Sequence record: NC_052658.1
Reading direction: 5' to 3' (one strand)
DNA: 64,000 nucleotides
Origin: Escherichia phage nepoznato
Shown here: piece after piece, positions 1-64,000 of the stretch
Numbering within the stretch: position 1 is the first letter of the stretch
Layout of the letters: every line of letters begins with the position of its first letter
Made by a program: the position numbers and the translations under genes
The notes under the pieces: model-generated
The model's database searches: none
The model's input: the letters and a program-made list of their open reading frames with translations, nothing else
What the model was told of the DNA's origin: nothing

Positions 1-225
1 CTCATGCCAACATAGCGACAAGGTGGGCCACTTGATTATAAATCACACAAACACTTATTTATCAATGGTTTGGCAACTTCATCATATGACGGAACATTGT
101 CAACTGATCCCGCTCATGACAAGCAGACTATTATTTATATGAGAATGATTATTATTTAAACGTTTATTAACATAAAAACTAAAATAAATCAAGATTATTC
201 TGATTTTATTTACGTTTAAGAGAAG

Positions 226-425
226 GTGCTCAACATCCTACCGGATCGCCGTTGGCAATCCTGCGGATATTTACGCCCCCATGATTAAGGTTTATCTCTT
301 TTCTTAGTGCTCAACATATCGCGTAGCGATAGTATTCGCCCCCGTGATATTTGCTCTTCTCTTAGTGCTCAACATTCCCGCCTGTGGCGGTAACATTTCG
401 CCCCCAAAATTATTGACTTTTATTC
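226..425. repeat. Three tandem direct repeats of about 60-70 bp, each with boxes GTGCTCAACAT and TTCGCCCCC flanking a variable short palindrome
   Basis: Copies start near 232, 312 and 364. Confidence 0.7.
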
Positions 426-779
426 TATTATGTGCATAGTGTGCAATGTATCGGAATGATGATAATCATCCTCCCATTGCCCCCATAATTATTGCCATGC
501 TAATTGTTTCCTTATGTAATTATCACAATGACTATTGTTATTGCGCTAATGTTATGATCTTGGTAATTACATATAATGCTAATAATAAGCCAGCGCAATA
601 AGTGTAAGCGTCATTACGCTTGCAATTATTGCAAGCTACGCAGTAACAAGAAATAACCATCACCGATGGTTATGATTGTTGGGGTGTAGTTGGCTTATTA
701 TTAGCTCGCTACGTGTCCGGCGTAGCGTGCTAATGATGAGTCTGTAAATGATTCATTGTGTAATGATTTCATTCAGGCA

Positions 780-1000
780 CTATTTTGCTAATAGTTATTA
801 TTTTAATGGTTTCGTTTGTTATTGTTCGTTAGTTGGTTGTTTTGTCGTGTTATCGTTATCTTGCTTAGTATTCATCATGGTTTGATTGTTTGTCGTTATC
901 AATCATCTTGCTATTATTCCTTTGATTATGATTAGTTTGCTTATTGTTTTATGTTGTTTGTTGGTTAGTTGTTGCGAACTATTATCAACATTATAATTAT
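780..1000. repeat. GT-rich low-complexity tract with strong strand compositional asymmetry
   Basis: Iterated GTT/TTG short motifs. Confidence 0.5.
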
Positions 1001-1249
1001 GCGCTTATATTGCATAGATAATCATGGGTAGATGATAATGGTTATCATTGCACTAGAAAGGAGGTAAAAGGGTGTTTTTGATGGTTTGTTGTTGGTTGTT
1101 GATCGATTTTAACCGCTCTAAATGGCTCTCTAACAGCCTGTAACCCTGGGAGGTATGGTTATTCGTTTGCTGGTTGATTAGCTCGATACCGCGATTTATT
1201 CAGTTTTGTTCTGTGTCGGTTTTTCATAGGCGGAAGCTATCAATATTGT

Positions 1250-1283
1250 TCGGGCAAAAATAAAGGGCGCTTAGTGCGCCCCT
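1250..1283 (-). terminator. Rho-independent terminator after leftward gene 1293-1661
   Basis: GGGCGC-loop-GCGCCC hairpin followed by T-run on minus strand. Confidence 0.6.
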
Positions 1284-1292
1284 TGTATAATC

Positions 1293-1661
1293 TTACTTTG
1301 TGCTGTTGTAAACGTTATCGCGTTCAACCATCACCGCAAGGCGGATCAGTTGATCAGTTGTATCGCGTAAATTGTCGGGCCATGTTTTACTGTTCCAGCT
1401 ATCCAGGTTTGATTGTATATAGGTTTCAATGGCTTGATCCATATTATCAAACAAGTTTTCCTCCAGGCTCTCGGCTGTTTCACACTGGAAAGCATTAGCG
1501 ACACTATTAATCAATAAGCAAGCCAGTAAATCAGCGTTGCGCCAATTTTTACGGATAGTTTCATCTGTCAGATAACCAACGAGATTAACCTTTGCGCCAG
1601 TGGTGGACGTTGCGATCACTTCTTGCGCTTTTTCAACTGCTTTAATTGCTGATTTGCTCAT
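1293..1661 (-). CDS. Hypothetical early protein (about 122 aa); start moved to internal Met
   Basis: Conserved leader element lies inside the ORF-track N-terminus; RBS AGAGGAAAAG before ATG at 1661. Confidence 0.55.
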   Translation of the reverse strand: MSKSAIKAVEKAQEVIATSTTGAKVNLVGYLTDETIRKNWRNADLLACLLINSVANAFQCETAESLEENLFDNMDQAIETYIQSNLDSWNSKTWPDNLRDTTDQLIRLAVMVERDNVYNSTK

Positions 1662-1690
1662 CTTCTTTTCCTCTTTGTGGGCTTGCTGTA

Positions 1691-1737
1691 TTGCTCGCCC
1701 TACGTGATAAATAATAATATAAGGGTGATCCCGTGTC
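1691..1737 (-). promoter_or_regulatory. Early promoter (TTGACA / TATTAT) plus conserved leader box
   Basis: Reverse complement reads TTGACA-N17-TATTAT-TTATCACGTAGGGCG. Confidence 0.55.
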
Positions 1738-1913
1738 AATAGGTAGAATTGTAAAGATTTGATAGTTTATCTCTTTGATGCTTTGTTGTTTGATAGATGT
1801 TAGCTATCAATATATAGCGGGGTCGTCCGGTGATTATCTTCCCTGTTTCCAGTGCCGCCCGTTCAATAAGCATAACAAAAAACAGGACAAAAACAAGCCC
1901 TGTTTTGTAAAGA

Positions 1914-2147
1914 TTAGATGATCTGCATATCTTCCACGATAATTTCTAATTTCCAAACAAGATGATCTAAGCTCCCTGATAAAAATGATTCCGATACATA
2001 ACCGCCATCGGACACCGTAGCAAGGATCTCGCCATTTGCTTGCTCTTTGATTTGAACATCCAGGCGGTTAGCCTTTGCTTTGTTCAGGACGGCGATCAGG
2101 CGGTTAGCTGTAGTCATGATGTTTCTCTCTTCTGTTGTGAGCGGCAC
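1914..2147 (-). CDS. Hypothetical early protein (77 aa)
   Basis: ORF with RBS; own promoter upstream. Confidence 0.6.
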   Translation of the reverse strand: MPLTTEERNIMTTANRLIAVLNKAKANRLDVQIKEQANGEILATVSDGGYVSESFLSGSLDHLVWKLEIIVEDMQII

Positions 2148-2198
2148 TATTGCCGCCCTACGTGATAAACTTTACTACCTGTTGCGCCTGCTGTCAAA
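2143..2198 (-). promoter_or_regulatory. Early promoter TTGACA-N-TAAAGT plus conserved leader stem-loop
   Basis: -35 near 2193-2198, -10 near 2169-2174, hairpin GGCGGCA/TGCCGCT. Confidence 0.6.
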
Positions 2199-2313
2199 CT
2201 ATTTTTTCTTTGCTTCCATTCGTCTAAGGTTACGGCTTGACTTGTTACGCAAGGCGCTCAAATCATCATAACCTTTAAAAGGTTGCATATTGTTCGGATT
2301 CATGCTACGCCCC

Positions 2314-2592
2314 TTAACGGTTATAAACGTCGTGAATAGTGATAAAGGCGCTACGACCATAAGCCGCCAAATCGGGATTGATCCAAGTGTTATCTAACAG
2401 TGTTTCAAGGACGATAGAATCATCATGAATAGCATCATAGAAATCAGGATGTATGATCGTTTCAATATCGTCCGGTGTTAGTTCCCAATTAAGGTTGCAA
2501 ACCGCTAAAACGTCTACCAATAACTTCCAATCTTGCAAATTAGTGGTTAATACTGTTTTCATTTCTTCGGTAGTGAGTTTAACGATGGTCAT
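2314..2592 (-). CDS. Hypothetical early protein (92 aa)
   Basis: ORF; promoter TTGCAA-N-TATAAT upstream. Confidence 0.6.
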   Translation of the reverse strand: MTIVKLTTEEMKTVLTTNLQDWKLLVDVLAVCNLNWELTPDDIETIIHPDFYDAIHDDSIVLETLLDNTWINPDLAAYGRSAFITIHDVYNR

Positions 2593-2599
2593 GATATTT

Positions 2600-2680
2600 T
2601 CTCTTTTTGATGAGGCGGAAAGTGTTCCCGCTCTCGATGTGAAACATTATACAACACTAAAAACTGATTGCAAGTGTTTT
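2600..2680 (-). promoter_or_regulatory. Early promoter (TTGCAA-N-TATAAT) plus leader stem-loop
   Basis: Direct reading of reverse complement. Confidence 0.6.
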
Positions 2681-2683
2681 TAA

Positions 2684-3013
2684 TTATCGCTTGCTATTCT
2701 CTTTCTCTACTTCCCCGATAGCATCGCAAAATTGATTGATAACATCAGGGTGAACGTCAATAGCGTCAAACAATCCGCTATTAGTTGCATTTTGTAAAGC
2801 AATAGACAATTCAGCCAGGGCGTTCAATTGTTTTACACGGAATTGATCGCGGATTGAATCCATATATTCCATCACTGCACTTTCCAGTGTTTCCCATGTA
2901 GTCGCTGCACCTTCGCCTACAGTTACATCCCACAAATTAGACTCGATTTGAGTCAGTACTACAGTTGGGCGACCAGCAACAACACTGCGGGCTAATTCGA
3001 TTTCATTAAACAT
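2684..3013 (-). CDS. Hypothetical early protein (109 aa)
   Basis: ORF; leader hairpin at about 3031-3050. Confidence 0.55.
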   Translation of the reverse strand: MFNEIELARSVVAGRPTVVLTQIESNLWDVTVGEGAATTWETLESAVMEYMDSIRDQFRVKQLNALAELSIALQNATNSGLFDAIDVHPDVINQFCDAIGEVEKENSKR

Positions 3014-3089
3014 TTTATTTTCCTCTTTGTGGGGAGAACTATTCTCCCCTTCATGTAAAACAGTCTACAGGTTTATTTCTCAATGTCAA

Positions 3090-3269
3090 CTATTTATTAT
3101 CGGGATTGTAAGCCAGGACCGCGCCACTTGCTTTCACCGCCCCAGCCTCATAGCTGCGTAAATCTTCCTCGGTGATATTCATTGCGATCACTTCCTCGAC
3201 CTCTACGCCAGTAGCAAGGGCGATCTCTTTGATGATATTTGATGTTTTGATAATGTCGATAGTTTTCAT
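3090..3269 (-). CDS. Hypothetical small protein (about 59 aa); start moved to MKTID
   Basis: RBS AAGGGG before ATG at 3269. Confidence 0.5.
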   Translation of the reverse strand: MKTIDIIKTSNIIKEIALATGVEVEEVIAMNITEEDLRSYEAGAVKASGAVLAYNPDNK

Positions 3270-3279
3270 AGTAAGCCCC

Positions 3280-3399
3280 TTACAGAAGAATAGCCGCGAT
3301 GGTTGAAATGAAAGCAATAACAGCGACGATGATCATCATGTTTTTACCTTCGGTTACTGCTACGTTTTCGGTGCTGTATTCTACGGTATATTTGCTCAT
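3280..3399 (-). CDS. Small hydrophobic (transmembrane) peptide, about 39 aa
   Basis: RBS GAGGG; hydrophobic C-terminus MMIIVAVIAFISTIAAILL. Confidence 0.45.
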   Translation of the reverse strand: MSKYTVEYSTENVAVTEGKNMMIIVAVIAFISTIAAILL

Positions 3400-3488
3400 C
3401 TTTCTACCCTCGTTTGTGGTTGGCTGTTGTCGCCGCCCTATGTATTTAATATACACTACCACGGCAGCATTGCAAGTTTATTTTGCAA

Positions 3489-3779
3489 TTATTTTTCTTC
3501 TGTAAAAAGCCCATCATTAACAACGGCGGCGATGATTTCACGGGCCATTGATTCGGGAAACGGTAGGCTATAATCCTGGCTTGTTTCATCTTCGCAAGAT
3601 ACCCAATGATAAGCTAATGAATAATACCCCTTAGAAACGGTTTTCAGGCTAACAATGATCACGGTGTTTTGTTCGTTGGTAAACGTCGCCGTGATGGTCT
3701 GGTCGTTTTGCACCATATCCATCAAACGGGCGTTATCATTTACCAGGGAAAACATTAGCACGGTGTTAGCTTTACTCAT
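3489..3779 (-). CDS. Hypothetical early protein (about 96 aa)
   Basis: Start set at MSKAN after the leader hairpin. Confidence 0.55.
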   Translation of the reverse strand: MSKANTVLMFSLVNDNARLMDMVQNDQTITATFTNEQNTVIIVSLKTVSKGYYSLAYHWVSCEDETSQDYSLPFPESMAREIIAAVVNDGLFTEEK

Positions 3780-3850
3780 GATTGCATCCTCAAAGGGGCG
3801 CGGCACCATTGCCGCCCTACACGATAACTATAACACAATGTAAAACAGGA

Positions 3851-4057
3851 TCAACCTTTATTTTTCCACGGTGTCAGCTTGTTAATCATTGGTGATAAAT
3901 AGCGTTTACCAACGTAAAACAGTACGCCAACTGATGCAACGGCGGCGACCTCATGCATAGCCGACGGGAAACGGGTATCATAATAAGATCCAATAATAGC
4001 GATAGCGGCAACGGCTGCAACGTCGATAATGATTTTTTCTTGTTTTGCGGTGATCAT
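3851..4057 (-). CDS. Small membrane protein (68 aa)
   Basis: Two hydrophobic segments. Confidence 0.55.
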   Translation of the reverse strand: MITAKQEKIIIDVAAVAAIAIIGSYYDTRFPSAMHEVAAVASVGVLFYVGKRYLSPMINKLTPWKNKG

Positions 4058-4142
4058 AATATTTACCTTTTTGTATGGTGGGGAACTATTCCCCGCCTGA
4101 TGTAATACAGTTTAACAGGTCCGGTTATGGTGTCAACCGTTT

Positions 4143-4328
4143 TTAAAGATATTTTATGCTAATAACGTTTTCCGGTTTAACCTTGTTATAATGTGCATCA
4201 ACATAGATCAAACCATCGTCAGAAAAGCCCAGGATCACGCCCTGCGCAATAAAACCGTATTCGTCACGGTAACGCACGGCTATTTTTAATGTTGCGCTGT
4301 ACGCTGTTTTAAGCTCGTTTAAAGTCAT
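4143..4328 (-). CDS. Hypothetical small protein (61 aa)
   Basis: ORF with RBS GAGGATAAA. Confidence 0.55.
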   Translation of the reverse strand: MTLNELKTAYSATLKIAVRYRDEYGFIAQGVILGFSDDGLIYVDAHYNKVKPENVISIKYL

Positions 4329-4348
4329 TTTTGTTTATCCTCTACATG

Positions 4349-4377
4349 TAAAAAGAAAGGGCGCTTGGTGCGCCCTT
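4349..4377 (-). terminator. Hairpin GGGCGC-TTGGT-GCGCCC with T-run (terminator or processing element)
   Basis: Close copy of the hairpin at 1262-1283. Confidence 0.45.
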
Positions 4378-4383
4378 GTTATG

Positions 4384-4530
4384 TTAATCCTCTAAATCCA
4401 TCCAATTATATTTGTCACTCTTCCCGCGCTTTGTTTTATTACGCTTGTCGCCTTTGCGGATCACTTCCTCGTTCCAGGCCTTGCGGATCTTGGAAGATTG
4501 AATTTTTTCTGCGCGATTAGATGTATTCAT
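4384..4530 (-). CDS. Lys/Arg-rich small protein, about 48 aa, not in the ORF track
   Basis: ATG with RBS GAAGAGGAAA; fills the gap between a leader element and the terminator. Confidence 0.45.
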   Translation of the reverse strand: MNTSNRAEKIQSSKIRKAWNEEVIRKGDKRNKTKRGKSDKYNWMDLED

Positions 4531-4609
4531 TTTGTTTCCTCTTCATATGAGCGGCACCATTGCCGCTATATTGTTAATTTAAACTGTTTTGTAAAATTGT
4601 CAAGGTTTA

Positions 4610-4960
4610 TCATTCATAAGAGCAAGCAAGGATCACGCCTGCAATATAAAGCCAATAATTTTCCCTTTCTCGTTGGATTTTATCATCGCGGCTATTCTCT
4701 TTAATGTATCCCCAGGATGTTAACAGGCGATCAATTTCCCAATATTCGAAAGCGATATTGATATCTGATGGCAAACCTTGTAACCAACTTGCCAGGGCGC
4801 GGACTATTGATCCGTTATATCGTTTTTGATTATCAGGGTACCAGTACTCTGATTCAAAGCGGCGCATCAGTTCGGCTATCTTCTCTTTTTCGCCAGTGAT
4901 GCCATAGTCGATTGATGCTAGGATGTAACCTTTAATTTCGTTTTGTGCTTTCATGGTCAA
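4610..4960 (-). CDS. Hypothetical early protein (116 aa)
   Basis: ORF in promoter-led array. Confidence 0.6.
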   Translation of the reverse strand: MTMKAQNEIKGYILASIDYGITGEKEKIAELMRRFESEYWYPDNQKRYNGSIVRALASWLQGLPSDINIAFEYWEIDRLLTSWGYIKENSRDDKIQRERENYWLYIAGVILACSYE

Positions 4961-4966
4961 TCTCTC

Positions 4967-5188
4967 TTATTTACTTACAACCAGTTGATAACCGTTTTCT
5001 ACATTGCTAAACACTGTTAGCCCGTCGTCGCGCTCACTCATCAACAAGCAAGGCGATAACATGCGTTCGGCAGCTTTACACTCATTATAAGCGGCAGTGA
5101 TGTCTCCTGCTGCCTTGTCTTCTGTAGTAAATGTCTCGTTTACGTAAACCTGACCAGCAACAACGGCGACAATAGCAAAAGTAATCAT
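4967..5188 (-). CDS. Hypothetical early protein (73 aa)
   Basis: ORF; TTGACT-N-TATAAT promoter at about 5231-5262. Confidence 0.55.
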   Translation of the reverse strand: MITFAIVAVVAGQVYVNETFTTEDKAAGDITAAYNECKAAERMLSPCLLMSERDDGLTVFSNVENGYQLVVSK

Positions 5189-5262
5189 GATGTTTCCTTG
5201 TTAATAGTGGTTTCTCTTCTCTATAGCGCCCATTATAAAGCGCTATAACGAAAAGTCAACGA

Positions 5263-5430
5263 TTATTTTTTAAGGCTTAAAGTACCTAACTTGTCAGCAT
5301 GACGCAGACCAGGGAAGATCCATTTGCCTGATTCATCTTTTACCGGAGCTTTAAGCGTAGCGCCCAGGTTGGCGGCGTTAACTTTACGTGCAACGTTGCG
5401 AGCGGCTTCACGGGTAGCGCAAGTGATCAT
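5263..5430 (-). CDS. Hypothetical small protein, about 55 aa, not in the ORF track
   Basis: ATG downstream of leader hairpin 5457-5477. Confidence 0.45.
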   Translation of the reverse strand: MITCATREAARNVARKVNAANLGATLKAPVKDESGKWIFPGLRHADKLGTLSLKK

Positions 5431-5526
5431 GATGTTTTCCTCTTCTCTTTGTTAGGCGGTGGACCATTCCGCCGCCTTGATGTAATACAGTTTACTCTTT
5501 TTCTTTCCGGTGTCAACAATCTTTTT

Positions 5527-5754
5527 TCAGATTAATTCATCCAGGCATAACAGGCGATCAACGTTGAGATCGGTTAGGCTGATGGTTGGCACCTGGTAGG
5601 ATTCGATGTACTCAACGCTCGACCATTGCCCGAAGTTAGCGACCGCCCAGCTATTCAAGGAAGAGTGAAGATCATCCCCTTTCTTCTCGGTGATAACTGC
5701 TACTACCTGGGAAGTGCCAACGGTGCCGGATACGCGAACAATATTGATAGCCAT
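5527..5754 (-). CDS. Hypothetical early protein (75 aa)
   Basis: ORF with own promoter. Confidence 0.6.
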   Translation of the reverse strand: MAINIVRVSGTVGTSQVVAVITEKKGDDLHSSLNSWAVANFGQWSSVEYIESYQVPTISLTDLNVDRLLCLDELI

Positions 5755-5769
5755 GATTTTTCTCTCTTC

Positions 5770-5834
5770 TGTTAGGCGGGGCGCTTGTCGCCCCTATGTG
5801 ATACATCTTACACTAATTTTAAACGTTGTCAAAT
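5770..5834 (-). promoter_or_regulatory. Early promoter plus leader stem-loop (GGCGGGGCG/CGCCCC stem)
   Basis: TTGACA near 5829-5834; hairpin 5772-5790. Confidence 0.55.
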
Positions 5835-5927
5835 TATTTTCTATTTCTTCCGTAATAGCCCAATTTATGATCTAAGCTAAAACGTTTTGTTAGATAGGTA
5901 GAACGATGTTTCATTTTTATATCTCCT

Positions 5928-6167
5928 TTACATTCCAACCATCGCGGCGCGGATCGCTGTAGTGCTATACTTGAAACCGTCTGGAGTTTTATCTTGTCCA
6001 GTTTGTTCCAGGAATAACATCATATCACGGGCAGCATCATTACGATTAGTATTAGCGGCGATAAATTCTTTCGCCAACCGATATAACGATTCATCGTTAT
6101 TAATCCAAAGGCTTACATTCCAATGAGTTTTATTTTTGTGACCTAAGAACATTTTTGATTTAGCCAT
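5928..6167 (-). CDS. Hypothetical early protein (79 aa)
   Basis: ORF; leader element 6188-6225. Confidence 0.6.
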   Translation of the reverse strand: MAKSKMFLGHKNKTHWNVSLWINNDESLYRLAKEFIAANTNRNDAARDMMLFLEQTGQDKTPDGFKYSTTAIRAAMVGM

Positions 6168-6257
6168 GATGTTAATCTCTTTTTTCAGTGAGGCGGGAAG
6201 TGTTCCCGCTCTCTATGTAATACAGTTTACTCTTTTTATTCGTGCTGTCAATGCTTT

Positions 6258-6623
6258 TTATAAATCTTTTTTACGTTTAACATCGCTCGCATGACTGTAT
6301 ACAGTGATCCCATTATCACGGCAAAAACGGGAAAGATACGCGCCGCGTGAAAACTCTTTACCTTCCATATTAATAACCTTGCTAAATTCTTCCAGGGCGA
6401 CGGTATCAAAATGATCACCATAACCATATTGAAACGGAACGTTAACCACCTCGATCAGTTTACCGCCGATCTCAACGTCAACCATTAAAGAAAAATATGT
6501 ATTACCGTAGGACTGTTGAAACCAACGACGGGCGCTAATATGCACCGCCTCAATGCTGGATAGTTCAATTTTAGCCGTGTCAGCCAGGGTAGCATAAGAG
6601 GAAACATTAATATTAATAGCCAT
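6258..6623 (-). CDS. Hypothetical early protein (121 aa)
   Basis: ORF with own promoter. Confidence 0.6.
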   Translation of the reverse strand: MAININVSSYATLADTAKIELSSIEAVHISARRWFQQSYGNTYFSLMVDVEIGGKLIEVVNVPFQYGYGDHFDTVALEEFSKVINMEGKEFSRGAYLSRFCRDNGITVYSHASDVKRKKDL

Positions 6624-6641
6624 GATGATAACCTTTTTATT

Positions 6642-6701
6642 GTTGGCGGCACCATTGCCGCCCTACGTGATAAACTATAACAGAATTTTAAACAATGTCA
6701 A
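6642..6701 (-). promoter_or_regulatory. Early promoter (TTGACA-N17-TATAGT) plus conserved leader TTATCACGTAGGGCGGCAATGGTGCCGCC
   Basis: -35 at 6696-6701, -10 at 6674-6679. Confidence 0.65.
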
Positions 6702-6711
6702 ACGTTTTTTC

Positions 6712-6957
6712 TTAGTTTGCGAAATATGGCGCGGCGGCTGATGCCGTTAAGCTCCAAGTGATTTGACTATCGATCAAGTATTCTTCATTCTTGATCCGCA
6801 CGGTATCAATCGAGAAGTTACTAAAAGGTTTACTTTTAATTTTACGAACAACCGTTACACGACGGTTATTTTTCATCTCTTTTAACTGAATCCAGGCGAA
6901 ACCTTTTTCATTAACGAAAATTTCATTGTGGTTAGTGATAGATGATAAGTGTTTCAT
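6712..6957 (-). CDS. Hypothetical early protein (about 81 aa); start moved to MKHLSS
   Basis: ORF-track N-terminus (MYHVGR...) is a read-through of the leader element. Confidence 0.55.
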   Translation of the reverse strand: MKHLSSITNHNEIFVNEKGFAWIQLKEMKNNRRVTVVRKIKSKPFSNFSIDTVRIKNEEYLIDSQITWSLTASAAAPYFAN

Positions 6958-7049
6958 GATTTTTCTCTCTTCTGTTTTGAGCGGTGGACCATTCCGCCGC
7001 CCTACGTGATACATATTACTACTTTTTCAAACGTTGTCAACAATCTTTT

Positions 7050-7331
7050 TCAACTATATGATCCGCACCGTTCGCAATAGTGATCTTCTTCCTCTTCCAC
7101 TACTTGACCGACAAAATGATCAACCTTTGATTTCAGGCTTTTATAATTACTTTCTACTTCCTGTAGTCGTCGTTGGTAGTATTCCAGGGCTTGCACATAT
7201 GCCGCTTGTTCTGTTTTAGCTTGCATCGCTAAATTCATGCCGCGCGTGTCATCATACAACCAATAACCATCATTGCATTCACTGATTGACAGTGTGGGGC
7301 TTAGTTTTTCGTGACGGATAACCTTGCTCAT
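7050..7331 (-). CDS. Hypothetical early protein (about 93 aa), C-terminal CxxC
   Basis: Start set at MSKVIRHEK. Confidence 0.5.
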   Translation of the reverse strand: MSKVIRHEKLSPTLSISECNDGYWLYDDTRGMNLAMQAKTEQAAYVQALEYYQRRLQEVESNYKSLKSKVDHFVGQVVEEEEDHYCERCGSYS

Positions 7332-7341
7332 AGTGTGCGCC

Positions 7342-7446
7342 TTATAGAATGATTGAAACAACAATTGCTACAGTGATCCACACTGGAACGGCTAACAAAA
7401 TAGCGTTAATCGTTCCAACCGTCAAGCTATTTCCTTTATTAATCAT
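7342..7446 (-). CDS. 34-aa hydrophobic peptide MINKGNSLTVGTINAILLAVPVWITVAIVVSIIL, not in the ORF track
   Basis: ATG after RBS AGAGG, directly downstream of a promoter/leader. Confidence 0.4.
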   Translation of the reverse strand: MINKGNSLTVGTINAILLAVPVWITVAIVVSIIL

Positions 7447-7469
7447 TGTAAGCCTCTTGCATAATTTCA

Positions 7470-7532
7470 CTATGAGCGGCACCATTGCCGCCCTACGTGG
7501 TAAATATTATGCCAGTGGCGGCGATATGTCAA
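7470..7532 (-). promoter_or_regulatory. Early promoter (TTGACA-N17-TAATAT) plus leader stem-loop
   Basis: -35 at 7527-7532, -10 at 7504-7509. Confidence 0.65.
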
Positions 7533-8095
7533 AGACTATTTTCAAAGTTTTCTAGGGCGATCCTTTTTTCTTCCTCTGTCGGCTGATAATCAGGAAAAGC
7601 ATCAGCACACAACAACGGCGGGATCTCTTCGTACTCTTCCTCTTCCGTTGTCTCCTCGTCTTCCTCCTGGGCTATGGCTGCAATTTTGGCTAATTTTCTT
7701 TCAGCTTGAATCAATTTACCATCAAGTACGTTTTTTGCCATGTTGTAAGCGGTCCAGGTGATGCGCTTACTTTCCAGGGCCTGATCGAGCGCCGCTATCT
7801 TGCTGGGGTATTCATCCAGGACACGAAAAGCCGGATCAACTTTGTACAAAGGATTATCTTTCGCGCCGTCGCTCGCATCTTCCGCACTGGATAAATCAGC
7901 GTTACCATTTGCCAGCCAGCCAGGGCGCACATAACGCGCTTTTATGTTGCCGTTACTACGTGCTAACCTGTTACCTATTTGCTCACCGCTATATCCCGTG
8001 GATTCATCGATAAGATGATCGGGAATGATGCGCGGATCATCTGCTTCATGTTTTACCCAAGACTGGATCACATATTCGCGGCCCATATTAACCAC
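7529..8095 (-). CDS. Hypothetical protein (188 aa) with acidic C-terminal tract
   Basis: ORF. Confidence 0.55.
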   Translation of the reverse strand: MVNMGREYVIQSWVKHEADDPRIIPDHLIDESTGYSGEQIGNRLARSNGNIKARYVRPGWLANGNADLSSAEDASDGAKDNPLYKVDPAFRVLDEYPSKIAALDQALESKRITWTAYNMAKNVLDGKLIQAERKLAKIAAIAQEEDEETTEEEEYEEIPPLLCADAFPDYQPTEEEKRIALENFENSL

Positions 8096-8345
8096 CTTTT
8101 TTCAACAATCGGCATACTTTAAAAAGACTTGCTGAATCCTTGCAAGGGTAGAAAGATGTACGATAATCACGTACGCCAACCTTGCGGATCTCGATGTTTT
8201 CGCATGTTGTTTGATCAAAGATATTTATTTCATCACGCCCCCTTATATAAACATAGTGGGGATGTATTAACGCATATTTTGCTAATCTGTAAAAAGCGTT
8301 ATCTTTGAACGCGATCACGTGACCTTTTAATTTGATGTAAAACAT
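8088..8345 (-). CDS. Hypothetical protein (85 aa)
   Basis: ORF; leader element 8355-8385. Confidence 0.55.
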   Translation of the reverse strand: MFYIKLKGHVIAFKDNAFYRLAKYALIHPHYVYIRGRDEINIFDQTTCENIEIRKVGVRDYRTSFYPCKDSASLFKVCRLLKKGG

Positions 8346-8421
8346 TCTACCACCTTACAAATAGCGGGAACTATTCCCGCTTTATGTAACATATTAACAA
8401 ATTAGTCGTTAATGTCAAGCC

Positions 8422-8694
8422 TTAAAGCAAAAACGCTACATCTTGCGCTTTTAATGTAGTGTCAACCATTTTTGGGCTTTTATAATCAACAAAACGCGCG
8501 GTTTTTTCAATAGCAAAACCGAGATAATCTTGTTTATTGAATTTACATTCTTTCTTAAATGTTTCCCGCGCCACGGTGATCGCTGCGTCCAGGGATAAAC
8601 GCCCGTCAATGTTGATATTTGCGAAAGATCCGCCACCGCTCATAGGTTTACCAGTGGTGCCAGCTACGATCATTGTTGCGCTATATGATGCCAT
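8422..8694 (-). CDS. Hypothetical protein (about 91 aa); start moved to MASYS
   Basis: ORF-track N-terminus spans the leader element. Confidence 0.55.
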   Translation of the reverse strand: MASYSATMIVAGTTGKPMSGGGSFANINIDGRLSLDAAITVARETFKKECKFNKQDYLGFAIEKTARFVDYKSPKMVDTTLKAQDVAFLL

Positions 8695-8786
8695 GATTAT
8701 AATCTCTCTTCTGTTGTGAGCGGCTGAACCATTCCGCCGCCCTATGTGATACATCTTATCAGGTTGTTGGTTGTTGTCAATACTTT

Positions 8787-8984
8787 TTATTCTATTCCTG
8801 CAATCTGATTAACGCGTTTGCATTTTGTAGCGTGCTGGTCTTCTGTAATTACTCCCATTTCTAACAGTGAATCAATGAAAGATAAAACCGTTTCATGATC
8901 ATCCTGGGGATGACTGAACTCAGTAAAACCGTTTACTACCACGTTTATTTGTCCAGCTTTCGCCACAATGTGCAATGTTGCCAT
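8787..8984 (-). CDS. Hypothetical protein (about 66 aa); start moved to MATLH
   Basis: RBS GGAG before ATG at 8984. Confidence 0.5.
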   Translation of the reverse strand: MATLHIVAKAGQINVVVNGFTEFSHPQDDHETVLSFIDSLLEMGVITEDQHATKCKRVNQIAGIE

Positions 8985-8996
8985 GATTTTAACTCC

Positions 8997-9060
8997 AAAT
9001 AATGAGCGGCACCATTGCCGCCCTACGTGGTAAATATTATGCCGCCACCTGGCGAACGTC
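8997..9060 (-). promoter_or_regulatory. Early promoter (TTGACG-N-TAATAT) plus leader stem-loop
   Basis: Near-identical to element at 7470-7532. Confidence 0.6.
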
Positions 9061-9171
9061 AATCACTTTTTCAATCTTTTTTATTTTCTTTTTGCTTGCT
9101 ATATATAAAAGAAAGGGCTATCATCTTTCTACCGCGCCAACCTGGGCGCACATCAAAGAAAGGGCGATACC

Positions 9172-9438
9172 ATGACAAATACTACATTACACCTTATGCA
9201 CTCATTGGGCTGGCAAGGCGGCACGGTGCACCAGGTAGCAAGCGCAACGGGCTTAAAGGTTGAAACCGTTCTCAACCTATCAGATTATAAGGTCGAGGAT
9301 AGTTATCAATTACAAAGTTACACGGGCGGTTTTACCTGGGCGCGTGAAGGTGGGAAAGAAAGCAATATACCACATTGGGGAAAAGGTGATATTCATTTTT
9401 GGCTAGGTGTCCTGACCTGGCAAGAAAACAAAAAATAA
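9172..9438 (+). CDS. Small helix-turn-helix protein, putative transcriptional regulator (88 aa)
   Basis: Segment GGTVHQVASATGLKVETVLNLS resembles an HTH. Confidence 0.45.
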   Translation: MTNTTLHLMHSLGWQGGTVHQVASATGLKVETVLNLSDYKVEDSYQLQSYTGGFTWAREGGKESNIPHWGKGDIHFWLGVLTWQENKK

Positions 9439-9442
9439 TCTT

Positions 9443-9471
9443 GACAAGCCCAGGGATCGGGCTTATACTGT
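9443..9471 (+). promoter_or_regulatory. TTGACA-N17-TATACT promoter whose spacer contains hairpin AAGCCC/GGGCTT; promoter versus weak terminator is ambiguous
   Basis: Direct reading. Confidence 0.4.
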
Positions 9472-9690
9472 TTTACATACAGAAGAGGAAGCGCCACCCC
9501 CACGGCGTAAAGGCGGGGCTAACATACCAGGGGCACTGGTTGGAAGGTTGATCGCCGGTAGGCTGGGCGCTATATATTTGTAAAGAAATGTAAAGATAAA
9601 ATAATCGCTTGCTTTCCTGGCTGGATCTGTTATTCTTATTACATGGCGAGGGGACACGGGAGCGCGAGACAAACACCGCCCCTGCGCGTC
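9472..9690 (+). ncRNA. Candidate structured non-coding RNA: GC-rich island with nested complementary segments and no plausible ORF
   Basis: Compositional outlier downstream of the promoter-like element. Confidence 0.25.
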
Positions 9691-9694
9691 ATTC

Positions 9695-9800
9695 TCTAAA
9701 TGAGAATGATTATCATTTACTTTATTAAATAAGAATCAATCTCATTTATAAACCTAAATGCGAATCATTATCATTTGCATTTCCACATGAGAACTCTTCT
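9695..9800. repeat. Four iterated palindromic sites of about 19 bp (AATGATTATCATT; ATGAGAA-CTC-TTCTCAT), Fur-box-like
   Basis: Direct reading; related motifs at 141-160, 455-475, 1014-1045. Confidence 0.5.
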
Positions 9801-9825
9801 CATTCCCATCTGCATAAATTTTTGT

Positions 9826-10030
9826 AAACTTTAAATTTTGCTTTTGTACTTTCATTTTTGTAAAAGCAAAAAAACTTTAAATACTGTGGGCGCGCAAAAT
9901 TTTTAAAATTTTCCTTGACTTTTGAGTTTTGTTTTGTATCTGACATTTTAAGATAATTTTCCTAAACTTTAAATTTTGGTTTTCAACTTTCACTTTTGTA
10001 AATTCTTAAAAAGTTTAAATAATTTGAGGG
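9826..10030. repeat. Two copies of a direct repeat of about 56 bp (AAACTTTAAATTTTG...TTTTGTAAA...TTTAAATA)
   Basis: Copies at about 9826-9885 and 9961-10018. Confidence 0.6.
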
Positions 10031-10162
10031 ATTTTTGAGATAATGGATAGTGGGAATTTGATATAACCTTTAATCTTATTAGTAGACCTTCAGGAACCCA
10101 CCTAGATCGAATCCTGGTGATGCAAACTGAAAAAGACAAGGGTTTGTATAGGACAAAATAAT

Positions 10163-10198
10163 AGGCTCTCTACGGTGCTGTAGGAGCCTTATTTCTGT
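10163..10198. terminator. Bidirectional hairpin terminator (AGGCTC...GAGCCT) with T-rich flanks on both strands
   Basis: Direct reading. Confidence 0.5.
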
Positions 10199-10244
10199 GC
10201 TACAAAGTGACACCTTTGTTCTAAAAATGAAAAAAGTTAAAATA

Positions 10245-10787
10245 TCACAAATATCGTCTTTGCGGTATTTTGTCTGGGAAAAGTATTTCGATCAGTTTGT
10301 TATGATATTTACCTAAAAGATTTTGCCCTTTCCAGTTGACCGGATTTAGCACCCCTGGTTCATACATCCCCATTCCAATTCCGTAAACCTTATCGTAGGG
10401 GCTTGCTTCAACAAACGTTTTGTATTGGTAAAGGTGTAAGTCTGCATACAAATCTGGATTCTGTACATATTTCAAGCATAAACCTCGCATAACAATACGC
10501 TCACGGTTCTCTTCCCATACGTTGTTATCAAAATCCGACACTGCCCTACCCATACGTTTGTAATAAGCTTGGATCTTCTCATCTTTCCGTATCAAACTAT
10601 GAGTCAGAATAGCCTGTGCAGTGTTGTGGTCATTAAAAAGCAAAGCTTTACGCCACATCATATATTGTTCGACACAATTAAATGTTTGATTGTAACCTGG
10701 TTCGGTTTCTGTAAAGGGTGCAATATACCAATTACTAAACACATCTTTATGTGAAAAGAAGAATACATAATCATCAGTTATTCGCAT
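10245..10787 (-). CDS. NADAR (YbiA-like, DUF1768) family protein
   Basis: Recalled YbiA blocks FSNF/FSNW, EHYFQAQKF-like, MGR, and LVEASP-D-WG-G-like C-terminal half. Confidence 0.8.
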   Translation of the reverse strand: MRITDDYVFFFSHKDVFSNWYIAPFTETEPGYNQTFNCVEQYMMWRKALLFNDHNTAQAILTHSLIRKDEKIQAYYKRMGRAVSDFDNNVWEENRERIVMRGLCLKYVQNPDLYADLHLYQYKTFVEASPYDKVYGIGMGMYEPGVLNPVNWKGQNLLGKYHNKLIEILFPDKIPQRRYL

Positions 10788-10998
10788 TTTTCATACTCTC
10801 CAAAATTTCACGTTGCCCTTTCTGATAGGCTTTCATCAGGACCACTTTAAGGTTTGTCTCCAAAAGATCTTCATTGTAGTTATACCGCTCCACAACATAT
10901 GTCAATTCATCATAAAGATCAAGAACGGGGTAGAATACAGGGTTATCTGCTAAACGTGCCATAGTTTCTCCTTTGTTAGTCCATCCACCAGTAGCCAT
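10774..10998 (-). CDS. Hypothetical protein (74 aa)
   Basis: ORF in overlapping operon. Confidence 0.5.
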   Translation of the reverse strand: MATGGWTNKGETMARLADNPVFYPVLDLYDELTYVVERYNYNEDLLETNLKVVLMKAYQKGQREILESMKNANN

Positions 10999-11341
10999 AA
11001 ACTGCGTCTGCGTCGATGAGTTTGTGTTTGTTGTTCCGCATGTAGTCTAAGATAAGTAGACGTTTATTGTATCTGGAGAGATTATGACCCTCTTTTCCGC
11101 CATAGTCAAAATATTTTGCAAGATCTTTACACTCAAACAAAATCAGTTCGGGAGTTTCTTCACACTGGTCTGTCTGGTACACTTGACGAATGATCATGTA
11201 TACATCATCGTCTTCCGCTAAATGCTCTACTGGTCCACATCCAGCAGGAACAAATTCATAGTCCCATCGGATCAGATGTTTCTCTACTGCTTCAAAGAAA
11301 TCCATCCTTTCGTTGCGCATAATTTGAACGTCAACTAACAT
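10976..11341 (-). CDS. Hypothetical protein (121 aa)
   Basis: ORF. Confidence 0.5.
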   Translation of the reverse strand: MLVDVQIMRNERMDFFEAVEKHLIRWDYEFVPAGCGPVEHLAEDDDVYMIIRQVYQTDQCEETPELILFECKDLAKYFDYGGKEGHNLSRYNKRLLILDYMRNNKHKLIDADAVYGYWWMD

Positions 11342-12519
11342 GTTTCCTCCTGTAATGTTCCACCATAAAGTTTATAAATGTTTTGTATTGATGCCATGCA
11401 AGATAACTCCGCTGTCTCTGTGTAGCCATCTGGCATAGCATATTTGCTCACTGCTTCCGTGTGAAGGACACGCTTACAACGCTTTTCTGCATCTTTGCAT
11501 TGCTTCACAGTAGGGAAGTGCCACACTTGGCCCTGTTTCATAGTAAACACATTACGACTATTTTGTTCTTTGATACGGCGATTACTATTATTAGCAATAC
11601 CAAACTTCAGTGCACAGATAATATCTTGCTCATCGTAAATATAATTAATGTAGGCTTGTTGTTGATTTTTGTTAGCACACTGCGGACAACCTTGTCCTAT
11701 GTTTAAAAGGTTGTTTGCAGTTCCTTTTTGTTCCCCATGACTCTTACATACATATTTAAACTTACCTATAGAAGATGGTTTGGTAATCCATCCTATCCAA
11801 ACATACCCTTTCTTTTCTATTTTCTTTCTTACTTTATACGTAATCTGTTCCGCTGTATACCTATAAGATGCAGAGCAACGGCAGGGTAAGTGTCCATATT
11901 TAAGATTGCTACGCGTCATATAAAACTTACCATCACATAGTCCAGCTTTAACATATTCATCATGAGAACAAACAGGACACTGAACCATCCATACCGGATC
12001 ACACCCTTTACGTTCCCCCGTGTTGGTGAAAATAGTGCCTTCCTTAAACTTCCCTGTAGAAAAGAAATCTGCAATATGTTGATCGTCGGGTATTGTTTGT
12101 GACCTCCTTGTGTTCTCATACCTACATATAAGACAACCACTGCCATGTTTAAAACTATCAAAACTACATGTATTCCATTCATGACCATACCTACAACGTA
12201 GCATCATTTTCGTACGCGCACCTTTAAACGGTTCTACGATACCTATGATGGTAATCCCCTTAGCTTCCGCTATTGGTTTACATTCAGTAAGGTATGTTTT
12301 TAAATCTTTAATTTGACCTGCACACATAGGACAACCACTACCACGTTTAAAACTGTTAATACTTGTAGTATCCCATTTATAACCACAATGACACAACAAA
12401 TCAAGTTTTGTATTAACCCCTTTCCATTCTCCCGTCCATCCTAAGATTTGGATTTGCTTACTCTCTGCTATGGGTTGACACTCTTCTTTATATTGTTCCC
12501 ATGATTTTGGTGCTGCCAT
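11335..12519 (-). CDS. Multi-zinc-ribbon protein with C-terminal T5orf172/GIY-YIG-like domain (putative DNA-binding/nuclease)
   Basis: At least four repeats of a Cys-containing module ending GSGCPxC; C-terminal YIYDEQ...KFGIANN. Confidence 0.5.
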   Translation of the reverse strand: MAAPKSWEQYKEECQPIAESKQIQILGWTGEWKGVNTKLDLLCHCGYKWDTTSINSFKRGSGCPMCAGQIKDLKTYLTECKPIAEAKGITIIGIVEPFKGARTKMMLRCRYGHEWNTCSFDSFKHGSGCLICRYENTRRSQTIPDDQHIADFFSTGKFKEGTIFTNTGERKGCDPVWMVQCPVCSHDEYVKAGLCDGKFYMTRSNLKYGHLPCRCSASYRYTAEQITYKVRKKIEKKGYVWIGWITKPSSIGKFKYVCKSHGEQKGTANNLLNIGQGCPQCANKNQQQAYINYIYDEQDIICALKFGIANNSNRRIKEQNSRNVFTMKQGQVWHFPTVKQCKDAEKRCKRVLHTEAVSKYAMPDGYTETAELSCMASIQNIYKLYGGTLQEETC

Positions 12520-12549
12520 CTGTTGCTCCTCTTATTAATCTGATATCCA

Positions 12550-12580
12550 TACAAGAGAAAACCCGCCGAAGCGGGTTTAA
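12550..12580 (-). terminator. Hairpin AAACCCGC-CGAA-GCGGGTTT with T-rich tail on minus strand
   Basis: Direct reading. Confidence 0.55.
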
Positions 12581-12594
12581 TAAATCTCAACTTA

Positions 12595-13734
12595 TTAGAA
12601 CACGCTACCTAATGTGGTGGAACGTTGTGTTACAGGCTCCAGCACCACTCGCAGAGTGTTTCCTGGTGTAGTGCTCATCACCAGAATCTTACCACCTTCA
12701 ATCAGATCACAAGTTAGACCATCAGCAGTTGCACACAGATCAATATGTGGGTCGCCATCTTCATCCAGGATAACATAACTGTTGGTTTCCATTGCTTCCA
12801 CTTCATCATCTTTCAAACTTTGCAGATAGATGTTCAGGGAACAAGCACCCGACAAAAACTTAGTAGGGGTGAAGTCGTGCCAGTTATTGATCCAATTCAC
12901 CTTCAGGGTTTTGCCATTAGCTACGATAGAAGCCACATTCCATTTAGCATCGTTGCCTAAAGAAATACCCATCATTTCCAGACATTCTTTAAAAGTCATT
13001 TTTGGATAGAAATTCAATTCTTCTACAATACCTTGAATAACATCAAAAGACAACTCTGTGCTAACATCCCATAAACGTTGGAAGTTATCTACGTGTTTTT
13101 TATTTACCAAGTTCTTATCCAAGTAATCTAACATAGTTTCACTAGACAGTTTATCGTAATTGAAACTGTAATAGATACGACTAGGACGGTTTACAAAATA
13201 TTCCGAGATATAGCCACTATTTTTAGTGAGGATGTAAAGTTTATTTCCACTTCCTGTTCCATCCAACAAGGTCAACAGTGCTTCCTGATCTTCTTTCTTA
13301 GCGTACACTTTATCAAATTCGTCAAATAAAACAACAGCACGATCTGTAATTTTACTCATAAATTCTAAGAAGCCAGCATCTGTGTAAGGCTGTGTAACCA
13401 AAATGGTTGGAATACCTAAACCTTCTGTGGACATTAGAGACATGCTAATCAGTTTAGCTAACATCGTCTTACCACTGCCCTTTGTCCCTGTCAGTAACAC
13501 CCCAGTATTTTTACCTTCTTTACTACGACGAGCAAATGTTTTAATAACATGTGCGGCGCGGTCTTTAGTTTCCCCATAAAGAGTGTTCGGAAGAGAGAAA
13601 CTTTCGCCACGCACTAAAGAGTAGTTACCGTGCGGATCGCAGTTGACAACCCAAACTCCAGCAGGAAGTTTATTAGCTTCAACACCATATTCCTTATTTA
13701 CAACAGCCACATCTCCAAAAATAGTGTATTTCAT
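12595..13734 (-). CDS. P-loop NTPase (AAA-type ATPase-like)
   Basis: Walker A GTKGSGKT; Walker B VVLFDEFD. Confidence 0.65.
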   Translation of the reverse strand: MKYTIFGDVAVVNKEYGVEANKLPAGVWVVNCDPHGNYSLVRGESFSLPNTLYGETKDRAAHVIKTFARRSKEGKNTGVLLTGTKGSGKTMLAKLISMSLMSTEGLGIPTILVTQPYTDAGFLEFMSKITDRAVVLFDEFDKVYAKKEDQEALLTLLDGTGSGNKLYILTKNSGYISEYFVNRPSRIYYSFNYDKLSSETMLDYLDKNLVNKKHVDNFQRLWDVSTELSFDVIQGIVEELNFYPKMTFKECLEMMGISLGNDAKWNVASIVANGKTLKVNWINNWHDFTPTKFLSGACSLNIYLQSLKDDEVEAMETNSYVILDEDGDPHIDLCATADGLTCDLIEGGKILVMSTTPGNTLRVVLEPVTQRSTTLGSVF

Positions 13735-14090
13735 TAGAACGTTTCTCCTTTTAAAATAATTACTGTAAACTTTGCAGTTTTTTCACTCTTAATATTCTTG
13801 ATTAATAAGTACTCTCCTCCAGGTGCATCTTTGTATTGTTTAATAGCTACTATTTCATTTTTGCAAGTAGCTATAATCGAATAAAAAGGACGTTCCGTGT
13901 TATCTTCTTTTCCTGTATATGCCTCAACATCTTTGCACTCTTCTAGAACACCATTCCCAGGTGTATAGTAAAACTTGTTGCCTGTGATCACAACATCTTT
14001 ACCAATATCCGTTTTAACTGCTACAAATTTTTGAGCGTAAGTGGTGAAGCTTACGGTAGCCAGCAATGTGGCTAAGATTAATTTTTTCAT
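13734..14090 (-). CDS. Secreted protein with N-terminal signal peptide (about 118 aa)
   Basis: MKKLILATLLATVSFTTYA; RBS AGGAGGGAAG. Confidence 0.6.
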   Translation of the reverse strand: MKKLILATLLATVSFTTYAQKFVAVKTDIGKDVVITGNKFYYTPGNGVLEECKDVEAYTGKEDNTERPFYSIIATCKNEIVAIKQYKDAPGGEYLLIKNIKSEKTAKFTVIILKGETF

Positions 14091-14101
14091 AAACTTCCCT
14101 C

Positions 14102-14266
14102 CTATTCCCACAACATACAAATCGCAGCGACAAACATGTTAGCAACAGCCGCACCAAGAACTATAAACATCGCCAGTTCAGAAAAATATTCACCAACCAG
14201 AGGGGATACTATTGCACAGAGTAGTCCCAATGTCAAACACAAGTTGATGATGAAGTTTAAAATCAT
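14102..14266 (-). CDS. Small hydrophobic membrane peptide, about 54 aa, not in the ORF track
   Basis: ATG after RBS GGAGAGAAT; two hydrophobic segments. Confidence 0.4.
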   Translation of the reverse strand: MILNFIINLCLTLGLLCAIVSPLVGEYFSELAMFIVLGAAVANMFVAAICMLWE

Positions 14267-14275
14267 ATTCTCTCC

Positions 14276-14467
14276 TTACAACCAACCCTTTGCCTGGTAG
14301 CCTTTAGAAAATCCATCTTCCCATTCTTCGAATTCCTTTTTGTGTGTCTTTGGACAATATGGATTTACTTTATTAAACATACCAAACTTGAACCCTGCGG
14401 TATACCCCTTCTTAAAAGCTATTGATTCTAAAGAGATCATATTCTTTCTCCTCTTAGAACTCGACAA
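14276..14467 (-). CDS. Hypothetical protein (63 aa)
   Basis: ORF. Confidence 0.5.
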   Translation of the reverse strand: MSSSKRRKNMISLESIAFKKGYTAGFKFGMFNKVNPYCPKTHKKEFEEWEDGFSKGYQAKGWL

Positions 14468-14705
14468 TGATTTTGTCTAAGTGTTCTGCTTCAACTTGGG
14501 ATAATGTTAACACCTGCACCAAACCTCTGTCAATACCAATTTTAATGACTTGCAAATAATCACCAAAAAGATCTGATAAAGAAATAGCATGTTCCGTAAC
14601 TACAATAACTTCATTACCTTTAGTGTATTCTTTCCACACCCGACCACATTTATAAATGTAATCTTTTTGATCTTCAGTAATCATTTTAGGTTTGATACTT
14701 AGCAT
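14454..14705 (-). CDS. Hypothetical protein (83 aa)
   Basis: ORF with overlapping stop/start. Confidence 0.55.
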   Translation of the reverse strand: MLSIKPKMITEDQKDYIYKCGRVWKEYTKGNEVIVVTEHAISLSDLFGDYLQVIKIGIDRGLVQVLTLSQVEAEHLDKIIVEF

Positions 14706-15043
14706 TAAAGACTCCCGTATTCTGGTTCAATATTATGTTTACGACAAATAGTATCCCAACGTTCATTACCAAAACTTCTTCCATGTAGAGCGTTAAATGC
14801 GAAATGCTCTGCCAACCACAATACTACATCATCAGGATCTGTGTCAAGTGGAATCCTAAACTCTCGGTCATAACGCATACGCAGAATAAAATCCTTATCA
14901 TCTTCAAGGAGATACATGTGGCTTTTAGCCCGTGATGCCAAATCAAAGAAAGGAGGCTCATCTTTCCAAATGTGACGCTCAACTTCAACACCATGATCAA
15001 CTACCAGAGTAGCGATCACCTCTCTCATCTCTTTACTAAACAT
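14705..15043 (-). CDS. Hypothetical protein (112 aa)
   Basis: ORF. Confidence 0.55.
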   Translation of the reverse strand: MFSKEMREVIATLVVDHGVEVERHIWKDEPPFFDLASRAKSHMYLLEDDKDFILRMRYDREFRIPLDTDPDDVVLWLAEHFAFNALHGRSFGNERWDTICRKHNIEPEYGSL

Positions 15044-15044
15044 A

Positions 15045-15296
15045 TTAAAGCCCTCCTAATTTAATGGTCCACTCGACACCTGTTGGGTAACTTCCACGGC
15101 AAATCTTACCATCAGAATGCCAGTTGATACTGTCAGGAAAGGTGTGGTTGACTACTTTTTCATGTGGAAGCCAAGCCGTAGGCTTCTCTCCGCCGTTGAT
15201 CCACACAAAACCTGCATCTTCGAGAAGTTCAAGTGCAAATTCCATATCTTTTGCGTCGTATACCGTCATCTTTTGACCTTTTTGGAACTGAATCAT
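15045..15296 (-). CDS. Hypothetical protein (83 aa)
   Basis: ORF. Confidence 0.55.
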   Translation of the reverse strand: MIQFQKGQKMTVYDAKDMEFALELLEDAGFVWINGGEKPTAWLPHEKVVNHTFPDSINWHSDGKICRGSYPTGVEWTIKLGGL

Positions 15297-15308
15297 ATTA
15301 CCCCCCTA

Positions 15309-15497
15309 TTAACCAATTAGTTCAACTGCTTTGCAGATGTAGATCCAAACCGGAGTGAGCATAAGAGCTATACCAAATACACAATTCCACTTGATTCCCA
15401 TTTCCTCTATTAGAGACATGATTAAGCCAACAGCACTAATAATCAGATAGATCCCTAAGAAAGCCATTGTGAAGAATTCAGACATATTTAGCTCCAA
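15309..15497 (-). CDS. Small membrane protein (62 aa)
   Basis: Two hydrophobic helices. Confidence 0.5.
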   Translation of the reverse strand: MELNMSEFFTMAFLGIYLIISAVGLIMSLIEEMGIKWNCVFGIALMLTPVWIYICKAVELIG

Positions 15498-15847
15498 AGA
15501 TTATCAAAATAACTAGCGAATAAAAGACGGCCCTCTAACCGTGCCTTCCTTTGATCTTCAGCATACACGATTTCTGGATTACCACTATCAATAAAAGCAT
15601 TCTCCATCTTTTCTAAAATATTTAACCACTCTCTTCTACCTGTCTCCTCTTCTTCATCTGTATACGGCGCACTTCTATTTGGATACAAAACACGCATCAG
15701 TTTAGTGGGGATCATGACAAACGTGCTATTGTTTGCCTTCTCACGGAAGGCTTTAATTCCTGCATAGATTACCTTCCCCAAAACTGCATCCAAATCCATC
15801 AAGTCACTTTCTTCTATTTGAATTTCGTCGTGTACAATTTTCATCAT
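15488..15847 (-). CDS. Hypothetical protein (119 aa)
   Basis: ORF. Confidence 0.55.
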   Translation of the reverse strand: MMKIVHDEIQIEESDLMDLDAVLGKVIYAGIKAFREKANNSTFVMIPTKLMRVLYPNRSAPYTDEEEETGRREWLNILEKMENAFIDSGNPEIVYAEDQRKARLEGRLLFASYFDNLWS

Positions 15848-16128
15848 GCCTTCTCCCGATCTGCATCTAATTTCGACAAGAAAGCTGTATACTCTTCCGA
15901 ACCTTGGTGTAAAAACATGCGATAAGAGCTTACCAGTTTCTTGGTCGTTGTATAACGTTCCATTTCCCCAACAACACCTCCACCTAGTGTGTAGAGCACA
16001 ATACCTTCAACTCCAACATGGGTTACTACTTCAACCAAATCTGTGTTATCCCAATGGTAGTTAGGTGACACAATAAGATCGCCAACTGTCAGTTTAATGT
16101 TTGCTGCTTCGTCTTGTGAATAATACAT
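15844..16128 (-). CDS. Hypothetical protein (94 aa)
   Basis: ORF. Confidence 0.55.
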   Translation of the reverse strand: MYYSQDEAANIKLTVGDLIVSPNYHWDNTDLVEVVTHVGVEGIVLYTLGGGVVGEMERYTTTKKLVSSYRMFLHQGSEEYTAFLSKLDADREKA

Positions 16129-16140
16129 TTTGTTCTCCTC

Positions 16141-16434
16141 TCACATTAAGACACGTTTTGTATCGATGGGTGCATTATCAAACATGTTAAGAACATTGTC
16201 AAGCAGTTTTACTAATTCATTTGTAATTTGTTCTTTTGAACGGGAGGAAGTGAGCACTTTGCTTTCACCAACGATATGCATAACTTTTATAGGGGCATCT
16301 AAAATAATGTTGTGTTGACGATCCTCTTCAAAAGAAGCCAACCATTTCTCATTGTTACCGTGCAAGGCTACAATCACACCAAAACCGTTAATTGTTTCAG
16401 AAATATTCTTAGTTGCTAAAGTAATGTTCATCAT
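16141..16434 (-). CDS. Hypothetical protein (97 aa), first gene of leftward operon
   Basis: ORF. Confidence 0.55.
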   Translation of the reverse strand: MMNITLATKNISETINGFGVIVALHGNNEKWLASFEEDRQHNIILDAPIKVMHIVGESKVLTSSRSKEQITNELVKLLDNVLNMFDNAPIDTKRVLM

Positions 16435-16439
16435 CTACC

Positions 16440-16530
16440 TCTCTTGTTAATGTTCATACATGATACCTGAAAATAATTTCAGATCAAGTATTGACATACT
16501 TTTTAATCTTGTTAAGATCAACTCCTACCA
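16440..16530. promoter_or_regulatory. Divergent promoter region: TTGACA-N16-TAAGAT rightward, TTGATC-N16-TATCAT leftward
   Basis: Direct reading. Confidence 0.5.
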
Positions 16531-16548
16531 AACAAAAGGAGAAAACAA

Positions 16549-16992
16549 ATGCAAAACATCCAAAACATCAAACTAACTTGGCCCGAAGCTAAAGAAGCAA
16601 TGAAGGAAGGTAGACGTGTTGAGCACCGCCATTTTTGTGGTGGCGAATGGTTTGAGATGCGAGATGGTGTTATTCTCGACGAACAAGGTTATAACATGGA
16701 AACTTGGTTCAGAGGGGAAGCTTGGCAGGAAGAGGGTTGGTCTGTAATTGAAAAAGAAGACAGTAAGGAAGAAGGCGTGTTGTCTAATGTAGAACGCAAG
16801 ATGAGGGAAACAAAGATACCTGCTTTGGATTTTGTATACCTGGAAGAACTTGTGGCAGCATCTTTTGTAGCAGGAAATCTTTGGAATACACCTGTTAGCC
16901 GACTGGAGAACCAAAATAACCCATCTGCTCGTAATCACAAGCTTTATAAGGGTAAAGGTCACAACAAATTAAAGAAAGGAAAGAAGAAATGA
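16549..16992 (+). CDS. Hypothetical protein (147 aa) with Lys-rich C-terminus
   Basis: ORF with RBS AAAGGAGAA. Confidence 0.6.
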   Translation: MQNIQNIKLTWPEAKEAMKEGRRVEHRHFCGGEWFEMRDGVILDEQGYNMETWFRGEAWQEEGWSVIEKEDSKEEGVLSNVERKMRETKIPALDFVYLEELVAASFVAGNLWNTPVSRLENQNNPSARNHKLYKGKGHNKLKKGKKK

Positions 16993-17138
16993 TCTACAAA
17001 AACAAGTTCACTGGTTGTCTCCGTAAATTTATCAATAAGAAAGGGTATGTTTCTCTTGACAAGGGTGTTACGTGGGTGCAAAATGGCACTTCAGAACAAC
17101 TGATCAAGGCTTTACCTTACTATGAGGAGGTTTTATGA
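16989..17138 (+). CDS. Hypothetical small protein, about 49 aa, not in the ORF track
   Basis: ATGA overlaps at both ends. Confidence 0.45.
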   Translation: MIYKNKFTGCLRKFINKKGYVSLDKGVTWVQNGTSEQLIKALPYYEEVL

Positions 17139-17395
17139 CACTTTATCACGTAACTACAGAAGGCGACTGTGAAGGCCGCACTACAAAAGATTTGGGGTAT
17201 GTTGAAGCAGATTCACCTGAACATGCTATCAAATACCTGCATTCCATTGGGAAGTATGCGGGTTATGAGTATACTATCTACGAGGTTGAAATTATTAACC
17301 TTATACAAGTGGCAACTCCTATGGCAGAGTTGAAACATCTTAAGGCAAAAGTAAGACCTGGTATAGTGTCCGATTACAAAGGGGAAGTAAAGTGA
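17135..17395 (+). CDS. Hypothetical protein (86 aa)
   Basis: RBS GAGGAGG. Confidence 0.6.
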   Translation: MTLYHVTTEGDCEGRTTKDLGYVEADSPEHAIKYLHSIGKYAGYEYTIYEVEIINLIQVATPMAELKHLKAKVRPGIVSDYKGEVK

Positions 17396-17604
17396 GTGGA
17401 TGGATTAAAGTATCTGGTACCGAGGATGTTCCTATCGGAGAGTGGCTTGTAATCATGGCAAACGGCAAGAAGGGATTCTGTGAAGTTAACAAAACACGCA
17501 ATGGCACGATAGCTGTTATCAATGGTCATTTTTATTTTGACTTGGCACCTGTGATCGCATACCATGCACTACCAACATATGAAGAGGAGATTAACAATGG
17601 CTAA
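17392..17604 (+). CDS. Hypothetical protein (70 aa)
   Basis: ORF. Confidence 0.55.
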   Translation: MSGWIKVSGTEDVPIGEWLVIMANGKKGFCEVNKTRNGTIAVINGHFYFDLAPVIAYHALPTYEEEINNG

Positions 17605-17914
17605 CAAAGAACCACATGTATATACTGCACTGGTAAAGCACTTGAACAAAGAACGTAACAGGATCATTGCAGATTATCGTAAATTTAAACGTAGTAGTCT
17701 AAATCGTAAATACATGCCACATGCAGCTTTTGACGCTACACGTGCAGTATTTCGTGCAAAGATTGCGGAAATGGATAATCTGCTTAAGCTTGCACGATTA
17801 TCTATTCATGCATCCAAAGTAACAGGAGTCACTCACTTCTTTGACTTCGATACTAAAGCACTATATGCACCAGAAGCAGGTGAACAATTGATTTATCTAC
17901 TTACCAAAAAATAA
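17597..17914 (+). CDS. Hypothetical basic protein (about 105 aa); start moved to MANKE
   Basis: RBS GAGGAG before ATG. Confidence 0.55.
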   Translation: MANKEPHVYTALVKHLNKERNRIIADYRKFKRSSLNRKYMPHAAFDATRAVFRAKIAEMDNLLKLARLSIHASKVTGVTHFFDFDTKALYAPEAGEQLIYLLTKK

Positions 17915-18090
17915 GTGTTGACTTTTTTCAAAAAATATGCTACCCTAACCCCGAAGGGTCGAGCGATAGCGAGTATAGATTATGTAATAGATTAATCTCT
18001 ATCGTTAGATGTTCGAAGAACAGAGATTTAAGTACTTGTTCTTATCGGTAGATGATCGTAAGATCAAGAACAATAATAGGAGAGTGTGTT

Positions 18091-18288
18091 ATGTTAGTCA
18101 GTGAAATACTACCTGACTCTAATGGTAATCAGATCACTATTGATTGGTTTCCTGGTACTGGTACACTAGATCTAACTGCTGAATGGTCTGGTGATATTTA
18201 TGGAGAAGGTGTATTATCATTGTCTACAGAACAAATGATCATCCTTCGTGACTTCTTAATTAGTTTAGATCTAGGAGAAAACAAATGA
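18091..18288 (+). CDS. Hypothetical protein (about 65 aa); start moved to MLVSE
   Basis: RBS AGGAGAG. Confidence 0.5.
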   Translation: MLVSEILPDSNGNQITIDWFPGTGTLDLTAEWSGDIYGEGVLSLSTEQMIILRDFLISLDLGENK

Positions 18289-18554
18289 GTAAGACTTCTA
18301 TCGAGTTTATCGAGAAATCCCCTGTTCCAAAATTATATCGTTTAGATGAAATTGAACCTATGTCTGTTTTCTACTACTACGATTCAGAAGTAAGTGAACA
18401 AGAACGGGACTACTACTTAGCTACAGATACAGGTGCAGTGTGCTTAACAGGTTCTCGTGCAGGAGAATACATTGTGACTAGTCGTTTTAATGAAGCAGAC
18501 TACTGTTGGGCTAAGGTTGAAACTAAGATTGTCATCAACATCACCAATCATTAA
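18285..18554 (+). CDS. Hypothetical protein (89 aa)
   Basis: ORF. Confidence 0.55.
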   Translation: MSKTSIEFIEKSPVPKLYRLDEIEPMSVFYYYDSEVSEQERDYYLATDTGAVCLTGSRAGEYIVTSRFNEADYCWAKVETKIVINITNH

Positions 18555-18636
18555 GACTAATCTGATAAAGAGCTACTTGACATGTGCAAAGCTCTTTGTG
18601 TAGAATAAAGATTCACTTACTAAGGAGATTTTATAA

Positions 18637-18834
18637 ATGGCTACAAAGAAACAGAAAATGAAATGTCTTACTCTCACTGAACTGGGTCAAGCTTCCAACT
18701 GCGTTACTGTTGGTAAGATTTATTCTACAGTTCTTGATAAAGACAACAACAGTTTTACTTTCAAAGATGATAACGGAAACCCTCAAGTTGGAATCTACCC
18801 TTCCTGTGCTTTTGGTACTTGGGAAAAAGTGTAA
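18637..18834 (+). CDS. Hypothetical protein (65 aa)
   Basis: RBS AAGGAG. Confidence 0.55.
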   Translation: MATKKQKMKCLTLTELGQASNCVTVGKIYSTVLDKDNNSFTFKDDNGNPQVGIYPSCAFGTWEKV

Positions 18835-18877
18835 CTAATTAGAGGGTATACTTGTAAATAAGATTAAGGAGGCATTT

Positions 18878-19051
18878 ATGGGAGATAAACAAAGTAACAT
18901 CCGTTACGCTCTTTATGGAAGAATGGGTGCAGATTGTGAATGGATGCTTCTGTCGCAACGTATACCCTCTTACAAAGAGGCTCTTGCGAAAAGAGAACAC
19001 TACAAGCAAACTTGGCGTTTGGTCATCTGTAAGGCTTATGAGGAGGCATAA
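18878..19051 (+). CDS. Hypothetical small protein, about 57 aa, not in the ORF track
   Basis: RBS TAAGGAGG before ATG. Confidence 0.5.
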   Translation: MGDKQSNIRYALYGRMGADCEWMLLSQRIPSYKEALAKREHYKQTWRLVICKAYEEA

Positions 19052-19359
19052 TGAGCACATTAACGAAAGCAGTGGAAGTTCACCAGGCATACGAAGAAGC
19101 TGTTAAGGATCATCCAAACCCTTCTTCACTGGTATTTGAAGACTTAAGCCAATACAAGTGGTGTGAAACTCATGATGAAGTCTACTTTTGGAATCCTCCT
19201 AGTTGCGAAGGTAATGTTCATCTGTATAGCTACGAATTGGAATACCGACATGCTGTAGATGAAGATGATAACTACATCATGTTCTACATCAACGATGGGT
19301 GTGGTAGCCAGTGGCACGTTGTCTTCGACAAAAACAAAAAGTCTGACGAGGAGATGTAA
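19051..19359 (+). CDS. Hypothetical protein (102 aa)
   Basis: RBS GAGGAGG. Confidence 0.6.
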   Translation: MSTLTKAVEVHQAYEEAVKDHPNPSSLVFEDLSQYKWCETHDEVYFWNPPSCEGNVHLYSYELEYRHAVDEDDNYIMFYINDGCGSQWHVVFDKNKKSDEEM

Positions 19360-19718
19360 TGAAAAAGTTGCTATTTGTCCTAATGTTGGCGGTGTCTGTC
19401 AGTGCTTCTGCTCGTGACGGCTTCAAGGTTGGGGCAGATCGCACTAAATTCTTCACATGGTTCGGAGGTGAAGCACTTTACCAAGATGGTAAAGATAAAA
19501 TAAAATGTAAGTATGTAGAAACATTAAAAGGTGTGGATGATTGGGGTGATGCTTATCAAGCAACAGGCTTCTCTTGTAAGAAACACCTTTACATTGTAGT
19601 AAAAGAGTTTCAAGATATAAATAAACAACTTTTTATTTTAGTAGATCCTAGCAAATTTGATGAACGGACAGCTTATGAAGTTGACATGTTCTTAGAATAC
19701 AAGAAGGAGGAAAAATGA
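19359..19718 (+). CDS. Secreted protein with signal peptide (119 aa)
   Basis: MKKLLFVLMLAVSVSASA. Confidence 0.6.
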   Translation: MKKLLFVLMLAVSVSASARDGFKVGADRTKFFTWFGGEALYQDGKDKIKCKYVETLKGVDDWGDAYQATGFSCKKHLYIVVKEFQDINKQLFILVDPSKFDERTAYEVDMFLEYKKEEK

Positions 19719-20077
19719 GAGAAACGATTGTAGATGTTGTTATTAATGGTCAACGTTATGTGCCTGTTGTAGAGAAAGCTGAACCAGACGCTTTAGATGT
19801 TGTTTTTGAAGACGATGATCTTGGAACTGTTACTGTGCGTGAATATTTCAGACGACTGCTCTCTACACTTTGGGAAGAAGAAGACAGTTTCAGTGGAAAA
19901 CGCCCTTTCGGTAACTCTTGCTGGCAGTTCGATTTGATTATTGGTTTGATCGATGCTGGGTACCTGGAAGGTAAAGTTTATCGTGACGAAGATGGTGGTA
20001 TAGAAGATACCGACTATGATCGTGAAGAAGCAGATAAACTCATCCAGGGTCTGATCGCACGTATGTGTTTAGGTTAA
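19715..20077 (+). CDS. Hypothetical acidic protein (120 aa)
   Basis: ORF; high Asp/Glu content. Confidence 0.55.
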   Translation: MRETIVDVVINGQRYVPVVEKAEPDALDVVFEDDDLGTVTVREYFRRLLSTLWEEEDSFSGKRPFGNSCWQFDLIIGLIDAGYLEGKVYRDEDGGIEDTDYDREEADKLIQGLIARMCLG

Positions 20078-20190
20078 ATAGTGAAGGGTATAGTCATGCA
20101 GGGATTGGTAAGGTTCTAAACAGATCTCGCAACTCTGTATCCCACAGGTTAATGCGAAATAAGGTCAACACAAAATAAGAGGAGAATTTT

Positions 20191-20544
20191 TTGAAAAATA
20201 TTATTGATGTAGATGTGTTTGGTATCACAACACTACAAGACAAACAAGCAACATTGTATTACCATAAAAAAGAGGACCAAGCTTACATCTACATCGGGGC
20301 AGAAAAGTTTGGTGTCGGAGATATGGTTTTAAATGTCGAAGGAGATCTTCCTTTAGAACAAAAGTTGAAAGTTTTTCGTTTCACAGGAGATGTTAAACTA
20401 GACGGCGTTATCGCAATCCTACAAGAAGACCATTATTACATGGTAACTTTCGTTACTCCTGCTTTCTCTGGCCTTAATGGAGAAGAAGCTCTTAACGATG
20501 TTATTATCTTAAAGATTGGTAATGCTCTAAACGATGTAAACTAA
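20191..20544 (+). CDS. Hypothetical protein (117 aa), probable TTG start
   Basis: RBS AAGAGGAGAA. Confidence 0.5.
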   Translation: MKNIIDVDVFGITTLQDKQATLYYHKKEDQAYIYIGAEKFGVGDMVLNVEGDLPLEQKLKVFRFTGDVKLDGVIAILQEDHYYMVTFVTPAFSGLNGEEALNDVIILKIGNALNDVN

Positions 20545-20551
20545 AGGGGGA

Positions 20552-21067
20552 GTGAGTATGTTCTTTGATGCAAATTCTCTTTTTGTATCTACAGCAGGGC
20601 AGTCTGCTGTTAATGCAGAATTTGAGGAAAGAGAAGAATGGATTGATAATCACAACTACGATCCAAGTAATTTAAACTGGTGCAGTTTGGATGTTGGTAA
20701 TCTTAGTCGAGATAATGCACTTAGAGCATACTACTCTGTATATACTGTTGACAATCTTTATCAATACTACGTGTTTCGTAGTCTTATTGTTAATCTTAAT
20801 TTAGCTGGACGTTTAAAGAACAATAAGGCATTCACATTGGGACATTATATTCCCTTCCGTAAAGGTGGTGTGCATTTTCCATGTAATTGGATTATTCAAA
20901 CACGAAAAGAAAACAGTTTAGCAGGAGACACCATGCCAAGATTTAAAGATAAGTGGACATGGGAAAAACAAATGGGATACATTAATGCACATTTGCCACC
21001 TAATCTAAAAGAACCTTACGCCAGCAGAGCTAAGGAAATGATGAGGATTGTCAAGAGTTTTTATTAA
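20552..21067 (+). CDS. Hypothetical protein (171 aa)
   Basis: ORF. Confidence 0.55.
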   Translation: MSMFFDANSLFVSTAGQSAVNAEFEEREEWIDNHNYDPSNLNWCSLDVGNLSRDNALRAYYSVYTVDNLYQYYVFRSLIVNLNLAGRLKNNKAFTLGHYIPFRKGGVHFPCNWIIQTRKENSLAGDTMPRFKDKWTWEKQMGYINAHLPPNLKEPYASRAKEMMRIVKSFY

Positions 21068-21081
21068 GAGAGGAGAAATAC

Positions 21082-22674
21082 GTGTCTACACAATTGAGTT
21101 TTACACCTACCGACGAACAATACGCTATTGAAAGTGGGTATCAAGAAAATCGTTTCGTTACAATTCAAGCTAAATCTGGATCAGGTAAAACGTCAACGCT
21201 GTATATGTTGGCTAATGGCACAAATGATAGTATTCTATACTTAGCATTTAACAAAAGTATGGCAGAGGAAGCTCGACGTAAAATGCCGCCCAATGTTATG
21301 TGCCGAACGCTACATTCTATCTGTTACCAGCGTCTTCCACAAAACCTTCGACACAAATTATCTCGTCCAGAAGGTCAATATGTTAACGTAGCTGGCACTG
21401 GTAGTGAGATTGCCAAGAAATTCAAGATTCAGAACTTGATCGATAAGAATGGTAAAGTGCTACTGACTCGTGCAATGATCGGGTTAATGGTAAAACAAAC
21501 TTTAGCTAAATATGAGTTTTCTGACGATGAACATATCGGACATAAACATTTTCCTAAAGTGCACATGTCAGACTTAAAACGTAAAAACATCAACGAACAA
21601 AAACTTATTAACGAAGTTGTTAAATATGCGAAGCAACTTTGGCGTGAGCGTATTGATCCTAAATCAGAAACCATTATGACTCATGACACCTACGTGAAAC
21701 TCTTTGAATTGAGCAAAGAAGACTTAGGATACGATATTATTTTTGGAGATGAATTCCAGGATGTTAACCCTGCATTCCTGTCTATCCTTCGCAATGCTAA
21801 ATCGGCTAAACGTATTGTTGTTGTGGGTGATGAATTTCAGAGTATTTATCAGTTCCGTGGAAGCCAGAACATGATGAAGCAAACGGCTACATATGGGGTT
21901 GAGTTGCCTCTGACAGCTTGTTTTCGCTTTGGTCCTAAAGTTGCGGACATTGCTAATGCGATCCTTTCTGATCGCTCACCTCTGAAGCATCCGCTGGTAG
22001 GCAAAGGTTATGATACTGTCACTGGAAGTTTTCATTCCGATGTGGTAGATTATAGTAAACCTTACACCATTATTTTCCGTAAGAATTTGACCCTGTTGCT
22101 CGAAGCTATGGACCGAATCGCTAACGGAGAAGAGATTATTATTAACGTAGATACCAAAGATTTCATTTCTATGGTCGATAGTGTTAATGCTTTACGTAGA
22201 GGTGATTTGGACAAAGTTAAGCATGAGACAGTTCTACCTTACACTTCTTGGGAAGAATTTGTAGAGTGTGCAGAATCAGATCCTGATGCAAAACGACTTT
22301 TAAACATTGTTGTTTCTGGTAAAGCTAATAATATTGCATACACTTTACGTATGCACCGTAACTCTCCAACGGCTAAAGTTACTTTAACTACAGCCCACAA
22401 ATCAAAAGGTTTGGAATGGGATCAGGTTATTGTTGCAAATGACTTCCCTTCTAATTATGATAAGAAGGGTGAGTGGGTAGGTCTTGAAGAATCAGAACGA
22501 AATCTTCTGTATGTTGCACATACACGTTGTATTAAATGTCTGCAATGGAACCGGACTGTTCAAGAGATTTTAGACATGCATCGTTTAGGTAAGAGCACGG
22601 CTCCTGTATCTGAAGAAGATAAGCTTATAGCTGCCCTTGCTCGTAAGATTAATCAAATCAGAGAGGATCGTTAA
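21082..22674 (+). CDS. Superfamily 1 DNA helicase (UvrD/Rep-like)
   Basis: Walker A AKSGSGKT; Walker B GDEFQD. Confidence 0.7.
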   Translation: MSTQLSFTPTDEQYAIESGYQENRFVTIQAKSGSGKTSTLYMLANGTNDSILYLAFNKSMAEEARRKMPPNVMCRTLHSICYQRLPQNLRHKLSRPEGQYVNVAGTGSEIAKKFKIQNLIDKNGKVLLTRAMIGLMVKQTLAKYEFSDDEHIGHKHFPKVHMSDLKRKNINEQKLINEVVKYAKQLWRERIDPKSETIMTHDTYVKLFELSKEDLGYDIIFGDEFQDVNPAFLSILRNAKSAKRIVVVGDEFQSIYQFRGSQNMMKQTATYGVELPLTACFRFGPKVADIANAILSDRSPLKHPLVGKGYDTVTGSFHSDVVDYSKPYTIIFRKNLTLLLEAMDRIANGEEIIINVDTKDFISMVDSVNALRRGDLDKVKHETVLPYTSWEEFVECAESDPDAKRLLNIVVSGKANNIAYTLRMHRNSPTAKVTLTTAHKSKGLEWDQVIVANDFPSNYDKKGEWVGLEESERNLLYVAHTRCIKCLQWNRTVQEILDMHRLGKSTAPVSEEDKLIAALARKINQIREDR

Positions 22675-22926
22675 ATGGCAGGGTATCACATAACAAATAT
22701 TAAGAAGCAACCTTATGGCAGCATAGAAAAGATTAAAGAGGAAGTAGAAGAACTTTTTGATGCTGTTGAACAGGATTGCAAAATAATGCAACTTGTTGAA
22801 TTATCAGATATTATAGGTGCTGTCGAGGGAGTTTTAGAACAACAGTTCCCAGATATGACTTTACAAGATTTGATCATTATGTCAAACATTACTAAACGCG
22901 CTTTCCGCACAGGAGGAAGATCATGA
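22675..22926 (+). CDS. Hypothetical protein (83 aa)
   Basis: ORF. Confidence 0.55.
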   Translation: MAGYHITNIKKQPYGSIEKIKEEVEELFDAVEQDCKIMQLVELSDIIGAVEGVLEQQFPDMTLQDLIIMSNITKRAFRTGGRS

Positions 22927-23480
22927 ACGTAGCTGTTATTGCTCAAGCTATTGATTACTATGGACGGTTTGCGGAGATGTTGGAAGTCCCTTATCTTGTA
23001 GATGCAGATATCCTTGCATATACATTACCAGAAGGTAAAGAGGATCGCCCCTTGGGGCATCCTAATGGGAAGTTTTATGTTGCCAGTGCCGAGCAATCAT
23101 TCTTGCAAATGGAAAAGGATGGCTACGAGTTTATCGCTGGTCATCCCTACATGGCCCTGACACCATGTTACCGCACAGAGGAAGTGTTGGATGATTCTCA
23201 CTTCAACATCTTCTTGAAGCTGGAGTTGATTGAGTTCTATCCCAGCTTTGGTGAAGTGAAAGAGTATGCCGAAGAAATGCGATACTTCTTCTGGACCTAC
23301 TACAAAGTCCAAACAAGAATTGTAGAAACAGAAATAGGGCTTGACGTGGAAGACATGAATGGTTTAGAATTAGGGTCATTCGGAACAAGATTGTCCCCAC
23401 AAGATCATCCATATATTTATGCAACAGCCATAGCCGAACCTCGTGCATCTATGGCAATTAACAGGAGGAATCATGATTAA
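22923..23480 (+). CDS. Hypothetical protein (185 aa)
   Basis: ORF. Confidence 0.55.
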   Translation: MNVAVIAQAIDYYGRFAEMLEVPYLVDADILAYTLPEGKEDRPLGHPNGKFYVASAEQSFLQMEKDGYEFIAGHPYMALTPCYRTEEVLDDSHFNIFLKLELIEFYPSFGEVKEYAEEMRYFFWTYYKVQTRIVETEIGLDVEDMNGLELGSFGTRLSPQDHPYIYATAIAEPRASMAINRRNHD

Positions 23481-24858
23481 TAAATTTGCCCGTAAACAGG
23501 AAGTTGCTGAAGCAGCACGTCGCGCTGGTGTGTATGACAAATTGTGTGAAGGTATTGTGAAGGTGTATGGCTGGGAGGGAGAAGATGATCCAACCTGTTC
23601 AGGTGATTTTGCAATGAACGATATGACCTTCCCATATATTTCCTACAATGTCTCCACTGGTGAAATAAACGGTGTAACCAGCACCAGTGTTGATCGTTAT
23701 CCAGACGCAGAACAAACCACAGGAGGTTACATGTTAGATTTGATTCTTAAGAAATCAGGGTTATTGGGAATCGAAGACGTTTTCGTAGATGCAGATAGTT
23801 TATCATTAGGAGATGTTGTTAAACTACTGGTAGACTTTAGGTTTGCAACAGGTAAAAGCTTCTGGAAGCCAGAAGATGCTGAACGTTTGAAGACAATCGA
23901 TCCAAGTATGTATGAACTGCCACAATATAAAGATAAACAATTCCGCAAGGTTATCTTCTTTGATCGTCAAGCAGGCTTAGATGCAATGCATATTGAAGTT
24001 GGGGATTTACCACGCCCACACTCTGCTGCTACTGGTGATCGCGGCCTTGTAGAAGTCACGGCTCAAGAATTTAAAAATATGTTTGCTGCGAAATACGATG
24101 AAGCTGCGCCTGTGCCAAGTATTGAGGAGCAAGAGGAAGAACAGTTTGTAGCGGAAGATACTGCATTTGAATATCTGCCGAACACAGGTGTTATGCCTTC
24201 GGAAGATTTCGTGCAGGTTCGCTTCAACAATGGTCAAACAGATGTTGCTAAGGGAACAGTGTTCACTTGGAATATCGACAATCTGGAAGAGTGGGCGATT
24301 AAAGAATACTTCATTCTCCCGCGCACGGCAAAATACAACTATAATAATGGTGGACACCGCCCTTGTGGTGGTCACGTAGAAGTTCTCTTTCGTGACGGAA
24401 CTACGGATAGTGGATCGGCTACGCATTTCACTTGGGGTCATGTTGGATATGATCGGGATATTGTTGGTTGGCTTCCAACTAACAACCCTAAACCACGTTA
24501 CCGTAAGCCTCGTAAGAAGCCTCCGGTAGGTAAGAAGAGTGTCGTTCGTGTCCTCTACACTACGCAACAGACCTACACATTTAAAAATGTGGTAGACGTG
24601 CAAGTAACCGAGGAGCGAGTTTATATCCAATATGATCGTGAAGTTACAGAGGGTATCAAAGAATCGGTTACTACCGAAATTGAAAATAAGCTTGTTATGG
24701 CAATCATTGTGGAAGAAAGTAAAGTAGAGAACGGTAAAGCCTATACTGTTCGTGATAGCTTCTTGCGTAATATCGATGGAACCTGGGATTACAATGGACA
24801 CGATGGGACCGCTGTGAAGAACGGTAAGATCATGGGAAGACAATTCCTCTCCAAATGA
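23473..24858 (+). CDS. Hypothetical protein (about 461 aa); start moved to MINKF
   Basis: RBS AGGAGG before ATG at 23473. Confidence 0.55.
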   Translation: MINKFARKQEVAEAARRAGVYDKLCEGIVKVYGWEGEDDPTCSGDFAMNDMTFPYISYNVSTGEINGVTSTSVDRYPDAEQTTGGYMLDLILKKSGLLGIEDVFVDADSLSLGDVVKLLVDFRFATGKSFWKPEDAERLKTIDPSMYELPQYKDKQFRKVIFFDRQAGLDAMHIEVGDLPRPHSAATGDRGLVEVTAQEFKNMFAAKYDEAAPVPSIEEQEEEQFVAEDTAFEYLPNTGVMPSEDFVQVRFNNGQTDVAKGTVFTWNIDNLEEWAIKEYFILPRTAKYNYNNGGHRPCGGHVEVLFRDGTTDSGSATHFTWGHVGYDRDIVGWLPTNNPKPRYRKPRKKPPVGKKSVVRVLYTTQQTYTFKNVVDVQVTEERVYIQYDREVTEGIKESVTTEIENKLVMAIIVEESKVENGKAYTVRDSFLRNIDGTWDYNGHDGTAVKNGKIMGRQFLSK

Positions 24859-24866
24859 TAAAACTT

Positions 24867-24893
24867 AAAGGCGCACTTTGCGCCTTTTTTGAT
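24867..24893 (+). terminator. Rho-independent terminator AAAGGCGCA-CTTT-GCGCCTTTTTT
   Basis: Direct reading. Confidence 0.7.
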
Positions 24894-24961
24894 TTCCCTC
24901 AAAGCTTTTTTCGGTTGAAAGAGGTAGAATAATAGTTCTACTCACAAAATAAGGATTAATA

Positions 24962-25843
24962 ATGAAAGATTTGTACCAAGATGTTTTTTCTTTTTTAGAT
25001 CGCACTTCAGAAACATACACTAGAGAGAATGCAAACAAACCTTCCCACCTTGTTAACACGCACAGGGATCTCTTGGCGGGGATTTTAAGCAAACATATGG
25101 CAATGACACAGATACTGCCAAAAAACTTGTCAGAATGGCATACAGAAGGTTTTGGACATATTCACGACTTGGATTATCTGCTCTCTCCTCTTACAAACTG
25201 TTGTCTTGTTAATTATCAAGATATGTTAGAGAATGGTTTTAAGATCGGTGCTGCACAGATAGAAAAACCAAAATCTATTGGAGTAGCTACTACAGTGCTA
25301 ACTCAAATCATCCAAGCTGTTGCCTCCAGTCAGTATGGAGGTCAGACGTGTGCGCACATTGATAAAGGTCTTAGTCCTTATGTTGAAGCCAGTTTCCTTA
25401 AAAACATGGAGATAACCAAACGTCGCTACGGTTGTTATGCAAGGAAAGAAGCCCTAGAAATGACCGAACAAGATGTATATGACGCTATGCAAACTCTTTT
25501 GTATCAGGTTAACACTTTAATGAGTGTTAATGGACAATCTCCTTTTATTACAATCAGTATGGGTCTGGATACCTCTGTTTTTGGCAGAATGATCACAGCT
25601 AACTATCTTAAAGTGCATAGTAACGGTCTAGGTAAAGATCATGTAACGCCTGTATTCCCTAAAGTTATTTTCTTTTTACAAGAAGGTGTTAACATGAAAC
25701 CTAGTGATCCTAACTACGACCTTAAGCAACAAGCTTTGGCATGTTGTGCTGATCGTATTTATCCAGATTTTATTTCTGTTCCTTTGAACAAAGAAGTTAC
25801 GGGATCAGCAGATGGTACCGTTACGAGTATGGGTAAACTATAA
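24962..25843 (+). CDS. nrdD: Anaerobic ribonucleoside-triphosphate reductase, N-terminal portion
   Basis: Continuity with 26575-27546, which carries the glycyl-radical C-terminus; combined length about 616 aa. Confidence 0.65.
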   Translation: MKDLYQDVFSFLDRTSETYTRENANKPSHLVNTHRDLLAGILSKHMAMTQILPKNLSEWHTEGFGHIHDLDYLLSPLTNCCLVNYQDMLENGFKIGAAQIEKPKSIGVATTVLTQIIQAVASSQYGGQTCAHIDKGLSPYVEASFLKNMEITKRRYGCYARKEALEMTEQDVYDAMQTLLYQVNTLMSVNGQSPFITISMGLDTSVFGRMITANYLKVHSNGLGKDHVTPVFPKVIFFLQEGVNMKPSDPNYDLKQQALACCADRIYPDFISVPLNKEVTGSADGTVTSMGKL

Positions 25844-26574
25844 CTGCTCATGTAAAATCTGCCTAAACGGGGGAACTCTCAACAGAGACAATCCCGTGCT
25901 AAACGTAACAGAACTCCCAACACAGAAGAAGGGGGTACTGATATGAGAAAACAAATTCGTGATTTTGAAGGGTATGAAATTGACGAGCTTGGAAATGTTT
26001 ATTGTACCAGGTATAAGGATGAAAGAATCCTTCGCTCGTGGGAAGAAATAAACACAGGATACCAACTTGTCAGAATACGTAAAAACAAGAAAACTGTTTG
26101 CTTTCGGGTGCACAGACTTGTAGCTGAAGCGTTTTTACCCAATCCAGACAATTTACCTTATGTGAAGCATAAAGGTGACAATAGGAAAGACAACAGTGTA
26201 TACAATCTTGAGTGGGGATCTTGTCCAGACAACACGCAAGAGGGTTACGATAATAACTGTTATGCTTTCTACACAAGGTGTCACAGTGTAAAAGCTACTC
26301 ATAAGGCTACTGGTGAAGTTTTTTACTTTAAAAGTCTGAGATGTTGTGCTGACGCTTTAGGGTTGGACAGAAAAAGAATATCTGCAATCTTAAAACAAGG
26401 AGCACCAAATAATTATGATTATGAGTTCTGTTACGAAATGCCTAACGACTAGCTGTGATGAATGTAGCAGCGTAGGGTGTAAGCCTATGACACCCCAAAT
26501 GGTAGACATGCTTTAAGCATGAAGATATAGTCTGATCTGCATGGTGACATGCAGCAGCACGTAATGGTGCGGGA
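25844..26574 (+). mobile_element. Intervening element splitting nrdD, carrying a homing endonuclease gene; probable group I intron (splice sites not determined)
   Basis: Endonuclease ORF sits between the two nrdD halves. Confidence 0.5.
25943..26452 (+). CDS. HNH homing endonuclease
   Basis: YEIDELGNVY, VHRLVAEAF, KHKGDNRKDNSVYNLEW, C-terminal DNA-binding module. Confidence 0.8.
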   Translation: MRKQIRDFEGYEIDELGNVYCTRYKDERILRSWEEINTGYQLVRIRKNKKTVCFRVHRLVAEAFLPNPDNLPYVKHKGDNRKDNSVYNLEWGSCPDNTQEGYDNNCYAFYTRCHSVKATHKATGEVFYFKSLRCCADALGLDRKRISAILKQGAPNNYDYEFCYEMPND

Positions 26575-27546
26575 GTGGCCTTGCGAGCCACTTTGAACAT
26601 AATGTGTAGAAGTTTCTTGTCATACTATGCAACAGAGCAAGGAGAAAAATATGATGGACGATTCAACCTTGGAGTAGTTTCTATCAACTTGCCTCTGATT
26701 GCTGCGGAAGCGAGAAGTAAAGGAGAATCTTTCACCGATCTTCTTAATAAACATATGGAGATAGCCTACGATGCTCACATGCTACGTGTAAACCGTATCA
26801 GACATACCAAAGCATCTGAAAACCCTATTCTTTTCATGGAAGGGGCTTTAGCGCGTTTAAATGCCAATGATGAAATTGGTGTTTTGTTTGAAGGTGGTTA
26901 TGCTTCTATTAGTATTGGTTATGTAGGTCTTGCCGAAGCTTTGGAAATCCTTTATCCAGAAGAAAAAGATAAAAAGGAACTTGGTAAAAACATTCTGCAA
27001 CATATGAAAGATGTGTGTGCTGTGTTTAAAGAGCGATCTAAGCTGGCATTTAGTCTCTATGGAACTCCAGCAGAATCTTTGTGCTATAAGTTTGCAACAG
27101 CTTTAAATGAAAAATACCCAGGTTTGGTAGAAAGAGACTATCTTACTAACTCTTTTCATCAACCTGTATGGTTGGTAACAAATCCTTTTGAAAAATGGGA
27201 TTATGAAGCAGGTTTTGCACAGATTAGTAATGGTGGTAACATAAGTTATGTCGAAACACCAAACTTAAAGAATAACTTAGAAGCTTTGGAGACTTTAGTA
27301 GACTACGCTTATGAACATATTCACTATTTTGGTATTAATCAGCCCGTGGATCAATGCTTTAAGTGTGGTTTTCATGGAGAATTTAAGGCAACGGCTAAAG
27401 GGTTTGAGTGTCCTGATTGTGGCAACCATGAAGAAGAAACTATTTCTGTAGTTAGACGTGTATCAGGGTATCTTTCTGCTCCTAATTCACGGCCTTATAA
27501 CAAAGGTAAAATGCAGGAAGTTTTGCAAAGGGAGAAACATCTTTGA
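26575..27546 (+). CDS. nrdD: Anaerobic ribonucleoside-triphosphate reductase, C-terminal portion (true exon start uncertain)
   Basis: CxxC...CxxC zinc site and glycyl-radical motif RVSGYL. Confidence 0.75.
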   Translation: MALRATLNIMCRSFLSYYATEQGEKYDGRFNLGVVSINLPLIAAEARSKGESFTDLLNKHMEIAYDAHMLRVNRIRHTKASENPILFMEGALARLNANDEIGVLFEGGYASISIGYVGLAEALEILYPEEKDKKELGKNILQHMKDVCAVFKERSKLAFSLYGTPAESLCYKFATALNEKYPGLVERDYLTNSFHQPVWLVTNPFEKWDYEAGFAQISNGGNISYVETPNLKNNLEALETLVDYAYEHIHYFGINQPVDQCFKCGFHGEFKATAKGFECPDCGNHEEETISVVRRVSGYLSAPNSRPYNKGKMQEVLQREKHL

Positions 27547-28013
27547 ATTTTGCAGGATATGAACCTGTAGATCTTATTAATGGTGAGGGAGTTAGGTGCT
27601 CCCTCTGGGTTAGTGGTTGTAGCCACGGTTGTCGTGGCTGTTTTAACCAGAAAGCCTGGTCTTATTCTTACGGGGAACCGTTTACTCACGAAAATGTAGA
27701 GCAAGTTTTAAAAGATTTGTCAAGACCGTTTGTAAAAGGTTTAACAATTTTAGGAGGAGAACCATTAGATCCGCAGAATATTTACAATGTTAAAAGCCTT
27801 ATAGAAAAGGTTAGAGACGTTTATGGGTCAAGCAAAGATATAATGGTGTATACAGGATATACTTTTGAGGAAGTGCCTTTATATATTAAAAATCTTGTTG
27901 ACATTATTGTAGACGGAAAGTATGAAATAAACAATCCAACTACAAAACCTTTCAGAGGGTCAGATAATCAAAGATTATGGACCAAAACGGCAAGTGGTTG
28001 GCAATCAGATTAA
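27543..28013 (+). CDS. nrdG: Anaerobic ribonucleotide reductase activating protein (radical SAM)
   Basis: CSHGCRGC motif; directly follows nrdD. Confidence 0.75.
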   Translation: MNFAGYEPVDLINGEGVRCSLWVSGCSHGCRGCFNQKAWSYSYGEPFTHENVEQVLKDLSRPFVKGLTILGGEPLDPQNIYNVKSLIEKVRDVYGSSKDIMVYTGYTFEEVPLYIKNLVDIIVDGKYEINNPTTKPFRGSDNQRLWTKTASGWQSD

Positions 28014-28026
28014 CTTAGGAGGTTTC

Positions 28027-28218
28027 ATGGTTACATATTTTGCTGTAGGAGATAGAGTAGGGACGGCAGGAGAACTGTTGAAGAACAGTGATCGGGACGT
28101 TAAGGAGATTCTTGCAACCCTTGTGGATATTTTACAAAGAAAAGAGTTGCTTTCTGATCGAGATGTTGCTAAATTACTTGATATCGGAGGAGATGAACTT
28201 CAAAGACTTCCATTTTAA
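28027..28218 (+). CDS. Hypothetical protein (about 63 aa)
   Basis: RBS TAGGAGG. Confidence 0.5.
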   Translation: MVTYFAVGDRVGTAGELLKNSDRDVKEILATLVDILQRKELLSDRDVAKLLDIGGDELQRLPF

Positions 28219-28233
28219 GTGAGGAGATAAGTA

Positions 28234-28839
28234 ATGCAACATAGTGTAGTAGTCAACATGCCGAATAGTGGGGATAAATCTTTTGGTGTCCCTGCTAAAA
28301 AAGTGTGGAAAGCCCATTTTCATCTTACTTTATCTAACGTTAGTTCTGAAGAGTTGATGAAAGCAGCTAAGATTATTGGTGCCAAATGCACAACAATTGA
28401 TTTACATCGGGATACAAAGTCTCAACGTGATCGTATGTTAACAAAGTATCAAAGCGATCTCGACACTACTTTAATGTTGCAGTGTGTAGAAAAACTTGAG
28501 AATGCAGGTTTCAATGTTGTTCGTTACAAACTGGAACGAATGTTTAAACATGTTGCCTGTGTTCTTTTCATGGATCTAAGTAAAGAAAATTATGGAGAAG
28601 TTCACATTAAGACTTCAGCAAGTGATCCCGAAGTAGAAACAAACTTCTTCCGTATTTCTTCTAATGCTGAAGAAATTGATTACCGATTTTATAATGCTCG
28701 CTTATATTCCGCAGAAGATAAGTTGCGTTTCAATGAAGCGTATGATATGCTCTTGAACAGTGGGATACAGATAAAAGGCTACCACATAGAACAAGTGGTA
28801 GTGGACAGTAATCTTAACTTAGACGCATGGTGGGCTTAA
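28234..28839 (+). CDS. Hypothetical protein (201 aa); single H-x-T-x motif (HLTL), possible 2H-phosphoesterase-like
   Basis: Weak motif only; gene context. Confidence 0.3.
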   Translation: MQHSVVVNMPNSGDKSFGVPAKKVWKAHFHLTLSNVSSEELMKAAKIIGAKCTTIDLHRDTKSQRDRMLTKYQSDLDTTLMLQCVEKLENAGFNVVRYKLERMFKHVACVLFMDLSKENYGEVHIKTSASDPEVETNFFRISSNAEEIDYRFYNARLYSAEDKLRFNEAYDMLLNSGIQIKGYHIEQVVVDSNLNLDAWWA

Positions 28840-28840
28840 T

Positions 28841-29497
28841 ATGACTATTAAACATATCTCTTTTGATGTATGGAACACACTGATCACAGCAAACTCCAAT
28901 TACGCAGACATGCGAGCCTGGACTATCGCAAAATATGGAGATATTACGGAAGTGGAAGCAAGAGCAGCTTATAAGAAGATCAAAAAGGAACTGGATAATG
29001 CAGCACTTCAAGGCAAAGCCGAGTGTGCAGCATACGCCTGGGAAAGACTTGGTTCTGAACTTGGGATAACACCTTGGAAGTCTGCAAAGCTTCGTTTCGA
29101 GTGTGAACAGTGGTTCCTTAAGTTTCCACCACACGTAGCCGTGGATCTGCCGATGTACTTGCTGTATCTTTCGGGACGTTATGATTTGAGTATTAAGAGC
29201 AATACCAACTTTATATCAGGGGATATCCTGCGTCGTGCTTGTAAGTTTGATAGTTGGAATTGTTTTGAGTTCACCCATTTCTCGGATGAAGCTTTACTTT
29301 GTAAACCAGATCCGCGATTCTTTGCTCGCACGCTCACATATTCTCCGATCCCTCTGTTAGGGCACGAAGTATTGCACGTAGGCGATAGTGAAGAATATGA
29401 TGGAAAATGTGTTGACTTAGGATTTAACTTCTGTCATATTAAGAACCCTAACGACTTACTAGAGAAACTTAAAAGAGGAGAAATTGTAAATGCGTAA
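28841..29497 (+). CDS. HAD-superfamily hydrolase-like protein
   Basis: N-terminal FDVWNTL resembles HAD motif I variant. Confidence 0.4.
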   Translation: MTIKHISFDVWNTLITANSNYADMRAWTIAKYGDITEVEARAAYKKIKKELDNAALQGKAECAAYAWERLGSELGITPWKSAKLRFECEQWFLKFPPHVAVDLPMYLLYLSGRYDLSIKSNTNFISGDILRRACKFDSWNCFEFTHFSDEALLCKPDPRFFARTLTYSPIPLLGHEVLHVGDSEEYDGKCVDLGFNFCHIKNPNDLLEKLKRGEIVNA

Positions 29498-30317
29498 TCA
29501 AACTCAAATTTTTGCAAATAAATTTGATGACCTGGAAACTGCTACTTTTGATATCCAAGATTATTCAAAATTGAAATTTGGTAGTAACCAAGCCGCGCGT
29601 CGTATGGGTAAAGAATTGGCACTTCAGTTTTTTGCTCAAGTGGCAATGAAACATATTGGGGAACAATTTGTTATCATTCCTTCTCCTTACAACCATGTGC
29701 ATAATGCTGCAACAATGATGACAGATCATTTTATTAATTACTTTAACATGTTGCAATCACAATATAATCAAGGTCGTTCAGCAGAACTGGACATTATTCA
29801 TCGTAAAGTTAGCTATATCAACGATTATGGTTTCTTGGATAAAGCTAGTCGTAAGAAACTTATTGATGGGGATACATTCTACTGCAACAAAGAATTCTGG
29901 GGTGATAAGAAGCTTGTATTCATTGATGATGTAAATATCACTGGAACGCATGAAGACAAACTGATTGAGATTCTTGATGAAAATCAAGTTAAAAATGATG
30001 TTTACTTCCTGTATTTTGCAAAATATGAAGGTAATCAAGCAGATACCGAAGCTAAACTGAATTTTAACTACATTAATACACCAGAAGCGTTTGTTAAAAT
30101 GATTAATGAAGAACGTGATGCACAGTGTCTTGTTCGTCCTATTAAATATCTTATGGGCCAAAATCATGAAGACTTCAAAATCATTCTTAGCCAATTGCCA
30201 CACTACTATGTAGAGCAACTTTTCTTCGGCTGTTTAGCTGAAGGCTACAATCGAATTGCAAAGTATACTGAAAACTTTGAATTCTTGGATCGTTACACAA
30301 AACAACACATTCTGTAA
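29490..30317 (+). CDS. Type I phosphoribosyltransferase (PRTase) fold protein
   Basis: PRPP-binding motif LVFIDDVNITGT. Confidence 0.6.
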   Translation: MRNQTQIFANKFDDLETATFDIQDYSKLKFGSNQAARRMGKELALQFFAQVAMKHIGEQFVIIPSPYNHVHNAATMMTDHFINYFNMLQSQYNQGRSAELDIIHRKVSYINDYGFLDKASRKKLIDGDTFYCNKEFWGDKKLVFIDDVNITGTHEDKLIEILDENQVKNDVYFLYFAKYEGNQADTEAKLNFNYINTPEAFVKMINEERDAQCLVRPIKYLMGQNHEDFKIILSQLPHYYVEQLFFGCLAEGYNRIAKYTENFEFLDRYTKQHIL

Positions 30318-30331
30318 TAAGGAGCTAAAAA

Positions 30332-30805
30332 ATGCTTAAAATGAAAACAGGTAATCTTATTGATGCCGCTAAAGCAGGTGAAGTAACTGTTATTGCTCAT
30401 TGTTGCAATTGTATGTGTAATATGGGGGCAGGAATTGCTCCGCAAATTAAACGAGCATTCCCTTATGCATATGCGGCGGATTTAGACACAATGGCTGGTG
30501 ATCAGAGTAAGTTAGGTTCTTTTAGTTTAGGGGTGCCAGACGAACAATCAGACCCTTTGGTATATAATCTATACGGGCAATACCGTTACGGATATAATGC
30601 TAAAGGTCGTCAGTTGGACTATGATGCCCTATACGATGCACTAATAGCTATGGCTAATGATTTGCTTCTCCGTGACCAAAAATGTAAGATCGGTTTACCT
30701 ATGATTGGAGCGGGACATGCCGGAGGTAATTGGGCTATCATCCAAGTGATGATTGAAGAAACTTTAGTAAAAACAGGTCACGATGTGACTATTTATAAAC
30801 TTTAA
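30332..30805 (+). CDS. Macro domain protein (ADP-ribose binding/hydrolase family)
   Basis: Gly-rich blocks IAHCCNCMCNMGAGIA and LPMIGAGHAGG. Confidence 0.55.
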   Translation: MLKMKTGNLIDAAKAGEVTVIAHCCNCMCNMGAGIAPQIKRAFPYAYAADLDTMAGDQSKLGSFSLGVPDEQSDPLVYNLYGQYRYGYNAKGRQLDYDALYDALIAMANDLLLRDQKCKIGLPMIGAGHAGGNWAIIQVMIEETLVKTGHDVTIYKL

Positions 30806-30817
30806 GAGGAGATTAGT

Positions 30818-31039
30818 ATGGGTGTTTTTGCAGGTATTGTTGCAGTGGTAAGCTTTTTTGTTATTGCTTTTATGCTTAGTTTGATTCCAGCTTGGTTACT
30901 GTTGCTGGCTTACAACTATGTTGCTGAAGTTATGGGTCATGCAGATATCACTGTCCCAGTAACCTTCTGGACCGTGGTTTGTGTTTCGTTTATTCTGGCT
31001 GTATTACGAGGAATCTTTTCCTCTCATTCAACAAAATAA
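30818..31039 (+). CDS. Small membrane protein (73 aa)
   Basis: Two hydrophobic helices. Confidence 0.55.
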   Translation: MGVFAGIVAVVSFFVIAFMLSLIPAWLLLLAYNYVAEVMGHADITVPVTFWTVVCVSFILAVLRGIFSSHSTK

Positions 31040-31100
31040 GTGTTGACATAGTTCTTAAAAAGAGTAAGATATATCACATGAAGCGGGGAATAGTTCCCCG
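31038..31100 (+). promoter_or_regulatory. Early-type promoter (TTGACA) plus conserved leader TATCACATGAAG and hairpin CGGGGAA-TAG-TTCCCCG, plus-strand copy
   Basis: Same architecture as the leftward early promoters. Confidence 0.55.
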
Positions 31101-31118
31101 CAAAGAGAGGAGAAAAGA

Positions 31119-32093
31119 ATGCAACTCGGTTTCCCAATTATTGATGTAGTTGTTTTAGTTGGTATTTTGGCATTGTCTATTGGTATCGATTTCTTTGGTC
31201 ATAAAGAGAATAAAGAAATTGGAATTAAATCTGCTTTGCTTTGGTCTATTTTTTGGATTGCTTTAGCTTTAGGATATTACGCATTCATTTGGGTAGAACA
31301 TGGTAAAGAGTTTGCCGCGCTTTTCCTAAGTGGCTATGTGTTGGAAAAGAGTCTTTCTGTAGATAACCTGATGGTGTTCATGGCAATTTTTGCAAGCTTT
31401 GGAATTAAGAGCACACATCTCCAACATAAGATTTTACTTTGGGGGATTGCAGGAGCCATTGTCTTCCGAGGTATTTTTGTTGCAGCAGGCACCGCTTTGT
31501 TTAACCTTCATTGGTCGGTACAAGTGTTGTTCGGTTTGATTGTAGCTTGGTCTGCCGTAGCTATCATCAAAGGTGGTGACGAAGAAGAGGATATTGATTA
31601 CTCTAAGCATTGGGCTGTTCGTTTAGTAGGTAAAGTTCTGCCTGTGCACAATGCACTGGATGGTGAAAAGTTCATTACCATTAAGAATGGTATTAAATAT
31701 GCAACTCCTGCTCTTCTTTGTGTGTTTGTTATTGAGCTTACAGATATTGTCTTCTCTTTTGATTCAGTTCCGGCTGTGATCGGTGTGACACAAGAACCTC
31801 TGCTGGTTTATTCTGCAATGCTGATGGCTGTTCTTGGTTTACGTGCGCTTTTCTTTGTGTTAAGTGTAGCTGTGAAATATCTGGTTCACTTAGAGAAAGC
31901 TGTTGCTGTGGTTCTGGTGTTTGTTGGTGTTAAACTTATGTATCACCCGTTCGGTGAAACACTTCATGCCAAGTGGTCATTCCTCCCGCATGATATTTCC
32001 CCTAACGTAAGTCTGATGATTGTTCTAGGCACATTAGCTCTTGGTGTTATTGCAAGCTTTATCTTCCCTGAAAAAGAAGAAGCTGCTGTTTAA
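31119..32093 (+). CDS. terC: TerC-family integral membrane protein
   Basis: EKSLSVDNLMVF and ELTDIVFSFDSVPA; multiple TM helices. Confidence 0.75.
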   Translation: MQLGFPIIDVVVLVGILALSIGIDFFGHKENKEIGIKSALLWSIFWIALALGYYAFIWVEHGKEFAALFLSGYVLEKSLSVDNLMVFMAIFASFGIKSTHLQHKILLWGIAGAIVFRGIFVAAGTALFNLHWSVQVLFGLIVAWSAVAIIKGGDEEEDIDYSKHWAVRLVGKVLPVHNALDGEKFITIKNGIKYATPALLCVFVIELTDIVFSFDSVPAVIGVTQEPLLVYSAMLMAVLGLRALFFVLSVAVKYLVHLEKAVAVVLVFVGVKLMYHPFGETLHAKWSFLPHDISPNVSLMIVLGTLALGVIASFIFPEKEEAAV

Positions 32094-32100
32094 TAGATGA

Positions 32101-32125
32101 GCCTCCTTCGGGAGGCTATTTTATA
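32101..32125 (+). terminator. Rho-independent terminator AGCCTCC-TTCG-GGAGGCT + T-run
   Basis: Direct reading. Confidence 0.7.
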
Positions 32126-32135
32126 GGAGAGACTT

Positions 32136-32486
32136 ATGAATAATTTTGATGAAATTCAAGAACTTGTTTGGGATTTATCTGGTGATGTGGATTACATTTC
32201 AGATTATCTTTCAAAAGTTTACCCTGGGGTAAGCGTTATGATTGTGACCAAAGATCCGATTAATTTGCCTCCTAATGTGGTAGCTTGTTGTGGAAGTGGT
32301 TCAGGAGAAGTAGAGCCTGTATCTCGTTGGGAATTAACTAAAGCTGTTTCAAAACGAAACGGTGAAGTTTTGAATATTGATATTGAACAAATATGGACTT
32401 CTCCAGCAGCCAAATGGAATGATCCGAATGGTTGGGATTTGTTCTTCTGGGATAATGAAACTGATGATGAGGTATTTTTAAAATGA
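32136..32486 (+). CDS. Hypothetical protein (116 aa)
   Basis: ORF. Confidence 0.55.
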   Translation: MNNFDEIQELVWDLSGDVDYISDYLSKVYPGVSVMIVTKDPINLPPNVVACCGSGSGEVEPVSRWELTKAVSKRNGEVLNIDIEQIWTSPAAKWNDPNGWDLFFWDNETDDEVFLK

Positions 32487-32728
32487 AATACTTGTTGGTT
32501 GTGTTTGAAAATATCTGTTTTGCAATAGGGTTGTTTGTTGTAATTTTTGTATTGACAAGCGTAATCAACGGCAGTAAAGTGAGTTTATACCGAGATGGAG
32601 AGCAAATTTATTGCTTCTCTGGAGATTTCAAACACAGATGTATTAATAGTCAAAATGAGGAAAGCAAATATGAAAAAACTAGCCCTGATTTTAATTGGTT
32701 GTATCTTTTTAACAGCTTGCGAGGATGA
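32483..32728 (+). CDS. Small membrane protein (81 aa); overlaps next gene by about 58 nt
   Basis: Hydrophobic N-terminus. Confidence 0.4.
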   Translation: MKYLLVVFENICFAIGLFVVIFVLTSVINGSKVSLYRDGEQIYCFSGDFKHRCINSQNEESKYEKTSPDFNWLYLFNSLRG

Positions 32729-33107
32729 AACAAATCCTGCACAATACCAACAACCTCCTCAACAATACGCCCAACAAGGATCTGATGGAGATACAACTAT
32801 TATCAACAATGGTGGCGGTTCTAGTAGTAGCGGTGTTGGTGAGTTTGCTACAGGTATGTTGTTAGGGCATATGATGAGCGGTGGTAGTAATCGTAGTGGC
32901 GGGGATTATAACGATAACAGAACAATTATTAATAAACATTATAACACACCTAAACCGAAGACTAATTTTTATGGTAAGCCTAAACAAGAGACAAAAACTT
33001 ATGAAAAGCCGAGACAAACTTTTAAAACAAATAGTAGCTATACAACTCGTAAATCTTACAATAGCCCTTTAAGTAAAAAGAGTTCATCTCGTAGCAAGCG
33101 ACGTTAA
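32670..33107 (+). CDS. Lipoprotein with Gly/Ser-rich and Lys-rich tracts (about 145 aa)
   Basis: Signal peptide plus lipobox LTAC. Confidence 0.6.
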   Translation: MKKLALILIGCIFLTACEDETNPAQYQQPPQQYAQQGSDGDTTIINNGGGSSSSGVGEFATGMLLGHMMSGGSNRSGGDYNDNRTIINKHYNTPKPKTNFYGKPKQETKTYEKPRQTFKTNSSYTTRKSYNSPLSKKSSSRSKRR

Positions 33108-33122
33108 TAAGGAGAAAAAACA

Positions 33123-33566
33123 ATGACAATTTCTATCCGTACTTCCATTACAGGTGTTAAAAGTTTGCCTAATGCTTTGCAAATTACACGCGCTTTGAGG
33201 GATACGTTCTCCGCTGTGGATGAGCATAAGATGCTTGATAATCTCTCAAATTGGCCTTATTTTCATTATTTTAAAAATGAAGACGACGAGTTTATAGATG
33301 CTGTTTCTTATGGTTATGATTTCGGTAAGGAGGTTTCTCCTGAAGAATTTGTAGCTATGGTGTTCCCAAACGGTTTGCCTACTCGCAGTAAACGTAAAAA
33401 AGGACCAAAAAACAAGAAACGTGCTACTAACAAAGCTACCATTTTCTTTACTGATGGCACACAATATACGATTAAAGATTTTGAAGAGGTATCTTATACA
33501 GCAGGTGGGAATCTTTCTTTCTACACCATCAAAAAAACAAAACCCTACGTTCAGCCATGTTTCTAA
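33123..33566 (+). CDS. Hypothetical protein (147 aa)
   Basis: RBS AAGGAGAAAA. Confidence 0.55.
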   Translation: MTISIRTSITGVKSLPNALQITRALRDTFSAVDEHKMLDNLSNWPYFHYFKNEDDEFIDAVSYGYDFGKEVSPEEFVAMVFPNGLPTRSKRKKGPKNKKRATNKATIFFTDGTQYTIKDFEEVSYTAGGNLSFYTIKKTKPYVQPCF

Positions 33567-33720
33567 CATGATTGAAATGTTAGTAGAAGATATTGAAAGC
33601 GTGGCTGTGTTAGGTATGCATAAAAGCTTTTTAATTACAAATATTTCAGATTTCAGTGCACGTTTATCTGGCCCTGATTTTGAAGCCACGACCACGCATT
33701 TCACTTTTAAGGTGTAAGTT

Positions 33721-34311
33721 ATGCATACCGAGAGAGACTTGCAACTCTTGTGGTGGGAAGTGATGCAGGAAATAAAAGAAGATTTTCCTGTTTACTACAA
33801 CATGTTACGTGAAGCAGGATATAAAGCTTGCGTTAGAAACAAAGTGAATAACTCTTTTGGTTGGTGCAATTACCGAGATAAGATTGTTGTTGTAAATTGG
33901 CACTTGCATAAGAACTCCACAAGAGATATGATCGTGGATACAATGAAGCACGAAATTGCTCACGCTATTGATGGTTGTATGGGTAAGTTTAGTAGGCATG
34001 GTGCTCATTGGCAAAAACTGGCAGCAGAATTAGGGGCTAATCCTAAAGCCACTTCCAAAGAGCCGTTGAACCACGAATATAAATATGTTCTTGTTCTGGT
34101 AGATAGGTTTGCGACAAGATGTGTTAGAGGTTATAATCGTAAACCTAATCGCATGTACCCAGGTAAGCAACCTAACATGTGGTTGAAATCAGATAAAGAA
34201 GGAACTGAAGGAAAATTATGGTTGTATAAATGGGATGATTGGGTTAAAGTAGCTAAAGAGTACGGTGTTTCACCATATATAAGAGATGCAGAAGAGGAGA
34301 ATGAAGAATGA
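33721..34311 (+). CDS. SprT-like zinc metallopeptidase domain protein
   Basis: HEIAH (HExxH) in SprT-like context. Confidence 0.55.
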   Translation: MHTERDLQLLWWEVMQEIKEDFPVYYNMLREAGYKACVRNKVNNSFGWCNYRDKIVVVNWHLHKNSTRDMIVDTMKHEIAHAIDGCMGKFSRHGAHWQKLAAELGANPKATSKEPLNHEYKYVLVLVDRFATRCVRGYNRKPNRMYPGKQPNMWLKSDKEGTEGKLWLYKWDDWVKVAKEYGVSPYIRDAEEENEE

Positions 34312-35420
34312 CAAGTCCATTTTTAAAAGCAGCTACTGGTGGTCAGAAGAAGTCTGAAATGAGTGTATTCGCTGCAACAACAGATGCAAGTAAATCTGTA
34401 TTCGCTCCAAGTGTGTTAGATGCCAGTCCTGTTTATGCACCAGCAGCACCGCAAGAAGTTCCAGTTTTGCCTGCTATGACCCGACAAGAGATCGAAGAGA
34501 TTGGGGCAGAGGCAGGAACAACCTTGCGTTCCTTGAATGCCGAGGTATTAAAACATCAACGTAGTAATCAAGGCGATCAGATGAGTGAACGACTCACAGC
34601 TTTGATTAAACAGGCAAAACAACTTGATCCAAATTCTATTAAACAAAGCAAGGGTATTACTAAACTCATTAAAAAAGTTATGGGTATGAAAGAAGACCTG
34701 TTCGGGGAGTTTGATAATGTTAATAACCGTATTGAAGAGTTGGTAAAGAACCTTCAAATGGATATTCGCAAAGAAGAAGATTCCTTGGTATATCTTGAAA
34801 AGCTACATCAAGCTATTGGACAATATGCTGCAAGTTTGAACCGAGATATGCAGCTTCTAACAGCAACCTATGAAAAAGAAGAACAAGCTTTGGCTGCTCT
34901 TCCAGAAGATGCAGTAGAACAGCGACAAGTGATCCGAGATACTTTGGATCTTCTGGAGATTCGTATTGCAGATTTAAAAGCATTGCGCCTACTGTGTGTC
35001 CAAATGGGACCGCGTGTACAAGGTATGCAAAAAGTTTCTGCAAGCTTAATGCGATCTGCGCGTAACATAGTAAATAATGTTATTCCTGCTTACTCTGCTA
35101 ACTTCTCAATGTATATCGAGAGTTTACGTCAAATGAAAGCAGCAGAGACGCAGAATAACGTTCTTGATGAATTTAACCTGGCAATTAAACTGGGTAGCGA
35201 TCTTGCCACACAGAATCAGATCGAAGCAGCAGCACTGGCTAACCGTCAAGTGTTGGATATTGAAACTCTGCGTCACGATCAGGAAAACTTGGTTAAGATG
35301 TTGGAAGAAACTAACCGCATCAATACGGAAGCCCGTGCTGCTCGTGTTGATTATATTAATGAAGTTCAATCTCTGGAAGACGGGATGGTAGCTGCTGTGA
35401 AACGAGGGCTTGGTAAATGA
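34308..35420 (+). CDS. telA: TelA-like (toxic anion resistance family) protein
   Basis: N-terminal GDQMSERLTALIKQAKQLDPN resembles the TelA/YaaN region; coiled-coil rich; Ter context. Confidence 0.55.
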   Translation: MTSPFLKAATGGQKKSEMSVFAATTDASKSVFAPSVLDASPVYAPAAPQEVPVLPAMTRQEIEEIGAEAGTTLRSLNAEVLKHQRSNQGDQMSERLTALIKQAKQLDPNSIKQSKGITKLIKKVMGMKEDLFGEFDNVNNRIEELVKNLQMDIRKEEDSLVYLEKLHQAIGQYAASLNRDMQLLTATYEKEEQALAALPEDAVEQRQVIRDTLDLLEIRIADLKALRLLCVQMGPRVQGMQKVSASLMRSARNIVNNVIPAYSANFSMYIESLRQMKAAETQNNVLDEFNLAIKLGSDLATQNQIEAAALANRQVLDIETLRHDQENLVKMLEETNRINTEARAARVDYINEVQSLEDGMVAAVKRGLGK

Positions 35421-35614
35421 GAATCCGTATCTATATAATTGATGAAGACATTGGTGTCCGTTATGATGACGAAAAACGATTCGCACCGATGGGAGGCATA
35501 TATCCCCCAAGTGTTCTAGCAGTTTGTCGTGATTGTTATATTTATGAAGGTTGTCGTAACTTCCGTAAATTCCAACTACTTGCAGATATTGACTTCAACG
35601 AGGAGGAGGAGTAA
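35417..35614 (+). CDS. Hypothetical protein (65 aa)
   Basis: ORF. Confidence 0.5.
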   Translation: MRIRIYIIDEDIGVRYDDEKRFAPMGGIYPPSVLAVCRDCYIYEGCRNFRKFQLLADIDFNEEEE

Positions 35615-35787
35615 TGAAAATATTACGAGTGAATATTGAAACTGCTTGGTGTGGATGCAATGAGGTTGTGGATATCGAAATTGAAGATGATATGTCTCAA
35701 GAGGATATAGAAGATCTTGCACACGAAACCTTTCAGGACTATTGTAATTACGGGTTTCATATTTTAGAGGAGGAAGAAGATGTTTAA
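35614..35787 (+). CDS. Hypothetical acidic small protein, about 57 aa, not in the ORF track
   Basis: TAATG overlap; RBS GAGGAGG. Confidence 0.45.
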   Translation: MKILRVNIETAWCGCNEVVDIEIEDDMSQEDIEDLAHETFQDYCNYGFHILEEEEDV

Positions 35788-35983
35788 CTACGATAACGAT
35801 CCTAATATTATCCAGTTAACCCGACAAGAACTGATCACAATCATTGAAGATGCTTTTATTGATGGTTGGAATACACAAGATAATGATTGGGGTGGACCCG
35901 AAGCTTTTCTGGAACATCATAAAACGTATGGAGACTTTTGTGAAACCACTGTAGCTCTTGATAATCTGAAGGAGGGTTTGTAA
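35780..35983 (+). CDS. Hypothetical protein (67 aa)
   Basis: RBS GAGGAGGAAG. Confidence 0.55.
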   Translation: MFNYDNDPNIIQLTRQELITIIEDAFIDGWNTQDNDWGGPEAFLEHHKTYGDFCETTVALDNLKEGL

Positions 35984-36543
35984 TGGGTTGTTTTAGTTTT
36001 TTGTGTAAGGAATCTGGAAAAGCTGCCCTTTCTACTTCTTTCGACGGATCACCTTGTTATCTCTTTCTTTTGAAGGACGGTGTTGTTATTGAAGAGATGT
36101 ATGGCAACTATGATAGTTATGGTTGTGTTTTCTCTGGAAAGGAGGATGAAAATGGCGTTCGTGAACGGTTCGAATGGGCTATGGATTGGGGTAAGGTTTG
36201 TGATTTAATGCATTCCTCAAATCCAAGGGACGGTATTGCTATGGTGCTGGAAGAGTACTTTACAGGTGAAATCCCTACAGAACAATCTGACGGAGATCCT
36301 AATCAAGGTTGGGGTGATGGTGAAGAAGATCCAGATTGTTTTTTCAGCACAGAAAAGAATAAGTTTAAACGTGTTGACAACCCTTATCACAAAGTGCATA
36401 ATACTCTCATTGAAACAGAAGATGACAAGATGGAAATTGAAGAAGATCCTCTTGTAACACTTCCTATAAGTGAGTTACAAAAGATCACTAAGGAAGCTTA
36501 CGATTTGGGCTTCAAAATTGGTAGAGGAGGTATGCGTGTTTAG
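35983..36543 (+). CDS. Hypothetical protein (186 aa), acidic
   Basis: ORF. Confidence 0.55.
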   Translation: MGCFSFLCKESGKAALSTSFDGSPCYLFLLKDGVVIEEMYGNYDSYGCVFSGKEDENGVRERFEWAMDWGKVCDLMHSSNPRDGIAMVLEEYFTGEIPTEQSDGDPNQGWGDGEEDPDCFFSTEKNKFKRVDNPYHKVHNTLIETEDDKMEIEEDPLVTLPISELQKITKEAYDLGFKIGRGGMRV

Positions 36544-36814
36544 ATTCAATATTCAAGAAGAAAAGTGTCAGGATTTACCTATTGCTTTCGAAGATCTTGG
36601 CATAGGGGCCACATTCATGTATTATGATGCCTATGAAGACGCAGGGTTGGATACATACCGTAACTTGGTGTTCATTAAAAATTCCACAAACAGTGCGATC
36701 TGTATTAATGGATCACTAGCACAACGAGGCTATACTCATTGCATCCCGCCAGATACAAATATGGTGGAAGTAGATTTAGAAGTTACCAACATTACACTTA
36801 AGAAGGAGAAATAA
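36536..36814 (+). CDS. Small protein, paralog of 37836-38105; probable GTG start
   Basis: RBS AGGAGG 5 nt before GTG; shared F-I-E...DL-G-TF-Y...E-GLD...VT-ITLK pattern. Confidence 0.45.
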   Translation: MFRFNIQEEKCQDLPIAFEDLGIGATFMYYDAYEDAGLDTYRNLVFIKNSTNSAICINGSLAQRGYTHCIPPDTNMVEVDLEVTNITLKKEK

Positions 36815-36815
36815 T

Positions 36816-37610
36816 ATGTCCGAGAAAATCAGCCTGAAAAAACGTCAAGAAAACCTTGCTTTCTCTCTGAAAAAGAATAAGAACCTGAATGAAGGTAAGA
36901 TTGTTCTTCGTGTAGCATGTGCTCTAGATATTTCTGGTAGTATGCATGGTCTATATTCTAGTGGGGTAGTGAGTGATTTTGTAGGTAAACTGCTTCCTTT
37001 TGGTATGCTGTTCGACGATAATCAACAAATTGATATGTGGGCCTTCAATACGAGTTCCCAAGAGCTTACTCCAGCAACAGCAGATGTTTACGATGACTAT
37101 GTTGGTAAATGTATGCGTAATGTTCGTATCGGAGGTGGAACAAATTACGCCCCTGTAATGGCGGATATCTACGATGAGTATTTTGGCACTGTTACTAAAT
37201 ATATTACCACTAAACAAGTGGTACAAGAGGAGGCTCCAAAGAAAGGCTTCTTTAATCGTCTGCTTGGTAAAACTGAAACAGTGTCTGTAGAGCGTGAAAA
37301 AGTTGTAGCTGTATCTGAACCAGGTGCTGACGTTACCCCTGGTGTTGTATTCTTCCAGACGGATGGTGAGAATGGTGATCCTAGTGCTGTTCGTCGTCTT
37401 ATCGAAGAGAATAAGAATAAACCTATTTATTGGTTCATGGTTGGCGTTGGTAATGAGAAGTTCGGCTTCCTGAAAGAACTGGCAAATGCTTATGATAATG
37501 TTGGTTTTATTGGCATTAAAGATTTAGACTTGACAGATTCAGAGCTTTATGACAAACTCTTATCTGAAGAGTTCGGAGAGTGGGTTGTTAAAGTAGGTGC
37601 TAAAAAATGA
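36816..37610 (+). CDS. von Willebrand factor A domain protein (TerY-like)
   Basis: MIDAS motifs DISGSM, GGTNYA, TDGENGD; N-terminal ISLKK as in TerD. Confidence 0.65.
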   Translation: MSEKISLKKRQENLAFSLKKNKNLNEGKIVLRVACALDISGSMHGLYSSGVVSDFVGKLLPFGMLFDDNQQIDMWAFNTSSQELTPATADVYDDYVGKCMRNVRIGGGTNYAPVMADIYDEYFGTVTKYITTKQVVQEEAPKKGFFNRLLGKTETVSVEREKVVAVSEPGADVTPGVVFFQTDGENGDPSAVRRLIEENKNKPIYWFMVGVGNEKFGFLKELANAYDNVGFIGIKDLDLTDSELYDKLLSEEFGEWVVKVGAKK

Positions 37611-37855
37611 TCGACGAGCTTGCCTCTCAAGTCATAGAAAATTATTGGCGCGAGAGAGAAGCTTTCATTATGCGCAGTCTCAAAGAGTATTTCATTGGGA
37701 CTGTGCGAATGGAAGATATTGTAAGTAGAGTAGAGATTCATGTATGGCCCGATTATGAAGAATGGGTTGACAAAGAAAATGAAAATGCTATAATTCTTCG
37801 TATATACAAACCGGAGATAACATTAGGAGGAAGAAGTGTTAAACTTCGAAATTGA
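37607..37855 (+). CDS. Hypothetical protein (82 aa)
   Basis: ORF. Confidence 0.5.
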   Translation: MIDELASQVIENYWREREAFIMRSLKEYFIGTVRMEDIVSRVEIHVWPDYEEWVDKENENAIILRIYKPEITLGGRSVKLRN

Positions 37856-38105
37856 TGAGCAAAAAGTAAATAAACGATGCCTTACCATTAAAGATTTGGA
37901 TGTAGGAGATACTTTCGTCTATGAAAATGCATTTGACGAAAATGGTTTAGACCTTAGTGAAATCATTGTTTATTTAAAAGTAGATGATGGGGAAAATGAT
38001 TGTTCTGCTGTAGAACTAAACCATCATGCACAATTAGTATCAATCCAAAACACATCTAAGCTTTTGGAAGTAGAATTGACTGTAACTGGTATTACACTTA
38101 AATAA
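37836..38105 (+). CDS. Small protein, paralog of 36536-36814; GTG start
   Basis: RBS AGGAGGAAG; paralogy. Confidence 0.5.
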   Translation: MLNFEIDEQKVNKRCLTIKDLDVGDTFVYENAFDENGLDLSEIIVYLKVDDGENDCSAVELNHHAQLVSIQNTSKLLEVELTVTGITLK

Positions 38106-38120
38106 TAGAGGAGACAAAAG

Positions 38121-38723
38121 ATGACTGATAAAATTTCCCTGAAAAAAGGCTCTAGCGAAAAAATTTCCCTGAAGAAAGTTGCTCCGGCTCTGAAAGAACT
38201 GCGCCTGGAATTCTCTTGGAAATCTGATTCTAAACTGGATCTGGATGTAAGTGCACTGGTTTGTCGTCACAATGCCGCTGGCAATCCTGAAATGCTGTCT
38301 GCACGTCACCTGGTTTGCTATGCTAACAAGTTTGATCCTGAACGTTCTACCTTCGCTGGTGACGATGTTCGTGATGGAACTGGCAGCATGGAGCAGATTG
38401 ATATTACTCTGGCTAAAATCTCTCCTGATGCACAAGAGATTGCCTTTGTTCTGACCATTGATGATGATACAGGTCTGAAACGTTTTGGTCATGCTTCTGA
38501 AGGTATGCTTAAAATCTTTGACTCCGAGCGCAATGTGGAAATTCTGGATTTTGACTTCCTGGCTCCTGAAGTAGCTGGCAACACAATCTGCCACGTGGCT
38601 TCCTTGGTTCGTGAAGATGGGGAATGGAAGCTGAAAGCATATGGTGTAGGTAAAGCTGGTCTGGATATTTGTGATGTGGTCATGGCCTTCGGTGGTAAAA
38701 AAGAATGGTATGAATGTCCATAA
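38121..38723 (+). CDS. terD: TerD-family protein
   Basis: Repeated KISLKK N-terminus; GEWKLKAYGVGKAGLD as in E. coli TerD GEWKFRAVGQGYAGGL. Confidence 0.85.
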   Translation: MTDKISLKKGSSEKISLKKVAPALKELRLEFSWKSDSKLDLDVSALVCRHNAAGNPEMLSARHLVCYANKFDPERSTFAGDDVRDGTGSMEQIDITLAKISPDAQEIAFVLTIDDDTGLKRFGHASEGMLKIFDSERNVEILDFDFLAPEVAGNTICHVASLVREDGEWKLKAYGVGKAGLDICDVVMAFGGKKEWYECP

Positions 38724-38741
38724 TAATTAACAAATGATTTT

Positions 38742-38761
38742 GAGGGGGAGAAATCCCCCTC
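38742..38761 (+). terminator. Hairpin GAGGGGGA-GAAA-TCCCCCTC after terD
   Basis: Direct reading; T-run weak. Confidence 0.45.
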
Positions 38762-38790
38762 TTGCAATAAAGCCTCTATCGTGTTATACT
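38762..38790 (+). promoter_or_regulatory. Promoter TTGCAA-N17-TATACT with TG extension
   Basis: Direct reading. Confidence 0.5.
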
Positions 38791-38822
38791 AGAAATTCGT
38801 TAACTTAAAAAGGAGGCAAAAT

Positions 38823-39344
38823 TTGCTGATAAAAAACTTTGTAACAGTTGCGTTACTATCCTTAACTGCTTTTACATTTACACCTGTTGTGGCGAAAGCC
38901 GAAGCTGCAAACGTAAAAACCGCTAAAGTAGTTCACAAATGTACAAAGCAATATAATGATAAAATTCTATTAGCTTGTGCAATTTACGCAGAAGGTCGCG
39001 GTCTGGGTAAAAAAGGAATGAATGCCGTTGGGAATGTGGTAATCAACAGAAGAAATGATACCTACTTCCCTAACACAGTCAGAGGAGTCTTGTTCCAGAA
39101 AGGACAATTCTCATATGCGAAAACTTTTAACGTAACAGAGAAAGATAAGTGGCAGGAAGCAAAAGCAATAGCGGAGCGTTTACTTTATCTAGAGAAACAT
39201 TTTCCTGAATTGCGGTCTGTTTTAGATGTTACTAAAGGTGCTCTATACTTCAAGAAACGGAATATAAAGACACACTGGGAACGTGATATGCGTCTTGTTT
39301 ATCGAGATAAAGTGCATGGTTTCTATCTACCAAAGGGGAGTTAA
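38823..39344 (+). CDS. Secreted SleB-like (Hydrolase_2) cell wall hydrolase; TTG start
   Basis: Signal peptide; block CAIYAEGRG...VGNVVINRR...FPNTV...VLFQKGQF. Confidence 0.65.
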   Translation: MLIKNFVTVALLSLTAFTFTPVVAKAEAANVKTAKVVHKCTKQYNDKILLACAIYAEGRGLGKKGMNAVGNVVINRRNDTYFPNTVRGVLFQKGQFSYAKTFNVTEKDKWQEAKAIAERLLYLEKHFPELRSVLDVTKGALYFKKRNIKTHWERDMRLVYRDKVHGFYLPKGS

Positions 39345-39345
39345 A

Positions 39346-39630
39346 ATGCAAGAAGATAATACTGTTGTTGTAGCAAGTTACCTGGTTGTCGGTCTTACCG
39401 AAGAGGATGTATACTACACCCGTAAGCATTTAGAAGCATACGCTACTTTGTTTATGGAAGATGAAAAGGATGTAGATAAATATAGCATTGATATGATCAA
39501 CGACAGTATTTATCCTTGTATGGTTCTTAAAGTAGATGCTGTGTTGTGGGAGCGTTTTGCAAGGACTCATGATGCTGTAGAATGCTCCGCAGTAATGTCT
39601 CAAAACAACATTTTAGGGGAGATTCATTGA
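39346..39630 (+). CDS. Hypothetical protein (about 94 aa)
   Basis: RBS AAGGGGAG. Confidence 0.5.
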   Translation: MQEDNTVVVASYLVVGLTEEDVYYTRKHLEAYATLFMEDEKDVDKYSIDMINDSIYPCMVLKVDAVLWERFARTHDAVECSAVMSQNNILGEIH

Positions 39631-39860
39631 TGGGAGAAGTCATTGAAGTCAATTTTCGCACTAAACAGAAAGTGCAAAAATATGTCGTTATTAAAAACAT
39701 TTGCGTTGTCTGCTTCAATACAGTAATATACGACTCACGACGCGGAGAAAACGAAAATGAACCTTACATTGAAATTTCTAAGAACAAAGGTCAATGTATT
39801 TGTAAGAACTGTGCAGTAGCTATTAAGGAGGTTGTAAATGAAAACGCTTGGGACCAATGA
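39630..39860 (+). CDS. Small zinc-ribbon protein (about 76 aa)
   Basis: CxxC...CxxC; TGATG overlap. Confidence 0.5.
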   Translation: MGEVIEVNFRTKQKVQKYVVIKNICVVCFNTVIYDSRRGENENEPYIEISKNKGQCICKNCAVAIKEVVNENAWDQ

Positions 39861-40029
39861 AACTGGCGAAATCTCTCTTCAAGAAGTGACAAACGACAAA
39901 CTGATTAAGCTACGAGACGTAGCTCGTGACCATCTTCAAGAATCTTTTAAAGAATACATGGAAGCACGAGATCGTGTCATCCAAATCCAACAGGAAATGA
40001 TTAAACGTGGGATTGTAGCCGACAGTTAA
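39838..40029 (+). CDS. Hypothetical protein (63 aa)
   Basis: ORF. Confidence 0.5.
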   Translation: MKTLGTNETGEISLQEVTNDKLIKLRDVARDHLQESFKEYMEARDRVIQIQQEMIKRGIVADS

Positions 40030-40045
40030 TATAACGGAGGGGAGA

Positions 40046-40609
40046 ATGATTTATTATATTACTCCCTATCTGACAGGAAATATCGGCAAGGCTATCAATG
40101 AAGCCATTGCCGTTCTTCCAGATGATAGTTGGGTGTGTTTAAGAGATACCGATACAATGTTCCTCCTACCTGATCAACCATCTATGCTTGAAGAGCTTGT
40201 TATGTCAAACCCGCCTTTTGATGTAATAGGTGCAACTTGTAACAGGTTAGGCAGTGGTTATCAACTTTTCTCTAACCAAATTAACGATGATCCAGATATT
40301 CTAAACCATATAGAATATGCTAAGATTGCAAGAGAATATCATAAAGTGAGTGTTGAAGAAGTTCCTTTCGGAACACCTCTAGCAGGTTTCTTTTTGCTTT
40401 TTAGAAAATCCTTGTGGAATGAAATTCCTTTCGAAGAAAAATCTATCCAATTCGACTTAATTTTCTCTCGCACTTTACATGAAAAAGGAAAGAGGTTAGG
40501 ATTGATGCGGGGAATGTATCTATTTCACATTTACAGATTAGGTCAAACAAATCCTCAACGGTCTATACATCATTTATTACACTGTCACGATCACAGTAAA
40601 ACTATTTAG
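40046..40609 (+). CDS. Putative nucleotide-sugar transferase (GT-A-like)
   Basis: DxD-like LRDTDTMF; weak. Confidence 0.35.
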   Translation: MIYYITPYLTGNIGKAINEAIAVLPDDSWVCLRDTDTMFLLPDQPSMLEELVMSNPPFDVIGATCNRLGSGYQLFSNQINDDPDILNHIEYAKIAREYHKVSVEEVPFGTPLAGFFLLFRKSLWNEIPFEEKSIQFDLIFSRTLHEKGKRLGLMRGMYLFHIYRLGQTNPQRSIHHLLHCHDHSKTI

Positions 40610-40617
40610 GAGAGAAA

Positions 40618-41301
40618 ATGGAAAATATTAAAATCGGAGTGGGTGTTATCACTGTAGGTGTCCGTCCACTTAAAGACTACCTTGTAACAGATCCACGTGC
40701 AGATTTTCGAGTATTCAACGATCCAGACCGTAAAGGTGTAGCTTATGCCAGGAATGAACTTATGCACCAGTTTTATGAAGAAGGTTATGATTATTGGTTT
40801 ATTTTTGACGACGATTGTTACCCAGTCATGGAAGGATGGGAAACATACTTTGTAGATCAAGCTGTTTCTGGAGGATGGGATTTCTTTGGTATGCCGGAGT
40901 ACTTCAAAGATAAAGTTGTTGGAAGCAAAGGAGAAGTTATTCTCTGGGAACTTGCAATGTGTCAATTTGCAATGTATTCTCGTGCCGTTGTTGAAAAGAT
41001 GGGTTATTTCCGCCCTTACACTCACGGTTATGGTTTTGAAGATGCCGAATGGGGACACCGTTTGAAAGCTGCTGGTTTGAATCATGGTATTCAGGCAACA
41101 CCTTGTCCACTTCGTATCATGGCTTATATCCACCCAGACGATGTTTTTGGAAACAATCCTATGCCTTTTGCTAATCTGACAAAAGAAGAGAAAGAAGCTG
41201 CTATCGAGATTAACTGGGAAGAATATAAAGCATCTTTAGAGGATATTAAAAATGGGAAAATCCGAATTTCCTATGAGGAGGCACTAGCACATGTCAAATA
41301 A
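40618..41301 (+). CDS. Family 2-like glycosyltransferase
   Basis: N-terminal Rossmann-like segment and DDD motif. Confidence 0.5.
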   Translation: MENIKIGVGVITVGVRPLKDYLVTDPRADFRVFNDPDRKGVAYARNELMHQFYEEGYDYWFIFDDDCYPVMEGWETYFVDQAVSGGWDFFGMPEYFKDKVVGSKGEVILWELAMCQFAMYSRAVVEKMGYFRPYTHGYGFEDAEWGHRLKAAGLNHGIQATPCPLRIMAYIHPDDVFGNNPMPFANLTKEEKEAAIEINWEEYKASLEDIKNGKIRISYEEALAHVK

Positions 41302-42238
41302 AAAATGGTCTAAACTAAAAATTGATGCAAAACCTCACAGCGGTTGTGACTATCATCGTATTGTTATGCCATTTAACAACAATAATATTCAACCTAAGAA
41401 AGATGTTGTTGTGTTTAACCGTATCCATTCTAAAGGTGCAGAATACGTTTTATCTTTGAAACGTCAAGGTGTTAAGATTGTTGTAGATTTAGATGATTTC
41501 TACCAACTTAATCCAGAACATTATTTAGCAAGTCTATACGAGTCAAACACTCATGCTATTGTAGCTATGGTTAAGCTTGCTGATGTGGTTATTGTGACTA
41601 CGGAATATTTGGCATATAAGATCCGTCACTTAAATAGGAATGTTGTTGTGATCCGAAATGCGCTTCCTTTTGATAGCGGACAATTTACTTTGTCAAATGA
41701 CCGTTCATCCGGTACCCCTATTGTATGGGCTGGAGGTGCTAGTCACGAACCCGATTTACGACTAGTCTCTAACACTTTTGATGATGAACTTCTTACTATT
41801 GCGGGGTATGAAGCTTCGCAGAGTATCACAGGGCAAGAGTGGATTAAAATCCGTAGAAATTTACCAAATGCCAAATATAAAGCTGCTGTAAAAGATTTAG
41901 ATAATTACATGAGTGTTTACGAAAGTCATGCTATTGCTATAGCTCCTTTGGTAGATAATGATTTTAATAATTGTAAAAGTAATCTCAAAATCCTTGAAGC
42001 TGGGGCAAAAGGTATTCCGATTGTTTGTTCTAAGGTATTACCTTATTTTAACCCTGTAGATGCTCGCGCTGTTGCTTACGCAGAGAATAAAGCTGAATGG
42101 CATTACGAAATTGTTAAGCTTCTTCGCAATCCGAACTATCGGGAAGATCGCGGCTTGTTCTTAGCGGAACATGTTCGAACACATTATAATCTGGCAGATG
42201 CAAACGAATTGCGACGCCAGGTTATTGAAAGCTTGTAG
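41291..42238 (+). CDS. GT-B-like glycosyltransferase, paralog A
   Basis: Paralogy with next gene; low-specificity fold guess. Confidence 0.4.
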   Translation: MSNKKWSKLKIDAKPHSGCDYHRIVMPFNNNNIQPKKDVVVFNRIHSKGAEYVLSLKRQGVKIVVDLDDFYQLNPEHYLASLYESNTHAIVAMVKLADVVIVTTEYLAYKIRHLNRNVVVIRNALPFDSGQFTLSNDRSSGTPIVWAGGASHEPDLRLVSNTFDDELLTIAGYEASQSITGQEWIKIRRNLPNAKYKAAVKDLDNYMSVYESHAIAIAPLVDNDFNNCKSNLKILEAGAKGIPIVCSKVLPYFNPVDARAVAYAENKAEWHYEIVKLLRNPNYREDRGLFLAEHVRTHYNLADANELRRQVIESL

Positions 42239-42245
42239 GTGAAGT

Positions 42246-43190
42246 ATGGGACAAATAATTCTTGACAATCGTAACGGAATCAATTATAGTGTCTGCGATT
42301 TCCATAGGGTAGTGCTGCCTTACTCAAGGCAGTTCTCTTCACAACCTAAACACAACGTTTTCGTTTTTAACGGAGTGCCAACAAAAGGTAAAGAGGGCTT
42401 TTTAGCCCTTAAAAACCTAGGCTTTAAAATGGTTATGGATTTGGATGACTCTTTAGTTATTCCAAAAGGACACATGTTAGAAGGTATTTTTGAATCAGGT
42501 ATTCGTGAACATTTAAAATGGTTTTTAGAGCACAGTGATCTTGTTACAACTACGACACCTGTCTTGCAAGTTGAACTTTCACAATATAATGATAATGTGC
42601 ACATAATCCCTAATGGACTTCCTTACGATGAAGGTCAATTTGTGTTGACCCGTGATCGCTACTCCAAAACTCCATTAGTCTGGGCTGGAAGTGAAACACA
42701 TAAACAAGATTTGGCTATCTTACCCGATTTTGGTAAAGATCTTACAATATGTGGTTTTCGTAGGGATTCTGAAGTTTTAAGTAGTCGTGAATGGTCTTTA
42801 ATCAGAGAAAATGTAGCACCAACTTGTGTTTATGAAGGTGTAAGACCATATGCCAACTACATGGAATCTTACGATGGTCATCAAATCAGTCTTGCACCAT
42901 TGATCGATAACGTGTTTAATAATGCAAAAAGCAATCTTAAAATTCTTGAGGCAGGTGCTAAGGGTTTACCTTTAATCTGCTCTCCTCGTGAGAATTATCA
43001 TACACAAGAGTTTAAAGATTTGTTATTCTTTGCTGAAACACCTTCCGAGTGGAAAGATATTACGGAATACTTATTAAGTGCTCCCGATGTTTGCATGGAG
43101 AAAGGATTAGCATTAGCTAAGTATGTCAGGACTCATTATCACATTGATGTGTTGAATGAGCGTCGTAGACTTTTATTTGAGGAGCTATAA
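42246..43190 (+). CDS. GT-B-like glycosyltransferase, paralog B
   Basis: Shared blocks VWAG...H..DL and NN-KSNLKILEAGAKG-P. Confidence 0.4.
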   Translation: MGQIILDNRNGINYSVCDFHRVVLPYSRQFSSQPKHNVFVFNGVPTKGKEGFLALKNLGFKMVMDLDDSLVIPKGHMLEGIFESGIREHLKWFLEHSDLVTTTTPVLQVELSQYNDNVHIIPNGLPYDEGQFVLTRDRYSKTPLVWAGSETHKQDLAILPDFGKDLTICGFRRDSEVLSSREWSLIRENVAPTCVYEGVRPYANYMESYDGHQISLAPLIDNVFNNAKSNLKILEAGAKGLPLICSPRENYHTQEFKDLLFFAETPSEWKDITEYLLSAPDVCMEKGLALAKYVRTHYHIDVLNERRRLLFEEL

Positions 43191-43468
43191 TGATTAACAC
43201 TTTTGATTTTGAATACACCACTCGTAACGGGAAAGCCTTGGTCGTGGAGGTGGATTACTATTATGAAGAACCTAATCCACTTTCTCGTGAAAGCGATTGG
43301 GATTACCACGGAGGGCTTTTAATTGACGGTATTCGTTTTTATGAAGGATCTACAGAAGTTTTTGAAAAAGATTTAAATGTAACTGTAGCAGAAATTGCTT
43401 TCCAATTTAGAAAGCACATGGAAGAACTAGAAGCAGAATATATGATGGAGACTAACGAACCATTTTAA
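43190..43468 (+). CDS. Hypothetical protein (92 aa)
   Basis: ORF. Confidence 0.55.
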   Translation: MINTFDFEYTTRNGKALVVEVDYYYEEPNPLSRESDWDYHGGLLIDGIRFYEGSTEVFEKDLNVTVAEIAFQFRKHMEELEAEYMMETNEPF

Positions 43469-43480
43469 CAGGAGAACAAA

Positions 43481-45259
43481 GTGTCGCACATTATAACTAA
43501 ATATGGATTTGATGTTGATCTTAGCAAGGAAGGACATACAGGTTGTCCGCGCTGCATGAAAAATGGCAAGGATCGCTCTCGTAATAACCTGATGGTTTAC
43601 GGATTAGATTCTAATGGAGAGCATAAAGGTGCTAAGTGCTTTGCGTGTGAATACACTATTCCTAGCGTAGAATGGTTACGAGAAAATGGTGAAGTTTTAG
43701 AAGAAGAGGAGGAGATTGTGGGTTCGGAATTTAATAAACAGATTCATCGTAAAATTGTTCAAGAAACATCAACCAACCCACGTGGTTATCGAGGCATTAA
43801 AGAAAAAGTTTCATCTTTCTATGGTGTTCGTTATGAATACCGTCAGGAAGGGGATCAGATGGTAGTAGAAAGTTGTTTATATCCAACTACCATCGGTAAA
43901 GAATTGGTTGGTTTTAAGCGTCGTATTCATCCTAAAGATTTCAGTAAACCTATTGGTCAAGTAGGTAAAGATGTAGATCTTTTTGGACAAATTCGTTTTG
44001 CAGACCGTTCTCATACTGTTGTAATTACAGGTGGTGAACACGATGCTCTGGCAGCTTATCAAATGCTATCTGAAAACTTGGACAGTAAATATGAGCTTCC
44101 AGCCGTAGTAAGTGGCACAACTGGTGAAACCAGTATGTATAAACAAGTTCAGGCACAATATCCTTTCTTTGAAAAATTTAAGAAGATTATTGTTTGCATG
44201 GATAACGACAAAGCAGGTAACGAGGCATTTGAAAATATTGTTAAGGTGCTGCCTCGTAACAAAGTCTACCGTATGCAGATGGATCTTAAGGATGCCAATC
44301 AGTATCTGGAAGAAGGTCGTGCAAAAGATTTCGTAAAAGCTTTTTGGAGTGCTCGTCTATACACCCCAGCAGGTGTTTATGCTTCTAATGTCTTGTATGA
44401 AGCTGCATTGGAATGCTTGGAATCCAAGATGATTACCTTGCCTCCTTTTATGCGTGTTGCTGCAAATATGTTGGGTGGTGGTTTAGTAGAGGAAGAGATT
44501 ACAGTCATCCTGGCAAAGACCAGTATCGGTAAAACTTTGATGGTGAACGAGATCACCAAACATATTATTGTTGCACACCCAGAACATACCCTAGGTATTC
44601 TGTCCTTGGAAGCAACTTATAAAAAGTATTCTCGTAACCTGTTATCCTCTTTCCTACACATTCCTCTACACAGGAAAACACCAGAAGAGAAATTTCAAAT
44701 CTTGGAAGAGAATAAAGAAAAAATCCTAGATTTTTACGAAAGAGAAGATGGATCACCACGTTTTTATGTGTGTGATGATCGTGGAGCAGATGTGGAGTCT
44801 ATCAAAGAAAAAGTTTTGGAGATGATCATCTATTTTGGAGTAACAATTCTTGTTATCGACCCTTATTCTGATTTGCTTTCTGGTATGGATGTTCAAGCCC
44901 AGGAAGAGTTAGCAACATGGTTGAAGCGAATCATGAAAGAGTATGCTATAACTATTATCGTCATCTCACACGTTAAGAAGTCAGCTAACGGTGGCAATGA
45001 GCACTTAACAGAGGACGATGCAATGGGTAGTAGTTTCTTGGCTAAAGGTGCTGGTATTACCTTGGCTTTGGAACGAGATAAGGCTGCTGAAGATCCTGTA
45101 GAACGTAATACAACTCATTGCTTTATCCTAAAAAACCGTGAGTTCTCGGAGACTGGTCCAGCAGGGCAGTTTTACTATGACATTAGAACTGCAACTCTTC
45201 ACGACAAAGAGCAGTATTTTAACAACCCTGCTAACTTACCTACGGATAGCAACTACTAA
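43481..45259 (+). CDS. Bifunctional DNA primase-helicase (T7 gp4-like)
   Basis: N-terminal Cys4 zinc site, TOPRIM motifs GGEHD and DNDKAG, Walker A AKTSIGKT. Confidence 0.8.
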   Translation: MSHIITKYGFDVDLSKEGHTGCPRCMKNGKDRSRNNLMVYGLDSNGEHKGAKCFACEYTIPSVEWLRENGEVLEEEEEIVGSEFNKQIHRKIVQETSTNPRGYRGIKEKVSSFYGVRYEYRQEGDQMVVESCLYPTTIGKELVGFKRRIHPKDFSKPIGQVGKDVDLFGQIRFADRSHTVVITGGEHDALAAYQMLSENLDSKYELPAVVSGTTGETSMYKQVQAQYPFFEKFKKIIVCMDNDKAGNEAFENIVKVLPRNKVYRMQMDLKDANQYLEEGRAKDFVKAFWSARLYTPAGVYASNVLYEAALECLESKMITLPPFMRVAANMLGGGLVEEEITVILAKTSIGKTLMVNEITKHIIVAHPEHTLGILSLEATYKKYSRNLLSSFLHIPLHRKTPEEKFQILEENKEKILDFYEREDGSPRFYVCDDRGADVESIKEKVLEMIIYFGVTILVIDPYSDLLSGMDVQAQEELATWLKRIMKEYAITIIVISHVKKSANGGNEHLTEDDAMGSSFLAKGAGITLALERDKAAEDPVERNTTHCFILKNREFSETGPAGQFYYDIRTATLHDKEQYFNNPANLPTDSNY

Positions 45260-45280
45260 GGGCTTCGGCCCTTTTATTAA
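45258..45280 (+). terminator. Rho-independent terminator AAGGGC-TTCG-GCCCTT + T-run
   Basis: Direct reading. Confidence 0.7.
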
Positions 45281-45289
45281 AAATACCTG

Positions 45290-45318
45290 TTGACAACTTT
45301 GCGGAAGGGACTTATACT
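45290..45318 (+). promoter_or_regulatory. Promoter TTGACA-N17-TATACT
   Basis: Direct reading. Confidence 0.6.
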
Positions 45319-45351
45319 TGTCTCATCAACCAAACAAGAGGAGAAGTAAAA

Positions 45352-45783
45352 ATGCGTATGACAATCGATCTGAATGCAAAAGTTAAAGCTGCTGGTGCTC
45401 TAGGTGCTGGTGTTATTAAACACAAACAAGCGTTGGCATTTGCCATCCCACACATGATTGTTGAGGATCATCCTGAAGAGTTTGCTGTAAAAGTTGTTGA
45501 GAACAATGTCTCTGTTATTGAGTATATCCCAACTGGACGTTCTTACCGTGTTGTTTCTTCTAAAGGTTTCCGTTTCGATGTAAGCCCTTCTTTCACAAAA
45601 GGTGCTGGTCGTAGTAAAGTGGGTATTCTTTCTTACAAATATTATATCGATAAAGTTGCAGATGGTGTTGCATTCTGTCGTGTAAGTGAAGGTAAAGTAG
45701 ATATCATCTTTAAAAATACCAAAAACATGGTTATTTCTGATGATGGTAAAGTTGACCTCACTATTGAGTTCGCTAACAACTAA
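45352..45783 (+). CDS. Hypothetical protein (143 aa)
   Basis: RBS GAGGAGAAG. Confidence 0.55.
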   Translation: MRMTIDLNAKVKAAGALGAGVIKHKQALAFAIPHMIVEDHPEEFAVKVVENNVSVIEYIPTGRSYRVVSSKGFRFDVSPSFTKGAGRSKVGILSYKYYIDKVADGVAFCRVSEGKVDIIFKNTKNMVISDDGKVDLTIEFANN

Positions 45784-45792
45784 GGAGGACTA

Positions 45793-46587
45793 TTGAGCAA
45801 GTTGAACACACTTGATCAATATTACACTAACCCCGCTTATGCGGGGTTCTTATGTGATAAGATCAAAGAAATTTTTGGAGAGGAAGCTAACTACGTAGAA
45901 CCATCTGCGGGAGAAGGGGCTTTCTCTTCTTGTTTTAAAAACATAACTTCTTTTGATATTGACCCTAAGTTTGAAGATTGTATTGAGGCAGATTTTTTAG
46001 CTCAATCTGTTGAGTCTGTTGGCAGTGTAACTGCTTTTGTCGGTAATCCTCCGTTTGGAAAAAATGCTAGTCTTGCCATTAAGTTCTTTAACCATTGTGC
46101 TGAAATGTTGGATAACGAAGGTGGTATTTGTTTTATCTTGCCTCGCACATTTCAAAAAATCTTTTTTGCACACAAACTAAATCCCCACATGCATCTTCTT
46201 TACGAAGAAGAATGTCCAAAAGGATCTTTTATTCTTCATGGAGAACCTTGGGATGTTCCTTGTGTATTCCAGATATGGATTAAACGCAACGAGAAGCGTT
46301 CTCCCGTTGTTTTAGGAGAAAATCGACTATTCGTATTAGGCAACAGTAAAGACTACGACATAGCCGTTAGGAGAGCGGGAGCAAGTGCAGGTAAAGTGTT
46401 ATCAGAAGAGGATTCTTTATCTGAAGCATCTACCTATTTTTTAAAAGCCTTGACTTCTGATCTTAAAACGCGTATCATTGAGGCTTACCCGTTACTTAAA
46501 GCTGAAGCTAGTAAAACTGCGGGAGTAAGAAGTTTAAGTTTAAAAGAACTTCAGTGGGTTCTGGAGAACATTAGAAAGGAGGAATAG
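45793..46587 (+). CDS. DNA N6-adenine (amino) methyltransferase
   Basis: AdoMet motif EPSAGEGAF; catalytic GNPPFG. Confidence 0.7.
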   Translation: MSKLNTLDQYYTNPAYAGFLCDKIKEIFGEEANYVEPSAGEGAFSSCFKNITSFDIDPKFEDCIEADFLAQSVESVGSVTAFVGNPPFGKNASLAIKFFNHCAEMLDNEGGICFILPRTFQKIFFAHKLNPHMHLLYEEECPKGSFILHGEPWDVPCVFQIWIKRNEKRSPVVLGENRLFVLGNSKDYDIAVRRAGASAGKVLSEEDSLSEASTYFLKALTSDLKTRIIEAYPLLKAEASKTAGVRSLSLKELQWVLENIRKEE

Positions 46588-49500
46588 TGAGTAAGTTTAC
46601 ATGGGATATTGAAGCAAACGGATTGTTGAATAATGATACTATTGATTATTTAGCTAGTCCTTATCGTCTCAAAGACACATTTCAAATGCACTGTATTGTC
46701 TTAGAGAACCATGAAACAGGAGAAATAGTAGCTTTCCACGATGGCCCTAAATACATTTTTGATGGTCGTCCTTATGAAGAGTCAGATGATAAATATACAT
46801 ATGTTCTTAAAGAATATGTGGCGCAAGATTACACACATTTTCAACTAAAAGATTTCCCAGATTTTATTAATCATGAAGGTTATTTTAAAGACAAGCCTGA
46901 ATATTTGGTTGAAATGGCTGTGGCACACAACGGTATCAACTATGACTGGTTGGCTACAAAACTGTTTTATGGATTAGATTACAGTGTTAAATATAACACG
47001 TGGGGTAAAAGCAAGGTAAAACTTATTGACTCCTTAATTTTGAGTAAAGTGTTAAACCCAGATCGAAAGATTGAGGGCAAATCAGGACATAGTTTGGCAG
47101 CACTTTCTCGAAAGGCAGGCGGGGATGTAAAAATAGATTTCCGTAAAGAGATTCCAGAAGAAGATCGATTTAAGACTTTTGCTGCGGATATGCTTTATTA
47201 CTGTATCTATGATAACAAAGCCAACACAAGTGTATATAATTACCTCATGGAAGAATGGGGTGATTATGATAAATGGGAAGGTCCATTTGAACTTGAACAA
47301 CGTGTAGCAGACATTATCACGCGCCAGGAACACCGTGGGTTTGCTTTTAACATGAAGCAAGCAGAAGAGAACCTTGCTTTTTTGGATGCAGAAATGGAAC
47401 GTCTTCGTTTACTCGTTGAGCCTATTTTGCCACCTAAACCAGCAACAAAAGGTTATCTTAAAGCTTTTATTCCGCCTAAATTGCAAATTAAAAAGAACCT
47501 CGAACCAACTAACCATATGATCAATTTTGCTAAAAAACATGATGGTCATTTGGAAGAGAGGGATGGCGATTGGTGGTTAGTTATGTTGGGGAAAGAGTGG
47601 AAACTGCCAGTTGCAGCAGATGAGCCTTTGTGTGATCCTAATATCCCTGCAACATTGAACGATACAACCCATATTAAAAACTGGCTTGTAGGATTAGGTT
47701 GGGTACCGTCTGAATATAAAGATAAAGACTTGACTCTTAAATCTGGCACCAAGATTAAAAAGAGTGAGGAAGAACTTCAGAAAGGTATTCGAGCTTACAT
47801 TGAGCAAACTCTATCTTCTAATTTTTGTCAGGATCGTTGTGATCATCTGGAGTGCACACCGGAAACCTTGGAAAGGAAGATTCAAGAGCGTATAGCAAAA
47901 GGTAAAGGTCGCGGTCTTAAAGTATTGACTAACCCATGTTTTACCAAAGGTCAGGAAAAAGAAATTTGTCCTAACCTGCAAGCTTTGGGTGAGAAATTTC
48001 CTTATGCTACACAGATTGTAGAATACTTAACGTATAAACACCGTAGGAACTCTATTTTAGGTGGTGGTGCCGATTGGGAAGAAGACGAAGAAGATCAAGA
48101 ATACAACAAAGGTTTCTTGGCAGCAGTTCGTGCAGATGGACGTATACCTACGCCAGCGGCTACATGCGATGCAGCAACCTCTCGTATGAAGCATAGGTCT
48201 GTAGCCAATATTCCTCGTGTTACCTCTTTGTTTGGATGGCAGATGCGTAACCTGTTTGGTGTAGAGGTTCCTAAATACTTCCAGATTGGTTATGACTTTG
48301 ATTCATTAGAGGCGAAGATTGAGTCGCATTATACGTGGAGATATGATAATCCTGATCATGCTTACTGTAATGCACTTCTGTTAGAAAAACCAAACGATGT
48401 GCATACTATGATGGCAAAACATATTACTGATATTATTGGACGTAAGTTTGAACGTGGTCCTGCTAAGAGCGTTAAATACGGTTGTGTACCTGTAGATAAT
48501 ACGGAAGTGTTAACAAGAACGGGTTGGAAGAAACGTAAAGATCTTTTTGTAGGGGATGAAGTTTTATCTTATAATACTCACACCGCTCTTTACGAATATA
48601 CCCCTATTCTTAAGCTGTGGGACTATAACGATGCAGAAGTTGTCTCTCTCGGTAACAAGTGGTTCAAAGTAGAAGTTACTAACGATCATATGTGGATTAA
48701 CGCACAGAGAAAAACTATGCGATCAGATGGTAACAATGTTAAGTATATGCAAGTGGAGCGTAGATCTACAGAGGATTTAAACTCGGAGTCAAACATAATT
48801 GCAGCAGGGCGATCTGGTGTGGTGTCTACTCTAACAGTGGAAGAAGGTCGTTTCTTAGGCTGGCTTCTTTCGGATGGCTACTATAAGTGGTCTGGCAAAG
48901 CCAGAAATAAAGTAATGGGTATTACAGTCACGGTAGATCAAGATGAGAAAAAATTCTTAGAAGAAGCACGTGAGGCTGTGGGAGATATCTTCACATTTGA
49001 CGAGTATGTATCTGGAACGATGCATTCATTACGTCCTAATAAGAGTCAGTTTAGGGAATTTTTGACTAAATGTGGCGTTGAAGTGGGTCAAAATAAGCAC
49101 GAAGTGGACTGGTCTACATTAATTGCTAATCAAGGTCAAGCTGTGTTGGAAGCATTCTTAGAGGCATTCTGGATGGCAGATGGTCATAAGCGTCCAAACG
49201 GCAGTCTTGTTATCCGTCAAAAGAAAGGTAAGATTAGCGACGCTGTTTCTTTGGCTATCAATATGACAGGTAATATTGCGTATGGTTCTGTTCAAAAAGA
49301 TGGCATGTTAACGTTGGCAATCAATAACGGACAAACTATTTCAGGACAGAGGTTGACAAAAGCTTTTTCACGAGTAACAGATGTATTCTGTATCTCAACC
49401 AAGAATGAATCTTTTGTTATGCGTCAGAATGGTTTTATCACGTTGACAGGTAACTGCACGTACGGCGCTCAAGCAGACAAGGTTGCTAAAACAATTGGTA

Positions 49501-50156
49501 GCGATAAATACACAGGGCAACTGGTGTTCGATGCTTTCTGGGAAGCTGCATTCCCACTGGCGCGTCTTAAAGAACGTTTAAACGATTTCTGGGTTAAGAC
49601 TGGTAAACAGTATGTTTTGGGTATTGACGGTCGTAAGGTTCCTACTCGTTCTGCTCACGCGATTCTTAACTCTCTGTTCCAAAGTGGTGGGGTTATCTGT
49701 GCTAAACGTGCAATGGTTATTTATGACGACATGATCGAAGAAGAAGGGCTAAGTGTTGACTTCTTTAAAGATGACTGGAAGAATAAAGACTTCGTGCAAC
49801 AAATGATTGCATATCACGATGAAGCCCAGCTTGAAGTTTCTCGTAGCCTTGTAGAATTTAAATGGTTTTCACCTGAATCATTAGGTTGGAAGAAAGTAGA
49901 CGATCCTGAAGAACAAAAGAAAATTGATAAAGAATGCCTTGCTAAAGTTGAAGAATGGAAGCATAATAAGGAAAAAGAGACAGGGCAAATTTGGGCTAAC
50001 ATTCATGAATCTCCCAAAGGTGGATGGTTTACAGCCTATAGTCGGGCAGGTGAACTTGCTGCTTTAGCTGTTACTAAGGCTGGAGAATTTTACAATCTTA
50101 ATGTTCAGCTTACTGCCGGATATGATGTGGGTAACTCCTGGGCGAGCTGCCATTAG
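46587..50156 (+). CDS. Family A DNA polymerase with 3-prime to 5-prime exonuclease domain, interrupted by an intein
   Basis: Exo I DIEANG; motif A DFDSLEAKI; motif B PAKSVKYG/CTYG split by intein; motif C YHDE. Confidence 0.85.
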   Translation: MSKFTWDIEANGLLNNDTIDYLASPYRLKDTFQMHCIVLENHETGEIVAFHDGPKYIFDGRPYEESDDKYTYVLKEYVAQDYTHFQLKDFPDFINHEGYFKDKPEYLVEMAVAHNGINYDWLATKLFYGLDYSVKYNTWGKSKVKLIDSLILSKVLNPDRKIEGKSGHSLAALSRKAGGDVKIDFRKEIPEEDRFKTFAADMLYYCIYDNKANTSVYNYLMEEWGDYDKWEGPFELEQRVADIITRQEHRGFAFNMKQAEENLAFLDAEMERLRLLVEPILPPKPATKGYLKAFIPPKLQIKKNLEPTNHMINFAKKHDGHLEERDGDWWLVMLGKEWKLPVAADEPLCDPNIPATLNDTTHIKNWLVGLGWVPSEYKDKDLTLKSGTKIKKSEEELQKGIRAYIEQTLSSNFCQDRCDHLECTPETLERKIQERIAKGKGRGLKVLTNPCFTKGQEKEICPNLQALGEKFPYATQIVEYLTYKHRRNSILGGGADWEEDEEDQEYNKGFLAAVRADGRIPTPAATCDAATSRMKHRSVANIPRVTSLFGWQMRNLFGVEVPKYFQIGYDFDSLEAKIESHYTWRYDNPDHAYCNALLLEKPNDVHTMMAKHITDIIGRKFERGPAKSVKYGCVPVDNTEVLTRTGWKKRKDLFVGDEVLSYNTHTALYEYTPILKLWDYNDAEVVSLGNKWFKVEVTNDHMWINAQRKTMRSDGNNVKYMQVERRSTEDLNSESNIIAAGRSGVVSTLTVEEGRFLGWLLSDGYYKWSGKARNKVMGITVTVDQDEKKFLEEAREAVGDIFTFDEYVSGTMHSLRPNKSQFREFLTKCGVEVGQNKHEVDWSTLIANQGQAVLEAFLEAFWMADGHKRPNGSLVIRQKKGKISDAVSLAINMTGNIAYGSVQKDGMLTLAINNGQTISGQRLTKAFSRVTDVFCISTKNESFVMRQNGFITLTGNCTYGAQADKVAKTIGSDKYTGQLVFDAFWEAAFPLARLKERLNDFWVKTGKQYVLGIDGRKVPTRSAHAILNSLFQSGGVICAKRAMVIYDDMIEEEGLSVDFFKDDWKNKDFVQQMIAYHDEAQLEVSRSLVEFKWFSPESLGWKKVDDPEEQKKIDKECLAKVEEWKHNKEKETGQIWANIHESPKGGWFTAYSRAGELAALAVTKAGEFYNLNVQLTAGYDVGNSWASCH
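48483..49454 (+). mobile_element. Intein (about 324 aa) with LAGLIDADG homing endonuclease domain, in polymerase motif B
   Basis: Starts CVPVDNTEVLT; LGWLLSDGY and LEAFWMADGH blocks; ends TLTGN before Cys; coordinates approximate. Confidence 0.7.
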
Positions 50157-50173
50157 TTAACTCATTGTTTTAT

Positions 50174-50195
50174 AAGGGGCTTCTGCCCCTTTATA
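50174..50195 (+). terminator. Rho-independent terminator AAGGGGC-TTCT-GCCCCTT
   Basis: Direct reading. Confidence 0.65.
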
Positions 50196-50204
50196 GGAGG
50201 AGAT

Positions 50205-50396
50205 ATGCATTACGATTTAGACTGTCTTGGTATGCCTTACCTACCAGATGAATTTGAAGGTGAAGAAGAACGTGAATGGGACGATGGGGATATCCGTTGT
50301 TGGTCTTGTGGTAAAGATATGTCTTATGAACAGCATATGCACAACGATGGCTACTGCATACATTGCTATAATGAAATTGATCTGGAGGAAGATTAA
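50205..50396 (+). CDS. Small acidic zinc-ribbon protein (63 aa)
   Basis: CWSCG...CIHCY; RBS AGGAGGAG. Confidence 0.55.
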   Translation: MHYDLDCLGMPYLPDEFEGEEEREWDDGDIRCWSCGKDMSYEQHMHNDGYCIHCYNEIDLEED

Positions 50397-50563
50397 TGGG
50401 AAATGGTATCATGATTTGCTATAAAATTGTGCGTATTGTCGGAGACGAAATTACCACTCGGTATTTTATGATAGAGTCTCAAGCCGATGATGTTTACAAT
50501 GACTGGCTTGAAAAAGGTGGATACGATTTTGTATCTAAAGAAACTTTCCGTTTAGAAGTATAA
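50396..50563 (+). CDS. Hypothetical small protein, about 55 aa, not in the ORF track
   Basis: TAATG overlap; ends before RBS of next gene. Confidence 0.4.
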   Translation: MGNGIMICYKIVRIVGDEITTRYFMIESQADDVYNDWLEKGGYDFVSKETFRLEV

Positions 50564-50573
50564 GGAGAAAACA

Positions 50574-50792
50574 ATGCGTAAATTAGTGAGCTTTAATGTT
50601 TCAATTCTTGTTGATGAACAAAATGAAGATGTTATTAAAGGTCTTGCAAATAAGATTGAAGGTGGAATGACGGAAGCAGAAGTATGGGAAGAATGTGCTC
50701 GACTTTATGAGGAAGGTGTTATTGAGGTCTTGGGGGATGAGATTAATATGGACGATGTTGTAAAAGTAACTGTGGAGCGTATCCATGACTAA
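50574..50792 (+). CDS. Hypothetical acidic protein (72 aa)
   Basis: RBS AAGGAGAAAA. Confidence 0.55.
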   Translation: MRKLVSFNVSILVDEQNEDVIKGLANKIEGGMTEAEVWEECARLYEEGVIEVLGDEINMDDVVKVTVERIHD

Positions 50793-51378
50793 ATCAAAAC
50801 AAATCAATATTGCCAAAGAAATTCTTACCGTATTAAAGATTGCTGATCCTAATTCTGTCTTGGCTGGCGGCGCTGTTCGTGATTGGCGTATTCTTGATAT
50901 TGCTGGACGTGATCTGGATTTTTACACGTCTCTTCCTGCACATCGATCAGAAGAGCAAATACAAGAATTGATTGCATCTGCTTTGATGGGAACTAATGTT
51001 CGTAAATTAGGAAACAAAGAGGCTTCTGACAATTATGAGGGTGTTACTGGTCTTAAACACGTTTTTGAGTTTGAACATGATGGTCAGCTTTGCAACCTTA
51101 TGATTATGGAACCAAGCGTAATGACAACCTTTCTAAATGAGTTTGATCTGTCCATCTGCCAGGCTGCATTTGATGGGAAGGATTGCTATTATTCTAAAGA
51201 TTTTGAAACAACCTTGGAAACAGGGATCTGCTTCTTGCACAAAGATGTTAGAGAAGATGCCAAACACGTTATTAAAATTGCTACACGTTTCCCATATCTT
51301 CGTTTTGTGAAAGAGGTTAAGGTTCCACGTCCACCTCAAGTAGATACCAGATTGGAAGAAGATGATATTCCTTGGTAA
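50785..51378 (+). CDS. Nucleotidyltransferase (CCA-adding/poly(A) polymerase head-domain-like)
   Basis: GGAVRDWRILDIAGRDLDF. Confidence 0.5.
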   Translation: MTKSKQINIAKEILTVLKIADPNSVLAGGAVRDWRILDIAGRDLDFYTSLPAHRSEEQIQELIASALMGTNVRKLGNKEASDNYEGVTGLKHVFEFEHDGQLCNLMIMEPSVMTTFLNEFDLSICQAAFDGKDCYYSKDFETTLETGICFLHKDVREDAKHVIKIATRFPYLRFVKEVKVPRPPQVDTRLEEDDIPW

Positions 51379-51423
51379 TTAAAGCTTGACAATATTAAAC
51401 ATTTTATGATAGGATAGCATTCA

Positions 51424-51816
51424 ATGACTGAACGTTCTAAGATAGCTGTTGAAACTGTTTATGGAAACTACACCAGTTTGACACTAGTTGAGAAAAATGT
51501 TGTAGGTCTTGACAACTCTTTTTATTTTCAAATTTTGGTTATTCAAGGTGGAAACAAGAAGCTAACTGCTCGTGTCGAAACATCTGAAATAATTGAAACC
51601 ACTGTTACAAACAAAGAATTCATTTCACTGCAAGATACAATCCGAAACGTTATAGACGAAGAAGGCAAAGCTGCCACAATTAAACTCGGAGGTTTCCCAG
51701 TGCAAATAGTTCATTTTCCTAATGGTGAAATTGGAGTTGGAATAGGTAAAGGTAAATACCTGTTAGAGCAAGATGATATGGAAAGACTCCGCTCTTTCTG
51801 TGCAAAATTAATGTAA
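51424..51816 (+). CDS. Hypothetical protein (130 aa)
   Basis: ORF. Confidence 0.55.
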   Translation: MTERSKIAVETVYGNYTSLTLVEKNVVGLDNSFYFQILVIQGGNKKLTARVETSEIIETTVTNKEFISLQDTIRNVIDEEGKAATIKLGGFPVQIVHFPNGEIGVGIGKGKYLLEQDDMERLRSFCAKLM

Positions 51817-51832
51817 TATAGAGGAGATAATA

Positions 51833-52720
51833 ATGTCCATAATTAATACTGAAACTGATCGTAAAGGCAAAACCGTAACTTATGCAACTGGTATCGTAGA
51901 CTACGTTAAACTGGATAAATTCGCTGAACCTAAAACTTTTCATTGGGAAGGAAAAACGATTGTTTCAACTCACCGAGCTTCTCTTGTTCTGAAAGAGAAA
52001 GGTGCTAAACCAGAGGAGAAAGGTGTTTGGATTTCTCTTGGTGATATTGAACTGAAAGAAGGTTATGAAAACCTGCAAGTTAAAGAAGGTGATAACTGGA
52101 TCACTATTGAAAAAGGTGTAGAAGTAAGTATTGATATTGATCGCGTTGACAATAAAGGCGGTAAAACTTACTACAATACTAAAAAATCTCGTATTACAGT
52201 ATTGTCTACCGATGGTGTTCAGAAGTCTAACAAATCTTCTGGCAATAAGGGTTCCAACGATGCTGCTCCTAAACAGTCCTATAAAAAACGTGATACTGTA
52301 GGTCTGGAAACTGGTCACGCAGTAAATGGTGCGCTGGAACTGATTCGTAATGGTGTTAAAGGCGATGCTTTTGATATCGCTGGGGTTGTTCAATCTGCGA
52401 CTGTCACGTTGAAATCGGAAATTGCTGAATCTCGTGGCGTTGATATTAATGATTATGATCTTGGGGCAGCTGTTGGTCACGCTATTCTCAATGCTTGTAA
52501 AGACCATACCATTAAGACTGTCTCTGTAGAAGATCTGATTGATTCTGCTCGTAAAGTTCTGGCTCTGTCTGATAAAGTTGCTGCTGCCATTCGTGGTTCC
52601 GCAGAACAACCTAAGAAAGAAGAGAAGAAAGAAGTTAAAAAGCCTGAACCACAACCAGAACCAACTCCAAGCAATCAAGAAGAACCTCCAATGGACTTCG
52701 ATGATAATATTCCTTTTTGA
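51833..52720 (+). CDS. Single-stranded DNA-binding protein-like
   Basis: C-terminal acidic tail ending DFDDNIPF (E. coli SSB ends DDDIPF). Confidence 0.5.
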   Translation: MSIINTETDRKGKTVTYATGIVDYVKLDKFAEPKTFHWEGKTIVSTHRASLVLKEKGAKPEEKGVWISLGDIELKEGYENLQVKEGDNWITIEKGVEVSIDIDRVDNKGGKTYYNTKKSRITVLSTDGVQKSNKSSGNKGSNDAAPKQSYKKRDTVGLETGHAVNGALELIRNGVKGDAFDIAGVVQSATVTLKSEIAESRGVDINDYDLGAAVGHAILNACKDHTIKTVSVEDLIDSARKVLALSDKVAAAIRGSAEQPKKEEKKEVKKPEPQPEPTPSNQEEPPMDFDDNIPF

Positions 52721-53148
52721 TCAGTAAGTTATGCTCGTGTTGTGGGGCTGAAAAGCCCCTCAACATGTTCCAAGTAAGGAAGGCTTCTAAAGATGGCTAT
52801 ACGGCATCCTGTAAAGCTTGCTTAAAAGAACGTGACCGTATACGAGATCAAGACCCTAATCGTAAAGCAGCAAAAGAAAAGTATGTAAAGGGAAAAGGAA
52901 AGGATAAAGCAGACGCGGCTAAAAAACGTTGGCAAGAAAAGAATCCCAAGAAGCGTAGTGTTCACGTTTTAGTTGGCAACGCACTCCGAGATGGAAAGTT
53001 AGTAAAACAACCTTGCCAAGTGTGTGGGTCTGTTGATGTTCATGCTCATCATTGTGATTATGATAAACCGTTAGATGTTCTATGGCTGTGTCCTCTGCAC
53101 CATGAAGCTTGGCATCAAGAACATGGGGAAGGGTTGAACGCTGAATAA
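52717..53148 (+). CDS. HNH endonuclease with N-terminal zinc ribbon; probable TTG start
   Basis: CQVCGS...HAHHCDY...LWLCPLHHEAWH. Confidence 0.65.
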   Translation: MISKLCSCCGAEKPLNMFQVRKASKDGYTASCKACLKERDRIRDQDPNRKAAKEKYVKGKGKDKADAAKKRWQEKNPKKRSVHVLVGNALRDGKLVKQPCQVCGSVDVHAHHCDYDKPLDVLWLCPLHHEAWHQEHGEGLNAE

Positions 53149-53182
53149 AAGAAAGGAGCCAAATGGCTCCTTTTCTTATTTA
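53147..53182. terminator. Bidirectional terminator GGAGCC-AAAT-GGCTCC between convergent genes
   Basis: T-rich flanks on both strands. Confidence 0.7.
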
Positions 53183-55848
53183 TAATTGGAAGGAATGTTG
53201 TTATAATCAGAAAGTTTTGTGCAATACCTGAATAGGTAACTATTAGCTACTCCGCCTAATGTATTTGTTAATGTTGTTCCTGTTCCTGTAAGATTTGTGC
53301 ATCCACTAAAGAAAGAAGATAATGCTCCACGTTTACCACAAACAGTTAACCCTGGGTTGTCATTAAAGATCTTATTAAAATCTGTAAGTCCTAAACAACC
53401 TTGGAATGTAGCTGTTAAAGAGGTCACTTTCGTTGGAATATTATCAAACATTCCTGCTGGAACTTCTGCAAGAGAGGTGCAATCTTTAAAGGTGTAAGAA
53501 TATCTTGTAACTTTTGACAGATTCTTAAATAAATCTGAAGGAATAGATGTTAAAGATGTACAACCTTCAAACGTGCTTGACATTGTTGTCATTGAAGGAA
53601 ATAAAGCATCACTGAATAATCCTTCAGGGATAGCTGTCAAACTTGTGCAGCCAGAGAAGATACCGCTTATAGATGTTCCGGTGTAAGATGTGTTACTAAA
53701 ACAATCAGAAGTTATTCGTCTTAAGTTAGCACAACCTTTTAAGAATTGTGAGGCTGGGCTTGTAGAATAACTAATTCTATTACCGCCCCAAAGTTCTAAA
53801 AGACTTTGGTTTGCTTCCATAGACACTTCCACACTATTAACTACGGAAGCACTTGCAAATTCAATAGCCAGTCTGTATTCTCCTGCTGGATAACTATCCA
53901 CTGTAGAGAAAGCTTTGTTTCTAAATATTACCTTACTTGAAGGAACTACAACGTCATCCACCTTAACTACAAAGTTAGCTGGTGCGACAGTACCCGATAA
54001 AGTTGGGAACGTAATCGCCCCATCTGCCGAGTGGTTGAAATATCCGTTTAGAACCGTTAAACTACTACTCGGAGATGGAGCTAACTCCTTTCCCGCAACA
54101 GCGTTCACCGTTAAATAAGAACTATCAGAAGCGGTAACAACACCTTGATACGTAGCTGTGCAACCAATCCTACAACCACCATCACCAACACCAGTTATTA
54201 CACCAGTTGTAGGATCTACTGTAGCAACATTAGGATCTGTAGTTGTATACTCAACAACCATACCAGGTAAGCTTGCTGCTCCTGTTGGCGTTATTTCTGC
54301 TACTATTGTTTGTGTTGTTCCTACATCCATCGCAGATAAGCTAGGGGTGTAAACGCTCAATGTTGAAGCATATCCTCTAGAGGTATCTGATAAAGTTGTT
54401 CCTTCAGCGTTTAAGGCTGTCATACCTGCATCAAAACCACCTTCTGCTTGGAAAGTCATTAAGCCAGTAGATGATATTGTCATGTTTGCAGGGGCAGAAG
54501 AAGTGTATTTAATATTGAAAAGTTTACCTCCTTCTGGGCTAACAGAATGTGTCAACTGTTTAGTTCCACCTACAATACAAATTCCTAAAGAATCTGTAGT
54601 TAAGCTAGTTGCCAGCACATCACCCGTAATCACGGAGCTTGCTATTGGTGTGAATTTATTATAGTTTAGACCACTATTGAACAGATATGACGCTTTCCCA
54701 TCTTTCCAAATACCGGAATAATACATATCTCCATTATAAACGAAAAAGGTTCCTTGATAACCTAATTGGTTAGTAACATCCATATTCAGCGTATGAACGC
54801 TTGTGAGCTTGTTTATATCCCAGGCACCCACTCCTTCAGGTTTAACTGGTTTTCCCACTTGGAGTGGATCTCCGCTCGCAGAATCATACCCCAAACCTAA
54901 GTTTGCCGTATAGTTCTTACCAATAGCCCACAAGGAATTATTAATCCCAACGAAAAAAGAGTGGCGGCTTGGTGGAAACTTCCATGTTGAGAAACCTGCT
55001 GCAAAGGTATCCAGTTTAGTGTAGGTTGTTTCTGTATTAGACCTAACATATAAGTAGTTTACTGTACCCGTGCCGCCGGAGGTATCTCCTACAACTATTG
55101 TCTGGGAAACTGTATTGATGTAATCTTTGACATACACTGTTTCAGTAGCGGATATTTTGGCATTGACAAAAGCTGTTGTTGTGTTATTATTACCTGCTAA
55201 ACCTTTACTAGCTCCACAAACACGCAAGGTTCCCACATTGTTGACATAAGAGCATTGGTTGTAGCCTGCATCAAAAGCAACTGCTGCACTTGTTATCTGA
55301 CGAGGAGTAGAAACTTCGTTAGTAGTACTTGCACCTAAACTGCCTACTGTGTTTTGACCTGATCCATAAAGAACACCACTATTCATTAACCAGAGAGTGT
55401 TGTTATATCCTCCCTTAACCTCTTTAAGATTGGCTAAAGAGATAGTCCCTGTTATTACAGATGGAAAGCTGGTCCAAGTAGTTACACATGCATCCATACC
55501 ACCTGCTGCTATAGATCCTACCAACCCTGCTGTCAATCCTGAATATTGCCATCCCCCACTGTTAGTTTTAATAACAAAACAACGATCTGCGGTAAACACA
55601 TCCGCTACTACAGTAGAAGCTAAGTGGAAATTATTGAATCGTGCACTACGAGTTCCATCTGCAATCTCACCAAAAAGGTTTGCGCCTTGAGTAAACAATC
55701 TACCATCATTAAGCAAAATTGCTAAACTGCTATTAGAATTACCAGCATTATCTGGGTAATCTAAAGTGATTACTTTTTTAACAATACCTGCTGGCAGAGG
55801 AACGACACCAGTGCTGGTCATAATAGTAAATATTGGAATTGGAAACAT
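53176..55848 (-). CDS. Tail fiber/adhesin with RCC1-like repeats, Ig-like region and C-terminal BspA-type leucine-rich repeats
   Basis: Repeats GCTSLTSIPSDLF / GCTSLTAIPEGLF / DCTSLAEVPAGMF. Confidence 0.5.
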   Translation of the reverse strand: MFPIPIFTIMTSTGVVPLPAGIVKKVITLDYPDNAGNSNSSLAILLNDGRLFTQGANLFGEIADGTRSARFNNFHLASTVVADVFTADRCFVIKTNSGGWQYSGLTAGLVGSIAAGGMDACVTTWTSFPSVITGTISLANLKEVKGGYNNTLWLMNSGVLYGSGQNTVGSLGASTTNEVSTPRQITSAAVAFDAGYNQCSYVNNVGTLRVCGASKGLAGNNNTTTAFVNAKISATETVYVKDYINTVSQTIVVGDTSGGTGTVNYLYVRSNTETTYTKLDTFAAGFSTWKFPPSRHSFFVGINNSLWAIGKNYTANLGLGYDSASGDPLQVGKPVKPEGVGAWDINKLTSVHTLNMDVTNQLGYQGTFFVYNGDMYYSGIWKDGKASYLFNSGLNYNKFTPIASSVITGDVLATSLTTDSLGICIVGGTKQLTHSVSPEGGKLFNIKYTSSAPANMTISSTGLMTFQAEGGFDAGMTALNAEGTTLSDTSRGYASTLSVYTPSLSAMDVGTTQTIVAEITPTGAASLPGMVVEYTTTDPNVATVDPTTGVITGVGDGGCRIGCTATYQGVVTASDSSYLTVNAVAGKELAPSPSSSLTVLNGYFNHSADGAITFPTLSGTVAPANFVVKVDDVVVPSSKVIFRNKAFSTVDSYPAGEYRLAIEFASASVVNSVEVSMEANQSLLELWGGNRISYSTSPASQFLKGCANLRRITSDCFSNTSYTGTSISGIFSGCTSLTAIPEGLFSDALFPSMTTMSSTFEGCTSLTSIPSDLFKNLSKVTRYSYTFKDCTSLAEVPAGMFDNIPTKVTSLTATFQGCLGLTDFNKIFNDNPGLTVCGKRGALSSFFSGCTNLTGTGTTLTNTLGGVANSYLFRYCTKLSDYNNIPSNYK

Positions 55849-55865
55849 TTAAACCCTCCATAAAA

Positions 55866-55888
55866 AGAAAGCCCCTTTCGGGGCTTCT
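55866..55888 (-). terminator. Hairpin AAGCCCC-TTTC-GGGGCTT with T-rich tail on minus strand
   Basis: Direct reading. Confidence 0.55.
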
Positions 55889-55889
55889 G

Positions 55890-57914
55890 TTATCGTGTTA
55901 CAACAACCATGTCCACGATATTACCCACACCAGGATACGTTAATTGCAAAATTGTTACTGCGTTGGCAGTAGTTGCTATTTCTGTATCATTCAGTGCTCC
56001 ATAAGACGCATCTAGTGTAACCGTGTGTCCCGTTGTATCTTGAATCAAATAAATCATTGCTGAAAACGCTTTAGGCTTTGTAGAGCCAGTGACACCAGGC
56101 CATGCTCCAACTGTTAAAGCATCGGTTACTGTAACAACATACATATTGGAAGTTCCAGAAGGAGTCCAAGATGCTCCAGAGTTGGCAGTAGTTGTTTCAA
56201 GTTCCATGAAACCTGCTGTAACTCTAGTTGGTGTTATAGCTTCCGTAGGATCTGATCCTGATATTTCAATCCAGTTTCCATCAGAACGACCATAAGTCAA
56301 GCCGTCTTGAGGGGCTTCTGGTATACTAGGAAGAGTTCCTATAAGTGTCCACGTAGAAGAATCTGTTTTCTTAAATACTGCTCCAGTGGTAGTATTGAAG
56401 GCGTAATCATTGATAACACCGTCTCCTGCGACTGGATTAGTTGTTGCTACAAACCACTGTGCGCCGTCCTTACCGTTGGCCCCATCAGTACCGTTGGTTC
56501 CGTTTGTTCCAGGATCACCCTTATCTCCTTTATCCCCTTTTTCACCTTTGTCGCCCTTAATACTTCCCATGTCAACAAAAGATGCGGAATTGGTGTCTTG
56601 ATCGTAGGTATAGATGTAAAGATTACTGGTATCCTCAGTTAAGTAGGCATCACCATAGTTATTATAAACAGGGAGAGCTTCTCCGTTTGCAACATGACCT
56701 TTAGCTGTAATAGATCTGCCTCCCAAACTGCCTACATTGAGCCAAGTTTGGTTGTCATCAATCCACACATAAAGTTCATTTTTTATGATGTAGGCATCAC
56801 CGACCTCCGCTACAGAGGGTAACTCTGAAACATCTGCCAATTCTCCGTTTACAGAAAGACCTGCACCAACTGGACCTTGGATACCTTGAACACCCTGTTC
56901 ACCTTGTGGACCAGGATCTCCCTTCTCGCCCTTGTCTCCCTTTTCACCTTTTAAAGCAGCAACAAAATCTACTTCTGTCCCTTCATTACCAGCGTCCAGC
57001 CAACTTTGATATGCAGATTTCCCTTCGTCTCCATCTGTTCCATCTAGACCGTCTTTACCTGCCTCACCTTGTGGACCTTGAGGACCAACAATATTACCCA
57101 TGTTGACCCAAGCTGTCCCATTAGAGACATAAAGATTACCATTAATAGAATAAGCTTGGCTTACGTTTTCAGAGTTAGGTTGTGGTAAGTTACTTGTAGA
57201 AGGCAAATCTCCACGGTAATCAAAACCATTAGCGTTGACACCAGGTGCACCCTGTGGACCTGTAGGACCAACGTCTCCTTTATCACCTTTTATAGAGGCA
57301 AGAAAGTCATAAACAGATCCTGTATTACCATCTGCCAACCATACCTCGTAAGCTGATTTCCCTTCTGGTCCAAGAGAAGAAATAAGTTTCCAAACAGAAC
57401 CGTCCCAAGCGTAAATCACATCACCTACGATATAACCATCCCCTGCAACGTTACCTGTAGATGGTAGTTCACTAGTGCTTGCTAATGATCCTTTAATATT
57501 AAGTTGAGCACCAGTATCCCCTTTCAAAGAAGCAAGCCATTGTGCTTCTGTTCCAACAAAACCATTATCAAGTGCGATCTGATAAGCCGATTTACCAGCT
57601 TCAGGTATTGCTTCTGACAAATCATCGATCTGTTGTTGCACTGCCGTAAACTTGGCATTGATAATTGCTATATCATCAGCAGTCCCAACACTTTGCCATG
57701 CAAGGGAAGAAATACCACCTGTGGTGGCTGGCGTAGAGTTTGCTGGAACTACTTTAGGAAAAGTTCCTTTCCATTGGTAATAATTCCCTTCTGCCGCTAA
57801 CAGCAAAACTTCACGGGAATTACGTAATGTAAAACCTGCCTCAAAACTGCGACGTTTTCGATAAGTAGCTTCTACCAGATCGGCTATCGCACTATTAGGT
57901 CTTGTTAAATTCAT
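55890..57914 (-). CDS. Tail fiber protein with collagen-like G-X-Y segments
   Basis: Runs such as GDKGEKGDKGDKGDPGTNGTNGTDGANGKDG. Confidence 0.6.
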   Translation of the reverse strand: MNLTRPNSAIADLVEATYRKRRSFEAGFTLRNSREVLLLAAEGNYYQWKGTFPKVVPANSTPATTGGISSLAWQSVGTADDIAIINAKFTAVQQQIDDLSEAIPEAGKSAYQIALDNGFVGTEAQWLASLKGDTGAQLNIKGSLASTSELPSTGNVAGDGYIVGDVIYAWDGSVWKLISSLGPEGKSAYEVWLADGNTGSVYDFLASIKGDKGDVGPTGPQGAPGVNANGFDYRGDLPSTSNLPQPNSENVSQAYSINGNLYVSNGTAWVNMGNIVGPQGPQGEAGKDGLDGTDGDEGKSAYQSWLDAGNEGTEVDFVAALKGEKGDKGEKGDPGPQGEQGVQGIQGPVGAGLSVNGELADVSELPSVAEVGDAYIIKNELYVWIDDNQTWLNVGSLGGRSITAKGHVANGEALPVYNNYGDAYLTEDTSNLYIYTYDQDTNSASFVDMGSIKGDKGEKGDKGDKGDPGTNGTNGTDGANGKDGAQWFVATTNPVAGDGVINDYAFNTTTGAVFKKTDSSTWTLIGTLPSIPEAPQDGLTYGRSDGNWIEISGSDPTEAITPTRVTAGFMELETTTANSGASWTPSGTSNMYVVTVTDALTVGAWPGVTGSTKPKAFSAMIYLIQDTTGHTVTLDASYGALNDTEIATTANAVTILQLTYPGVGNIVDMVVVTR

Positions 57915-57978
57915 TTATCTCTCCTATTATTAGACCATTCTATTGGAAGAAGAGGGGGAATCCCCCTCTCTATTTCCA

Positions 57979-60900
57979 TTAGGTTGTTGGCACATCTACC
58001 ACTGGTGTTGGGCGAATAACCGCAGTATTACCTACAGAAACATTACTAGAATCGTTAGGTATGGTTTTGATTCTAACTCCAGCACTCGTAGGCGTTACAA
58101 TTGGATCTGCAATGTCTATTTTAACTGGGTTAGTCCACGTATCATTATCTTGATAAGGTGCACGAGTGATAACTGTGTCCAAATCTGCTCCACCTACACC
58201 AGCACCAGGAATACGGATACGTGTTCCTGCTGACAGAGGATAGTGATACAACCAAGAAGCGTTTGTTGCTGTCCCATTAGGAGTCAAGTTCTGGGTCAGG
58301 AAGGTATCTCCTGCTTGTGTAGCTCGAATACCGAAAGCTGGGATATCTGGAATGTATGCCCCACTTGTTGTTACAAGGAAGAACGTATTATCCGCTTTGA
58401 CTATCATATCCCCTTTGTCAAACTCCTTCCCTGTTGGGAAATGCATCCCATCAATGTTTCGGCTAGGGTTAGGCTCTAAGTAATAAACTTTGCCAGTTGT
58501 CCCTACAATAGCTCCAATACCACCTGCGATATTGGTATACATATTAGCTTCAACATTACAGTTGACACGATGAATATCCGAGTAACGGCAACGGCTCCAC
58601 TGTGGACGACCAGTAACCATCGTCTTGCCATCTGGGTAACAGTTTACGTTAACCATCTCAAGAACAGATTTTTCTCTACGGAAGAATCCATCATAAAATG
58701 TCCCTGGACCAGATTCAGGTTGACCAACACAATCGAAGATATTACAGGTGATGTTAGACATTGAAAGCCAAGAAGCTATACCGAACAACTGCAATGCGGC
58801 GCAACGAATATTTTCAAAGCTAACTCTGTTTTCATAACCTGGCCCAGCGGAAACTCCCGCAAAAACACGCCCAGTTTTGGTGTGAATGTTACGAACAGAA
58901 TAGTTAAAGCATGGATTTGAAGGTCTACCCTGTGCCGGAACTACCGGATTACCCTCTTCGTCCAGAACTGCGTTAGTTCCCCACTCCAAATAAATCATAC
59001 GGATATTACTTGCAAGTGTGCTACCGTCTGTTTTAGGCTCTCCATAAACACCATCAATCGTAAAGTCTTTACTTCCATACATTACAACTGCGCCAGTTGC
59101 CAAACCTGTCCCAACAGATACAGTTTGGTCTGGATCGCCATGAATGTTTTCGATAGAGATATTACGACCAACTTCTACGTGGACAATCTGACGACAACGT
59201 TTTGCAAAAACGTTACGAATTGTAATATTCTTGCAATATTGATCATCAGGAATTCCGTAACCATATGGTCCTTTACCAGCTACACCAATACCGATACCCC
59301 AGTTGGACAGAGGAATAGGAGCGTTAGTCCCATCGATATTAGACAGGTAAATATTCTCAATCACACAACCATCATCATAATGTTTATTGATGACGTTCAG
59401 TTCTATTGCATCACCTTGCATGTCCATGAAGGTAAGGTTACGGAAGACACCGCGTGTTACTGGTTCCCCTGTTCCTTGTTGAAGGATGCCATATAACCCG
59501 TTTTTAAAAGTACAATTATCAATTTCAAAAGTACCTGATATTGGGTTGCCTTGGAATACCAAGCTACCAACTTGACCTGCGCGAGGAGCACCGTCCCACA
59601 AACAATCGAACATGCGCACAGCACCACCCCAATACATAACACGAGAGTTACGGAAAGTTGTGCCTTCTACTGTAGCATTTTGCACACGATAGTCACGTTG
59701 ACCACGGAACACACCCCCACGCAAAGTGATACCTTGAATATCAAAAGAGCTTGTCGTGAAAGTCATATCGCAACCGTAAGCATCGAGAATCTTGCTTTTC
59801 GAAGCTTTTGCTGCTAACAGTGCCGCCTGGAAAGCTGCTTCTGGTGTGGTATAGGTAGTTGTATTGTTAGCAAATTCGGACAAGTAGACAACATCGAATA
59901 AATCGTTGTATGTTCCACCACGAGGGGTTAACAGTCCTTCTGTATTGGTCAGAACCCATGCATTTGGACCTAATCCACCGCTTGTCTCCAATGTATCAGA
60001 GGCCAAAATACTTTTTGGTAAACTTCCAGCCCAACGATAACGACCAGCACCACGTCCAATCGTCTGATTTTTAGCTGTCAGAGTTACGTTATTACCAAAG
60101 CTTGTAGGCAAATGAACAAACTGTCCACGTTCAACAGCCAGTGCAGAAAGATCTACGGACCCCCCAGAATAAGTCATTACTCCAGAAACAGATAAGGATG
60201 TTAAAGTTCCTGTGATGTTAGGAGGTAATGTGTAGGAAGACTGTGCTACTGGATCATACAGAGCTTTAATCCCTGTTAACGATTGACCTGCTGTTGCGTA
60301 AGCCACCTCATCATCTAACAAACCATATTTACGAGCAATAGTTTGCAGAGGGACTTTATCCATGCTTTCTGTTAGTTCTTCCGTTTTTGTTTCTAAACTA
60401 ACAAGACGGTTCTCTAGATTAGGATCTGTATCTGCTGAAGCTACGATTTTACCAATATAAGCAAAAAGCTTGTTTGGTAGTCCTGTTGCAGGATCGTGTC
60501 CCAAAGGTTCAGATAAAATGATTTTACTATCTTCTATGCGGAAAGCTTCTCCCAGAACCTGAATAACACCATTGATTGTAACAATAGCACTATCAAAGAT
60601 GTAGGGAGGACTGATTACTGTTTCATAACCAGTTGCACCAGAATATACCCAAGGGGTGACTTCTGTTGCTAGTTGTTCTGTCTTCAGTCCCCACAATACC
60701 CAGTTGTTATCTCCTACTGGAGTCCCTTGCATAGGAATTGGGTTTACCAGCGTAGCATTAGGCGCATAGTAATAACCACTCAACACTCCGTTCTGGAAAT
60801 AACGAAGTTGGTTAAAAACTGTTTCGTTTGTGCCTTGCGCCCAATCTAATGGACTTTTAAAGAAAAAGTTGTCAACAAGGGCTTTTCTCAGGGTTGGTAT

Positions 60901-61032
60901 CAACCCTGATTCTGTTTCAATACTCTCTGTAGCACTTCCATTAATAACATCATGGAGTTGGTTAGACGAGAAAATAACCAGATCTACGCCCTGTTCGAGA
61001 GACGTTGCTGGATATGTTGGGAATGTTGCCAT
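57979..61032 (-). CDS. Tailspike with right-handed beta-helix (pectate-lyase-like), putative polysaccharide depolymerase
   Basis: Asn/Gly-rich rungs NCTFKNG, NLTFMDMQGDAIEL, ITIRNVFAKRCRQIV, NISIENIHGD. Confidence 0.6.
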   Translation of the reverse strand: MATFPTYPATSLEQGVDLVIFSSNQLHDVINGSATESIETESGLIPTLRKALVDNFFFKSPLDWAQGTNETVFNQLRYFQNGVLSGYYYAPNATLVNPIPMQGTPVGDNNWVLWGLKTEQLATEVTPWVYSGATGYETVISPPYIFDSAIVTINGVIQVLGEAFRIEDSKIILSEPLGHDPATGLPNKLFAYIGKIVASADTDPNLENRLVSLETKTEELTESMDKVPLQTIARKYGLLDDEVAYATAGQSLTGIKALYDPVAQSSYTLPPNITGTLTSLSVSGVMTYSGGSVDLSALAVERGQFVHLPTSFGNNVTLTAKNQTIGRGAGRYRWAGSLPKSILASDTLETSGGLGPNAWVLTNTEGLLTPRGGTYNDLFDVVYLSEFANNTTTYTTPEAAFQAALLAAKASKSKILDAYGCDMTFTTSSFDIQGITLRGGVFRGQRDYRVQNATVEGTTFRNSRVMYWGGAVRMFDCLWDGAPRAGQVGSLVFQGNPISGTFEIDNCTFKNGLYGILQQGTGEPVTRGVFRNLTFMDMQGDAIELNVINKHYDDGCVIENIYLSNIDGTNAPIPLSNWGIGIGVAGKGPYGYGIPDDQYCKNITIRNVFAKRCRQIVHVEVGRNISIENIHGDPDQTVSVGTGLATGAVVMYGSKDFTIDGVYGEPKTDGSTLASNIRMIYLEWGTNAVLDEEGNPVVPAQGRPSNPCFNYSVRNIHTKTGRVFAGVSAGPGYENRVSFENIRCAALQLFGIASWLSMSNITCNIFDCVGQPESGPGTFYDGFFRREKSVLEMVNVNCYPDGKTMVTGRPQWSRCRYSDIHRVNCNVEANMYTNIAGGIGAIVGTTGKVYYLEPNPSRNIDGMHFPTGKEFDKGDMIVKADNTFFLVTTSGAYIPDIPAFGIRATQAGDTFLTQNLTPNGTATNASWLYHYPLSAGTRIRIPGAGVGGADLDTVITRAPYQDNDTWTNPVKIDIADPIVTPTSAGVRIKTIPNDSSNVSVGNTAVIRPTPVVDVPTT

Positions 61033-61035
61033 TAA

Positions 61036-61371
61036 TTACCCCTTATTCTGTGTACGTTTAACTATGTCATCTAGCATCATTTGGATAGTCGCATTCTTGA
61101 GGTCCATAATCTTTTCAATCTTTTGCTCAAGAGTGTTATTATTTGCCATTAATGTAGAGTTAATTTGATTTAGCATCTGGGTAAGTTCGGCTTTAGTTGC
61201 ATAAGTTGATTCAACAAAGACCAACTTCTTCTCTAGCTCTCGACTTTTCTCCTCCATTTCCTCAAGATCAGAGCCGAATTTATCCATTTTTTGTTTGAAA
61301 AAGAACCAGATGACTCCGATTAAAGGGATAATTGCATCCTTAGCAAGTCCCCATGCTTCTTGAAATTCCAT
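61036..61371 (-). CDS. Small protein with one N-terminal TM helix and coiled coil (111 aa)
   Basis: IIPLIGVIWFFF then heptad-like region. Confidence 0.5.
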   Translation of the reverse strand: MEFQEAWGLAKDAIIPLIGVIWFFFKQKMDKFGSDLEEMEEKSRELEKKLVFVESTYATKAELTQMLNQINSTLMANNNTLEQKIEKIMDLKNATIQMMLDDIVKRTQNKG

Positions 61372-61381
61372 ACTGTATCCC

Positions 61382-61921
61382 TTACTGAGTAGGTCTATCA
61401 GGCCACTGAATGTTGTTCAAGTCTTTCAGATCTAATAGAACTAAAGATGCTCGATATAATTTAACAGCTTTTAACCATTTTTCTTGTGTCTCTGACAAAC
61501 CTTGTAACTCTTGCAAATCTGTCAAAGCACCTATTTGGTTTCCAGCCCACGTTAATTCTGTCTCTAAGGTAGTATCCACATCTTCTTGTGTCCAAGTGTT
61601 GTGTTTTTCAAAAGTTATTCCATTATATCTCCATTGTCTTGGATATTCAGTCATACCTTTTGGAACATTATCTGTAACAACAACACGCATATTGTGGGGG
61701 AATAATCCTGCTGCGTCCTCCCCTACACCTAAAACTAAATTATCAGTGTTTAAGCTAACAAAATATGCATCAGGATACTTAGCATCCAACTCTTTCGACA
61801 AATCATACCAATCCCTGCCAGACGAATCCTTTAGAAATCCTACTCCTAAACTAATTAAAAAGAGCGTATCCTCATTAGGTTCTGGAGTATATAGTTCAAA
61901 ACCATCGTAAACAATATTCAT
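61382..61921 (-). CDS. tfa: Tail fiber assembly protein (lambda Tfa-type chaperone)
   Basis: C-terminus WLKAVKLYRASLVLLDLKDLNNIQWPDRP matches recalled Tfa end W-KYRV-LNRVD...IEWP. Confidence 0.7.
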   Translation of the reverse strand: MNIVYDGFELYTPEPNEDTLFLISLGVGFLKDSSGRDWYDLSKELDAKYPDAYFVSLNTDNLVLGVGEDAAGLFPHNMRVVVTDNVPKGMTEYPRQWRYNGITFEKHNTWTQEDVDTTLETELTWAGNQIGALTDLQELQGLSETQEKWLKAVKLYRASLVLLDLKDLNNIQWPDRPTQ

Positions 61922-61936
61922 TATTTATTCTCCTAC

Positions 61937-62968
61937 TTAATAGCTTACTGTTACCCATCCACCATTCACATAATACTGCAATGGCCCAGACCAATAAGAA
62001 GCACCACGAAGTTCTTTCTTATTACCGAAAGCCCAACCAGTCATAACGTGACCAGCATAATAAGGTGACTCTGATACACCTAATTGGATACGTCCGTTAA
62101 TACGAACTGCTGTTACACGGGCATTAACTTGATTTTGAAGTGAGTTTATTTGATTTTGTAAGCTGTTCTGCAAATTATCAATACGAGAATTTAAATTGCT
62201 GTTAACGTTATTCAAATTATTTTGAACACTGTTAATATTTGTTTGTAATGTGTTTTGAAGAGAGCTTAAACGAGAGTTCAAATAATCCAAGCGAACCAAG
62301 GCATTTCCGTTAGAAGTGTCTTGTCCATTGTTTGATCTTGGATTATCTATTAGAACATAACCTGCATCATATAAACGAACACCTGCGGCTACACCACCTG
62401 TGCTAGGATTTCTACGATAAATATAAAGTTGACCTCCACTTTGATATTCCGCAGAAATCTCTCCGTTAGTTTGTCCTGCAAAGTTCTTGAAAAACAGGGT
62501 TGCAGGATCTGTTGTGGAAGTACCGTTAACATAAACATCACCACCATAAATAGCACCACCTGCATCACGTTTTACCAACACGTTTGGTGTTACTATTGAA
62601 CTAGTAGCATCTGTAATGTTTGCCGATAAGTGATTATGACTGTTATCTTGAACTTGGATAGATAAAGTAACTTCTTTATTACCATTCCAAGTAGCCTCAC
62701 CAGTAGCATCACCTGCCATTGTAATCTTAGTTCCAACTAAAGGCAAGTAAGTATTAGGTAAAGTTGGAATAAAGTCATCCACCAAATAACGAATCCATAA
62801 ACCGATATTATTAAGAATCCAGTTCATTTCTTCGCAAGTCATGATTTGACCATAATCCATACCAACTGTGCGGATGGTTTCTTTAGGTCTAATTTTGTTT
62901 GTGTTTAAAGTTCCTGGGAGCGTTACAGTTTGTGTAGCCCAGTCAGGATAATATATTGGCTTCGCCAT
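61937..62968 (-). CDS. Tail fiber protein with Asn/Gln-rich coiled-coil repeats
   Basis: NSRLSSLQNTLQTNINSVQNNLNNVNSNLNSRIDNLQNSLQNQINSLQNQVN; followed by tfa. Confidence 0.65.
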   Translation of the reverse strand: MAKPIYYPDWATQTVTLPGTLNTNKIRPKETIRTVGMDYGQIMTCEEMNWILNNIGLWIRYLVDDFIPTLPNTYLPLVGTKITMAGDATGEATWNGNKEVTLSIQVQDNSHNHLSANITDATSSIVTPNVLVKRDAGGAIYGGDVYVNGTSTTDPATLFFKNFAGQTNGEISAEYQSGGQLYIYRRNPSTGGVAAGVRLYDAGYVLIDNPRSNNGQDTSNGNALVRLDYLNSRLSSLQNTLQTNINSVQNNLNNVNSNLNSRIDNLQNSLQNQINSLQNQVNARVTAVRINGRIQLGVSESPYYAGHVMTGWAFGNKKELRGASYWSGPLQYYVNGGWVTVSY

Positions 62969-62977
62969 TTAAACTCC

Positions 62978-63607
62978 TTAATCTATTTGCTTGAGAAGCG
63001 TACACATGCGTCCTGTTTCATCCCCAGTAGATTCCATGTACAGGGAACCTAAACCACCAATACCATGAGGCGGTTTGGTAGCATAATAAGAACTAAAACC
63101 AAAAGCTGATCCTGCTTTTGCTCCAAGACGGTAGCTGCTAATAATAGGAAAAACACTTAGCAACTGCTCTAAAGCTTGATCAGATTGAAGACACAGGTTG
63201 TAGAAAAACACGTCAAAGGTTTTATTCAAACCTACATAAGTATTAAGCGTTTCACGCTCGGTTCCTGTGAAACGGGCGAAGATATCAATTATGTCACCAC
63301 GAGTCCCCGATGAGGCTACGCGGTAAGCCCTGATTTTTAATATTGTTCTATACTCTTCATCATCAGAGCCATTACGTTCGATCCCCATTTCTTCTCCTAA
63401 GATATCTAGGTATTTGCCTGTGGCTGTGGAGATCAAGCGGTGTTTAGCAAGATAGATCATTGCCTGATCTATCTTTTGCTTTTCACTGGATACGATGTAG
63501 AGGAGCTTGACAATGTTAGGAGAAGATTTAAAATCTTCAATCAGAAGGTTTTTAACGTCTTCATTGATACTGGCCCAAGTTGTTACATGGTCAACACTCA
63601 CTGCCAT
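62978..63607 (-). CDS. Hypothetical structural protein (209 aa)
   Basis: ORF within tail gene block. Confidence 0.45.
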   Translation of the reverse strand: MAVSVDHVTTWASINEDVKNLLIEDFKSSPNIVKLLYIVSSEKQKIDQAMIYLAKHRLISTATGKYLDILGEEMGIERNGSDDEEYRTILKIRAYRVASSGTRGDIIDIFARFTGTERETLNTYVGLNKTFDVFFYNLCLQSDQALEQLLSVFPIISSYRLGAKAGSAFGFSSYYATKPPHGIGGLGSLYMESTGDETGRMCTLLKQID

Positions 63608-63609
63608 TT

Positions 63610-64000
63610 TTACACTCCATACTCGTAAGAAATGTTATCAAGGTCAAAAGAAGGGACAACATTATAAGCAGGAATTATATTATTCTCTGTATATTTACTG
63701 TCATCCTCAGTATTAAGTTTAACATAAACACGAAGAGAAGTCAAGCGTCCAAAAGCAAGTGCTGCATAAATAACACCTTTGATTTGATCGTTCGTTACTG
63801 AAGAACCTAACTCAAAGTAAGCTTGCAGGTTTTGTAAAGCTTCTACGATGTTTTGTTTTTCTGTTCCACTTAAAGTTGTTCCGTTGACAGTTTGATAAAC
63901 AAGTTTTACGGAATACATAGCAGAAGCACCAGGAGAGAAGCGAATAATTTCTTGTCCTCCATCTTCTGTTGTAACTGTTATGTTAGTTGTTCCGTGTGTC
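63610..64000 (-). CDS. Hypothetical structural protein, 5-prime partial (reading frame stays open to the window edge)
   Basis: No in-frame stop upstream of the ORF-track Met; start lies beyond 64000. Confidence 0.5.
   Translation of the reverse strand, partial: THGTTNITVTTEDGGQEIIRFSPGASAMYSVKLVYQTVNGTTLSGTEKQNIVEALQNLQAYFELGSSVTNDQIKGVIYAALAFGRLTSLRVYVKLNTEDDSKYTENNIIPAYNVVPSFDLDNISYEYGV

What the first reader, a model, noticed from the sequence alone, without database searches (positions are those of the whole stretch)
1..1270. Long non-coding region with tandem repeats, GT-rich tract and palindromes
No ORF of 60 aa or more over about 1.27 kb in an otherwise gene-dense genome. It contains three tandem repeat units with conserved boxes and variable palindromes (226-425), a strongly strand-asymmetric GT-rich tract (780-1000) and Fur-box-like palindromes. 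Candidate roles are replication origin, packaging or terminal-repeat boundary, or a small-RNA locus.
Basis: seen in the sequence. Interest (0 to 1): 0.5.

Follow-up and report, generated by a model that had tools for sequence, protein, structure and literature searches.

The report
Phage genome-end control region with structured element
This gene-free 1.27 kb is the end region of a phAPEC8-like coliphage genome: it holds the inner part of the short terminal repeat, the predicted DNA cutting site with a variable hairpin-repeat array, and a conserved folded ~150-nt element that is in no RNA catalogue.

Summary
Window 1-1270 has no ORF of 60 aa or more, three box-plus-hairpin units, the most G+T-rich stretch of the 64 kb, and clustered Fur-box-like palindromes.

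The window is a Phapecoctavirus genome (about 95% identical to many records). Position 1 matches base 100 of the 328/329-bp direct terminal repeat (DTR) of close relatives. The DTR's inner edge falls after base 230, inside the first GTGCTCAACAT box.

Both DTR edges carry the same core, GCT|NAAC, in ten phages of several clades. I read this as the packaging cut site.

The hairpin units just beyond it vary from 1 to 3 copies. Their stems differ in sequence but always pair.

Bases 578-727 form a five-helix structure: 53 pairs, 15 with compensatory changes, 99.9% of cells paired. Its 89 G-U pairs lie on the + strand only. It has no Rfam match.

The rest is a C-poor tract ending at a minus-strand terminator (1262-1284).

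Best reading: a genome-terminus and packaging control region with an embedded, undescribed structured RNA or single-stranded DNA element. The functions of the units, the element and the GT tract are inferred, not shown. An origin role is not supported.

The parts
1..230 (.). Inner 230 bp of the direct terminal repeat (equals positions 100-329 of the repeat in Schickermooser and Mt1B1_P17). The first 99 bp lie outside the window.
   Evidence: The records carry exact 329-, 328-, 328- and 342-bp repeats at both ends (Schickermooser, Mt1B1_P17, WPEC1, BME3). Window 1-236 aligns to L001 100-335 at 95%. At least 11 records start or end at these boundaries. A 328-bp repeat is published.
140..154 (.). 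Fur 7-1-7-like box TGAGAATGATTATTA inside the repeat
   Evidence: The homologous box is a perfect TGATAATGATTATCA in BME3 (sequence).
217..236 (+). Right (inner) repeat boundary site: purine run TAAGAGAAG plus GTGCT|CAACAT. Predicted cut between 230 and 231.
   Evidence: The repeat in the records ends at ...GCT. The same GCT|NAAC core sits at the left boundary (...GTGCT|TAACGCGA) in 10 phages.
226..306 (+). Unit 1: box 226-236, compound hairpin 243-261, CGCCCCC 274-280
307..364 (+). Unit 2: box 307-317, hairpin ATCGC-GTA-GCGAT 318-330, CGCCCCC 337-343
   Evidence: The hairpin is present as its exact reverse complement in Mt1B1, SF1-1 and WPEC1.
365..425 (+). Unit 3: box 365-375, hairpin CCGCC-TGT-GGCGG 378-390, CGCCCCC 399-405. 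This is the only unit type kept in one-unit relatives such as Schickermooser.
413..440 (+). Sigma-70-like site TTGACT-16-CATAGT; weak candidate promoter for rightward transcription
   Evidence: 9 of 12 matches; the number of sites in the region is not above shuffles. The -35 element is kept in Phapecoctavirus but not in the phiWec phages. Status: lead only.
426..577 (.). Variable spacer with hairpin-sized insertions and deletions between close relatives. Contains a weak Fur-like box (460-474) and GCTAAT motifs (499, 545).
578..727 (+). Conserved structured element. Helices: P1 578-591/692-705; P2 595-610/617-632; P1b 634-641/684-691; P3 653-661/665-673; P4 707-714/720-727. An alternative long hairpin spans 692-742.
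   Evidence: RNAalifold: 53 pairs, 15 with double compensatory changes. 99.9% of cells are paired against 92.1% in shuffles, and 0 of 500 shuffles reach the observed covariation score; slid controls pair 23-53%. There are 89 G-U cells on + that would be A-C on -. The single-sequence fold has z = -8.6. The covariance model gives one hit in the window at 180.9 bits. No Rfam family matches.
755..1000 (+). GT-rich, C-poor tract (CA-rich and G-poor on the - strand)
   Evidence: It is 90-91% identical to the phiWec phages, whose genome-wide aligned identity is about 80%. Homologous regions in other genera are C-poor (9-13% C) but not T-biased. No consensus structure. Not coding.
973..1047 (.). Two Fur-like boxes (973-987, 1033-1047) flanking the palindrome TATGC-N9-GCATA (998-1016). 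This island is conserved across genera.
1177..1260 (.). Island conserved across genera (ATTAGCTCGATACCGCGATTTATTCA...). It resembles the start of the repeat (AACGCGA(A)TTTT); Klebsiella-phage relatives have exact AACGCGATTT here.
1262..1284 (-). Intrinsic terminator ending the leftward gene cluster (gene 1293-1661 on the - strand)
   Evidence: 9-bp stem, 6 GC pairs, T-run. Annotated as a terminator in Schickermooser, phAPEC8 and Paula.

Best explanation
Window 1-1270 is the non-coding control region at one physical end of a Phapecoctavirus (phAPEC8-like, about 150 kb) genome.

Shown by homology: bases 1-230 are the inner part of a roughly 329-bp direct terminal repeat (DTR), and the repeat ends inside the first GTGCTCAACAT box.

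Inferred: virion DNA is cut out of replicative concatemers at two copies of one asymmetric site, purine run plus GTGCT|YAAC. One copy lies at each edge of the repeat, in the same orientation. The left edge reads GTGCT|TAACGCGA and the right edge reads GTGCT|CAACAT. The short repeat then ends up on both ends of each packaged genome, as in T7-type short-DTR phages.

The right-edge site is followed on the unique side by a module of GC hairpin, T-rich stretch and CGCCCCC. In this phage the whole module is triplicated. I take the extra units to be dispensable accessory or back-up copies of the termination site, because copy number varies from 1 to 3 among phages about 95% identical, and a two-unit record (WPEC1) ends its repeat exactly at the first box; the three-unit record (FKP3) ends its 317-bp repeat 13 nt before the first box.

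Downstream, 578-727 folds on the + strand into a conserved multi-helix element. It is most likely a rightward-transcribed non-coding RNA; less likely it acts as + strand single-stranded DNA. It has a possible second conformer (692-742).

The C-poor GT tract and the Fur-type boxes are further cis elements, probably protein-binding sites. On the minus strand the tract offers a G-poor landing zone for Rho behind the intrinsic terminator at 1262-1284. That terminator keeps convergent late transcription out of the terminus.
For: Identity and position:
- The region is about 95% identical to more than 60 Phapecoctavirus records.
- Exact terminal repeats in records: Schickermooser 329, Mt1B1_P17 328, WPEC1 328, BME3 342 bp.
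- At least 11 records begin or end exactly at these boundaries.
- Window 1 equals repeat base 100, and window 230 equals the repeat end. BME3's boundary at 342 aligns to window ~230.

Shared cut motif:
- GCT|NAAC sits at both boundaries in 10 phages of 3-4 clades, giving repeat lengths of 329-344 bp.

Units:
- The 11-mer box occurs only here.
- Each unit has a hairpin whose sequence differs but whose pairing is kept. There are at least 9 hairpin types across relatives.
- Copy number is 1-3.
- WPEC1 has two units and its repeat ends at the first box.

Structured element: (statistics are given under parts).

Non-coding status.

Terminator.

Conservation above genome average: 91% against the phiWec phages over 567-1286, compared with 80% genome-wide aligned identity. 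Segments 578-737 and 932-1286 still align at 69-82% to Justusliebigvirus and Klebsiella-phage relatives.
Against: - Nothing here is measured on this phage. The window holds only one genome end, so the repeat and its boundary are transferred by homology.
- How most records fixed their ends is not stated.
- One PhageTerm-based record (FKP3) puts both ends 13-14 nt inside the motif and carries the 317-bp repeat three times. This looks technical, but it is a discrepancy.
- The shared core is short (6-8 bases), and the ten phages are related, so they are not independent trials.
- Sites in direct orientation do not by themselves explain how the repeat is duplicated. The T7-type model needs nicks on opposite strands.
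- E. coli Justusliebigvirus phages keep the box but replace the hairpin module with CAACAAATAG repeats, so the hairpin is not universal.
- No promoter or terminator for the structured element could be established. Promoter-like sites are not above shuffle expectation.
- The thermodynamic optimum of the window's own sequence uses the alternative hairpin rather than P1.
- A more distant relative (L026) has a gene-free gap of similar size (~1.2 kb) without the boxes or the element.
Confidence: 0.6

Rival explanations
1. Replication origin. The C-poor, AT/GT-rich tract would be an unwinding element. The GCTAAT and Fur-like boxes would be initiator sites. The structured element would be a primer RNA or a single-strand priming signal.
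For: - The tract is AT-rich and C-poor in all genera.
- GCTAAT occurs 7 times in 499-1182 against about 0.4 expected from the window-wide density.
- The structure is strand-specific.
- The phage has a T7 gp4-like primase-helicase.
- Non-coding conservation is high.
Against: - No consensus DnaA box, only two one-off variants.
- No helical phasing.
- A more classical origin-like block lies at 9696-10026: four boxes at exact 29-bp spacing next to AT-rich 72-nt repeats.
- The region abuts the repeat boundary, which already explains much of it.
- Cumulative GC skew follows gene orientation only.
Confidence: 0.15
2. Stand-alone non-coding RNA locus unrelated to packaging. Bases 578-727, perhaps with the GU-rich tail, would be a regulatory or anti-defence RNA made early from a promoter near 413. 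The boxes and units would be its transcriptional control or processing sites.
For: - Covariation with + strand-only G-U pairs.
- Two mutually exclusive conformers.
- No Rfam family.
- No E. coli genomic counterpart.
- A TTGACT-16-CATAGT site upstream.
Against: - No convincing conserved promoter or terminator.
- The units sit exactly on the repeat boundary in every clade, which a pure RNA-gene reading does not explain.
- No expression data were found.

This rival is compatible with the best explanation for 578-727 and differs from it mainly on function.
Confidence: 0.2
3. T5-like DNA-entry control region. The repeats, palindromes and host-factor boxes at the repeat/unique junction would hold or pause the DNA during ejection, as proposed for the T5 injection stop signal.
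For: T5 has a 1.2-1.66 kb untranslated block of direct repeats, inverted repeats, palindromes and host-factor (DnaA) boxes. It straddles the terminal repeat/unique boundary and is conserved more than the neighbouring genes (Davison, bioRxiv 10.1101/866236). Here there is a comparable block with Fur-type boxes and one TTATCAACA, which Davison lists as a DnaA* variant.
Against: - The repeat here is 329 bp and carries no pre-early genes, whereas T5's is about 10 kb.
- The early-looking small genes lie at the other end of the genome. By the T7 logic this end would enter last.
- No two-step transfer is known for these phages.
- There is no sequence similarity to T5.
Confidence: 0.04
4. Decayed or mis-called coding sequence, or neutral spacer: no function beyond the terminator.
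For: Some records annotate 5-8 tiny 'hypothetical proteins' here. A 36-aa TTG ORF (886-996) is open in 8 of 8 close relatives.
Against: - The ORFs lack conserved starts or frames across relatives, and the differences seen change amino acids.
- Non-coding conservation exceeds the genome average.
- Structured covariation is present.
- Motifs are strongly enriched.
Confidence: 0.01

Closest known systems
T7/T3-type short direct terminal repeat and concatemer-junction packaging signals
   Same: - A short exact repeat (hundreds of bp) at both genome ends, with fixed ends.
- Non-coding repeat arrays and a GC hairpin next to the repeat. This point about T7 is from my own knowledge of the T7 sequence (Dunn & Studier 1983) and of hairpin intermediates in T7 concatemer processing (Chung, Nardone & Hinkle 1990); it was not re-read here.
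- Early-looking genes at the opposite end.
- A gp4-like primase-helicase in the window.
   Different: - This is a 150-kb myovirus transcribed by host-type promoters.
- The same asymmetric core (GCT|NAAC) marks both repeat edges.
- The module next to the cut is a variable-copy box-hairpin-CGCCCCC unit.
- No T7 RNA polymerase pause site is involved.
- There is no sequence similarity.
Phage lambda cos (cosQ-cosN-cosB with R1-R3 repeats and the IHF site)
   Same: A multipartite packaging site: a cleavage point flanked by repeated short elements and by a site for a host DNA-binding protein (own knowledge of lambda cos). Here the cleavage core is flanked by repeated units and by Fur-type boxes.
   Different: - Lambda makes 12-nt cohesive ends, not a 329-bp repeat.
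- The lambda R sites are conserved-sequence protein sites, whereas here the unit interiors conserve pairing and not sequence.
- Binding of any protein is untested.
Phage T5 untranslated 'Repeat Region 3' / injection stop signal
   Same: A non-coding block of more than 1 kb straddling the terminal repeat/unique boundary. [quoted passage not shown]
   Different: - The T5 repeat is about 10 kb and gene-bearing.
- Its boxes are DnaA-type, not Fur-type.
- No evidence exists for two-step entry here, and the sequences are unrelated.
E. coli Fur box (19-bp GATAATGATAATCATTATC; 7-1-7 reading TGATAAT-N-ATTATCA)
   Same: - Window boxes match 12-13 of 14 specified positions of the 7-1-7 form.
- BME3 has a perfect TGATAATGATTATCA.
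- A distant relative has GATAATGATAATCATT.
   Different: - The phage consensus leans to TGAGAAT-N-ATTCTCA; FKP3 has a perfect palindrome of that form.
- The same boxes form a 29-bp-spaced array at 9.7 kb, so a phage-encoded binder is as likely as Fur.
- The consensus itself is from my own knowledge.
phi29 packaging RNA (pRNA)
   Same: An RNA-sized (~150 nt) element encoded next to a genome end. It has a long helix closing the 5' and 3' parts and a three-way junction bearing two hairpin arms. The pRNA features are from my own knowledge.
   Different: - No sequence or Rfam similarity.
- The loop sequences are not conserved, so no loop-loop ring is evident.
- phi29 packages protein-primed unit genomes, whereas this phage cuts concatemers.
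- This is resemblance only.

Membership tests
Short direct-terminal-repeat genome end (T7-type packaging class) | Identical sequence of a few hundred bp at both physical ends of virion DNA | tested here: met
   Met in relatives' records: 329, 328, 328 and 342 bp exact, and published. For this phage it holds only by homology (window 1-230 equals repeat 100-329); the other genome end is outside the window.
Short direct-terminal-repeat genome end (T7-type packaging class) | Read-start pile-ups at two fixed positions and about twofold coverage over the repeat | not testable with these tools
   No reads are available. BME3 and FKP3 were called short-DTR by PhageTerm in their papers.
Short direct-terminal-repeat genome end (T7-type packaging class) | Site-specific cleavage signal at the repeat boundaries | tested here: inconclusive
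   A shared GCT|NAAC core sits at both edges in 10 phages, but cleavage has not been demonstrated. FKP3's ends are 13-14 nt off.
Tandem repeat array | Head-to-tail copies at least ~70% alike | tested here: not met
   TRF reports nothing at 226-425. Only the 11-nt and 7-nt boxes and the 22-nt flank repeat; the interiors differ.
Intrinsic (Rho-independent) terminators, for the hairpin units | GC stem-loop directly followed by a T-run | tested here: not met
   The scanner finds no + strand terminator in 1-2000. The tails are TAACATTT, AGTATT and ATATTTA.
Any described RNA family (Rfam 15) | Covariance-model match at or near the gathering score | tested here: not met
   Only two chance-level hits (E = 0.09 and 0.32, far below gathering), and neither is on the + strand of 578-727.
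Structured non-coding RNA (generic) | Conserved base pairing with compensatory changes, specific to one strand | tested here: met
   15 of 53 pairs show double changes, 99.9% of cells are paired, and 0 of 500 shuffles reach the observed score. There are 89 G-U cells on + against 89 A-C on -.
Structured non-coding RNA (generic) | Evidence of transcription (promoter, terminator, RNA-seq) | tested here: inconclusive
   Only weak sigma-70-like sites, not above shuffles. No terminator after P4. No transcriptome found.
Fur box | Match to the 7-1-7 or 19-bp consensus | tested here: met
   Four boxes at up to 2 mismatches in 1-1270; 10 in the window against 2.2 expected.
Fur box | Binding by Fe-Fur and iron-dependent regulation | not testable with these tools
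   Needs EMSA, ChIP or a fur mutant host.
Replication origin of the oriC/lambda type | Clustered initiator boxes (DnaA boxes or iterons) next to an AT-rich unwinding element | tested here: inconclusive
   No consensus DnaA box. A GCTAAT cluster and an AT-rich C-poor tract are present. A better iteron/AT block lies at 9.7-10.0 kb.
Type III toxin-antitoxin antitoxin-like RNA repeats (pseudo-ToxI of phage phiTE; own knowledge) | Near-identical ~36-nt tandem repeats | tested here: not met
   The units are 58-81 nt with dissimilar interiors.

The most novel reading that the evidence does not exclude
The 150-nt element at 578-727 is a new class of phage RNA that works in cis or trans at the genome terminus. 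One form of this would be a conformational switch (P1 versus the 692-742 hairpin) that couples transcription to concatemer cutting or repeat duplication. Another would be a pRNA-like packaging cofactor. The box-hairpin units would then be its partner sites, giving a packaging system that uses structured nucleic acid, which is not known for concatemer-cutting myoviruses.
Probability: 0.1. Interest if true: 0.85.

Novelty: new variant of a known kind. Interest (0 to 1): 0.55.

Why it matters
Phapecoctavirus and Justusliebigvirus phages are widely isolated and used in phage-therapy cocktails, yet their genome ends are annotated inconsistently. Many records are opened at arbitrary points, and some list 5-8 fictitious mini-genes in this region.

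A defined boundary motif (GTGCT|TAACGCG ... GTGCT|CAACAT) gives a simple rule for orienting and closing these genomes. It also gives a concrete, mutable candidate for the packaging site.

The variable-copy hairpin units may cause strain-level length differences and assembly errors at the ends.

The structured element is conserved more strongly than many neighbouring genes in at least three clades and is absent from Rfam. It is a clean target for finding out what a structured RNA or single-stranded DNA element does next to a phage terminus.

The Fur-type boxes raise a testable link between host iron status, or a phage-encoded regulator, and events at the terminus.

Tried and rejected
- **Tandem Repeats Finder.** It found nothing at 226-425.
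- **Rfam.** No credible match.
- **Promoter and terminator scans.** Scans of the window and of anhysbys gave promoter-like counts no higher than shuffles, so I assign no promoter. Aligning the sequence upstream of P1 showed no -10/-35 element kept across clades.
- **IMG/VR scan for GCTCAACA-N(8-38)-CGCCCCC.** The pattern was too loose: the hits lay on unrelated-looking contigs of 5-85 kb (no ~150-kb contig) and I did not inspect them further.
- **IMG/VR scan for the element's invariant 21-mer.** It found only 4 contigs, all close relatives.
- **Neighbour-gene search.** It brought in three more distant contigs. None carries the element, and the two I searched for the boxes (L026, L028) lack them.
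- **E. coli genomes.** No similarity to the element, so it is not a host mimic or a prophage copy.
- **DnaA boxes.** None at consensus.
- **AA/TT helical periodicity (DNA curvature).** None.
- **Coding potential of the six small ORFs.** Rejected.
- **Consensus structure in 728-1290 on either strand.** Weak, and no helix is convincing.
- **The alternative hairpin 692-742.** It is kept for 7-11 bp but covaries less than P1, and arall's compensatory change favours P1.
- **Integron attC, lambda nut (boxA + boxB) and CRISPR-like readings of the units.** I considered these from memory and dropped them. There is no GTTRRRY partner site. Three different hairpins sit in one phage. The variable parts are palindromes, not spacers.
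- **Literature search for transcriptomes of this subfamily.** Unproductive. Two searches failed on term length.
- **Terminase.** It is not within the 64 kb among the ORFs of 380 aa or more that I scanned, so terminase typing was not done.
Full report
**What the window is.** Bases 1-1400 are 93-97% identical to more than 60 records of Phapecoctavirus (phAPEC8-like myoviruses, about 150 kb, subfamily Stephanstirmvirinae). In every relative examined the homologous stretch carries no credible gene annotation. It is flanked on both sides by genes on the minus strand of the window orientation. The gene-free gap is 1.5-2.1 kb long. The window shows only its right-hand 1.27 kb. The first real gene is 1293-1661 on the minus strand, preceded by an intrinsic terminator at 1284-1262.

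**Checking the observation.**
- The longest ORF is 51 aa.
- GTGCTCAACAT occurs exactly three times, at 226, 307 and 365, and nowhere else in 64 kb. Each copy is followed by a GC hairpin and CGCCCCC. TRF misses the array because the interiors differ.
- The G+T fraction peaks at 0.736 in the 220 nt starting at 755. This is the highest value in the window, about 5 sd above the mean.
- The 'Fur-box-like palindromes' match the 7-1-7 reading of the Fur box (TGATAAT-N-ATTATCA; consensus from my own knowledge). There are ten sites at up to 2 mismatches in the window against 2.2 +/- 1.6 in shuffles. Four are in 1-1270 and four more form an array at 9701-9802.

**The terminal repeat.**
- Korf et al. reported a 328-bp terminal repeat for Schickermooser (PMC6563267).
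- BME3 has a 342-bp repeat by PhageTerm (PMC12210895).
- A 2025 paper states that Stephanstirmvirinae genomes end in direct terminal repeats (PMC12695924).
- In the deposited records I found exact start-equals-end repeats of 329 bp (Schickermooser), 328 bp (Mt1B1_P17, WPEC1) and 342 bp (BME3).
- At least eleven records start or stop exactly at these positions.
- Window 1-236 aligns with bases 100-335 of the Schickermooser end. The window therefore begins 99 bases inside the repeat, and the repeat ends after window base 230, in the middle of the first box (GTGCT|CAACAT).
- BME3, from another genus, aligns its boundary (342) to the same window position.

**A shared core at both edges.**
- In ten phages where both edges could be read, the left edge is ...RRG(T/C)GCT|(T/G)AACGCGA and the right edge is ...AAGARRKKGCT|CAACA. 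Both are in the same orientation and both follow a purine-rich run. The ten phages are window-type Phapecoctavirus, the phiWec group, E. coli Justusliebigvirus and Klebsiella-phage relatives. The implied repeat lengths are 329-344 bp.
- Beyond the cut, both sides tend to carry a T-run followed by a C/G-rich box. Examples are TAACGCGATTTTCGGGCGCCCCC on the left and hairpin-ATTTCGCCCCC on the right in the Klebsiella and Phapecoctavirus types.
- I read GCT|NAAC as the core of the cleavage site used at both edges. This is inference.
- The caveats are that the core is short, that the phages are related, and that one PhageTerm-derived record (FKP3) has ends 13-14 nt inside the motif on both sides. 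That record also holds three copies of its 317-bp 'repeat', which looks like a technical offset and a rearranged record.

**The three units.**
- A unit is box, then GC hairpin, then a T-rich stretch, then CGCCCCC.
- Copy number is 3 in the window and FKP3; 2 in anhysbys, SF1-1, WPEC1 and KP2025; and 1 in Schickermooser, Mt1B1_P17, phiWec186/190 and phi1_175008.
- The hairpins differ in sequence but always pair. Examples are ATCGC-GTA-GCGAT, CCGCC-TGT-GGCGG, CCGCC-ATA-GGCGG, GCCCAC-TTC-GTGGGC, CCACGC-CTCA-GCGTGG and AGCGC-TGATC-GCGCT.
- One hairpin is present as its exact reverse complement in other strains, which is what inversion of a palindrome gives.
- Units 2 and 3 are preceded by CTCTT(C/T)TCTTA, the inverse of the TAAGAGAAG that precedes unit 1 (read).
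- In WPEC1 (two units) the repeat ends at the first box. In FKP3 (three units) it ends 13 nt before the first box. So the extra units lie in unique DNA.
- E. coli Justusliebigvirus keeps the box but follows it with 1-4 copies of CAACAAATAG instead.
- The units do not qualify as intrinsic terminators. Folded as DNA, the array is only mildly more stable than shuffles (z = -2.0).
- My reading is that one module belongs to the right-edge site and that further copies are dispensable duplicates or back-up sites. They may arise by slippage or template switching at the cut. Confidence about 0.3.

**The structured element (578-727).**
- This stretch is the best-conserved part across genera: 75-82% to Justusliebigvirus and Klebsiella relatives.
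- An alignment of 15, then 18, sequences gives a consensus of 53 pairs in five helices. P1 is a long-range 14-bp stem.
- 15 pairs show compensatory double changes, and there are essentially no broken pairs.
- On the named structure, 99.9% of cells pair against 92.1% in column shuffles. The covariation score is 0.246 against 0.100 (0 of 500 shuffles reach it). Sliding the partners by 1-3 columns drops pairing to 23-53%.
- 89 cells are G-U on the + strand and none is A-C. On the - strand these would all be mismatches (947 of 948 paired against 858 of 948). The structure therefore belongs to the + strand, as RNA read left to right or, less likely, as + strand single-stranded DNA.
- The window sequence folds with z = -8.6. 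Its optimum replaces P1 by a long hairpin, 692-742. That alternative is kept for 7-11 bp in relatives but covaries less than P1, so a two-state element is possible.
- No Rfam family matches and no E. coli genome has anything similar.
- A covariance model (R1) finds exactly one copy in the window (180.9 bits) and one in each relative, but none in three more distant contigs.
- I could not define a promoter or terminator for it, and I found no transcriptome for these phages.

**The rest of the region.**
- Bases 426-577 are variable, with hairpin-sized indels.
- From 575 to 1286 the sequence is 90-91% identical to the phiWec phages, whose genome-wide aligned identity to Phapecoctavirus is about 80%. 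The GT tract is therefore under constraint.
- It is not coding. Starts and frames are not kept, a 17-nt insertion occurs in phiWec190, and the differences change amino acids.
- It has no consensus fold and no helical phasing.
- Across genera the shared property is C-poverty on the + strand (9-13% C); the T bias is lineage-specific.
- On the minus strand this gives a G-poor, C/A-rich RNA directly behind the intrinsic terminator. That is the composition expected of a Rho loading zone (own knowledge; inference). Composition alone does not explain 90% identity.
- Islands conserved across genera are the Fur-like boxes around a TATGC...GCATA palindrome (973-1047) and ATTAGCTCGATACCGCGATTTATTCA (1177-1200). 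The latter resembles the start of the repeat.
- GCTAAT occurs seven times in 499-1182 against about 0.4 expected.

**How it most likely works.**
- Shown by homology: this is the repeat/unique junction of a short-DTR genome.
- Inferred: concatemers are cut at GCT|NAAC sites at the two repeat edges.
- The early-looking small genes sit just inside the other end. By analogy with T7 (own knowledge), the end described here would be packaged first and enter the cell last.
- The box-hairpin module marks the right-edge (termination) site.
- The Fur-type boxes, in the repeat and downstream, are sites for a host or phage DNA-binding protein.
- The terminator, and possibly Rho, insulates the terminus from convergent transcription.
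- The structured element is an RNA or single-stranded DNA signal of unknown role.
- Sites in direct orientation do not explain how the repeat is duplicated, and that step remains open.

**Comparison with known systems.** The region works most like the T7-type concatemer junction. It also resembles the multipartite lambda cos site and, in anatomy, the T5 untranslated repeat region at the terminal-repeat edge. It is not a sequence relative of any of them. It fails the tests for a TRF tandem array, for intrinsic terminators, for any Rfam family and for DnaA-box origins. It passes the sequence test for Fur boxes and the covariation test for a structured element.

**Verdict.**
- The terminal-repeat-boundary reading is supported by homology.
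- The origin reading is unsupported, and a better origin-like block exists at 9.7-10.0 kb.
- The repeat itself is already published.
- In the papers I read, I found no description of the shared boundary core, the variable hairpin units or the covarying element.
- Interest is moderate (0.55): a specialist would not be surprised by a packaging region here, but the uncatalogued structured element and the boundary motif are concrete and testable.

Noticed in passing
window 9440-10240: A second ~800-bp non-coding region. It has four 29-bp tandem units, each carrying the same Fur-7-1-7-like box (9701, 9730, 9759, 9788). These are followed by AT-rich 72-nt direct repeats (9817-9888 and 9955-10026, 82% alike) and preceded by a strong TTGACA-N17-TATACT site near 9441. 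Iterons next to AT-rich repeats look like a replication origin or a major operator region.
   Followed up: partly
window ~30800-31900: A second strongly G+T-rich stretch (0.66-0.70 in 220-nt windows; AT skew -0.20 over 31001-32000), the next most asymmetric after 755-975.
   Followed up: no
window 1262-1290; L001 1224-1810: Many relatives (Schickermooser, ESCO5, Mt1B1_P17, the phiWec phages) carry an extra 420-bp gene between the non-coding region and the 1293-1661 gene. It is flanked by two copies of the terminator hairpin. The window and anhysbys lack it, so it is a moron-like cassette gained or lost by recombination between terminator copies.
   Followed up: partly
L008 1-817 and L017 (Klebsiella phage FKP3, PP895363): The record contains three copies of a 317-bp 'terminal repeat' (1-317, 501-817 and the record end). 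Its edges lie 13-14 nt inside the GCT|NAAC cores on both sides. This is probably a PhageTerm or rearrangement artefact rather than biology.
   Followed up: partly
window 318-330; L002 ~335-347; L016; L019: The unit-2 hairpin ATCGC-GTA-GCGAT is the exact reverse complement (ATCGC-TAC-GCGAT) in Mt1B1_P17, SF1-1 and WPEC1. The palindrome has flipped in place, as expected from hairpin or cruciform-mediated template switching.
   Followed up: no
L026 4620-5800 (IMG/VR contig of 151,943 bp): A more distant relative (neighbour protein 80% identical) has a ~1.2-kb gene-free gap at the same place. It has no sequence similarity to the window's region, no boxes and no structured element. It does have many Fur-type boxes, including GATAATGATAATCATT. 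The boxes are the most widely kept feature of this region.
   Followed up: partly
search results: Records named Campylobacter phage B15/A150/A110a, Acinetobacter phage vB_AbaM_ABPW7, Pseudomonas phage PsgM04F and 'Dompiswa phage TSP7_1' match this coliphage region closely: about 90-95% for B15, ABPW7, PsgM04F and TSP7_1, and about 71% (the Justusliebigvirus level) for A150/A110a. The host labels are doubtful; contamination or mislabelling is likely.
   Followed up: no
window 1-64000: ARAGORN finds no tRNA gene in the 64 kb, although these phages are reported to carry 10-13. The tRNA cluster must lie in the other part of the genome.
   Followed up: no
window 1072-1143: A good Shine-Dalgarno-like AAGGAGG (1059-1065) precedes a 23-codon GTG ORF. 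The start and frame are lost in the phiWec phages and the stop is lost in several others, so it is probably not a gene. The AGGAGG itself is partly conserved.
   Followed up: partly

Follow-up and report, generated by a model that had tools for sequence, protein, structure and literature searches.

Organization of the repeated cassettes

The stretch of DNA analysed here (64 kb, in the following referred to as the window) belongs to a large E. coli phage, a Phapecoctavirus-like myovirus of the phAPEC8/phi92 group. The minus strand of positions 1500-9300 was read and its promoters were scored, which revealed 18 near-consensus sigma-70 promoters on this strand between 1659 and 9062; the -35 hexamer starts at the upper coordinate of each cassette. 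The repeated unit comprises about 85 nt and is located before about 18 small genes. The stop codon of the upstream gene lies inside an A-tract resembling an UP element and is followed by the near-consensus promoter for the host sigma-70, a conserved start-site box ((T)TATYACRTAG) and a GC-rich hairpin. A purine-rich leader, which is predicted to be unstructured and contains a Shine-Dalgarno sequence, then leads to the start codon of a small early gene, with 14-27 nt between the hairpin end and the ATG in the copies of the window. The ORFs behind the cassettes belong to conserved phage families of unknown function.

The first-pass annotation had described a promoter-hairpin cassette repeated about 17 times, and this was confirmed, as a stable GC hairpin was detected in the leaders of 16 of the 18 minus-strand copies (leader MFE -11 to -18 kcal/mol). 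The hairpin core begins 10-13 nt past the -10 box, or 5-8 nt if flanking pairs lengthen the predicted stem. The uniform TTGACA-N17 spacing given there was not found, since the spacer has 16 nt in 13 and 17 nt in 5 of the 18 minus-strand copies. The conserved box is present exactly (TTATCACGTAGGG) in three copies, and nine copies with at most two mismatches lie in the array interval, all on the minus strand (elsewhere in the window only at 43303, plus strand); the remaining copies possess a looser box, e.g. GTATTACATAG or GTTTTACATGA. The box columns carry 0.8-1.3 bits of information, those of the promoter spacer in the same units 0.05-0.5 bits.

Cassette 1 (8982-9062, TTGACG-17-TAATAT, with the spacer length between the hexamers) carries the box TTACCACGTAG and a hairpin at 9023-9004 (GGGCGGCA-ATGG-TGCCGCTC), followed by the ATG at 8984 of a 65-aa ORF (phrog_23268). 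Cassette 2 (8692-8780, TTGACA-16-TAAGAT) has the box GTATCACATAG, a hairpin at 8742-8718 and the ATG of a 90-aa ORF at 8694. Two ORFs of 85 and 185 aa are driven by cassette 3 (8343-8418, TTGACA-16-TAATAT; hairpin 8381-8363, AGCGGGAA-TAG-TTCCCGCT; ATG 8345), and cassette 4 (7444-7532, TTGACA-17-TAATAT; hairpin 7493-7474; ATG 7446) precedes ORFs of 34 and then 93 aa. A C.A mismatch is present in the hairpins of cassette 5 (6955-7040, TTGACA-16-TAATAT; box GTATCACGTAG; hairpin 7002-6979; ATG 6957) and cassette 12 (4055-4136, TTGACA-16-TAAACT; hairpin 4097-4077; ATG 4057). The exact box occurs in cassette 6 (6621-6701), whose TG-extended promoter (TTGACA-16-TATAGT) and hairpin (6662-6645, GGCGGCA-ATGG-TGCCGCC) precede the ATG at 6623, and likewise in cassette 17 (2115-2197, TTGACA-17-TAAAGT; hairpin 2161-2137; ATG 2117) and cassette 18 (1659-1739, TTGACA-17-TATTAT; ATG 1661), the latter with an interrupted hairpin (GGGC..GCCC, about 1700-1679).

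The -35 hexamer TTGACA is also found in cassettes 7 (6165-6251, TTGACA-16-TAAACT; hairpin 6213-6190, GAG-A-GCGGGAA-CAC-TTCCCGC-CTC; ATG 6167), 8 (5752-5832, TTGACA-16-TAAGAT; hairpin 5794-5778, GGGGCG-ACAAG-CGCCCC; ATG 5754), 9 (5428-5516, TTGACA-16-TAAACT; hairpin 5477-5454; ATG 5430), 11 (4528-4603, TTGACA-16-TAAATT; hairpin 4571-4545; ATG 4530) and 15 (3011-3089, TTGACA-16-TAGACT; hairpin 3049-3031, GGGGAGAA-TAG-TTCTCCCC; ATG 3013). Cassette 13 (3777-3854; box TATCGTGTAG; hairpin 3815-3800; ATG 3779) has a weak -35 hexamer (TTGATC-16-TATAGT), and TTGCAA takes this position in cassettes 14 (3397-3475, TTGCAA-16-TATATT; box AAATACATAG; ATG 3399) and 16 (2590-2673, TTGCAA-16-TATAAT; hairpin 2635-2612 with a G.U pair; ATG 2592). 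The degenerate hairpin of cassette 14 (-7.7 kcal/mol) makes this the one weakly hairpinned copy of the 18. Cassette 10 (5186-5259, TTGACT-16-TATAAT; ATG 5188) is a variant, in which the -10 box is overlapped by an inverted repeat (CTATAGCGC/GCGCTATAG) and the leader itself is free of a hairpin.

On the plus strand, the copy reported before terC was located at 31043-31121 (TTGACA-16-TAAGAT; box ATATCACATGA; hairpin 31083-31101, GCGGGGAA-TAG-TTCCCCGC), and the gene starting at 31119 indeed encodes a TerC-family protein (Pfam PF03741, E=1.3e-40). A related plus-strand promoter at 9441-9500 (TTGACA-17-TATACT; box GTTTTACATACAGAAGAGG) has a leader without a hairpin and an inverted repeat (AAGCCCAGGGATCGGGCTT) in the spacer between the -35 and -10 hexamers. 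It reads into an ORF-free, repeat-rich region.

Position of the hairpin relative to promoter and transcript start

In 50 of 59 distinct cassettes, which come from six phages, the hairpin begins 10-12 nt past the -10 box. Within the window it is located downstream of the cassette's own predicted start in 17 of 19 cassettes, and 0-5 unpaired nucleotides separate this start from the hairpin in 16 of 19 copies. The promoter geometry thus agrees with the earlier placement of the hairpin at the 5' end of the transcript; the start site is a predicted one, and mapped transcript 5' ends were not found for any phage of the group in the literature searched.

All perfect hairpins of the GCGG..CCGC family in the window follow closely behind promoters with a score of 9/12 or more, and none was found in these 64 kb without a promoter. 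All other GC hairpins in the window are without a promoter, and many have A-rich/T-rich, terminator-like flanks. These observations show that the hairpin is strictly coupled to the promoter at a fixed offset, and the association is far beyond chance. In the promoters at 5259 and 9441, the inverted repeat lies over the -10 box or in the spacer, so that the hairpin cannot be part of the transcript of that promoter. A hairpin is not generally needed for early expression, since it is missing from the short leaders of further strong sigma-70 promoters of this phage (16491, 18577, 37767 and 45290).

Selection on the hairpin structure

In a set of 39 distinct hairpins, on average 6.64 of 7 stem positions are paired, in comparison to 4.83 +/- 0.17 when the 3' arms were permuted (maximum 5.41 in 2000 permutations). 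At the same stem position different pair types alternate (A-T, C-G and G-C at position 2; G-C and C-G at positions 5 and 6), and in this set the loop has 18 different sequences and the stem many. Because the stems vary and yet stay paired, the hairpin is under selection, and it is selected as a structure, as had been proposed. The pairing is kept across Stephanstirmvirinae and Vequintavirinae. Mismatches and wobbles within the stems (8 G.T versus 6 C.A or A.C) gave no clean signal of strand asymmetry, and the sense RNA is not singled out by them; one common hairpin allele keeps a C.A mismatch. From this it follows that we infer an RNA-level role of the sense strand in the mRNA leader from the position only.

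Exchange of hairpin alleles among related phages

The cassette is also present in the phages tuntematon, SKA64, phAPEC8, phi92 and FV3, and once in PVP-SE1. Different hairpins occur in orthologous cassettes whose promoter and ORF are the same. At the site of cassette 2, the alleles differ in tuntematon and SKA64, the difference between cassette 7 and its tuntematon ortholog is restricted to the loop, and the hairpin of cassette 12 has a C-run of variable length in the relatives. Furthermore, the allele of cassette 8 is followed by different genes in other genomes, and the allele GGGGCGACAAGCGCCCC was detected before three different downstream genes when the genomes were compared. Between the cassette at 6701 and that at 11192 of SKA64, the hairpin allele is swapped and both flanks are conserved.

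The earlier statement that both arms change together is correct insofar as the stems differ and remain complementary. Much of this apparently compensatory change, however, is due to en-bloc swapping of hairpin alleles between cassettes, and in a whole-allele exchange the changes of the two arms are not independent compensatory mutations. When the relatives were compared, 24 of 48 ends of long alignment blocks fell inside cassettes, which make up 19.7% of the interval. The breakpoints are scattered over promoter, hairpin and leader and do not occur at one position. Judged from these alignments, the cassettes are sites at which genes and hairpin alleles have been exchanged among related phages.

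Comparison with known systems

The closest known systems are the promoter-early stem-loop (PeSL) cassettes of the T4-like phages RB49/phi1, T4/PST and KVP40/nt-1 (Arbiol et al. 2010, PMC2839356; Comeau et al. 2014, PMC4122927); neither these nor the recombination side of the element appear in the first-pass annotation. The PeSL cassettes show the same order of elements within about 100 nt: a stop codon in an AT-rich tract comes first, then an early sigma-70 promoter close to consensus, a stem-loop with a G-rich and a C-rich arm, a Shine-Dalgarno sequence and a start codon. The genes behind the repeated units are likewise small and of unknown function, and the units lie in a plastic region, where they are associated with indels and replacements that distinguish close relatives. 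The PeSL subclasses with the stem-loop in the spacer (here 9441) or over the -10 box (here 5259) also occur in the window. PeSLs were described in T4-like phages, whereas the present cassettes belong to the phAPEC8/phi92/rV5 group (Stephanstirmvirinae, Vequintavirinae). The most common location of the stem-loop in RB49/phi1 is between the promoter hexamers or overlapping them; here it occupies one fixed position in the leader, 3' of the predicted start, in 17 of 19 cassettes. The present cassettes also differ in their conserved start-site box before the hairpin, in the documented swapping of hairpin alleles at orthologous sites and in their lack of a U-tract after the hairpin.

A stable hairpin predicted a few nucleotides from the 5' end, followed by an unstructured leader with the ribosome-binding site, resembles the ompA and papA leaders. 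Protective 5' stem-loops in these leaders were reportedly described by Emory, Bouvet and Belasco in 1992 and by Bricker and Belasco in 1999. Those are leaders of single genes with measured effects on half-life; the present ones form a repeated mobile family, for which 5' end and stabilisation are predicted.

REP/BIME elements and the RNase III hairpins of the T7 early genes are also repeated intergenic hairpins in polycistronic units and can shape mRNA stability. REP elements, however, are 3' barriers and not tied to promoters, and the RNase III sites of T7 are irregular duplexes longer than 20 bp, while the present stems of 6-10 bp are below the length for RNase III. Integron attC sites similarly flank gene cassettes and conserve structure with variable sequence. 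They are longer, contain extrahelical bases and do not act as promoters, and a dedicated integrase recombines them at a fixed point. In the present case the junctions are distributed over the length of the cassette, and the cassette is not linked to a dedicated recombinase. In the phAPEC8 record NC_020079, the 20-mer GTAGGGCGGCAATGGTGCCG, which corresponds to the box end plus hairpin, is annotated as 'putative promoter determined with PHIRE'; that record does not describe a hairpin, its variability or its location in the leader.

Putative function of the cassettes

The explanation that fits best, to which we assign about an even chance, is a PeSL-type mobile expression cassette, in which the hairpin in the mRNA leader acts as a protective or insulating 5' structure and the shared unit provides homology for shuffling. 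The host RNA polymerase would initiate at a purine 7-8 nt past the -10 box, and the hairpin would then fold 0-5 nt from the 5' end of each early mRNA. RNase E cleaves RNA with an accessible 5'-monophosphate end much faster than RNA with a base-paired or triphosphate end (review PMC3997798). A hairpin at this position may thus hinder 5'-end-dependent decay (RppH, the 5' sensor of RNase E, scanning by RNase E). In addition, it could keep the ribosome-binding leader from pairing with whichever ORF is located downstream, and the common sequence of about 85 nt could serve as portable homology for the recombinational shuffling of ORFs.

In the original PeSL model, the hairpin is a terminator or attenuator, which stops or damps transcription coming from the preceding cassette and so leaves each gene mainly to its own promoter. 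An RB49 PeSL stem-loop decreased downstream lacZ about as much as rrnB T1 (Arbiol et al., PMC2839356), the variants 5259 and 9441 carry the repeat where only read-through transcripts contain it, and in the terminator scan most intergenic gaps of the array lacked another terminator. A hairpin 3' of the predicted start would, however, also stop the cassette's own transcript in 17 of 19 cases. Moreover, at most one T occurs in the 10 nt 3' of the hairpin in 43 of 59 cassettes, only 1 of the 18 window copies passed the terminator scan, and the array uses true T-tract terminators at other places (4377-4357 after the ORF of cassette 11, 1906-1879 and 1284-1262). Because it has no U-tract, the leader hairpin is not a canonical intrinsic terminator, and we consider this function rather unlikely. 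To a similar degree, it is improbable that a phage or host protein binds box and hairpin, as RNA leader or as start-site DNA, and switches the early small genes on or off coordinately, e.g. at the early-to-middle transition. The box and 5' arm (ACRTAG-GGCGG) are conserved above the promoter spacer, the element is confined to one gene class and absent from the other sigma-70 promoters of the phage, and it overlies the start site, where repressors act. Yet inner stem and loop vary freely and hairpin alleles are interchangeable at one locus, which fits poorly with sequence-specific recognition outside the box; among the neighbouring ORFs, all of unknown function, no candidate for such a protein was found.

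An inverted repeat acting purely at the DNA level, as a recombination hot spot or structure-specific site extruded in ssDNA and without a role in RNA, would explain why breakpoints are enriched in cassettes, why alleles are swapped between conserved flanks (e.g. 6701 versus SKA64 11192) and why wobble pairs show no strand asymmetry; in RB49, one PeSL crossover was mapped to the loop, and mini-circles were also observed (PMC2839356). This is unlikely, as the breakpoints spread over promoter, hairpin and leader in the way homologous exchange predicts, and a DNA hot spot needs neither the tight offset from the -10 box nor the constant orientation with the G-rich arm first in the direction of transcription. 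The phAPEC8 label on the 20-mer implies a phage-specific promoter, and the 20-mer is in fact conserved and repeated upstream of genes. PHIRE, however, detects repeated words only, the 20-mer lies directly 3' of a near-consensus host promoter, and its sequence varies while self-complementarity is kept, the opposite of what a promoter needs, so that this reading is extremely improbable. The cassettes clearly spread and homogenise through recombination, and the hairpin might be a functionless passenger of a duplicated and converted promoter region. This is very unlikely, since the promoter spacer is randomised (0.05-0.5 bits) while the 39 hairpins stay paired in both subfamilies.

Anatomy of the promoter-hairpin cassettes

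By strand reading and promoter scoring, 18 near-consensus sigma-70 promoters were found on the minus strand between positions 1659 and 9062. All of them scored 9–11 of 12 (14 of the 18 scored 10 or 11) with spacers of 16–17 nt, and near-consensus sigma-70-type early promoters are likewise found in the promoter-early stem-loop (PeSL) cassettes of T4-like phages. The -35 box is directly preceded by an A-tract (columns -36 to -32 counted from the -10 end, 0.5–1.26 bits), and in several copies the preceding gene has its stop codon inside this tract (e.g. TGAAAAAAGATTGTTGACA), as in the AT-rich tract of PeSLs. Downstream of each array promoter lies a box that conforms to (T)TATYACRTAG. Its exact version, the 13-mer TTATCACGTAGGG, occurred three times; with up to two mismatches, nine copies were detected in the array interval and one further match in the rest of the window (43303, plus strand).

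A leader hairpin with a G-rich 5' arm was present in 16 of the 18 array copies (leader MFE -11 to -18 kcal/mol), its core beginning 10–13 nt past the -10 box; the hairpin of cassette 3475 (cassettes are named by the start of their -35 box) is weak. A stable stem-loop adjacent to or overlapping the promoter is also typical of PeSLs, and in the window it is nearly always located downstream of the -10 box. The leader is purine-rich (AGAAGAGAGA or AAGAGG) and leads to an ATG 14–27 nt past the hairpin, corresponding to the Shine-Dalgarno sequence and start codon of a PeSL. In a variant cassette (5186–5259, minus strand), an inverted repeat, CTATAGCGC...GCGCTATAG, spans the -10 box instead of lying in the leader. 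This cassette, 5259, represents a PeSL-like subclass and is at odds with a function purely in the 5' leader.

The repeated promoter-hairpin cassette proposed in the first-pass annotation is thus real, with 18 array promoters and 16 leader hairpins, and so is the plus-strand copy that it placed ahead of terC, since the cassette at 31043 precedes a TerC-family gene. Throughout the 64 kb, all perfect hairpins of the cassette family are situated downstream of a promoter. None of the remaining GC hairpins is associated with a promoter, and many of them have terminator-like A-rich and T-rich flanks.

Genomic setting and distribution

The window has a G+C content of 39.5%. The region 1500–9300 is a run of small leftward genes, which was matched by about 200 E. 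coli myoviruses of the genera Phapecoctavirus and Justusliebigvirus (Stephanstirmvirinae); the top matches, SKA64 and tuntematon, showed about 90% identity split over 6–13 pieces. PHROGs of unknown function were matched by 17 of the 19 array ORFs scanned, and no family was obtained for the other two. Like PeSLs, the cassettes are clustered in a plastic region ahead of small genes of unknown function.

With one cassette as query, BLAST retrieved 125 phage records, nearly all belonging to the Stephanstirmvirinae or Vequintavirinae. At least one recognisable copy is present in PVP-SE1 (Seunavirus, NC_016071), where it is located on the minus strand with the -35 box at locus position 26066 and consists of TTGACA-16-TATGAT, ACATAG and GGCGGCA-ACGG-TGCCACC. 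The element is therefore either older than the divergence of Vequintavirinae and Stephanstirmvirinae or moved between them. In the GenBank record of phAPEC8 (NC_020079), the 20-mer GTAGGGCGGCAATGGTGCCG carries the label 'putative promoter determined with PHIRE' and immediately follows a 'host dependent promoter'. The 20-mers labelled in this way (556–575, 937–956, 1787–1806 and 3202–3221) comprise the end of the box and the hairpin, and the label probably belongs to a leader hairpin; hence, the repeat had already been seen under another name.

Selection on the box and on base pairing

For the analysis of sequence constraint, the cassettes of the window were combined with those of tuntematon, SKA64, phAPEC8, phi92 and FV3, which resulted in 59 distinct cassettes and 39 distinct hairpins. 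Pairing was counted outward from the loop over the first seven stem positions, and the 3' arms were permuted among the hairpins (2000 permutations). This procedure was applied because RNAalifold predicted no structure when 36 distinct leaders were aligned with MAFFT, an alignment in which 3' arms of differing stem and loop lengths are set out of register. In the 39 hairpins, 6.64 of the first seven positions were paired, in comparison to 4.83 ± 0.17 after permutation (permuted maximum 5.41), and A-T, C-G and G-C alternate at several stem positions. Furthermore, the box showed 0.8–1.3 bits per column, in comparison to 0.05–0.5 bits in the promoter spacer of these cassettes. Box and pairing are constrained, as they were kept where neutral positions were randomised, and the cassette is a real, non-random and selected element. 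Within the stems, G.T pairs (8) and C.A or A.C pairs (6) were similarly frequent, and the acting strand is therefore not readable from the wobble pairs.

Position in the transcript and putative function of the hairpin

RNA polymerase of E. coli usually starts about 7 nt past the -10 box, at a purine (+1) that follows a pyrimidine (-1). According to this rule, the conserved purine of YAC-R-TAG would be the start site. With the predicted start at the purine 7–8 nt past the -10 box, 0–5 unpaired nucleotides precede the stem in 16 of the 19 copies of the window; for a 5'-terminal mRNA-stabilising stem-loop, a hairpin within about 0–4 unpaired nucleotides of the 5' end was taken as the criterion. 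Neither in cassette 5259 nor at a promoter at 9441, which carries its repeat in the spacer, can the hairpin be part of the promoter's own transcript. The searchable literature on Phapecoctavirus, Justusliebigvirus and Vequintavirus contained promoter and terminator counts only, and no mapped start sites, transcriptomes or description of the element.

Protective 5' stem-loops have reportedly been described for ompA and papA. In vitro, cleavage by RNase E is more than 10-fold slower if the 5' end is base-paired (reviewed in PMC3997798). The cassette hairpin could also obstruct RNase E scanning on read-through transcripts (PMC11194081). In addition, it would shield the ribosome-binding site from the ORF, because the Shine-Dalgarno region is free of pairing in the predicted folds of almost all copies; for the same reason, sequestration of the Shine-Dalgarno sequence was rejected as a function. 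Taken together, it is plausible that the hairpin provides 5' protection and insulation of early mRNAs, and from the predicted starts and folds we infer this combined role with about even confidence.

Other functions of a hairpin at this position were considered as well. A canonical intrinsic terminator was rejected due to the lack of a U-tract directly after the hairpin: at most one T occurs in the 10 nt past the hairpin in 43 of the 59 cassettes, and only one of the 18 window copies passed the terminator scan. Moreover, a strong terminator at this site would defeat the promoter, since the hairpin is located downstream of the cassette's own predicted start. Classical T-tract terminators were detected by the scan within the array at 4377–4357, 1906–1879 and 1284–1262. 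The stems are too short for an RNase III site, and a CsrA-type GGA loop motif is missing from the commonest allele; both candidates were rejected. A search of positions 1–12000 against Rfam 15 revealed no match at the gathering score, with one sub-threshold chance match to RF03142 (20.3 versus a cutoff of 37.8 bits).

Exchange of hairpin alleles and recombination

Orthologous cassettes which share promoter spacer and ORF can bear entirely different hairpins. The hairpin of cassette 8780, for example, is unlike those of its counterparts at tuntematon 16487 and SKA64 13385, and between cassette 6701 and SKA64 11192 the difference is confined to the inner stem. Across the genomes compared, the allele GGGGCGACAAGCGCCCC precedes three different downstream genes. 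In 13 orthologous pairs, the hairpin was the least conserved segment (mean identity 0.86; promoter 0.96, leader 0.92, ORF 0.91). Both arms of the stem had been supposed to change together. It is correct that the varied stems stay paired, but this is largely the result of en-bloc exchange within a set of alleles. Selection on pairing is still needed to explain the range of perfectly paired alleles, but the events are few and not independent.

When the window was compared to its relatives, 24 of the 48 ends of long alignment blocks were located between the -35 box and the ATG of a cassette, and several additional ends lie at most 10 nt from one. The cassettes account for 19.7% of the interval; the binomial p value of this excess (2e-6) is indicative only, as the ends are non-independent across related genomes. 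Such block ends correspond to the behaviour described for PeSLs: the indel and replacement junctions between close relatives are located in cassettes, and the hairpin alleles are swapped. That the cassettes are recombination substrates is well supported. It is very improbable that the hairpins are structure-recognised exchange sites like the attC sites of integrons and the array a phage gene-cassette system. In this case, a structure-specific enzyme (recombinase or nuclease) would excise and insert promoter-hairpin-ORF units, and it would have left the hypervariable inner stems as scars or would use them to determine specificity. Replacement of hairpin alleles with both flanks intact, the occurrence of a single allele ahead of three different genes and wobble pairs without strand bias would agree with such a system, but the junctions are spread along the cassette and there is no linked recombinase.

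Comparison with PeSL cassettes

PeSL cassettes (PMC2839356, PMC4122927) are the closest known system to the cassettes of the window. Both share a stop codon in an AT-rich tract, a sigma-70 promoter, a stem-loop with a G-run and a C-run, a Shine-Dalgarno sequence and an ATG, as well as the genomic setting and the association with indels. Properties described for PeSLs (Arbiol 2010; Comeau 2014) also include a terminator or attenuator stem-loop and mini-circles excised by PeSL exchange. In contrast to PeSLs, the cassettes of the window occur in another phage lineage, have the hairpin almost invariantly in the leader, possess a conserved start-site box and lack any terminator signature. PeSLs with the hairpin past the -10 box form a rare subclass in RB49/phi1, whereas this position is nearly the rule here. 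The element is hence PeSL-like and a new variant with regard to phage lineage, leader position and box.

These observations show that promoter-plus-hairpin 'plug-and-play' cassettes, known from T4-like phages, also occur in the phAPEC8/phi92/rV5 group, on which several papers assess the phages for therapy or biocontrol, and suggest a general route for large lytic phages to acquire, express and shuffle small accessory genes. Due to the fixed leader position, the cassettes offer a clean, testable case of phages that may protect their earliest mRNAs by 5' hairpins. The unit of about 85 nt is a compact natural expression part with a strong promoter, a 5' hairpin and a putatively insulated ribosome-binding site. 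The analysis also corrects the database annotation in which the hairpin is named a promoter, and it points out sites of likely recombination to those who engineer or compare these genomes.

Hairpin-less promoters and neighbouring features

Near-consensus sigma-70 promoters without hairpin were detected on the plus strand at 16491, 18577, 37767 and 45290. Their leaders of about 30–40 nt run straight into ribosome-binding sites of the GGAG type, so that two classes of host-type promoter occur in this phage. At 9441–10245, about 800 bp without a convincing ORF follow a strong plus-strand promoter (TTGACA-17-TATACT), which possesses the cassette box and an inverted repeat within the spacer, and no leader hairpin. 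A GC-rich stretch gives way to AT-rich repeats, which comprise three copies with a period of 29 nt at 9696–9804 and 72-nt direct repeats at 9817–9888 and 9955–10026. The RNA fold of 9476–9700 was no better than that of shuffled sequence (z = 0.04). In the tuntematon record, a repeat_region is annotated at the matching site. The region could be an origin or another regulatory region. A NADAR-domain gene (PF08719) is encoded at 10245–10787 on the minus strand.

Downstream of the array, past the terminator at 1284–1262, positions 1–1290 are poor in ORFs and about 96% identical to stretches of tuntematon, SKA64 and phAPEC8 in which no gene is annotated; searches for tRNAs and Rfam families gave no match in this region. 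The terminal repeat of phi92 had no match in the window, and the non-coding DNA preceding it at the right end matched 1–1290 with 68–79% identity. A 'non-coding' box is likewise drawn in the rV5 paper.

Inside the array, a symmetric GC hairpin (4357–4377) lies between an A-tract and a T-tract and thus looks like a bidirectional intrinsic terminator. The next gene (4328–4143) has no recognisable promoter of its own. Near the plus-strand cassette, accessory genes at 29490–32093 encode a ComF-like PRTase (PF15610), a protein with a weak Macro-domain match and TerC (PF03741).

Follow-up and report, generated by a model that had tools for sequence, protein, structure and literature searches.

The window analysed here is a 64,000-nt stretch of the genome of Escherichia phage nepoznato (NC_052658.1), a phAPEC8-like Escherichia phage (Phapecoctavirus) with 98% identity to Phapecoctavirus genomes. 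The GC-rich island at positions 9472–9690 occupies part of a gap of about 800 bp that contains no ORFs, is unannotated in most records, and keeps its position among relatives. No plus-strand ORF was found at 9439–10244, and none is annotated there in well-annotated relatives either. The flanking genes on both sides of the island share one orientation, with neighbours on the minus strand. The initial annotation had described GC content far above the surroundings, which was confirmed: the island has 52.1% GC compared with 39.5% window-wide and ranks in the top 0.1% of 219-nt windows. It had also treated the island as one unit, and this did not hold, since two units with an internal promoter were found. 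The composition of the island and the gene preceding it are as follows.

9172–9438, plus strand: upstream ORF of 88 aa, located upstream of promoter P1; match to PHROG 19316 (function unknown), 9e-53
9486–9573: first GC block, 63.6% GC
9574–9643: spacer between the GC blocks, 28.6% GC, holding the second conserved promoter
9644–9690: second GC block, 72.3% GC

Among all 88-nt stretches of the 64 kb, the one richest in GC (64.8%, starting at 9484) fell within the first block. The 88-aa ORF had no significant match in Pfam, and in our reading it may contain a helix-turn-helix-like stretch. Its homologs were found in muut, Kashira, LTH01, and phiTE, and unrelated small ORFs replace it in Mydovirus and Seunavirus.

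Promoters

9441–9469, plus strand: promoter P1, TTGACA-17-TATACT, predicted to drive RNA1; 11 of 12 consensus positions
9446–9464, plus strand: GC hairpin within the P1 spacer, found in a scan for terminator-like structures
9580–9596, plus strand: direct repeat GTAAAGA-AAT-GTAAAGA between the two units
9609–9636, plus strand: promoter P2, TTGCTT-16-TATTCT, predicted to drive RNA2

P1 corresponds to the TTGACA-N17-TATACT element that had been reported ahead of the island, and it was the best site in the 1.8 kb scanned for promoters. Its −35 and −10 hexamers are kept across relatives over a variable spacer; the best 17-nt-spaced match reached at least 9/12 in 25 of 36 distinct upstream sequences, in a scan that mis-detects other spacings. 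The hairpin in the P1 spacer can be read as the terminator-like end of the upstream plus-strand ORF, and it is formed by differing sequences in different loci: GCCCGGC-GAAA-GCTGGGC in phiTE, GGGGC-GAAA-GCCCC in L041, and CCAGGC-TTGC-GCCTGG in L050. The P2 hexamers are also conserved over a variable spacer, with TTGCAA-17-TATATT in relatives. In the window P2 is weaker, with 8/12 by manual count, which is below the calls of the scan; the P2 sites of KB57 and CR9 were called at 9/12. Some lineages carry a third promoter aimed at the region of palindromes, AT-rich sequence, and iterons. In total, promoter-like sites were enriched in this region (16 versus 4.7 expected), and all seven in KB57 were on the plus strand. 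The direct repeat between the units is present in most lineages and absent from the L039/L041 group.

Predicted structure of RNA1

~9475–9571, plus strand: RNA1, predicted structured small RNA, with the start placed from P1
9492–9507, plus strand: helix S1, CGCC (9492–9495) with GGCG (9504–9507), closing an 8-nt C-rich loop
9498–9518, plus strand: pseudoknot, loop CCCC (9498–9501) with GGGG (9515–9518)
9523–9542, plus strand: hairpin P3, containing a one-nucleotide bulge and a loop that varies
9543–9561, plus strand: 3′ tail, GAAGGTTGATCGCCGGTAG, nearly invariant in the alignments

Our covariance model R1 matched positions 9470–9571 (91 bits, E = 5e-26) as a single copy in the window and gave 66 hits at 64 of the 71 loci. 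Two pairs of the pseudoknot were changed on both sides. One of them switches between C-G and A-U (45 CG, 6 AU, 4 other), and the position next to it is AU, CG, or GC among divergent members. In P3, changes on both sides were observed for five of the seven pairs; pair 55:77 was AU in 36 sequences, GC in 18, GU in one, and never unpaired. The loop of P3 ranges from a GAAA tetraloop to about 11 nt, and near-identical phages differ by 1–3 nt within it. In the RNA1 alignment (A4), which had been fitted to S1 and P3, 85% of the cells were paired, compared with 18–42% when the partners were slid by 1–3 columns. The covariation score was 0.145 versus 0.053 after shuffling, a value reached by none of 500 shuffles; covarying cells overcount evolutionary events because many of the sequences are closely related.

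S1 is neither supported nor contradicted by covariation because three of its four pairs are invariant. Both S1 and the 3′ tail carry no covariation owing to their invariance, and they could be signals at the DNA level. In an alternative pairing, CGCCG of the tail could join CGGCG in the S1 3′ strand (91.5% of the cells paired), but this alternative showed only one-sided wobble changes, with no pair altered on both sides and no covariation. Two further pairings were rejected. The helix GGCGG/TCGCC, proposed by RNAalifold and by the minimum-free-energy fold, was broken in 12 divergent sequences and did not covary, and a tRNA-Ala-like acceptor pairing, GGGGCUA/UAGCUC, conflicts with the covarying pseudoknot, with no co-variation in the tail.

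Single-sequence folding gave z = −1.5 for RNA1 alone, which is no better than shuffles, and z = +0.36 and +0.88 for the plus and minus strands of the whole island. For RNA2 with its 3′ hairpin, z was −3.3. The dense internal complementarity that had been attributed to the island was thus only partly borne out by such folds, and we base the case for structure on the comparative data. The assignment to the plus strand relies mainly on the promoters because G-U cells outnumbered A-C cells by just 11 to 6. No recognizable intrinsic terminator follows RNA1 in the window; in CR9 there is a weak candidate, located in the P2 spacer.

Predicted structure of RNA2

~9643–9710, plus strand: RNA2, predicted closed stem-loop with the GAGACAAACACC motif and a hairpin at the end
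9643–9692, plus strand: RNA2 core, closing helix 9643–9648 with 9687–9692 and a GC-rich stem inside; covariation
9666–9677, plus strand: conserved motif GAGACAAACACC
9688–9710, plus strand: AU-rich hairpin TCATTCTC/GAGAATGA followed by TTATCATTT, found in the terminator-like scan and in the minimum-free-energy fold

The closing helix of RNA2 was paired in 92.5% of the cells, compared with 22–56% when the partner was slid. Its pair 7:53 was GC in nine cases, AU in eight, and GU in four. Each RNA2 variant folds by itself into a closed stem-loop, and RNAalifold on the MAFFT alignment of RNA2 returned no consensus structure. All RNA2 variants carry the motif as GAGACAA(A/T)CACC or GAGTACAAAACACC, including both RNA2-like units of the rV5-type phage slur16. 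The AU-rich hairpin, which is likely to be the 3′ end of RNA2, overlaps the first palindrome, and the adjoining run is UUAUCAUUU. The 3′ strand of the closing helix is shared with this next hairpin.

Downstream palindromes and repeats

9696–9806: palindrome array of ~29-bp units with the core TGAGAAT-N-ATTaTCA, from the listing of repeat families
9817–10026: AT-rich direct repeats (~25% GC), two 72-nt copies, 82% identical
10163–10189: hairpin flanked by A/T runs, closing the ORF-free region; in ASO2A, annotated rho-independent terminator of a minus-strand gene

A palindrome array after the island had been described earlier and was recovered from ~9696. It resembles Fur boxes: the consensus GATAATGATAATCATTATC matched at 15 of 19 positions at 9702, tied with the site at 455 as the best of the window, and the 7-1-7 form TGATAATnATTATCA matched at 13 of 14 positions at 9701. 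The sites at 9701/9702 tie with those at 455 and 1033, a level that shuffles rarely match. The palindromes are candidate Fur sites, and a phage protein could equally be their ligand. Related palindromes were found in the T5-like phage HASG4.

Iteron-like repeats were present in every lineage examined and differed by lineage, with six copies of CGATCGAGACC in phiTE, three units of 63 nt in KB57, four to five copies of GCTATCGAGACC in L037, and the two units of 72 nt in this window. The CGATCGAGACC-type repeats of other lineages occupy the position that the AT-rich repeats hold here. From its sequence, the hairpin at 10163–10189 may act in both directions. GC skew was positive across the island; cumulative GC skew fell on both sides with a local bump only, and no switch in strand composition was detected at the island. 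The skew analysis of the rV5 authors did not locate an origin.

Conservation, synteny, and modularity

The island was matched by 230 phage records. When a 7.9-kb query was compared with Vequintavirinae, the match was confined to 9472–9776 of the window, and between Stephanstirmvirinae and Vequintavirinae the island with the first palindromes was the sole nucleotide-level match within 8 kb. At all loci examined the same order recurred: a small plus-strand ORF (at most loci), the RNA units, palindromes, repeats, and a minus-strand ORF. Comparison with related phages, suggested in the initial annotation as a check, showed an island that is conserved at the nucleotide level and syntenic in two subfamilies. 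Its suggestion of a recently acquired fragment was refuted by this synteny across two subfamilies and metagenomes and by the lack of a counterpart in E. coli: blastn against E. coli genomes, which addressed a host origin or an antisense target, gave no match to the island. A scan of bacterial genomes returned one phage contig and two chance hits, with no true bacterial copies.

Insertions were observed in two metagenomic loci. In L033, an HNH homing-endonuclease gene (PHROG 953, 7.6e-79) is inserted after RNA1; in L037, an endonuclease gene with a weak HNH match (1.9e-6) lies inside RNA2. Pfam gave no significant match for the two inserted ORFs, and PHROGs resolved both. A second copy of promoter plus RNA follows each inserted gene, and the truncated first RNA copy forms the leader of the inserted gene. 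GGTA of the RNA1 tail directly precedes both the insertion point in L033 and the place where the LTH01 record stops; record ends near the locus fall at differing positions. In NDO71, an alternative RNA1 allele is the only copy. Variation and duplication affect each RNA unit independently of the other. The locus behaves as modular promoter-plus-RNA units. Since the island is the sole nucleotide-conserved stretch in 8 kb between the subfamilies and has received homing-endonuclease insertions, it appears to be functionally important.

Coding potential

The earlier view that no plausible ORF occurs on the plus strand was borne out; just mechanical TTG ORFs (9399–9551 and 9609–9728) overlap the island. 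An 18-codon ATG frame at 9644 within RNA2 was rejected, as its start codon is ATA in many relatives. The minus strand holds two open frames of 67 and 70 codons (9463–9672 and 9473–9676), which the initial annotation did not mention. Among composition-preserving shuffles, 10.6% yielded one such frame and 0.3% yielded two; composition therefore does not account for the second. Several genome records annotate ORFs at the island, and a fully open minus frame is present in about half of the relatives. The frames start with TTG or GTG, and no ribosome-binding site was seen.

Substitutions showed no codon periodicity (0.56, 0.49, and 0.60 at the three positions, with no third-position excess). No reading frame was shared among relatives, and the best protein matches switched frames and spanned only 21–79 residues. 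In addition, island lengths of near-identical phages differ by non-multiples of three. The minus-strand ORFs were rejected as genes on account of frames that are not conserved among relatives, and the deposited “hypothetical protein” calls opposite the island are flagged here as spurious.

Searches for known families and targets

At the gathering threshold, no Rfam 15 family matched anywhere in the window, and at E ≤ 10 there was nothing on either strand of 9472–9690, riboswitch families included; for five divergent relatives there was no relevant match at E ≤ 1. The covariance-model scan that had been proposed thus identified no Rfam family. ARAGORN detected no tRNA or tmRNA genes in the window. 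Neither the island nor the homologous locus of phiTE showed similarity to ToxI, and the island has no tandem repeats, including ToxI-like ones of 36 nt. Mimicry of a CRISPR repeat (an RNA anti-CRISPR) was also rejected, as there was no near-identity to the I-E or I-F repeat. Forward-strand scores were at chance (I-E, 8, p = 0.55; I-F, 9, p = 0.12), and the reverse complement of the I-E repeat gave a short, weak match (best score 10, p = 0.03). Erwinia-phage variants change the GGGG segment of RNA1. Targets complementary to the RNA2 motif and the RNA1 tail, as would be expected of an Hfq-type trans-acting sRNA with a conserved seed, occurred in the 64-kb window at chance level only; short seeds would escape this search as well as the blastn comparison with E. 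coli genomes. In the literature on transcriptomes, the origin, or these sequences, only an unlabelled “non-coding” box in the rV5 paper was found.

Interpretation and alternative explanations

Covarying base pairs were found in P3, in the pseudoknot of RNA1, and in the helix that closes RNA2; the promoters and the nucleotide-level synteny are conserved, and there is no conserved coding signal. The island probably represents two tandem small non-coding RNA genes with their own sigma-70 promoters, acting as folded RNAs, and we hold this view with moderate confidence. Both putative RNA genes are unannotated and absent from Rfam, and they would be new. Among the options listed in the initial annotation, a phage small RNA is the best supported, by the promoters, compensatory changes, frame-breaking indels, and the lack of Rfam, tRNA, or host matches. 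Transcription by host RNA polymerase would begin at about 9475 for RNA1 and at about 9643 for RNA2. The predicted RNA1, of about 90–100 nt, would open with a single-stranded, purine-rich leader and continue with a compact H-type pseudoknot, a hairpin whose loop varies freely, and the conserved 3′ tail. RNA2, of about 50–70 nt, would form a closed stem-loop presenting GAGACAAACACC and end at the AU-rich hairpin over palindromic putative protein-binding sites. The RNAs may work as folded molecules, by protein binding or sequestration or by short base-pairing via invariant unpaired segments, and they may be more than by-products of transcription; these are the weakest steps of the model.

The main rival, in view of the iteron-like, AT-rich repeats that follow the island, is a replication origin with the island as its transcribed arm, where transcripts from P1 and P2 would activate or prime DNA synthesis; RNA folding would then matter for primer formation. 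We consider this possible, although not probable. An ORF-free region of ~800 bp conserved in position, 25% GC downstream of the island, lineage-specific iteron-like direct repeats, palindromic putative binding sites, the enrichment of promoter-like sites (16 versus 4.7), the closing terminator-like hairpin, and the positive GC skew across the island all agree with it, as does the failure of the rV5 authors to place an origin. However, cumulative skew has no inflection beyond the local bump, the flanking genes are co-oriented, and the RNA units vary and duplicate independently. Transcription-primed phage origins are not known to need a conserved RNA fold, yet here the pairs covary and the loop size varies freely. 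An origin is compatible with the claim that folded RNAs are made, and the origin-like surroundings would give the transcripts a role in cis. Of the packaging or replication cis-element offered in the initial annotation, the replication part gains from promoters directed into an AT-rich, iteron-like, palindrome-bearing region free of ORFs, whereas packaging has no specific support. The units may also be cis-acting leader RNAs that alter the fate of the polymerase or the transcript, as a riboswitch-like pseudoknot or as a put-like antiterminator past the palindromes. Both begin directly at promoters, RNA1 combines a compact hairpin, an A-rich linker, and a pseudoknot, its invariant tail could pair with the S1 3′ strand to give alternative folds, the 3′ strand of the RNA2 closing helix also participates in the next hairpin, and the truncated copies in L033 and L037 lead into endonuclease genes. 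This explanation is nevertheless unlikely: the native locus has no downstream plus-strand ORF, no riboswitch family matched even at E ≤ 10, the tail/S1 pairing does not covary, and neither a ligand nor an antitermination target is evident.

Conservation only at the DNA level, with the GC blocks serving as protein-binding sites or a packaging signal and the RNA being irrelevant, would account equally well for the invariant S1, 3′ tail, and RNA2 motif, and it fits the adjoining repeats, which resemble protein sites, and the record that ends within the RNA1 tail. A duplex site does not predict compensatory changes that keep pairing, tolerance of G-U, or a loop of 4 to ~11 nt; moreover, each block keeps a fixed distance from a conserved promoter, and the records that end near the locus do not share an end position. 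We therefore consider it very unlikely. Coding by the island for one or two small proteins on the minus strand (9463–9672 and 9473–9676) appears less likely still: two open frames of 67–70 codons (0.3% of shuffles), a fully open frame in about half of the relatives, neighbours on the minus strand, and ORF calls in several records speak for such proteins, but at least one open frame occurs in 10.6% of shuffles, there is no third-position excess, frames switch, indels of 1–3 nt occur in the P3 loop, and the frames have TTG/GTG starts with no ribosome-binding site seen. Recent acquisition of GC-rich DNA, whether from a host or from some other mobile element, would explain only the GC content far above the surroundings and can be practically dismissed, given the synteny in two subfamilies and many genera, the lack of an E. 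coli match, and a sole true hit in bacterial assemblies that is a phage contig.

Returning to two folded RNAs, a more specific proposal, which we offer as speculative and rather doubtful, is that RNA1 and RNA2 are control RNAs of the replication origin of rV5-, phi92-, and phAPEC8-like phages. The RNA1 fold, possibly by S1/tail switching, would determine whether transcription extends past palindromes bound by a host factor, possibly Fur, and reaches the iterons and AT-rich sequence to start DNA synthesis; if this were true, the phage would begin replicating in step with a host signal. The phages phAPEC8, phi92, rV5, PVP-SE1, and their relatives are widely isolated and are used in therapy and biocontrol. 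Defining two proposed RNA families together with their promoters, folds, and boundaries provides labels for annotators and a small testable target for experimenters.

Comparison with known systems

Pseudo-ToxI of Pectobacterium phage phiTE is an antitoxin-mimic non-coding RNA (PMC3475682). Like the RNAs predicted here, it is non-coding and comes from a member of this phage group; RNA1 and RNA2 occur in phiTE as well. Identity with pseudo-ToxI was rejected: the loci differ (escape locus at 106,714–106,772 versus island element at 39,680–39,818 in phiTE), and there is no similarity.

Compact H-type pseudoknots include preQ1-I riboswitch aptamers and the leader pseudoknot of T4 gene 32. The predicted 5′ domain of RNA1 shares their topology, in which a short hairpin is joined through an A-rich linker to downstream Gs that pair with the Cs of its loop. 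In contrast to them, RNA1 has no covariance-model match at E ≤ 10, no regulated downstream ORF, and no related motifs. The put RNAs of HK022 are polymerase-modifying antiterminator RNAs; they are likewise folded RNA elements located directly after host-type promoters, with termination signals next. The likeness concerns general features, and here there are no downstream genes to antiterminate into.

Transcription-primed or transcription-activated origins are represented by T7 promoters 1.1A/1.1B with the AT-rich region, the T4 oriF/oriG R-loops, and ColE1 RNA II. As in these systems, tandem promoters lead into an AT-rich, repeat-bearing, ORF-free region, and the transcribed strand here is G-rich. 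Unlike in these systems, what is transcribed would be separate folds with covarying pairs, duplicated as modules.

Stable small RNAs of phages with no assigned role are known from T4, namely species 1 and 2 and RNA C and D. No sequence or Rfam relationship of these RNAs to RNA1 or RNA2 was found, and RNA1 and RNA2 differ in lying outside a tRNA cluster, under their own sigma-70 promoters, and beside origin-like repeats. The features in common are that the RNAs are short and non-coding, are made (in RNA1 and RNA2, presumably) by the host polymerase in a virulent phage, are conserved within a phage group, and have no assigned target.

Organization and conservation of the GC-rich island

The segment at 9472-9690 had been described as one GC-rich, non-coding island located after a promoter-like element and before a palindrome array. 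The GC content was indeed raised (52.1% vs 39.5% for the window; top 0.1% among same-size windows); however, two GC blocks parted by a spacer of 28.6% GC were found instead of a single unit. The promoter-like element (TTGACA-17-TATACT, 9441-9469, here P1) matched 11/12 consensus positions, the palindromes began at about 9696, and the plus-strand ORFs were mechanical ones only. Two small RNA units, RNA1 (~9475-9571) and RNA2 (~9643-9710), were predicted, with P1 and P2 as their promoters.

Predicted features of the locus
9172-9438, plus strand: small ORF of 88 aa, left border of the gap holding the island
directly after P1, plus strand: purine-rich RNA1 leader
9486-9573: GC block 1, 63.6% GC, including the richest 88-nt stretch of the 64 kb (64.8%, start 9484)
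9492-9495 with 9504-9507, plus strand: RNA1 helix S1 (CGCC with GGCG), enclosing a C-rich loop
9515-9518, plus strand: GGGG past an A-rich linker, which can pair with the S1 loop (RNA1 pseudoknot)
9523-9542, plus strand: RNA1 hairpin P3
9543-9561, plus strand: nearly invariant RNA1 tail, GAAGGTTGATCGCCGGTAG
9580-9596: direct repeat GTAAAGA-N3-GTAAAGA (N3 is AAT here) between the units, 10-bp spacing
9609-9636, plus strand: promoter P2, weak in the window, 9/12 in KB57 and CR9
from ~9643, plus strand: RNA2, closing helix 9643-9648 with 9687-9692, GC-rich interior
9644-9690: GC block 2, 72.3% GC
9666-9677, plus strand: conserved motif GAGACAAACACC in the RNA2 interior
9688-9710, plus strand: AU-rich hairpin, likely 3' end of RNA2, overlapping the first palindrome
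10245-10787, minus strand: ORF, right border of the gap

A 1.25-kb stretch around the island shared 98% identity with genomes of Phapecoctavirus (e.g., DIJ07P2 and SKA64), a group of virulent myophages of about 150 kb that belongs to the Stephanstirmvirinae subfamily; over 130 related records were matched. Three annotated relatives, anhysbys, ASO2A, and ESCO13, have the island inside a gene-free gap. The remaining neighbour genes all lie on the minus strand. The 88-aa ORF contains a helix-turn-helix-like stretch, GGTVHQVASATGLKVETVLNL, and its sole match was a PHROG without known function. It is kept in some lineages; unrelated small ORFs take its place in Mydovirus and Seunavirus, and it is therefore not an obligate partner of RNA1.

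The conservation in related phages proposed for comparison by the initial annotation was confirmed: a 262-nt query matched 230 phage records, among them the distant Vequintavirinae genera Mydovirus, Seunavirus, Certrevirus, and Henunavirus (70-82% identity). With a 7.9-kb query, the distant Vequintavirinae phages aligned at 9472-9776 only, that is, the island and first palindromes, and true rV5-type phages at 9599-9752 only. Scanning viral and metagenomic collections by sequence pattern gave further, more divergent copies. A bacterial genome collection yielded only a phage contig and two chance matches, and no island match was present in E. coli genomes. Since the island is conserved across phage genera and lacks an E. 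coli match, its origin as a recently acquired fragment was rejected. The RNA1 covariance model detected one copy in the window. Of 71 loci, 64 contained matches, 66 copies in all; chance loci, slur16, and a T5-like phage had none.

Every locus fetched had the same order of RNA units, palindromes, ~0.5 kb of repeats, and minus-strand ORF; the upstream small plus-strand ORF was present in most and was not annotated in CR9, KaOmega, or DU_PP_I. About 8 of 60 listed genome records begin or end within ~2 kb of the locus (e.g., PP430345, end; PQ002170, 94-304; PP357458, 410-625; PQ631072, 852-1115), and a random start would give fewer. Because the break points differ among records, they may represent assembly breaks at repeats rather than a physical terminus.

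Predicted promoters and RNA structure

Alignments of the relatives showed that the -35 and -10 hexamers of P1 are constant over a changing spacer. A scan of 36 distinct upstream sequences, fixed at 17-nt spacing and thus mis-detecting promoters with other spacings, gave a best match of 9-12/12 in 25. The 17-nt spacer is filled exactly by a GC hairpin (9446-9464), which lineages build from different sequences; it appears to serve the upstream ORF as a terminator lying within the promoter. The GTAAAGA repeat, kept in most lineages just 5' of the P2 -35 hexamer, could be the binding site for a P2 regulator.

The dense internal complementarity noted initially held only partly. In single-sequence folding, the whole island was unremarkable (z = +0.36, plus strand; +0.88, minus strand); z was -1.5 for RNA1 alone and -3.3 for RNA2 with its 3' hairpin. 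RNA1 pairs were counted in a MAFFT alignment (39 sequences) and a model-based alignment (55 distinct sequences). Each alignment had 85% of its cells paired, vs 18-42% with partners slid by 1-3 columns, and the covariation score of 0.144-0.145 (0.053-0.056 when shuffled) was reached by 0 of 500 shuffles; many of these sequences are close relatives, and the model-based alignment is biased to S1 and P3. Two-sided changes occurred in 5 of 7 P3 pairs (pair 55:77: AU 36, GC 18, GU 1, unpaired 0), and loop size varied between a GAAA tetraloop and ~11 nt. In the pseudoknot, one pair changed from C-G to A-U (45 vs 6; other 4), and the next position had AU, CG, and GC among divergent members. S1 gives no covariation information because it is invariant. 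As for alternative tail pairings, GGCGG with TCGCC was broken in divergent sequences and was discarded; CGGCG with CGCCG is possible throughout, its changes being one-sided wobbles only. The strand was assigned mainly from the promoters (G-U cells 11 vs A-C cells 6).

RNAalifold found no consensus structure in the MAFFT alignment of RNA2, since its interior differs between lineages. The closing helix was 92.5% paired vs 22-56% when slid, and one of its pairs was GC 9, AU 8, and GU 4.

Coding potential

On the minus strand, stop codons are absent from two of the three frames across 9463-9676. With local composition kept, 10.6% of shuffles had one open minus frame and 0.3% had two; thus, the second frame is beyond composition alone. 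Substitutions had no third-position excess, the best peptide matches among relatives jumped frames and covered 21-79 residues, near-identical phages differed by 1-3 nt in island length via G-run changes in the P3 loop, and the ATG opening RNA2 was ATA in many relatives. These data argue that the minus-strand hypothetical proteins annotated here in several GenBank records are spurious, with the stop-codon depletion not fully explained.

Palindromes and direct repeats

The palindromes at 9696-9806 (core TGAGAAT-N-ATTaTCA) are among the best E. coli Fur box matches of the window: 15/19 at 9702, tied with 455, and 13/14 for the 7-1-7 form at 9701, tied with 1033. The first unit in phage 4MG has the perfect form TGATAATGATTATCA. 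Within its first 1.1 kb, the window also contains a similar palindrome copy and more Fur-like matches (130-178, 455-473, and 1028-1047), a hint of a second regulatory region there. The same family was observed in the T5-like Escherichia phage HASG4 (1490-1680 and 1995-2020; 85% identity over 55 nt to 9728-9782), in its large non-coding region adjoining TTATCCACA DnaA boxes; that repeat region is the one considered in connection with the T5 injection stop signal (bioRxiv 10.1101/866236). The occurrence of the palindromes in unrelated coliphages suggests that their ligand is a host protein.

The AT-rich stretch 9817-10026 carries direct repeats (72 nt twice), and every lineage has its own set: CGATCGAGACC six times in phiTE (L005, 1900-2162), 63 nt three times in KB57 (L004, 1835-2037), and GCTATCGAGACC four to five times in L037 (5620-5781). 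By analogy, this pattern resembles origin iterons.

Modularity of the units

In locus L033, a 197-aa HNH endonuclease gene (6420-7013; PHROG 953, 7.6e-79) directly follows RNA1 (...GATCGCTGGTA), and a divergent second promoter-plus-RNA1 copy lies 3' of it; that allele is the sole copy in Klebsiella phage NDO71. In L037, a 154-aa ORF (4978-5442) with weak HNH-endonuclease matches (1.9e-6) lies inside RNA2, followed by its own promoter, TTGACA-17-GATAAT, and by a further RNA2 copy that is different in type. In both loci the truncated first RNA copy is the leader of the endonuclease gene, and the two HNH-type genes differ. At this position rV5-type phages are without RNA1; slur16 (770-1040), one of them, has a pair of RNA2-like units, GGGAGACAACCACCGG and GGGAGACAATCACCGG, and each unit is preceded by a promoter and followed by a palindrome. 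These arrangements indicated that "promoter plus RNA" acts as a gene-like module. The locus draws homing endonucleases, as is usual for strongly conserved targets.

Interpretation

Comparison of the relatives showed conserved putative promoters, covarying predicted helices, and modular behaviour, and it gave no coding signal. We consider it reasonably probable that RNA1 and RNA2 are functional structured small RNAs. Host RNA polymerase would produce both, and they would act as folded RNAs via segments that are both unpaired and invariant, namely the tail of RNA1 and the motif of RNA2.

The main alternative, in which the units are the transcribed arm of a replication origin, is rather unlikely in our estimation and can coexist with the small-RNA reading. 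The palindromes, the 25% GC stretch, and the lineage-specific iteron-like repeats downstream are consistent with an origin, as are the excess of promoter-like sites across the region and the terminator-like hairpin closing it; however, no switch in skew is present, and such folds would be superfluous for simple priming. A leader or antiterminator, a DNA-only element, a coding region, and a recent acquisition all rank lower.

Comparison with known RNAs

The covariance-model scan proposed initially matched no Rfam family at any threshold tried, and no tRNA or tmRNA was found. On the forward strand, the island resembled CRISPR repeats of types I-E and I-F no more than by chance, and the I-E reverse complement gave only a short weak match (p = 0.03). 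The pseudo-ToxI RNA of phiTE belongs to another locus and is unrelated to the island. A literature search turned up neither a transcriptome nor an origin map nor a printed sequence for the locus; the rV5 genome paper only draws a "non-coding" box, and by its account the origin could not be placed by skew analysis. The island is thus a real and conserved feature that lacks annotation, and it comprises two new putative families of phage small RNAs at a locus whose function is evidently important and directly testable.
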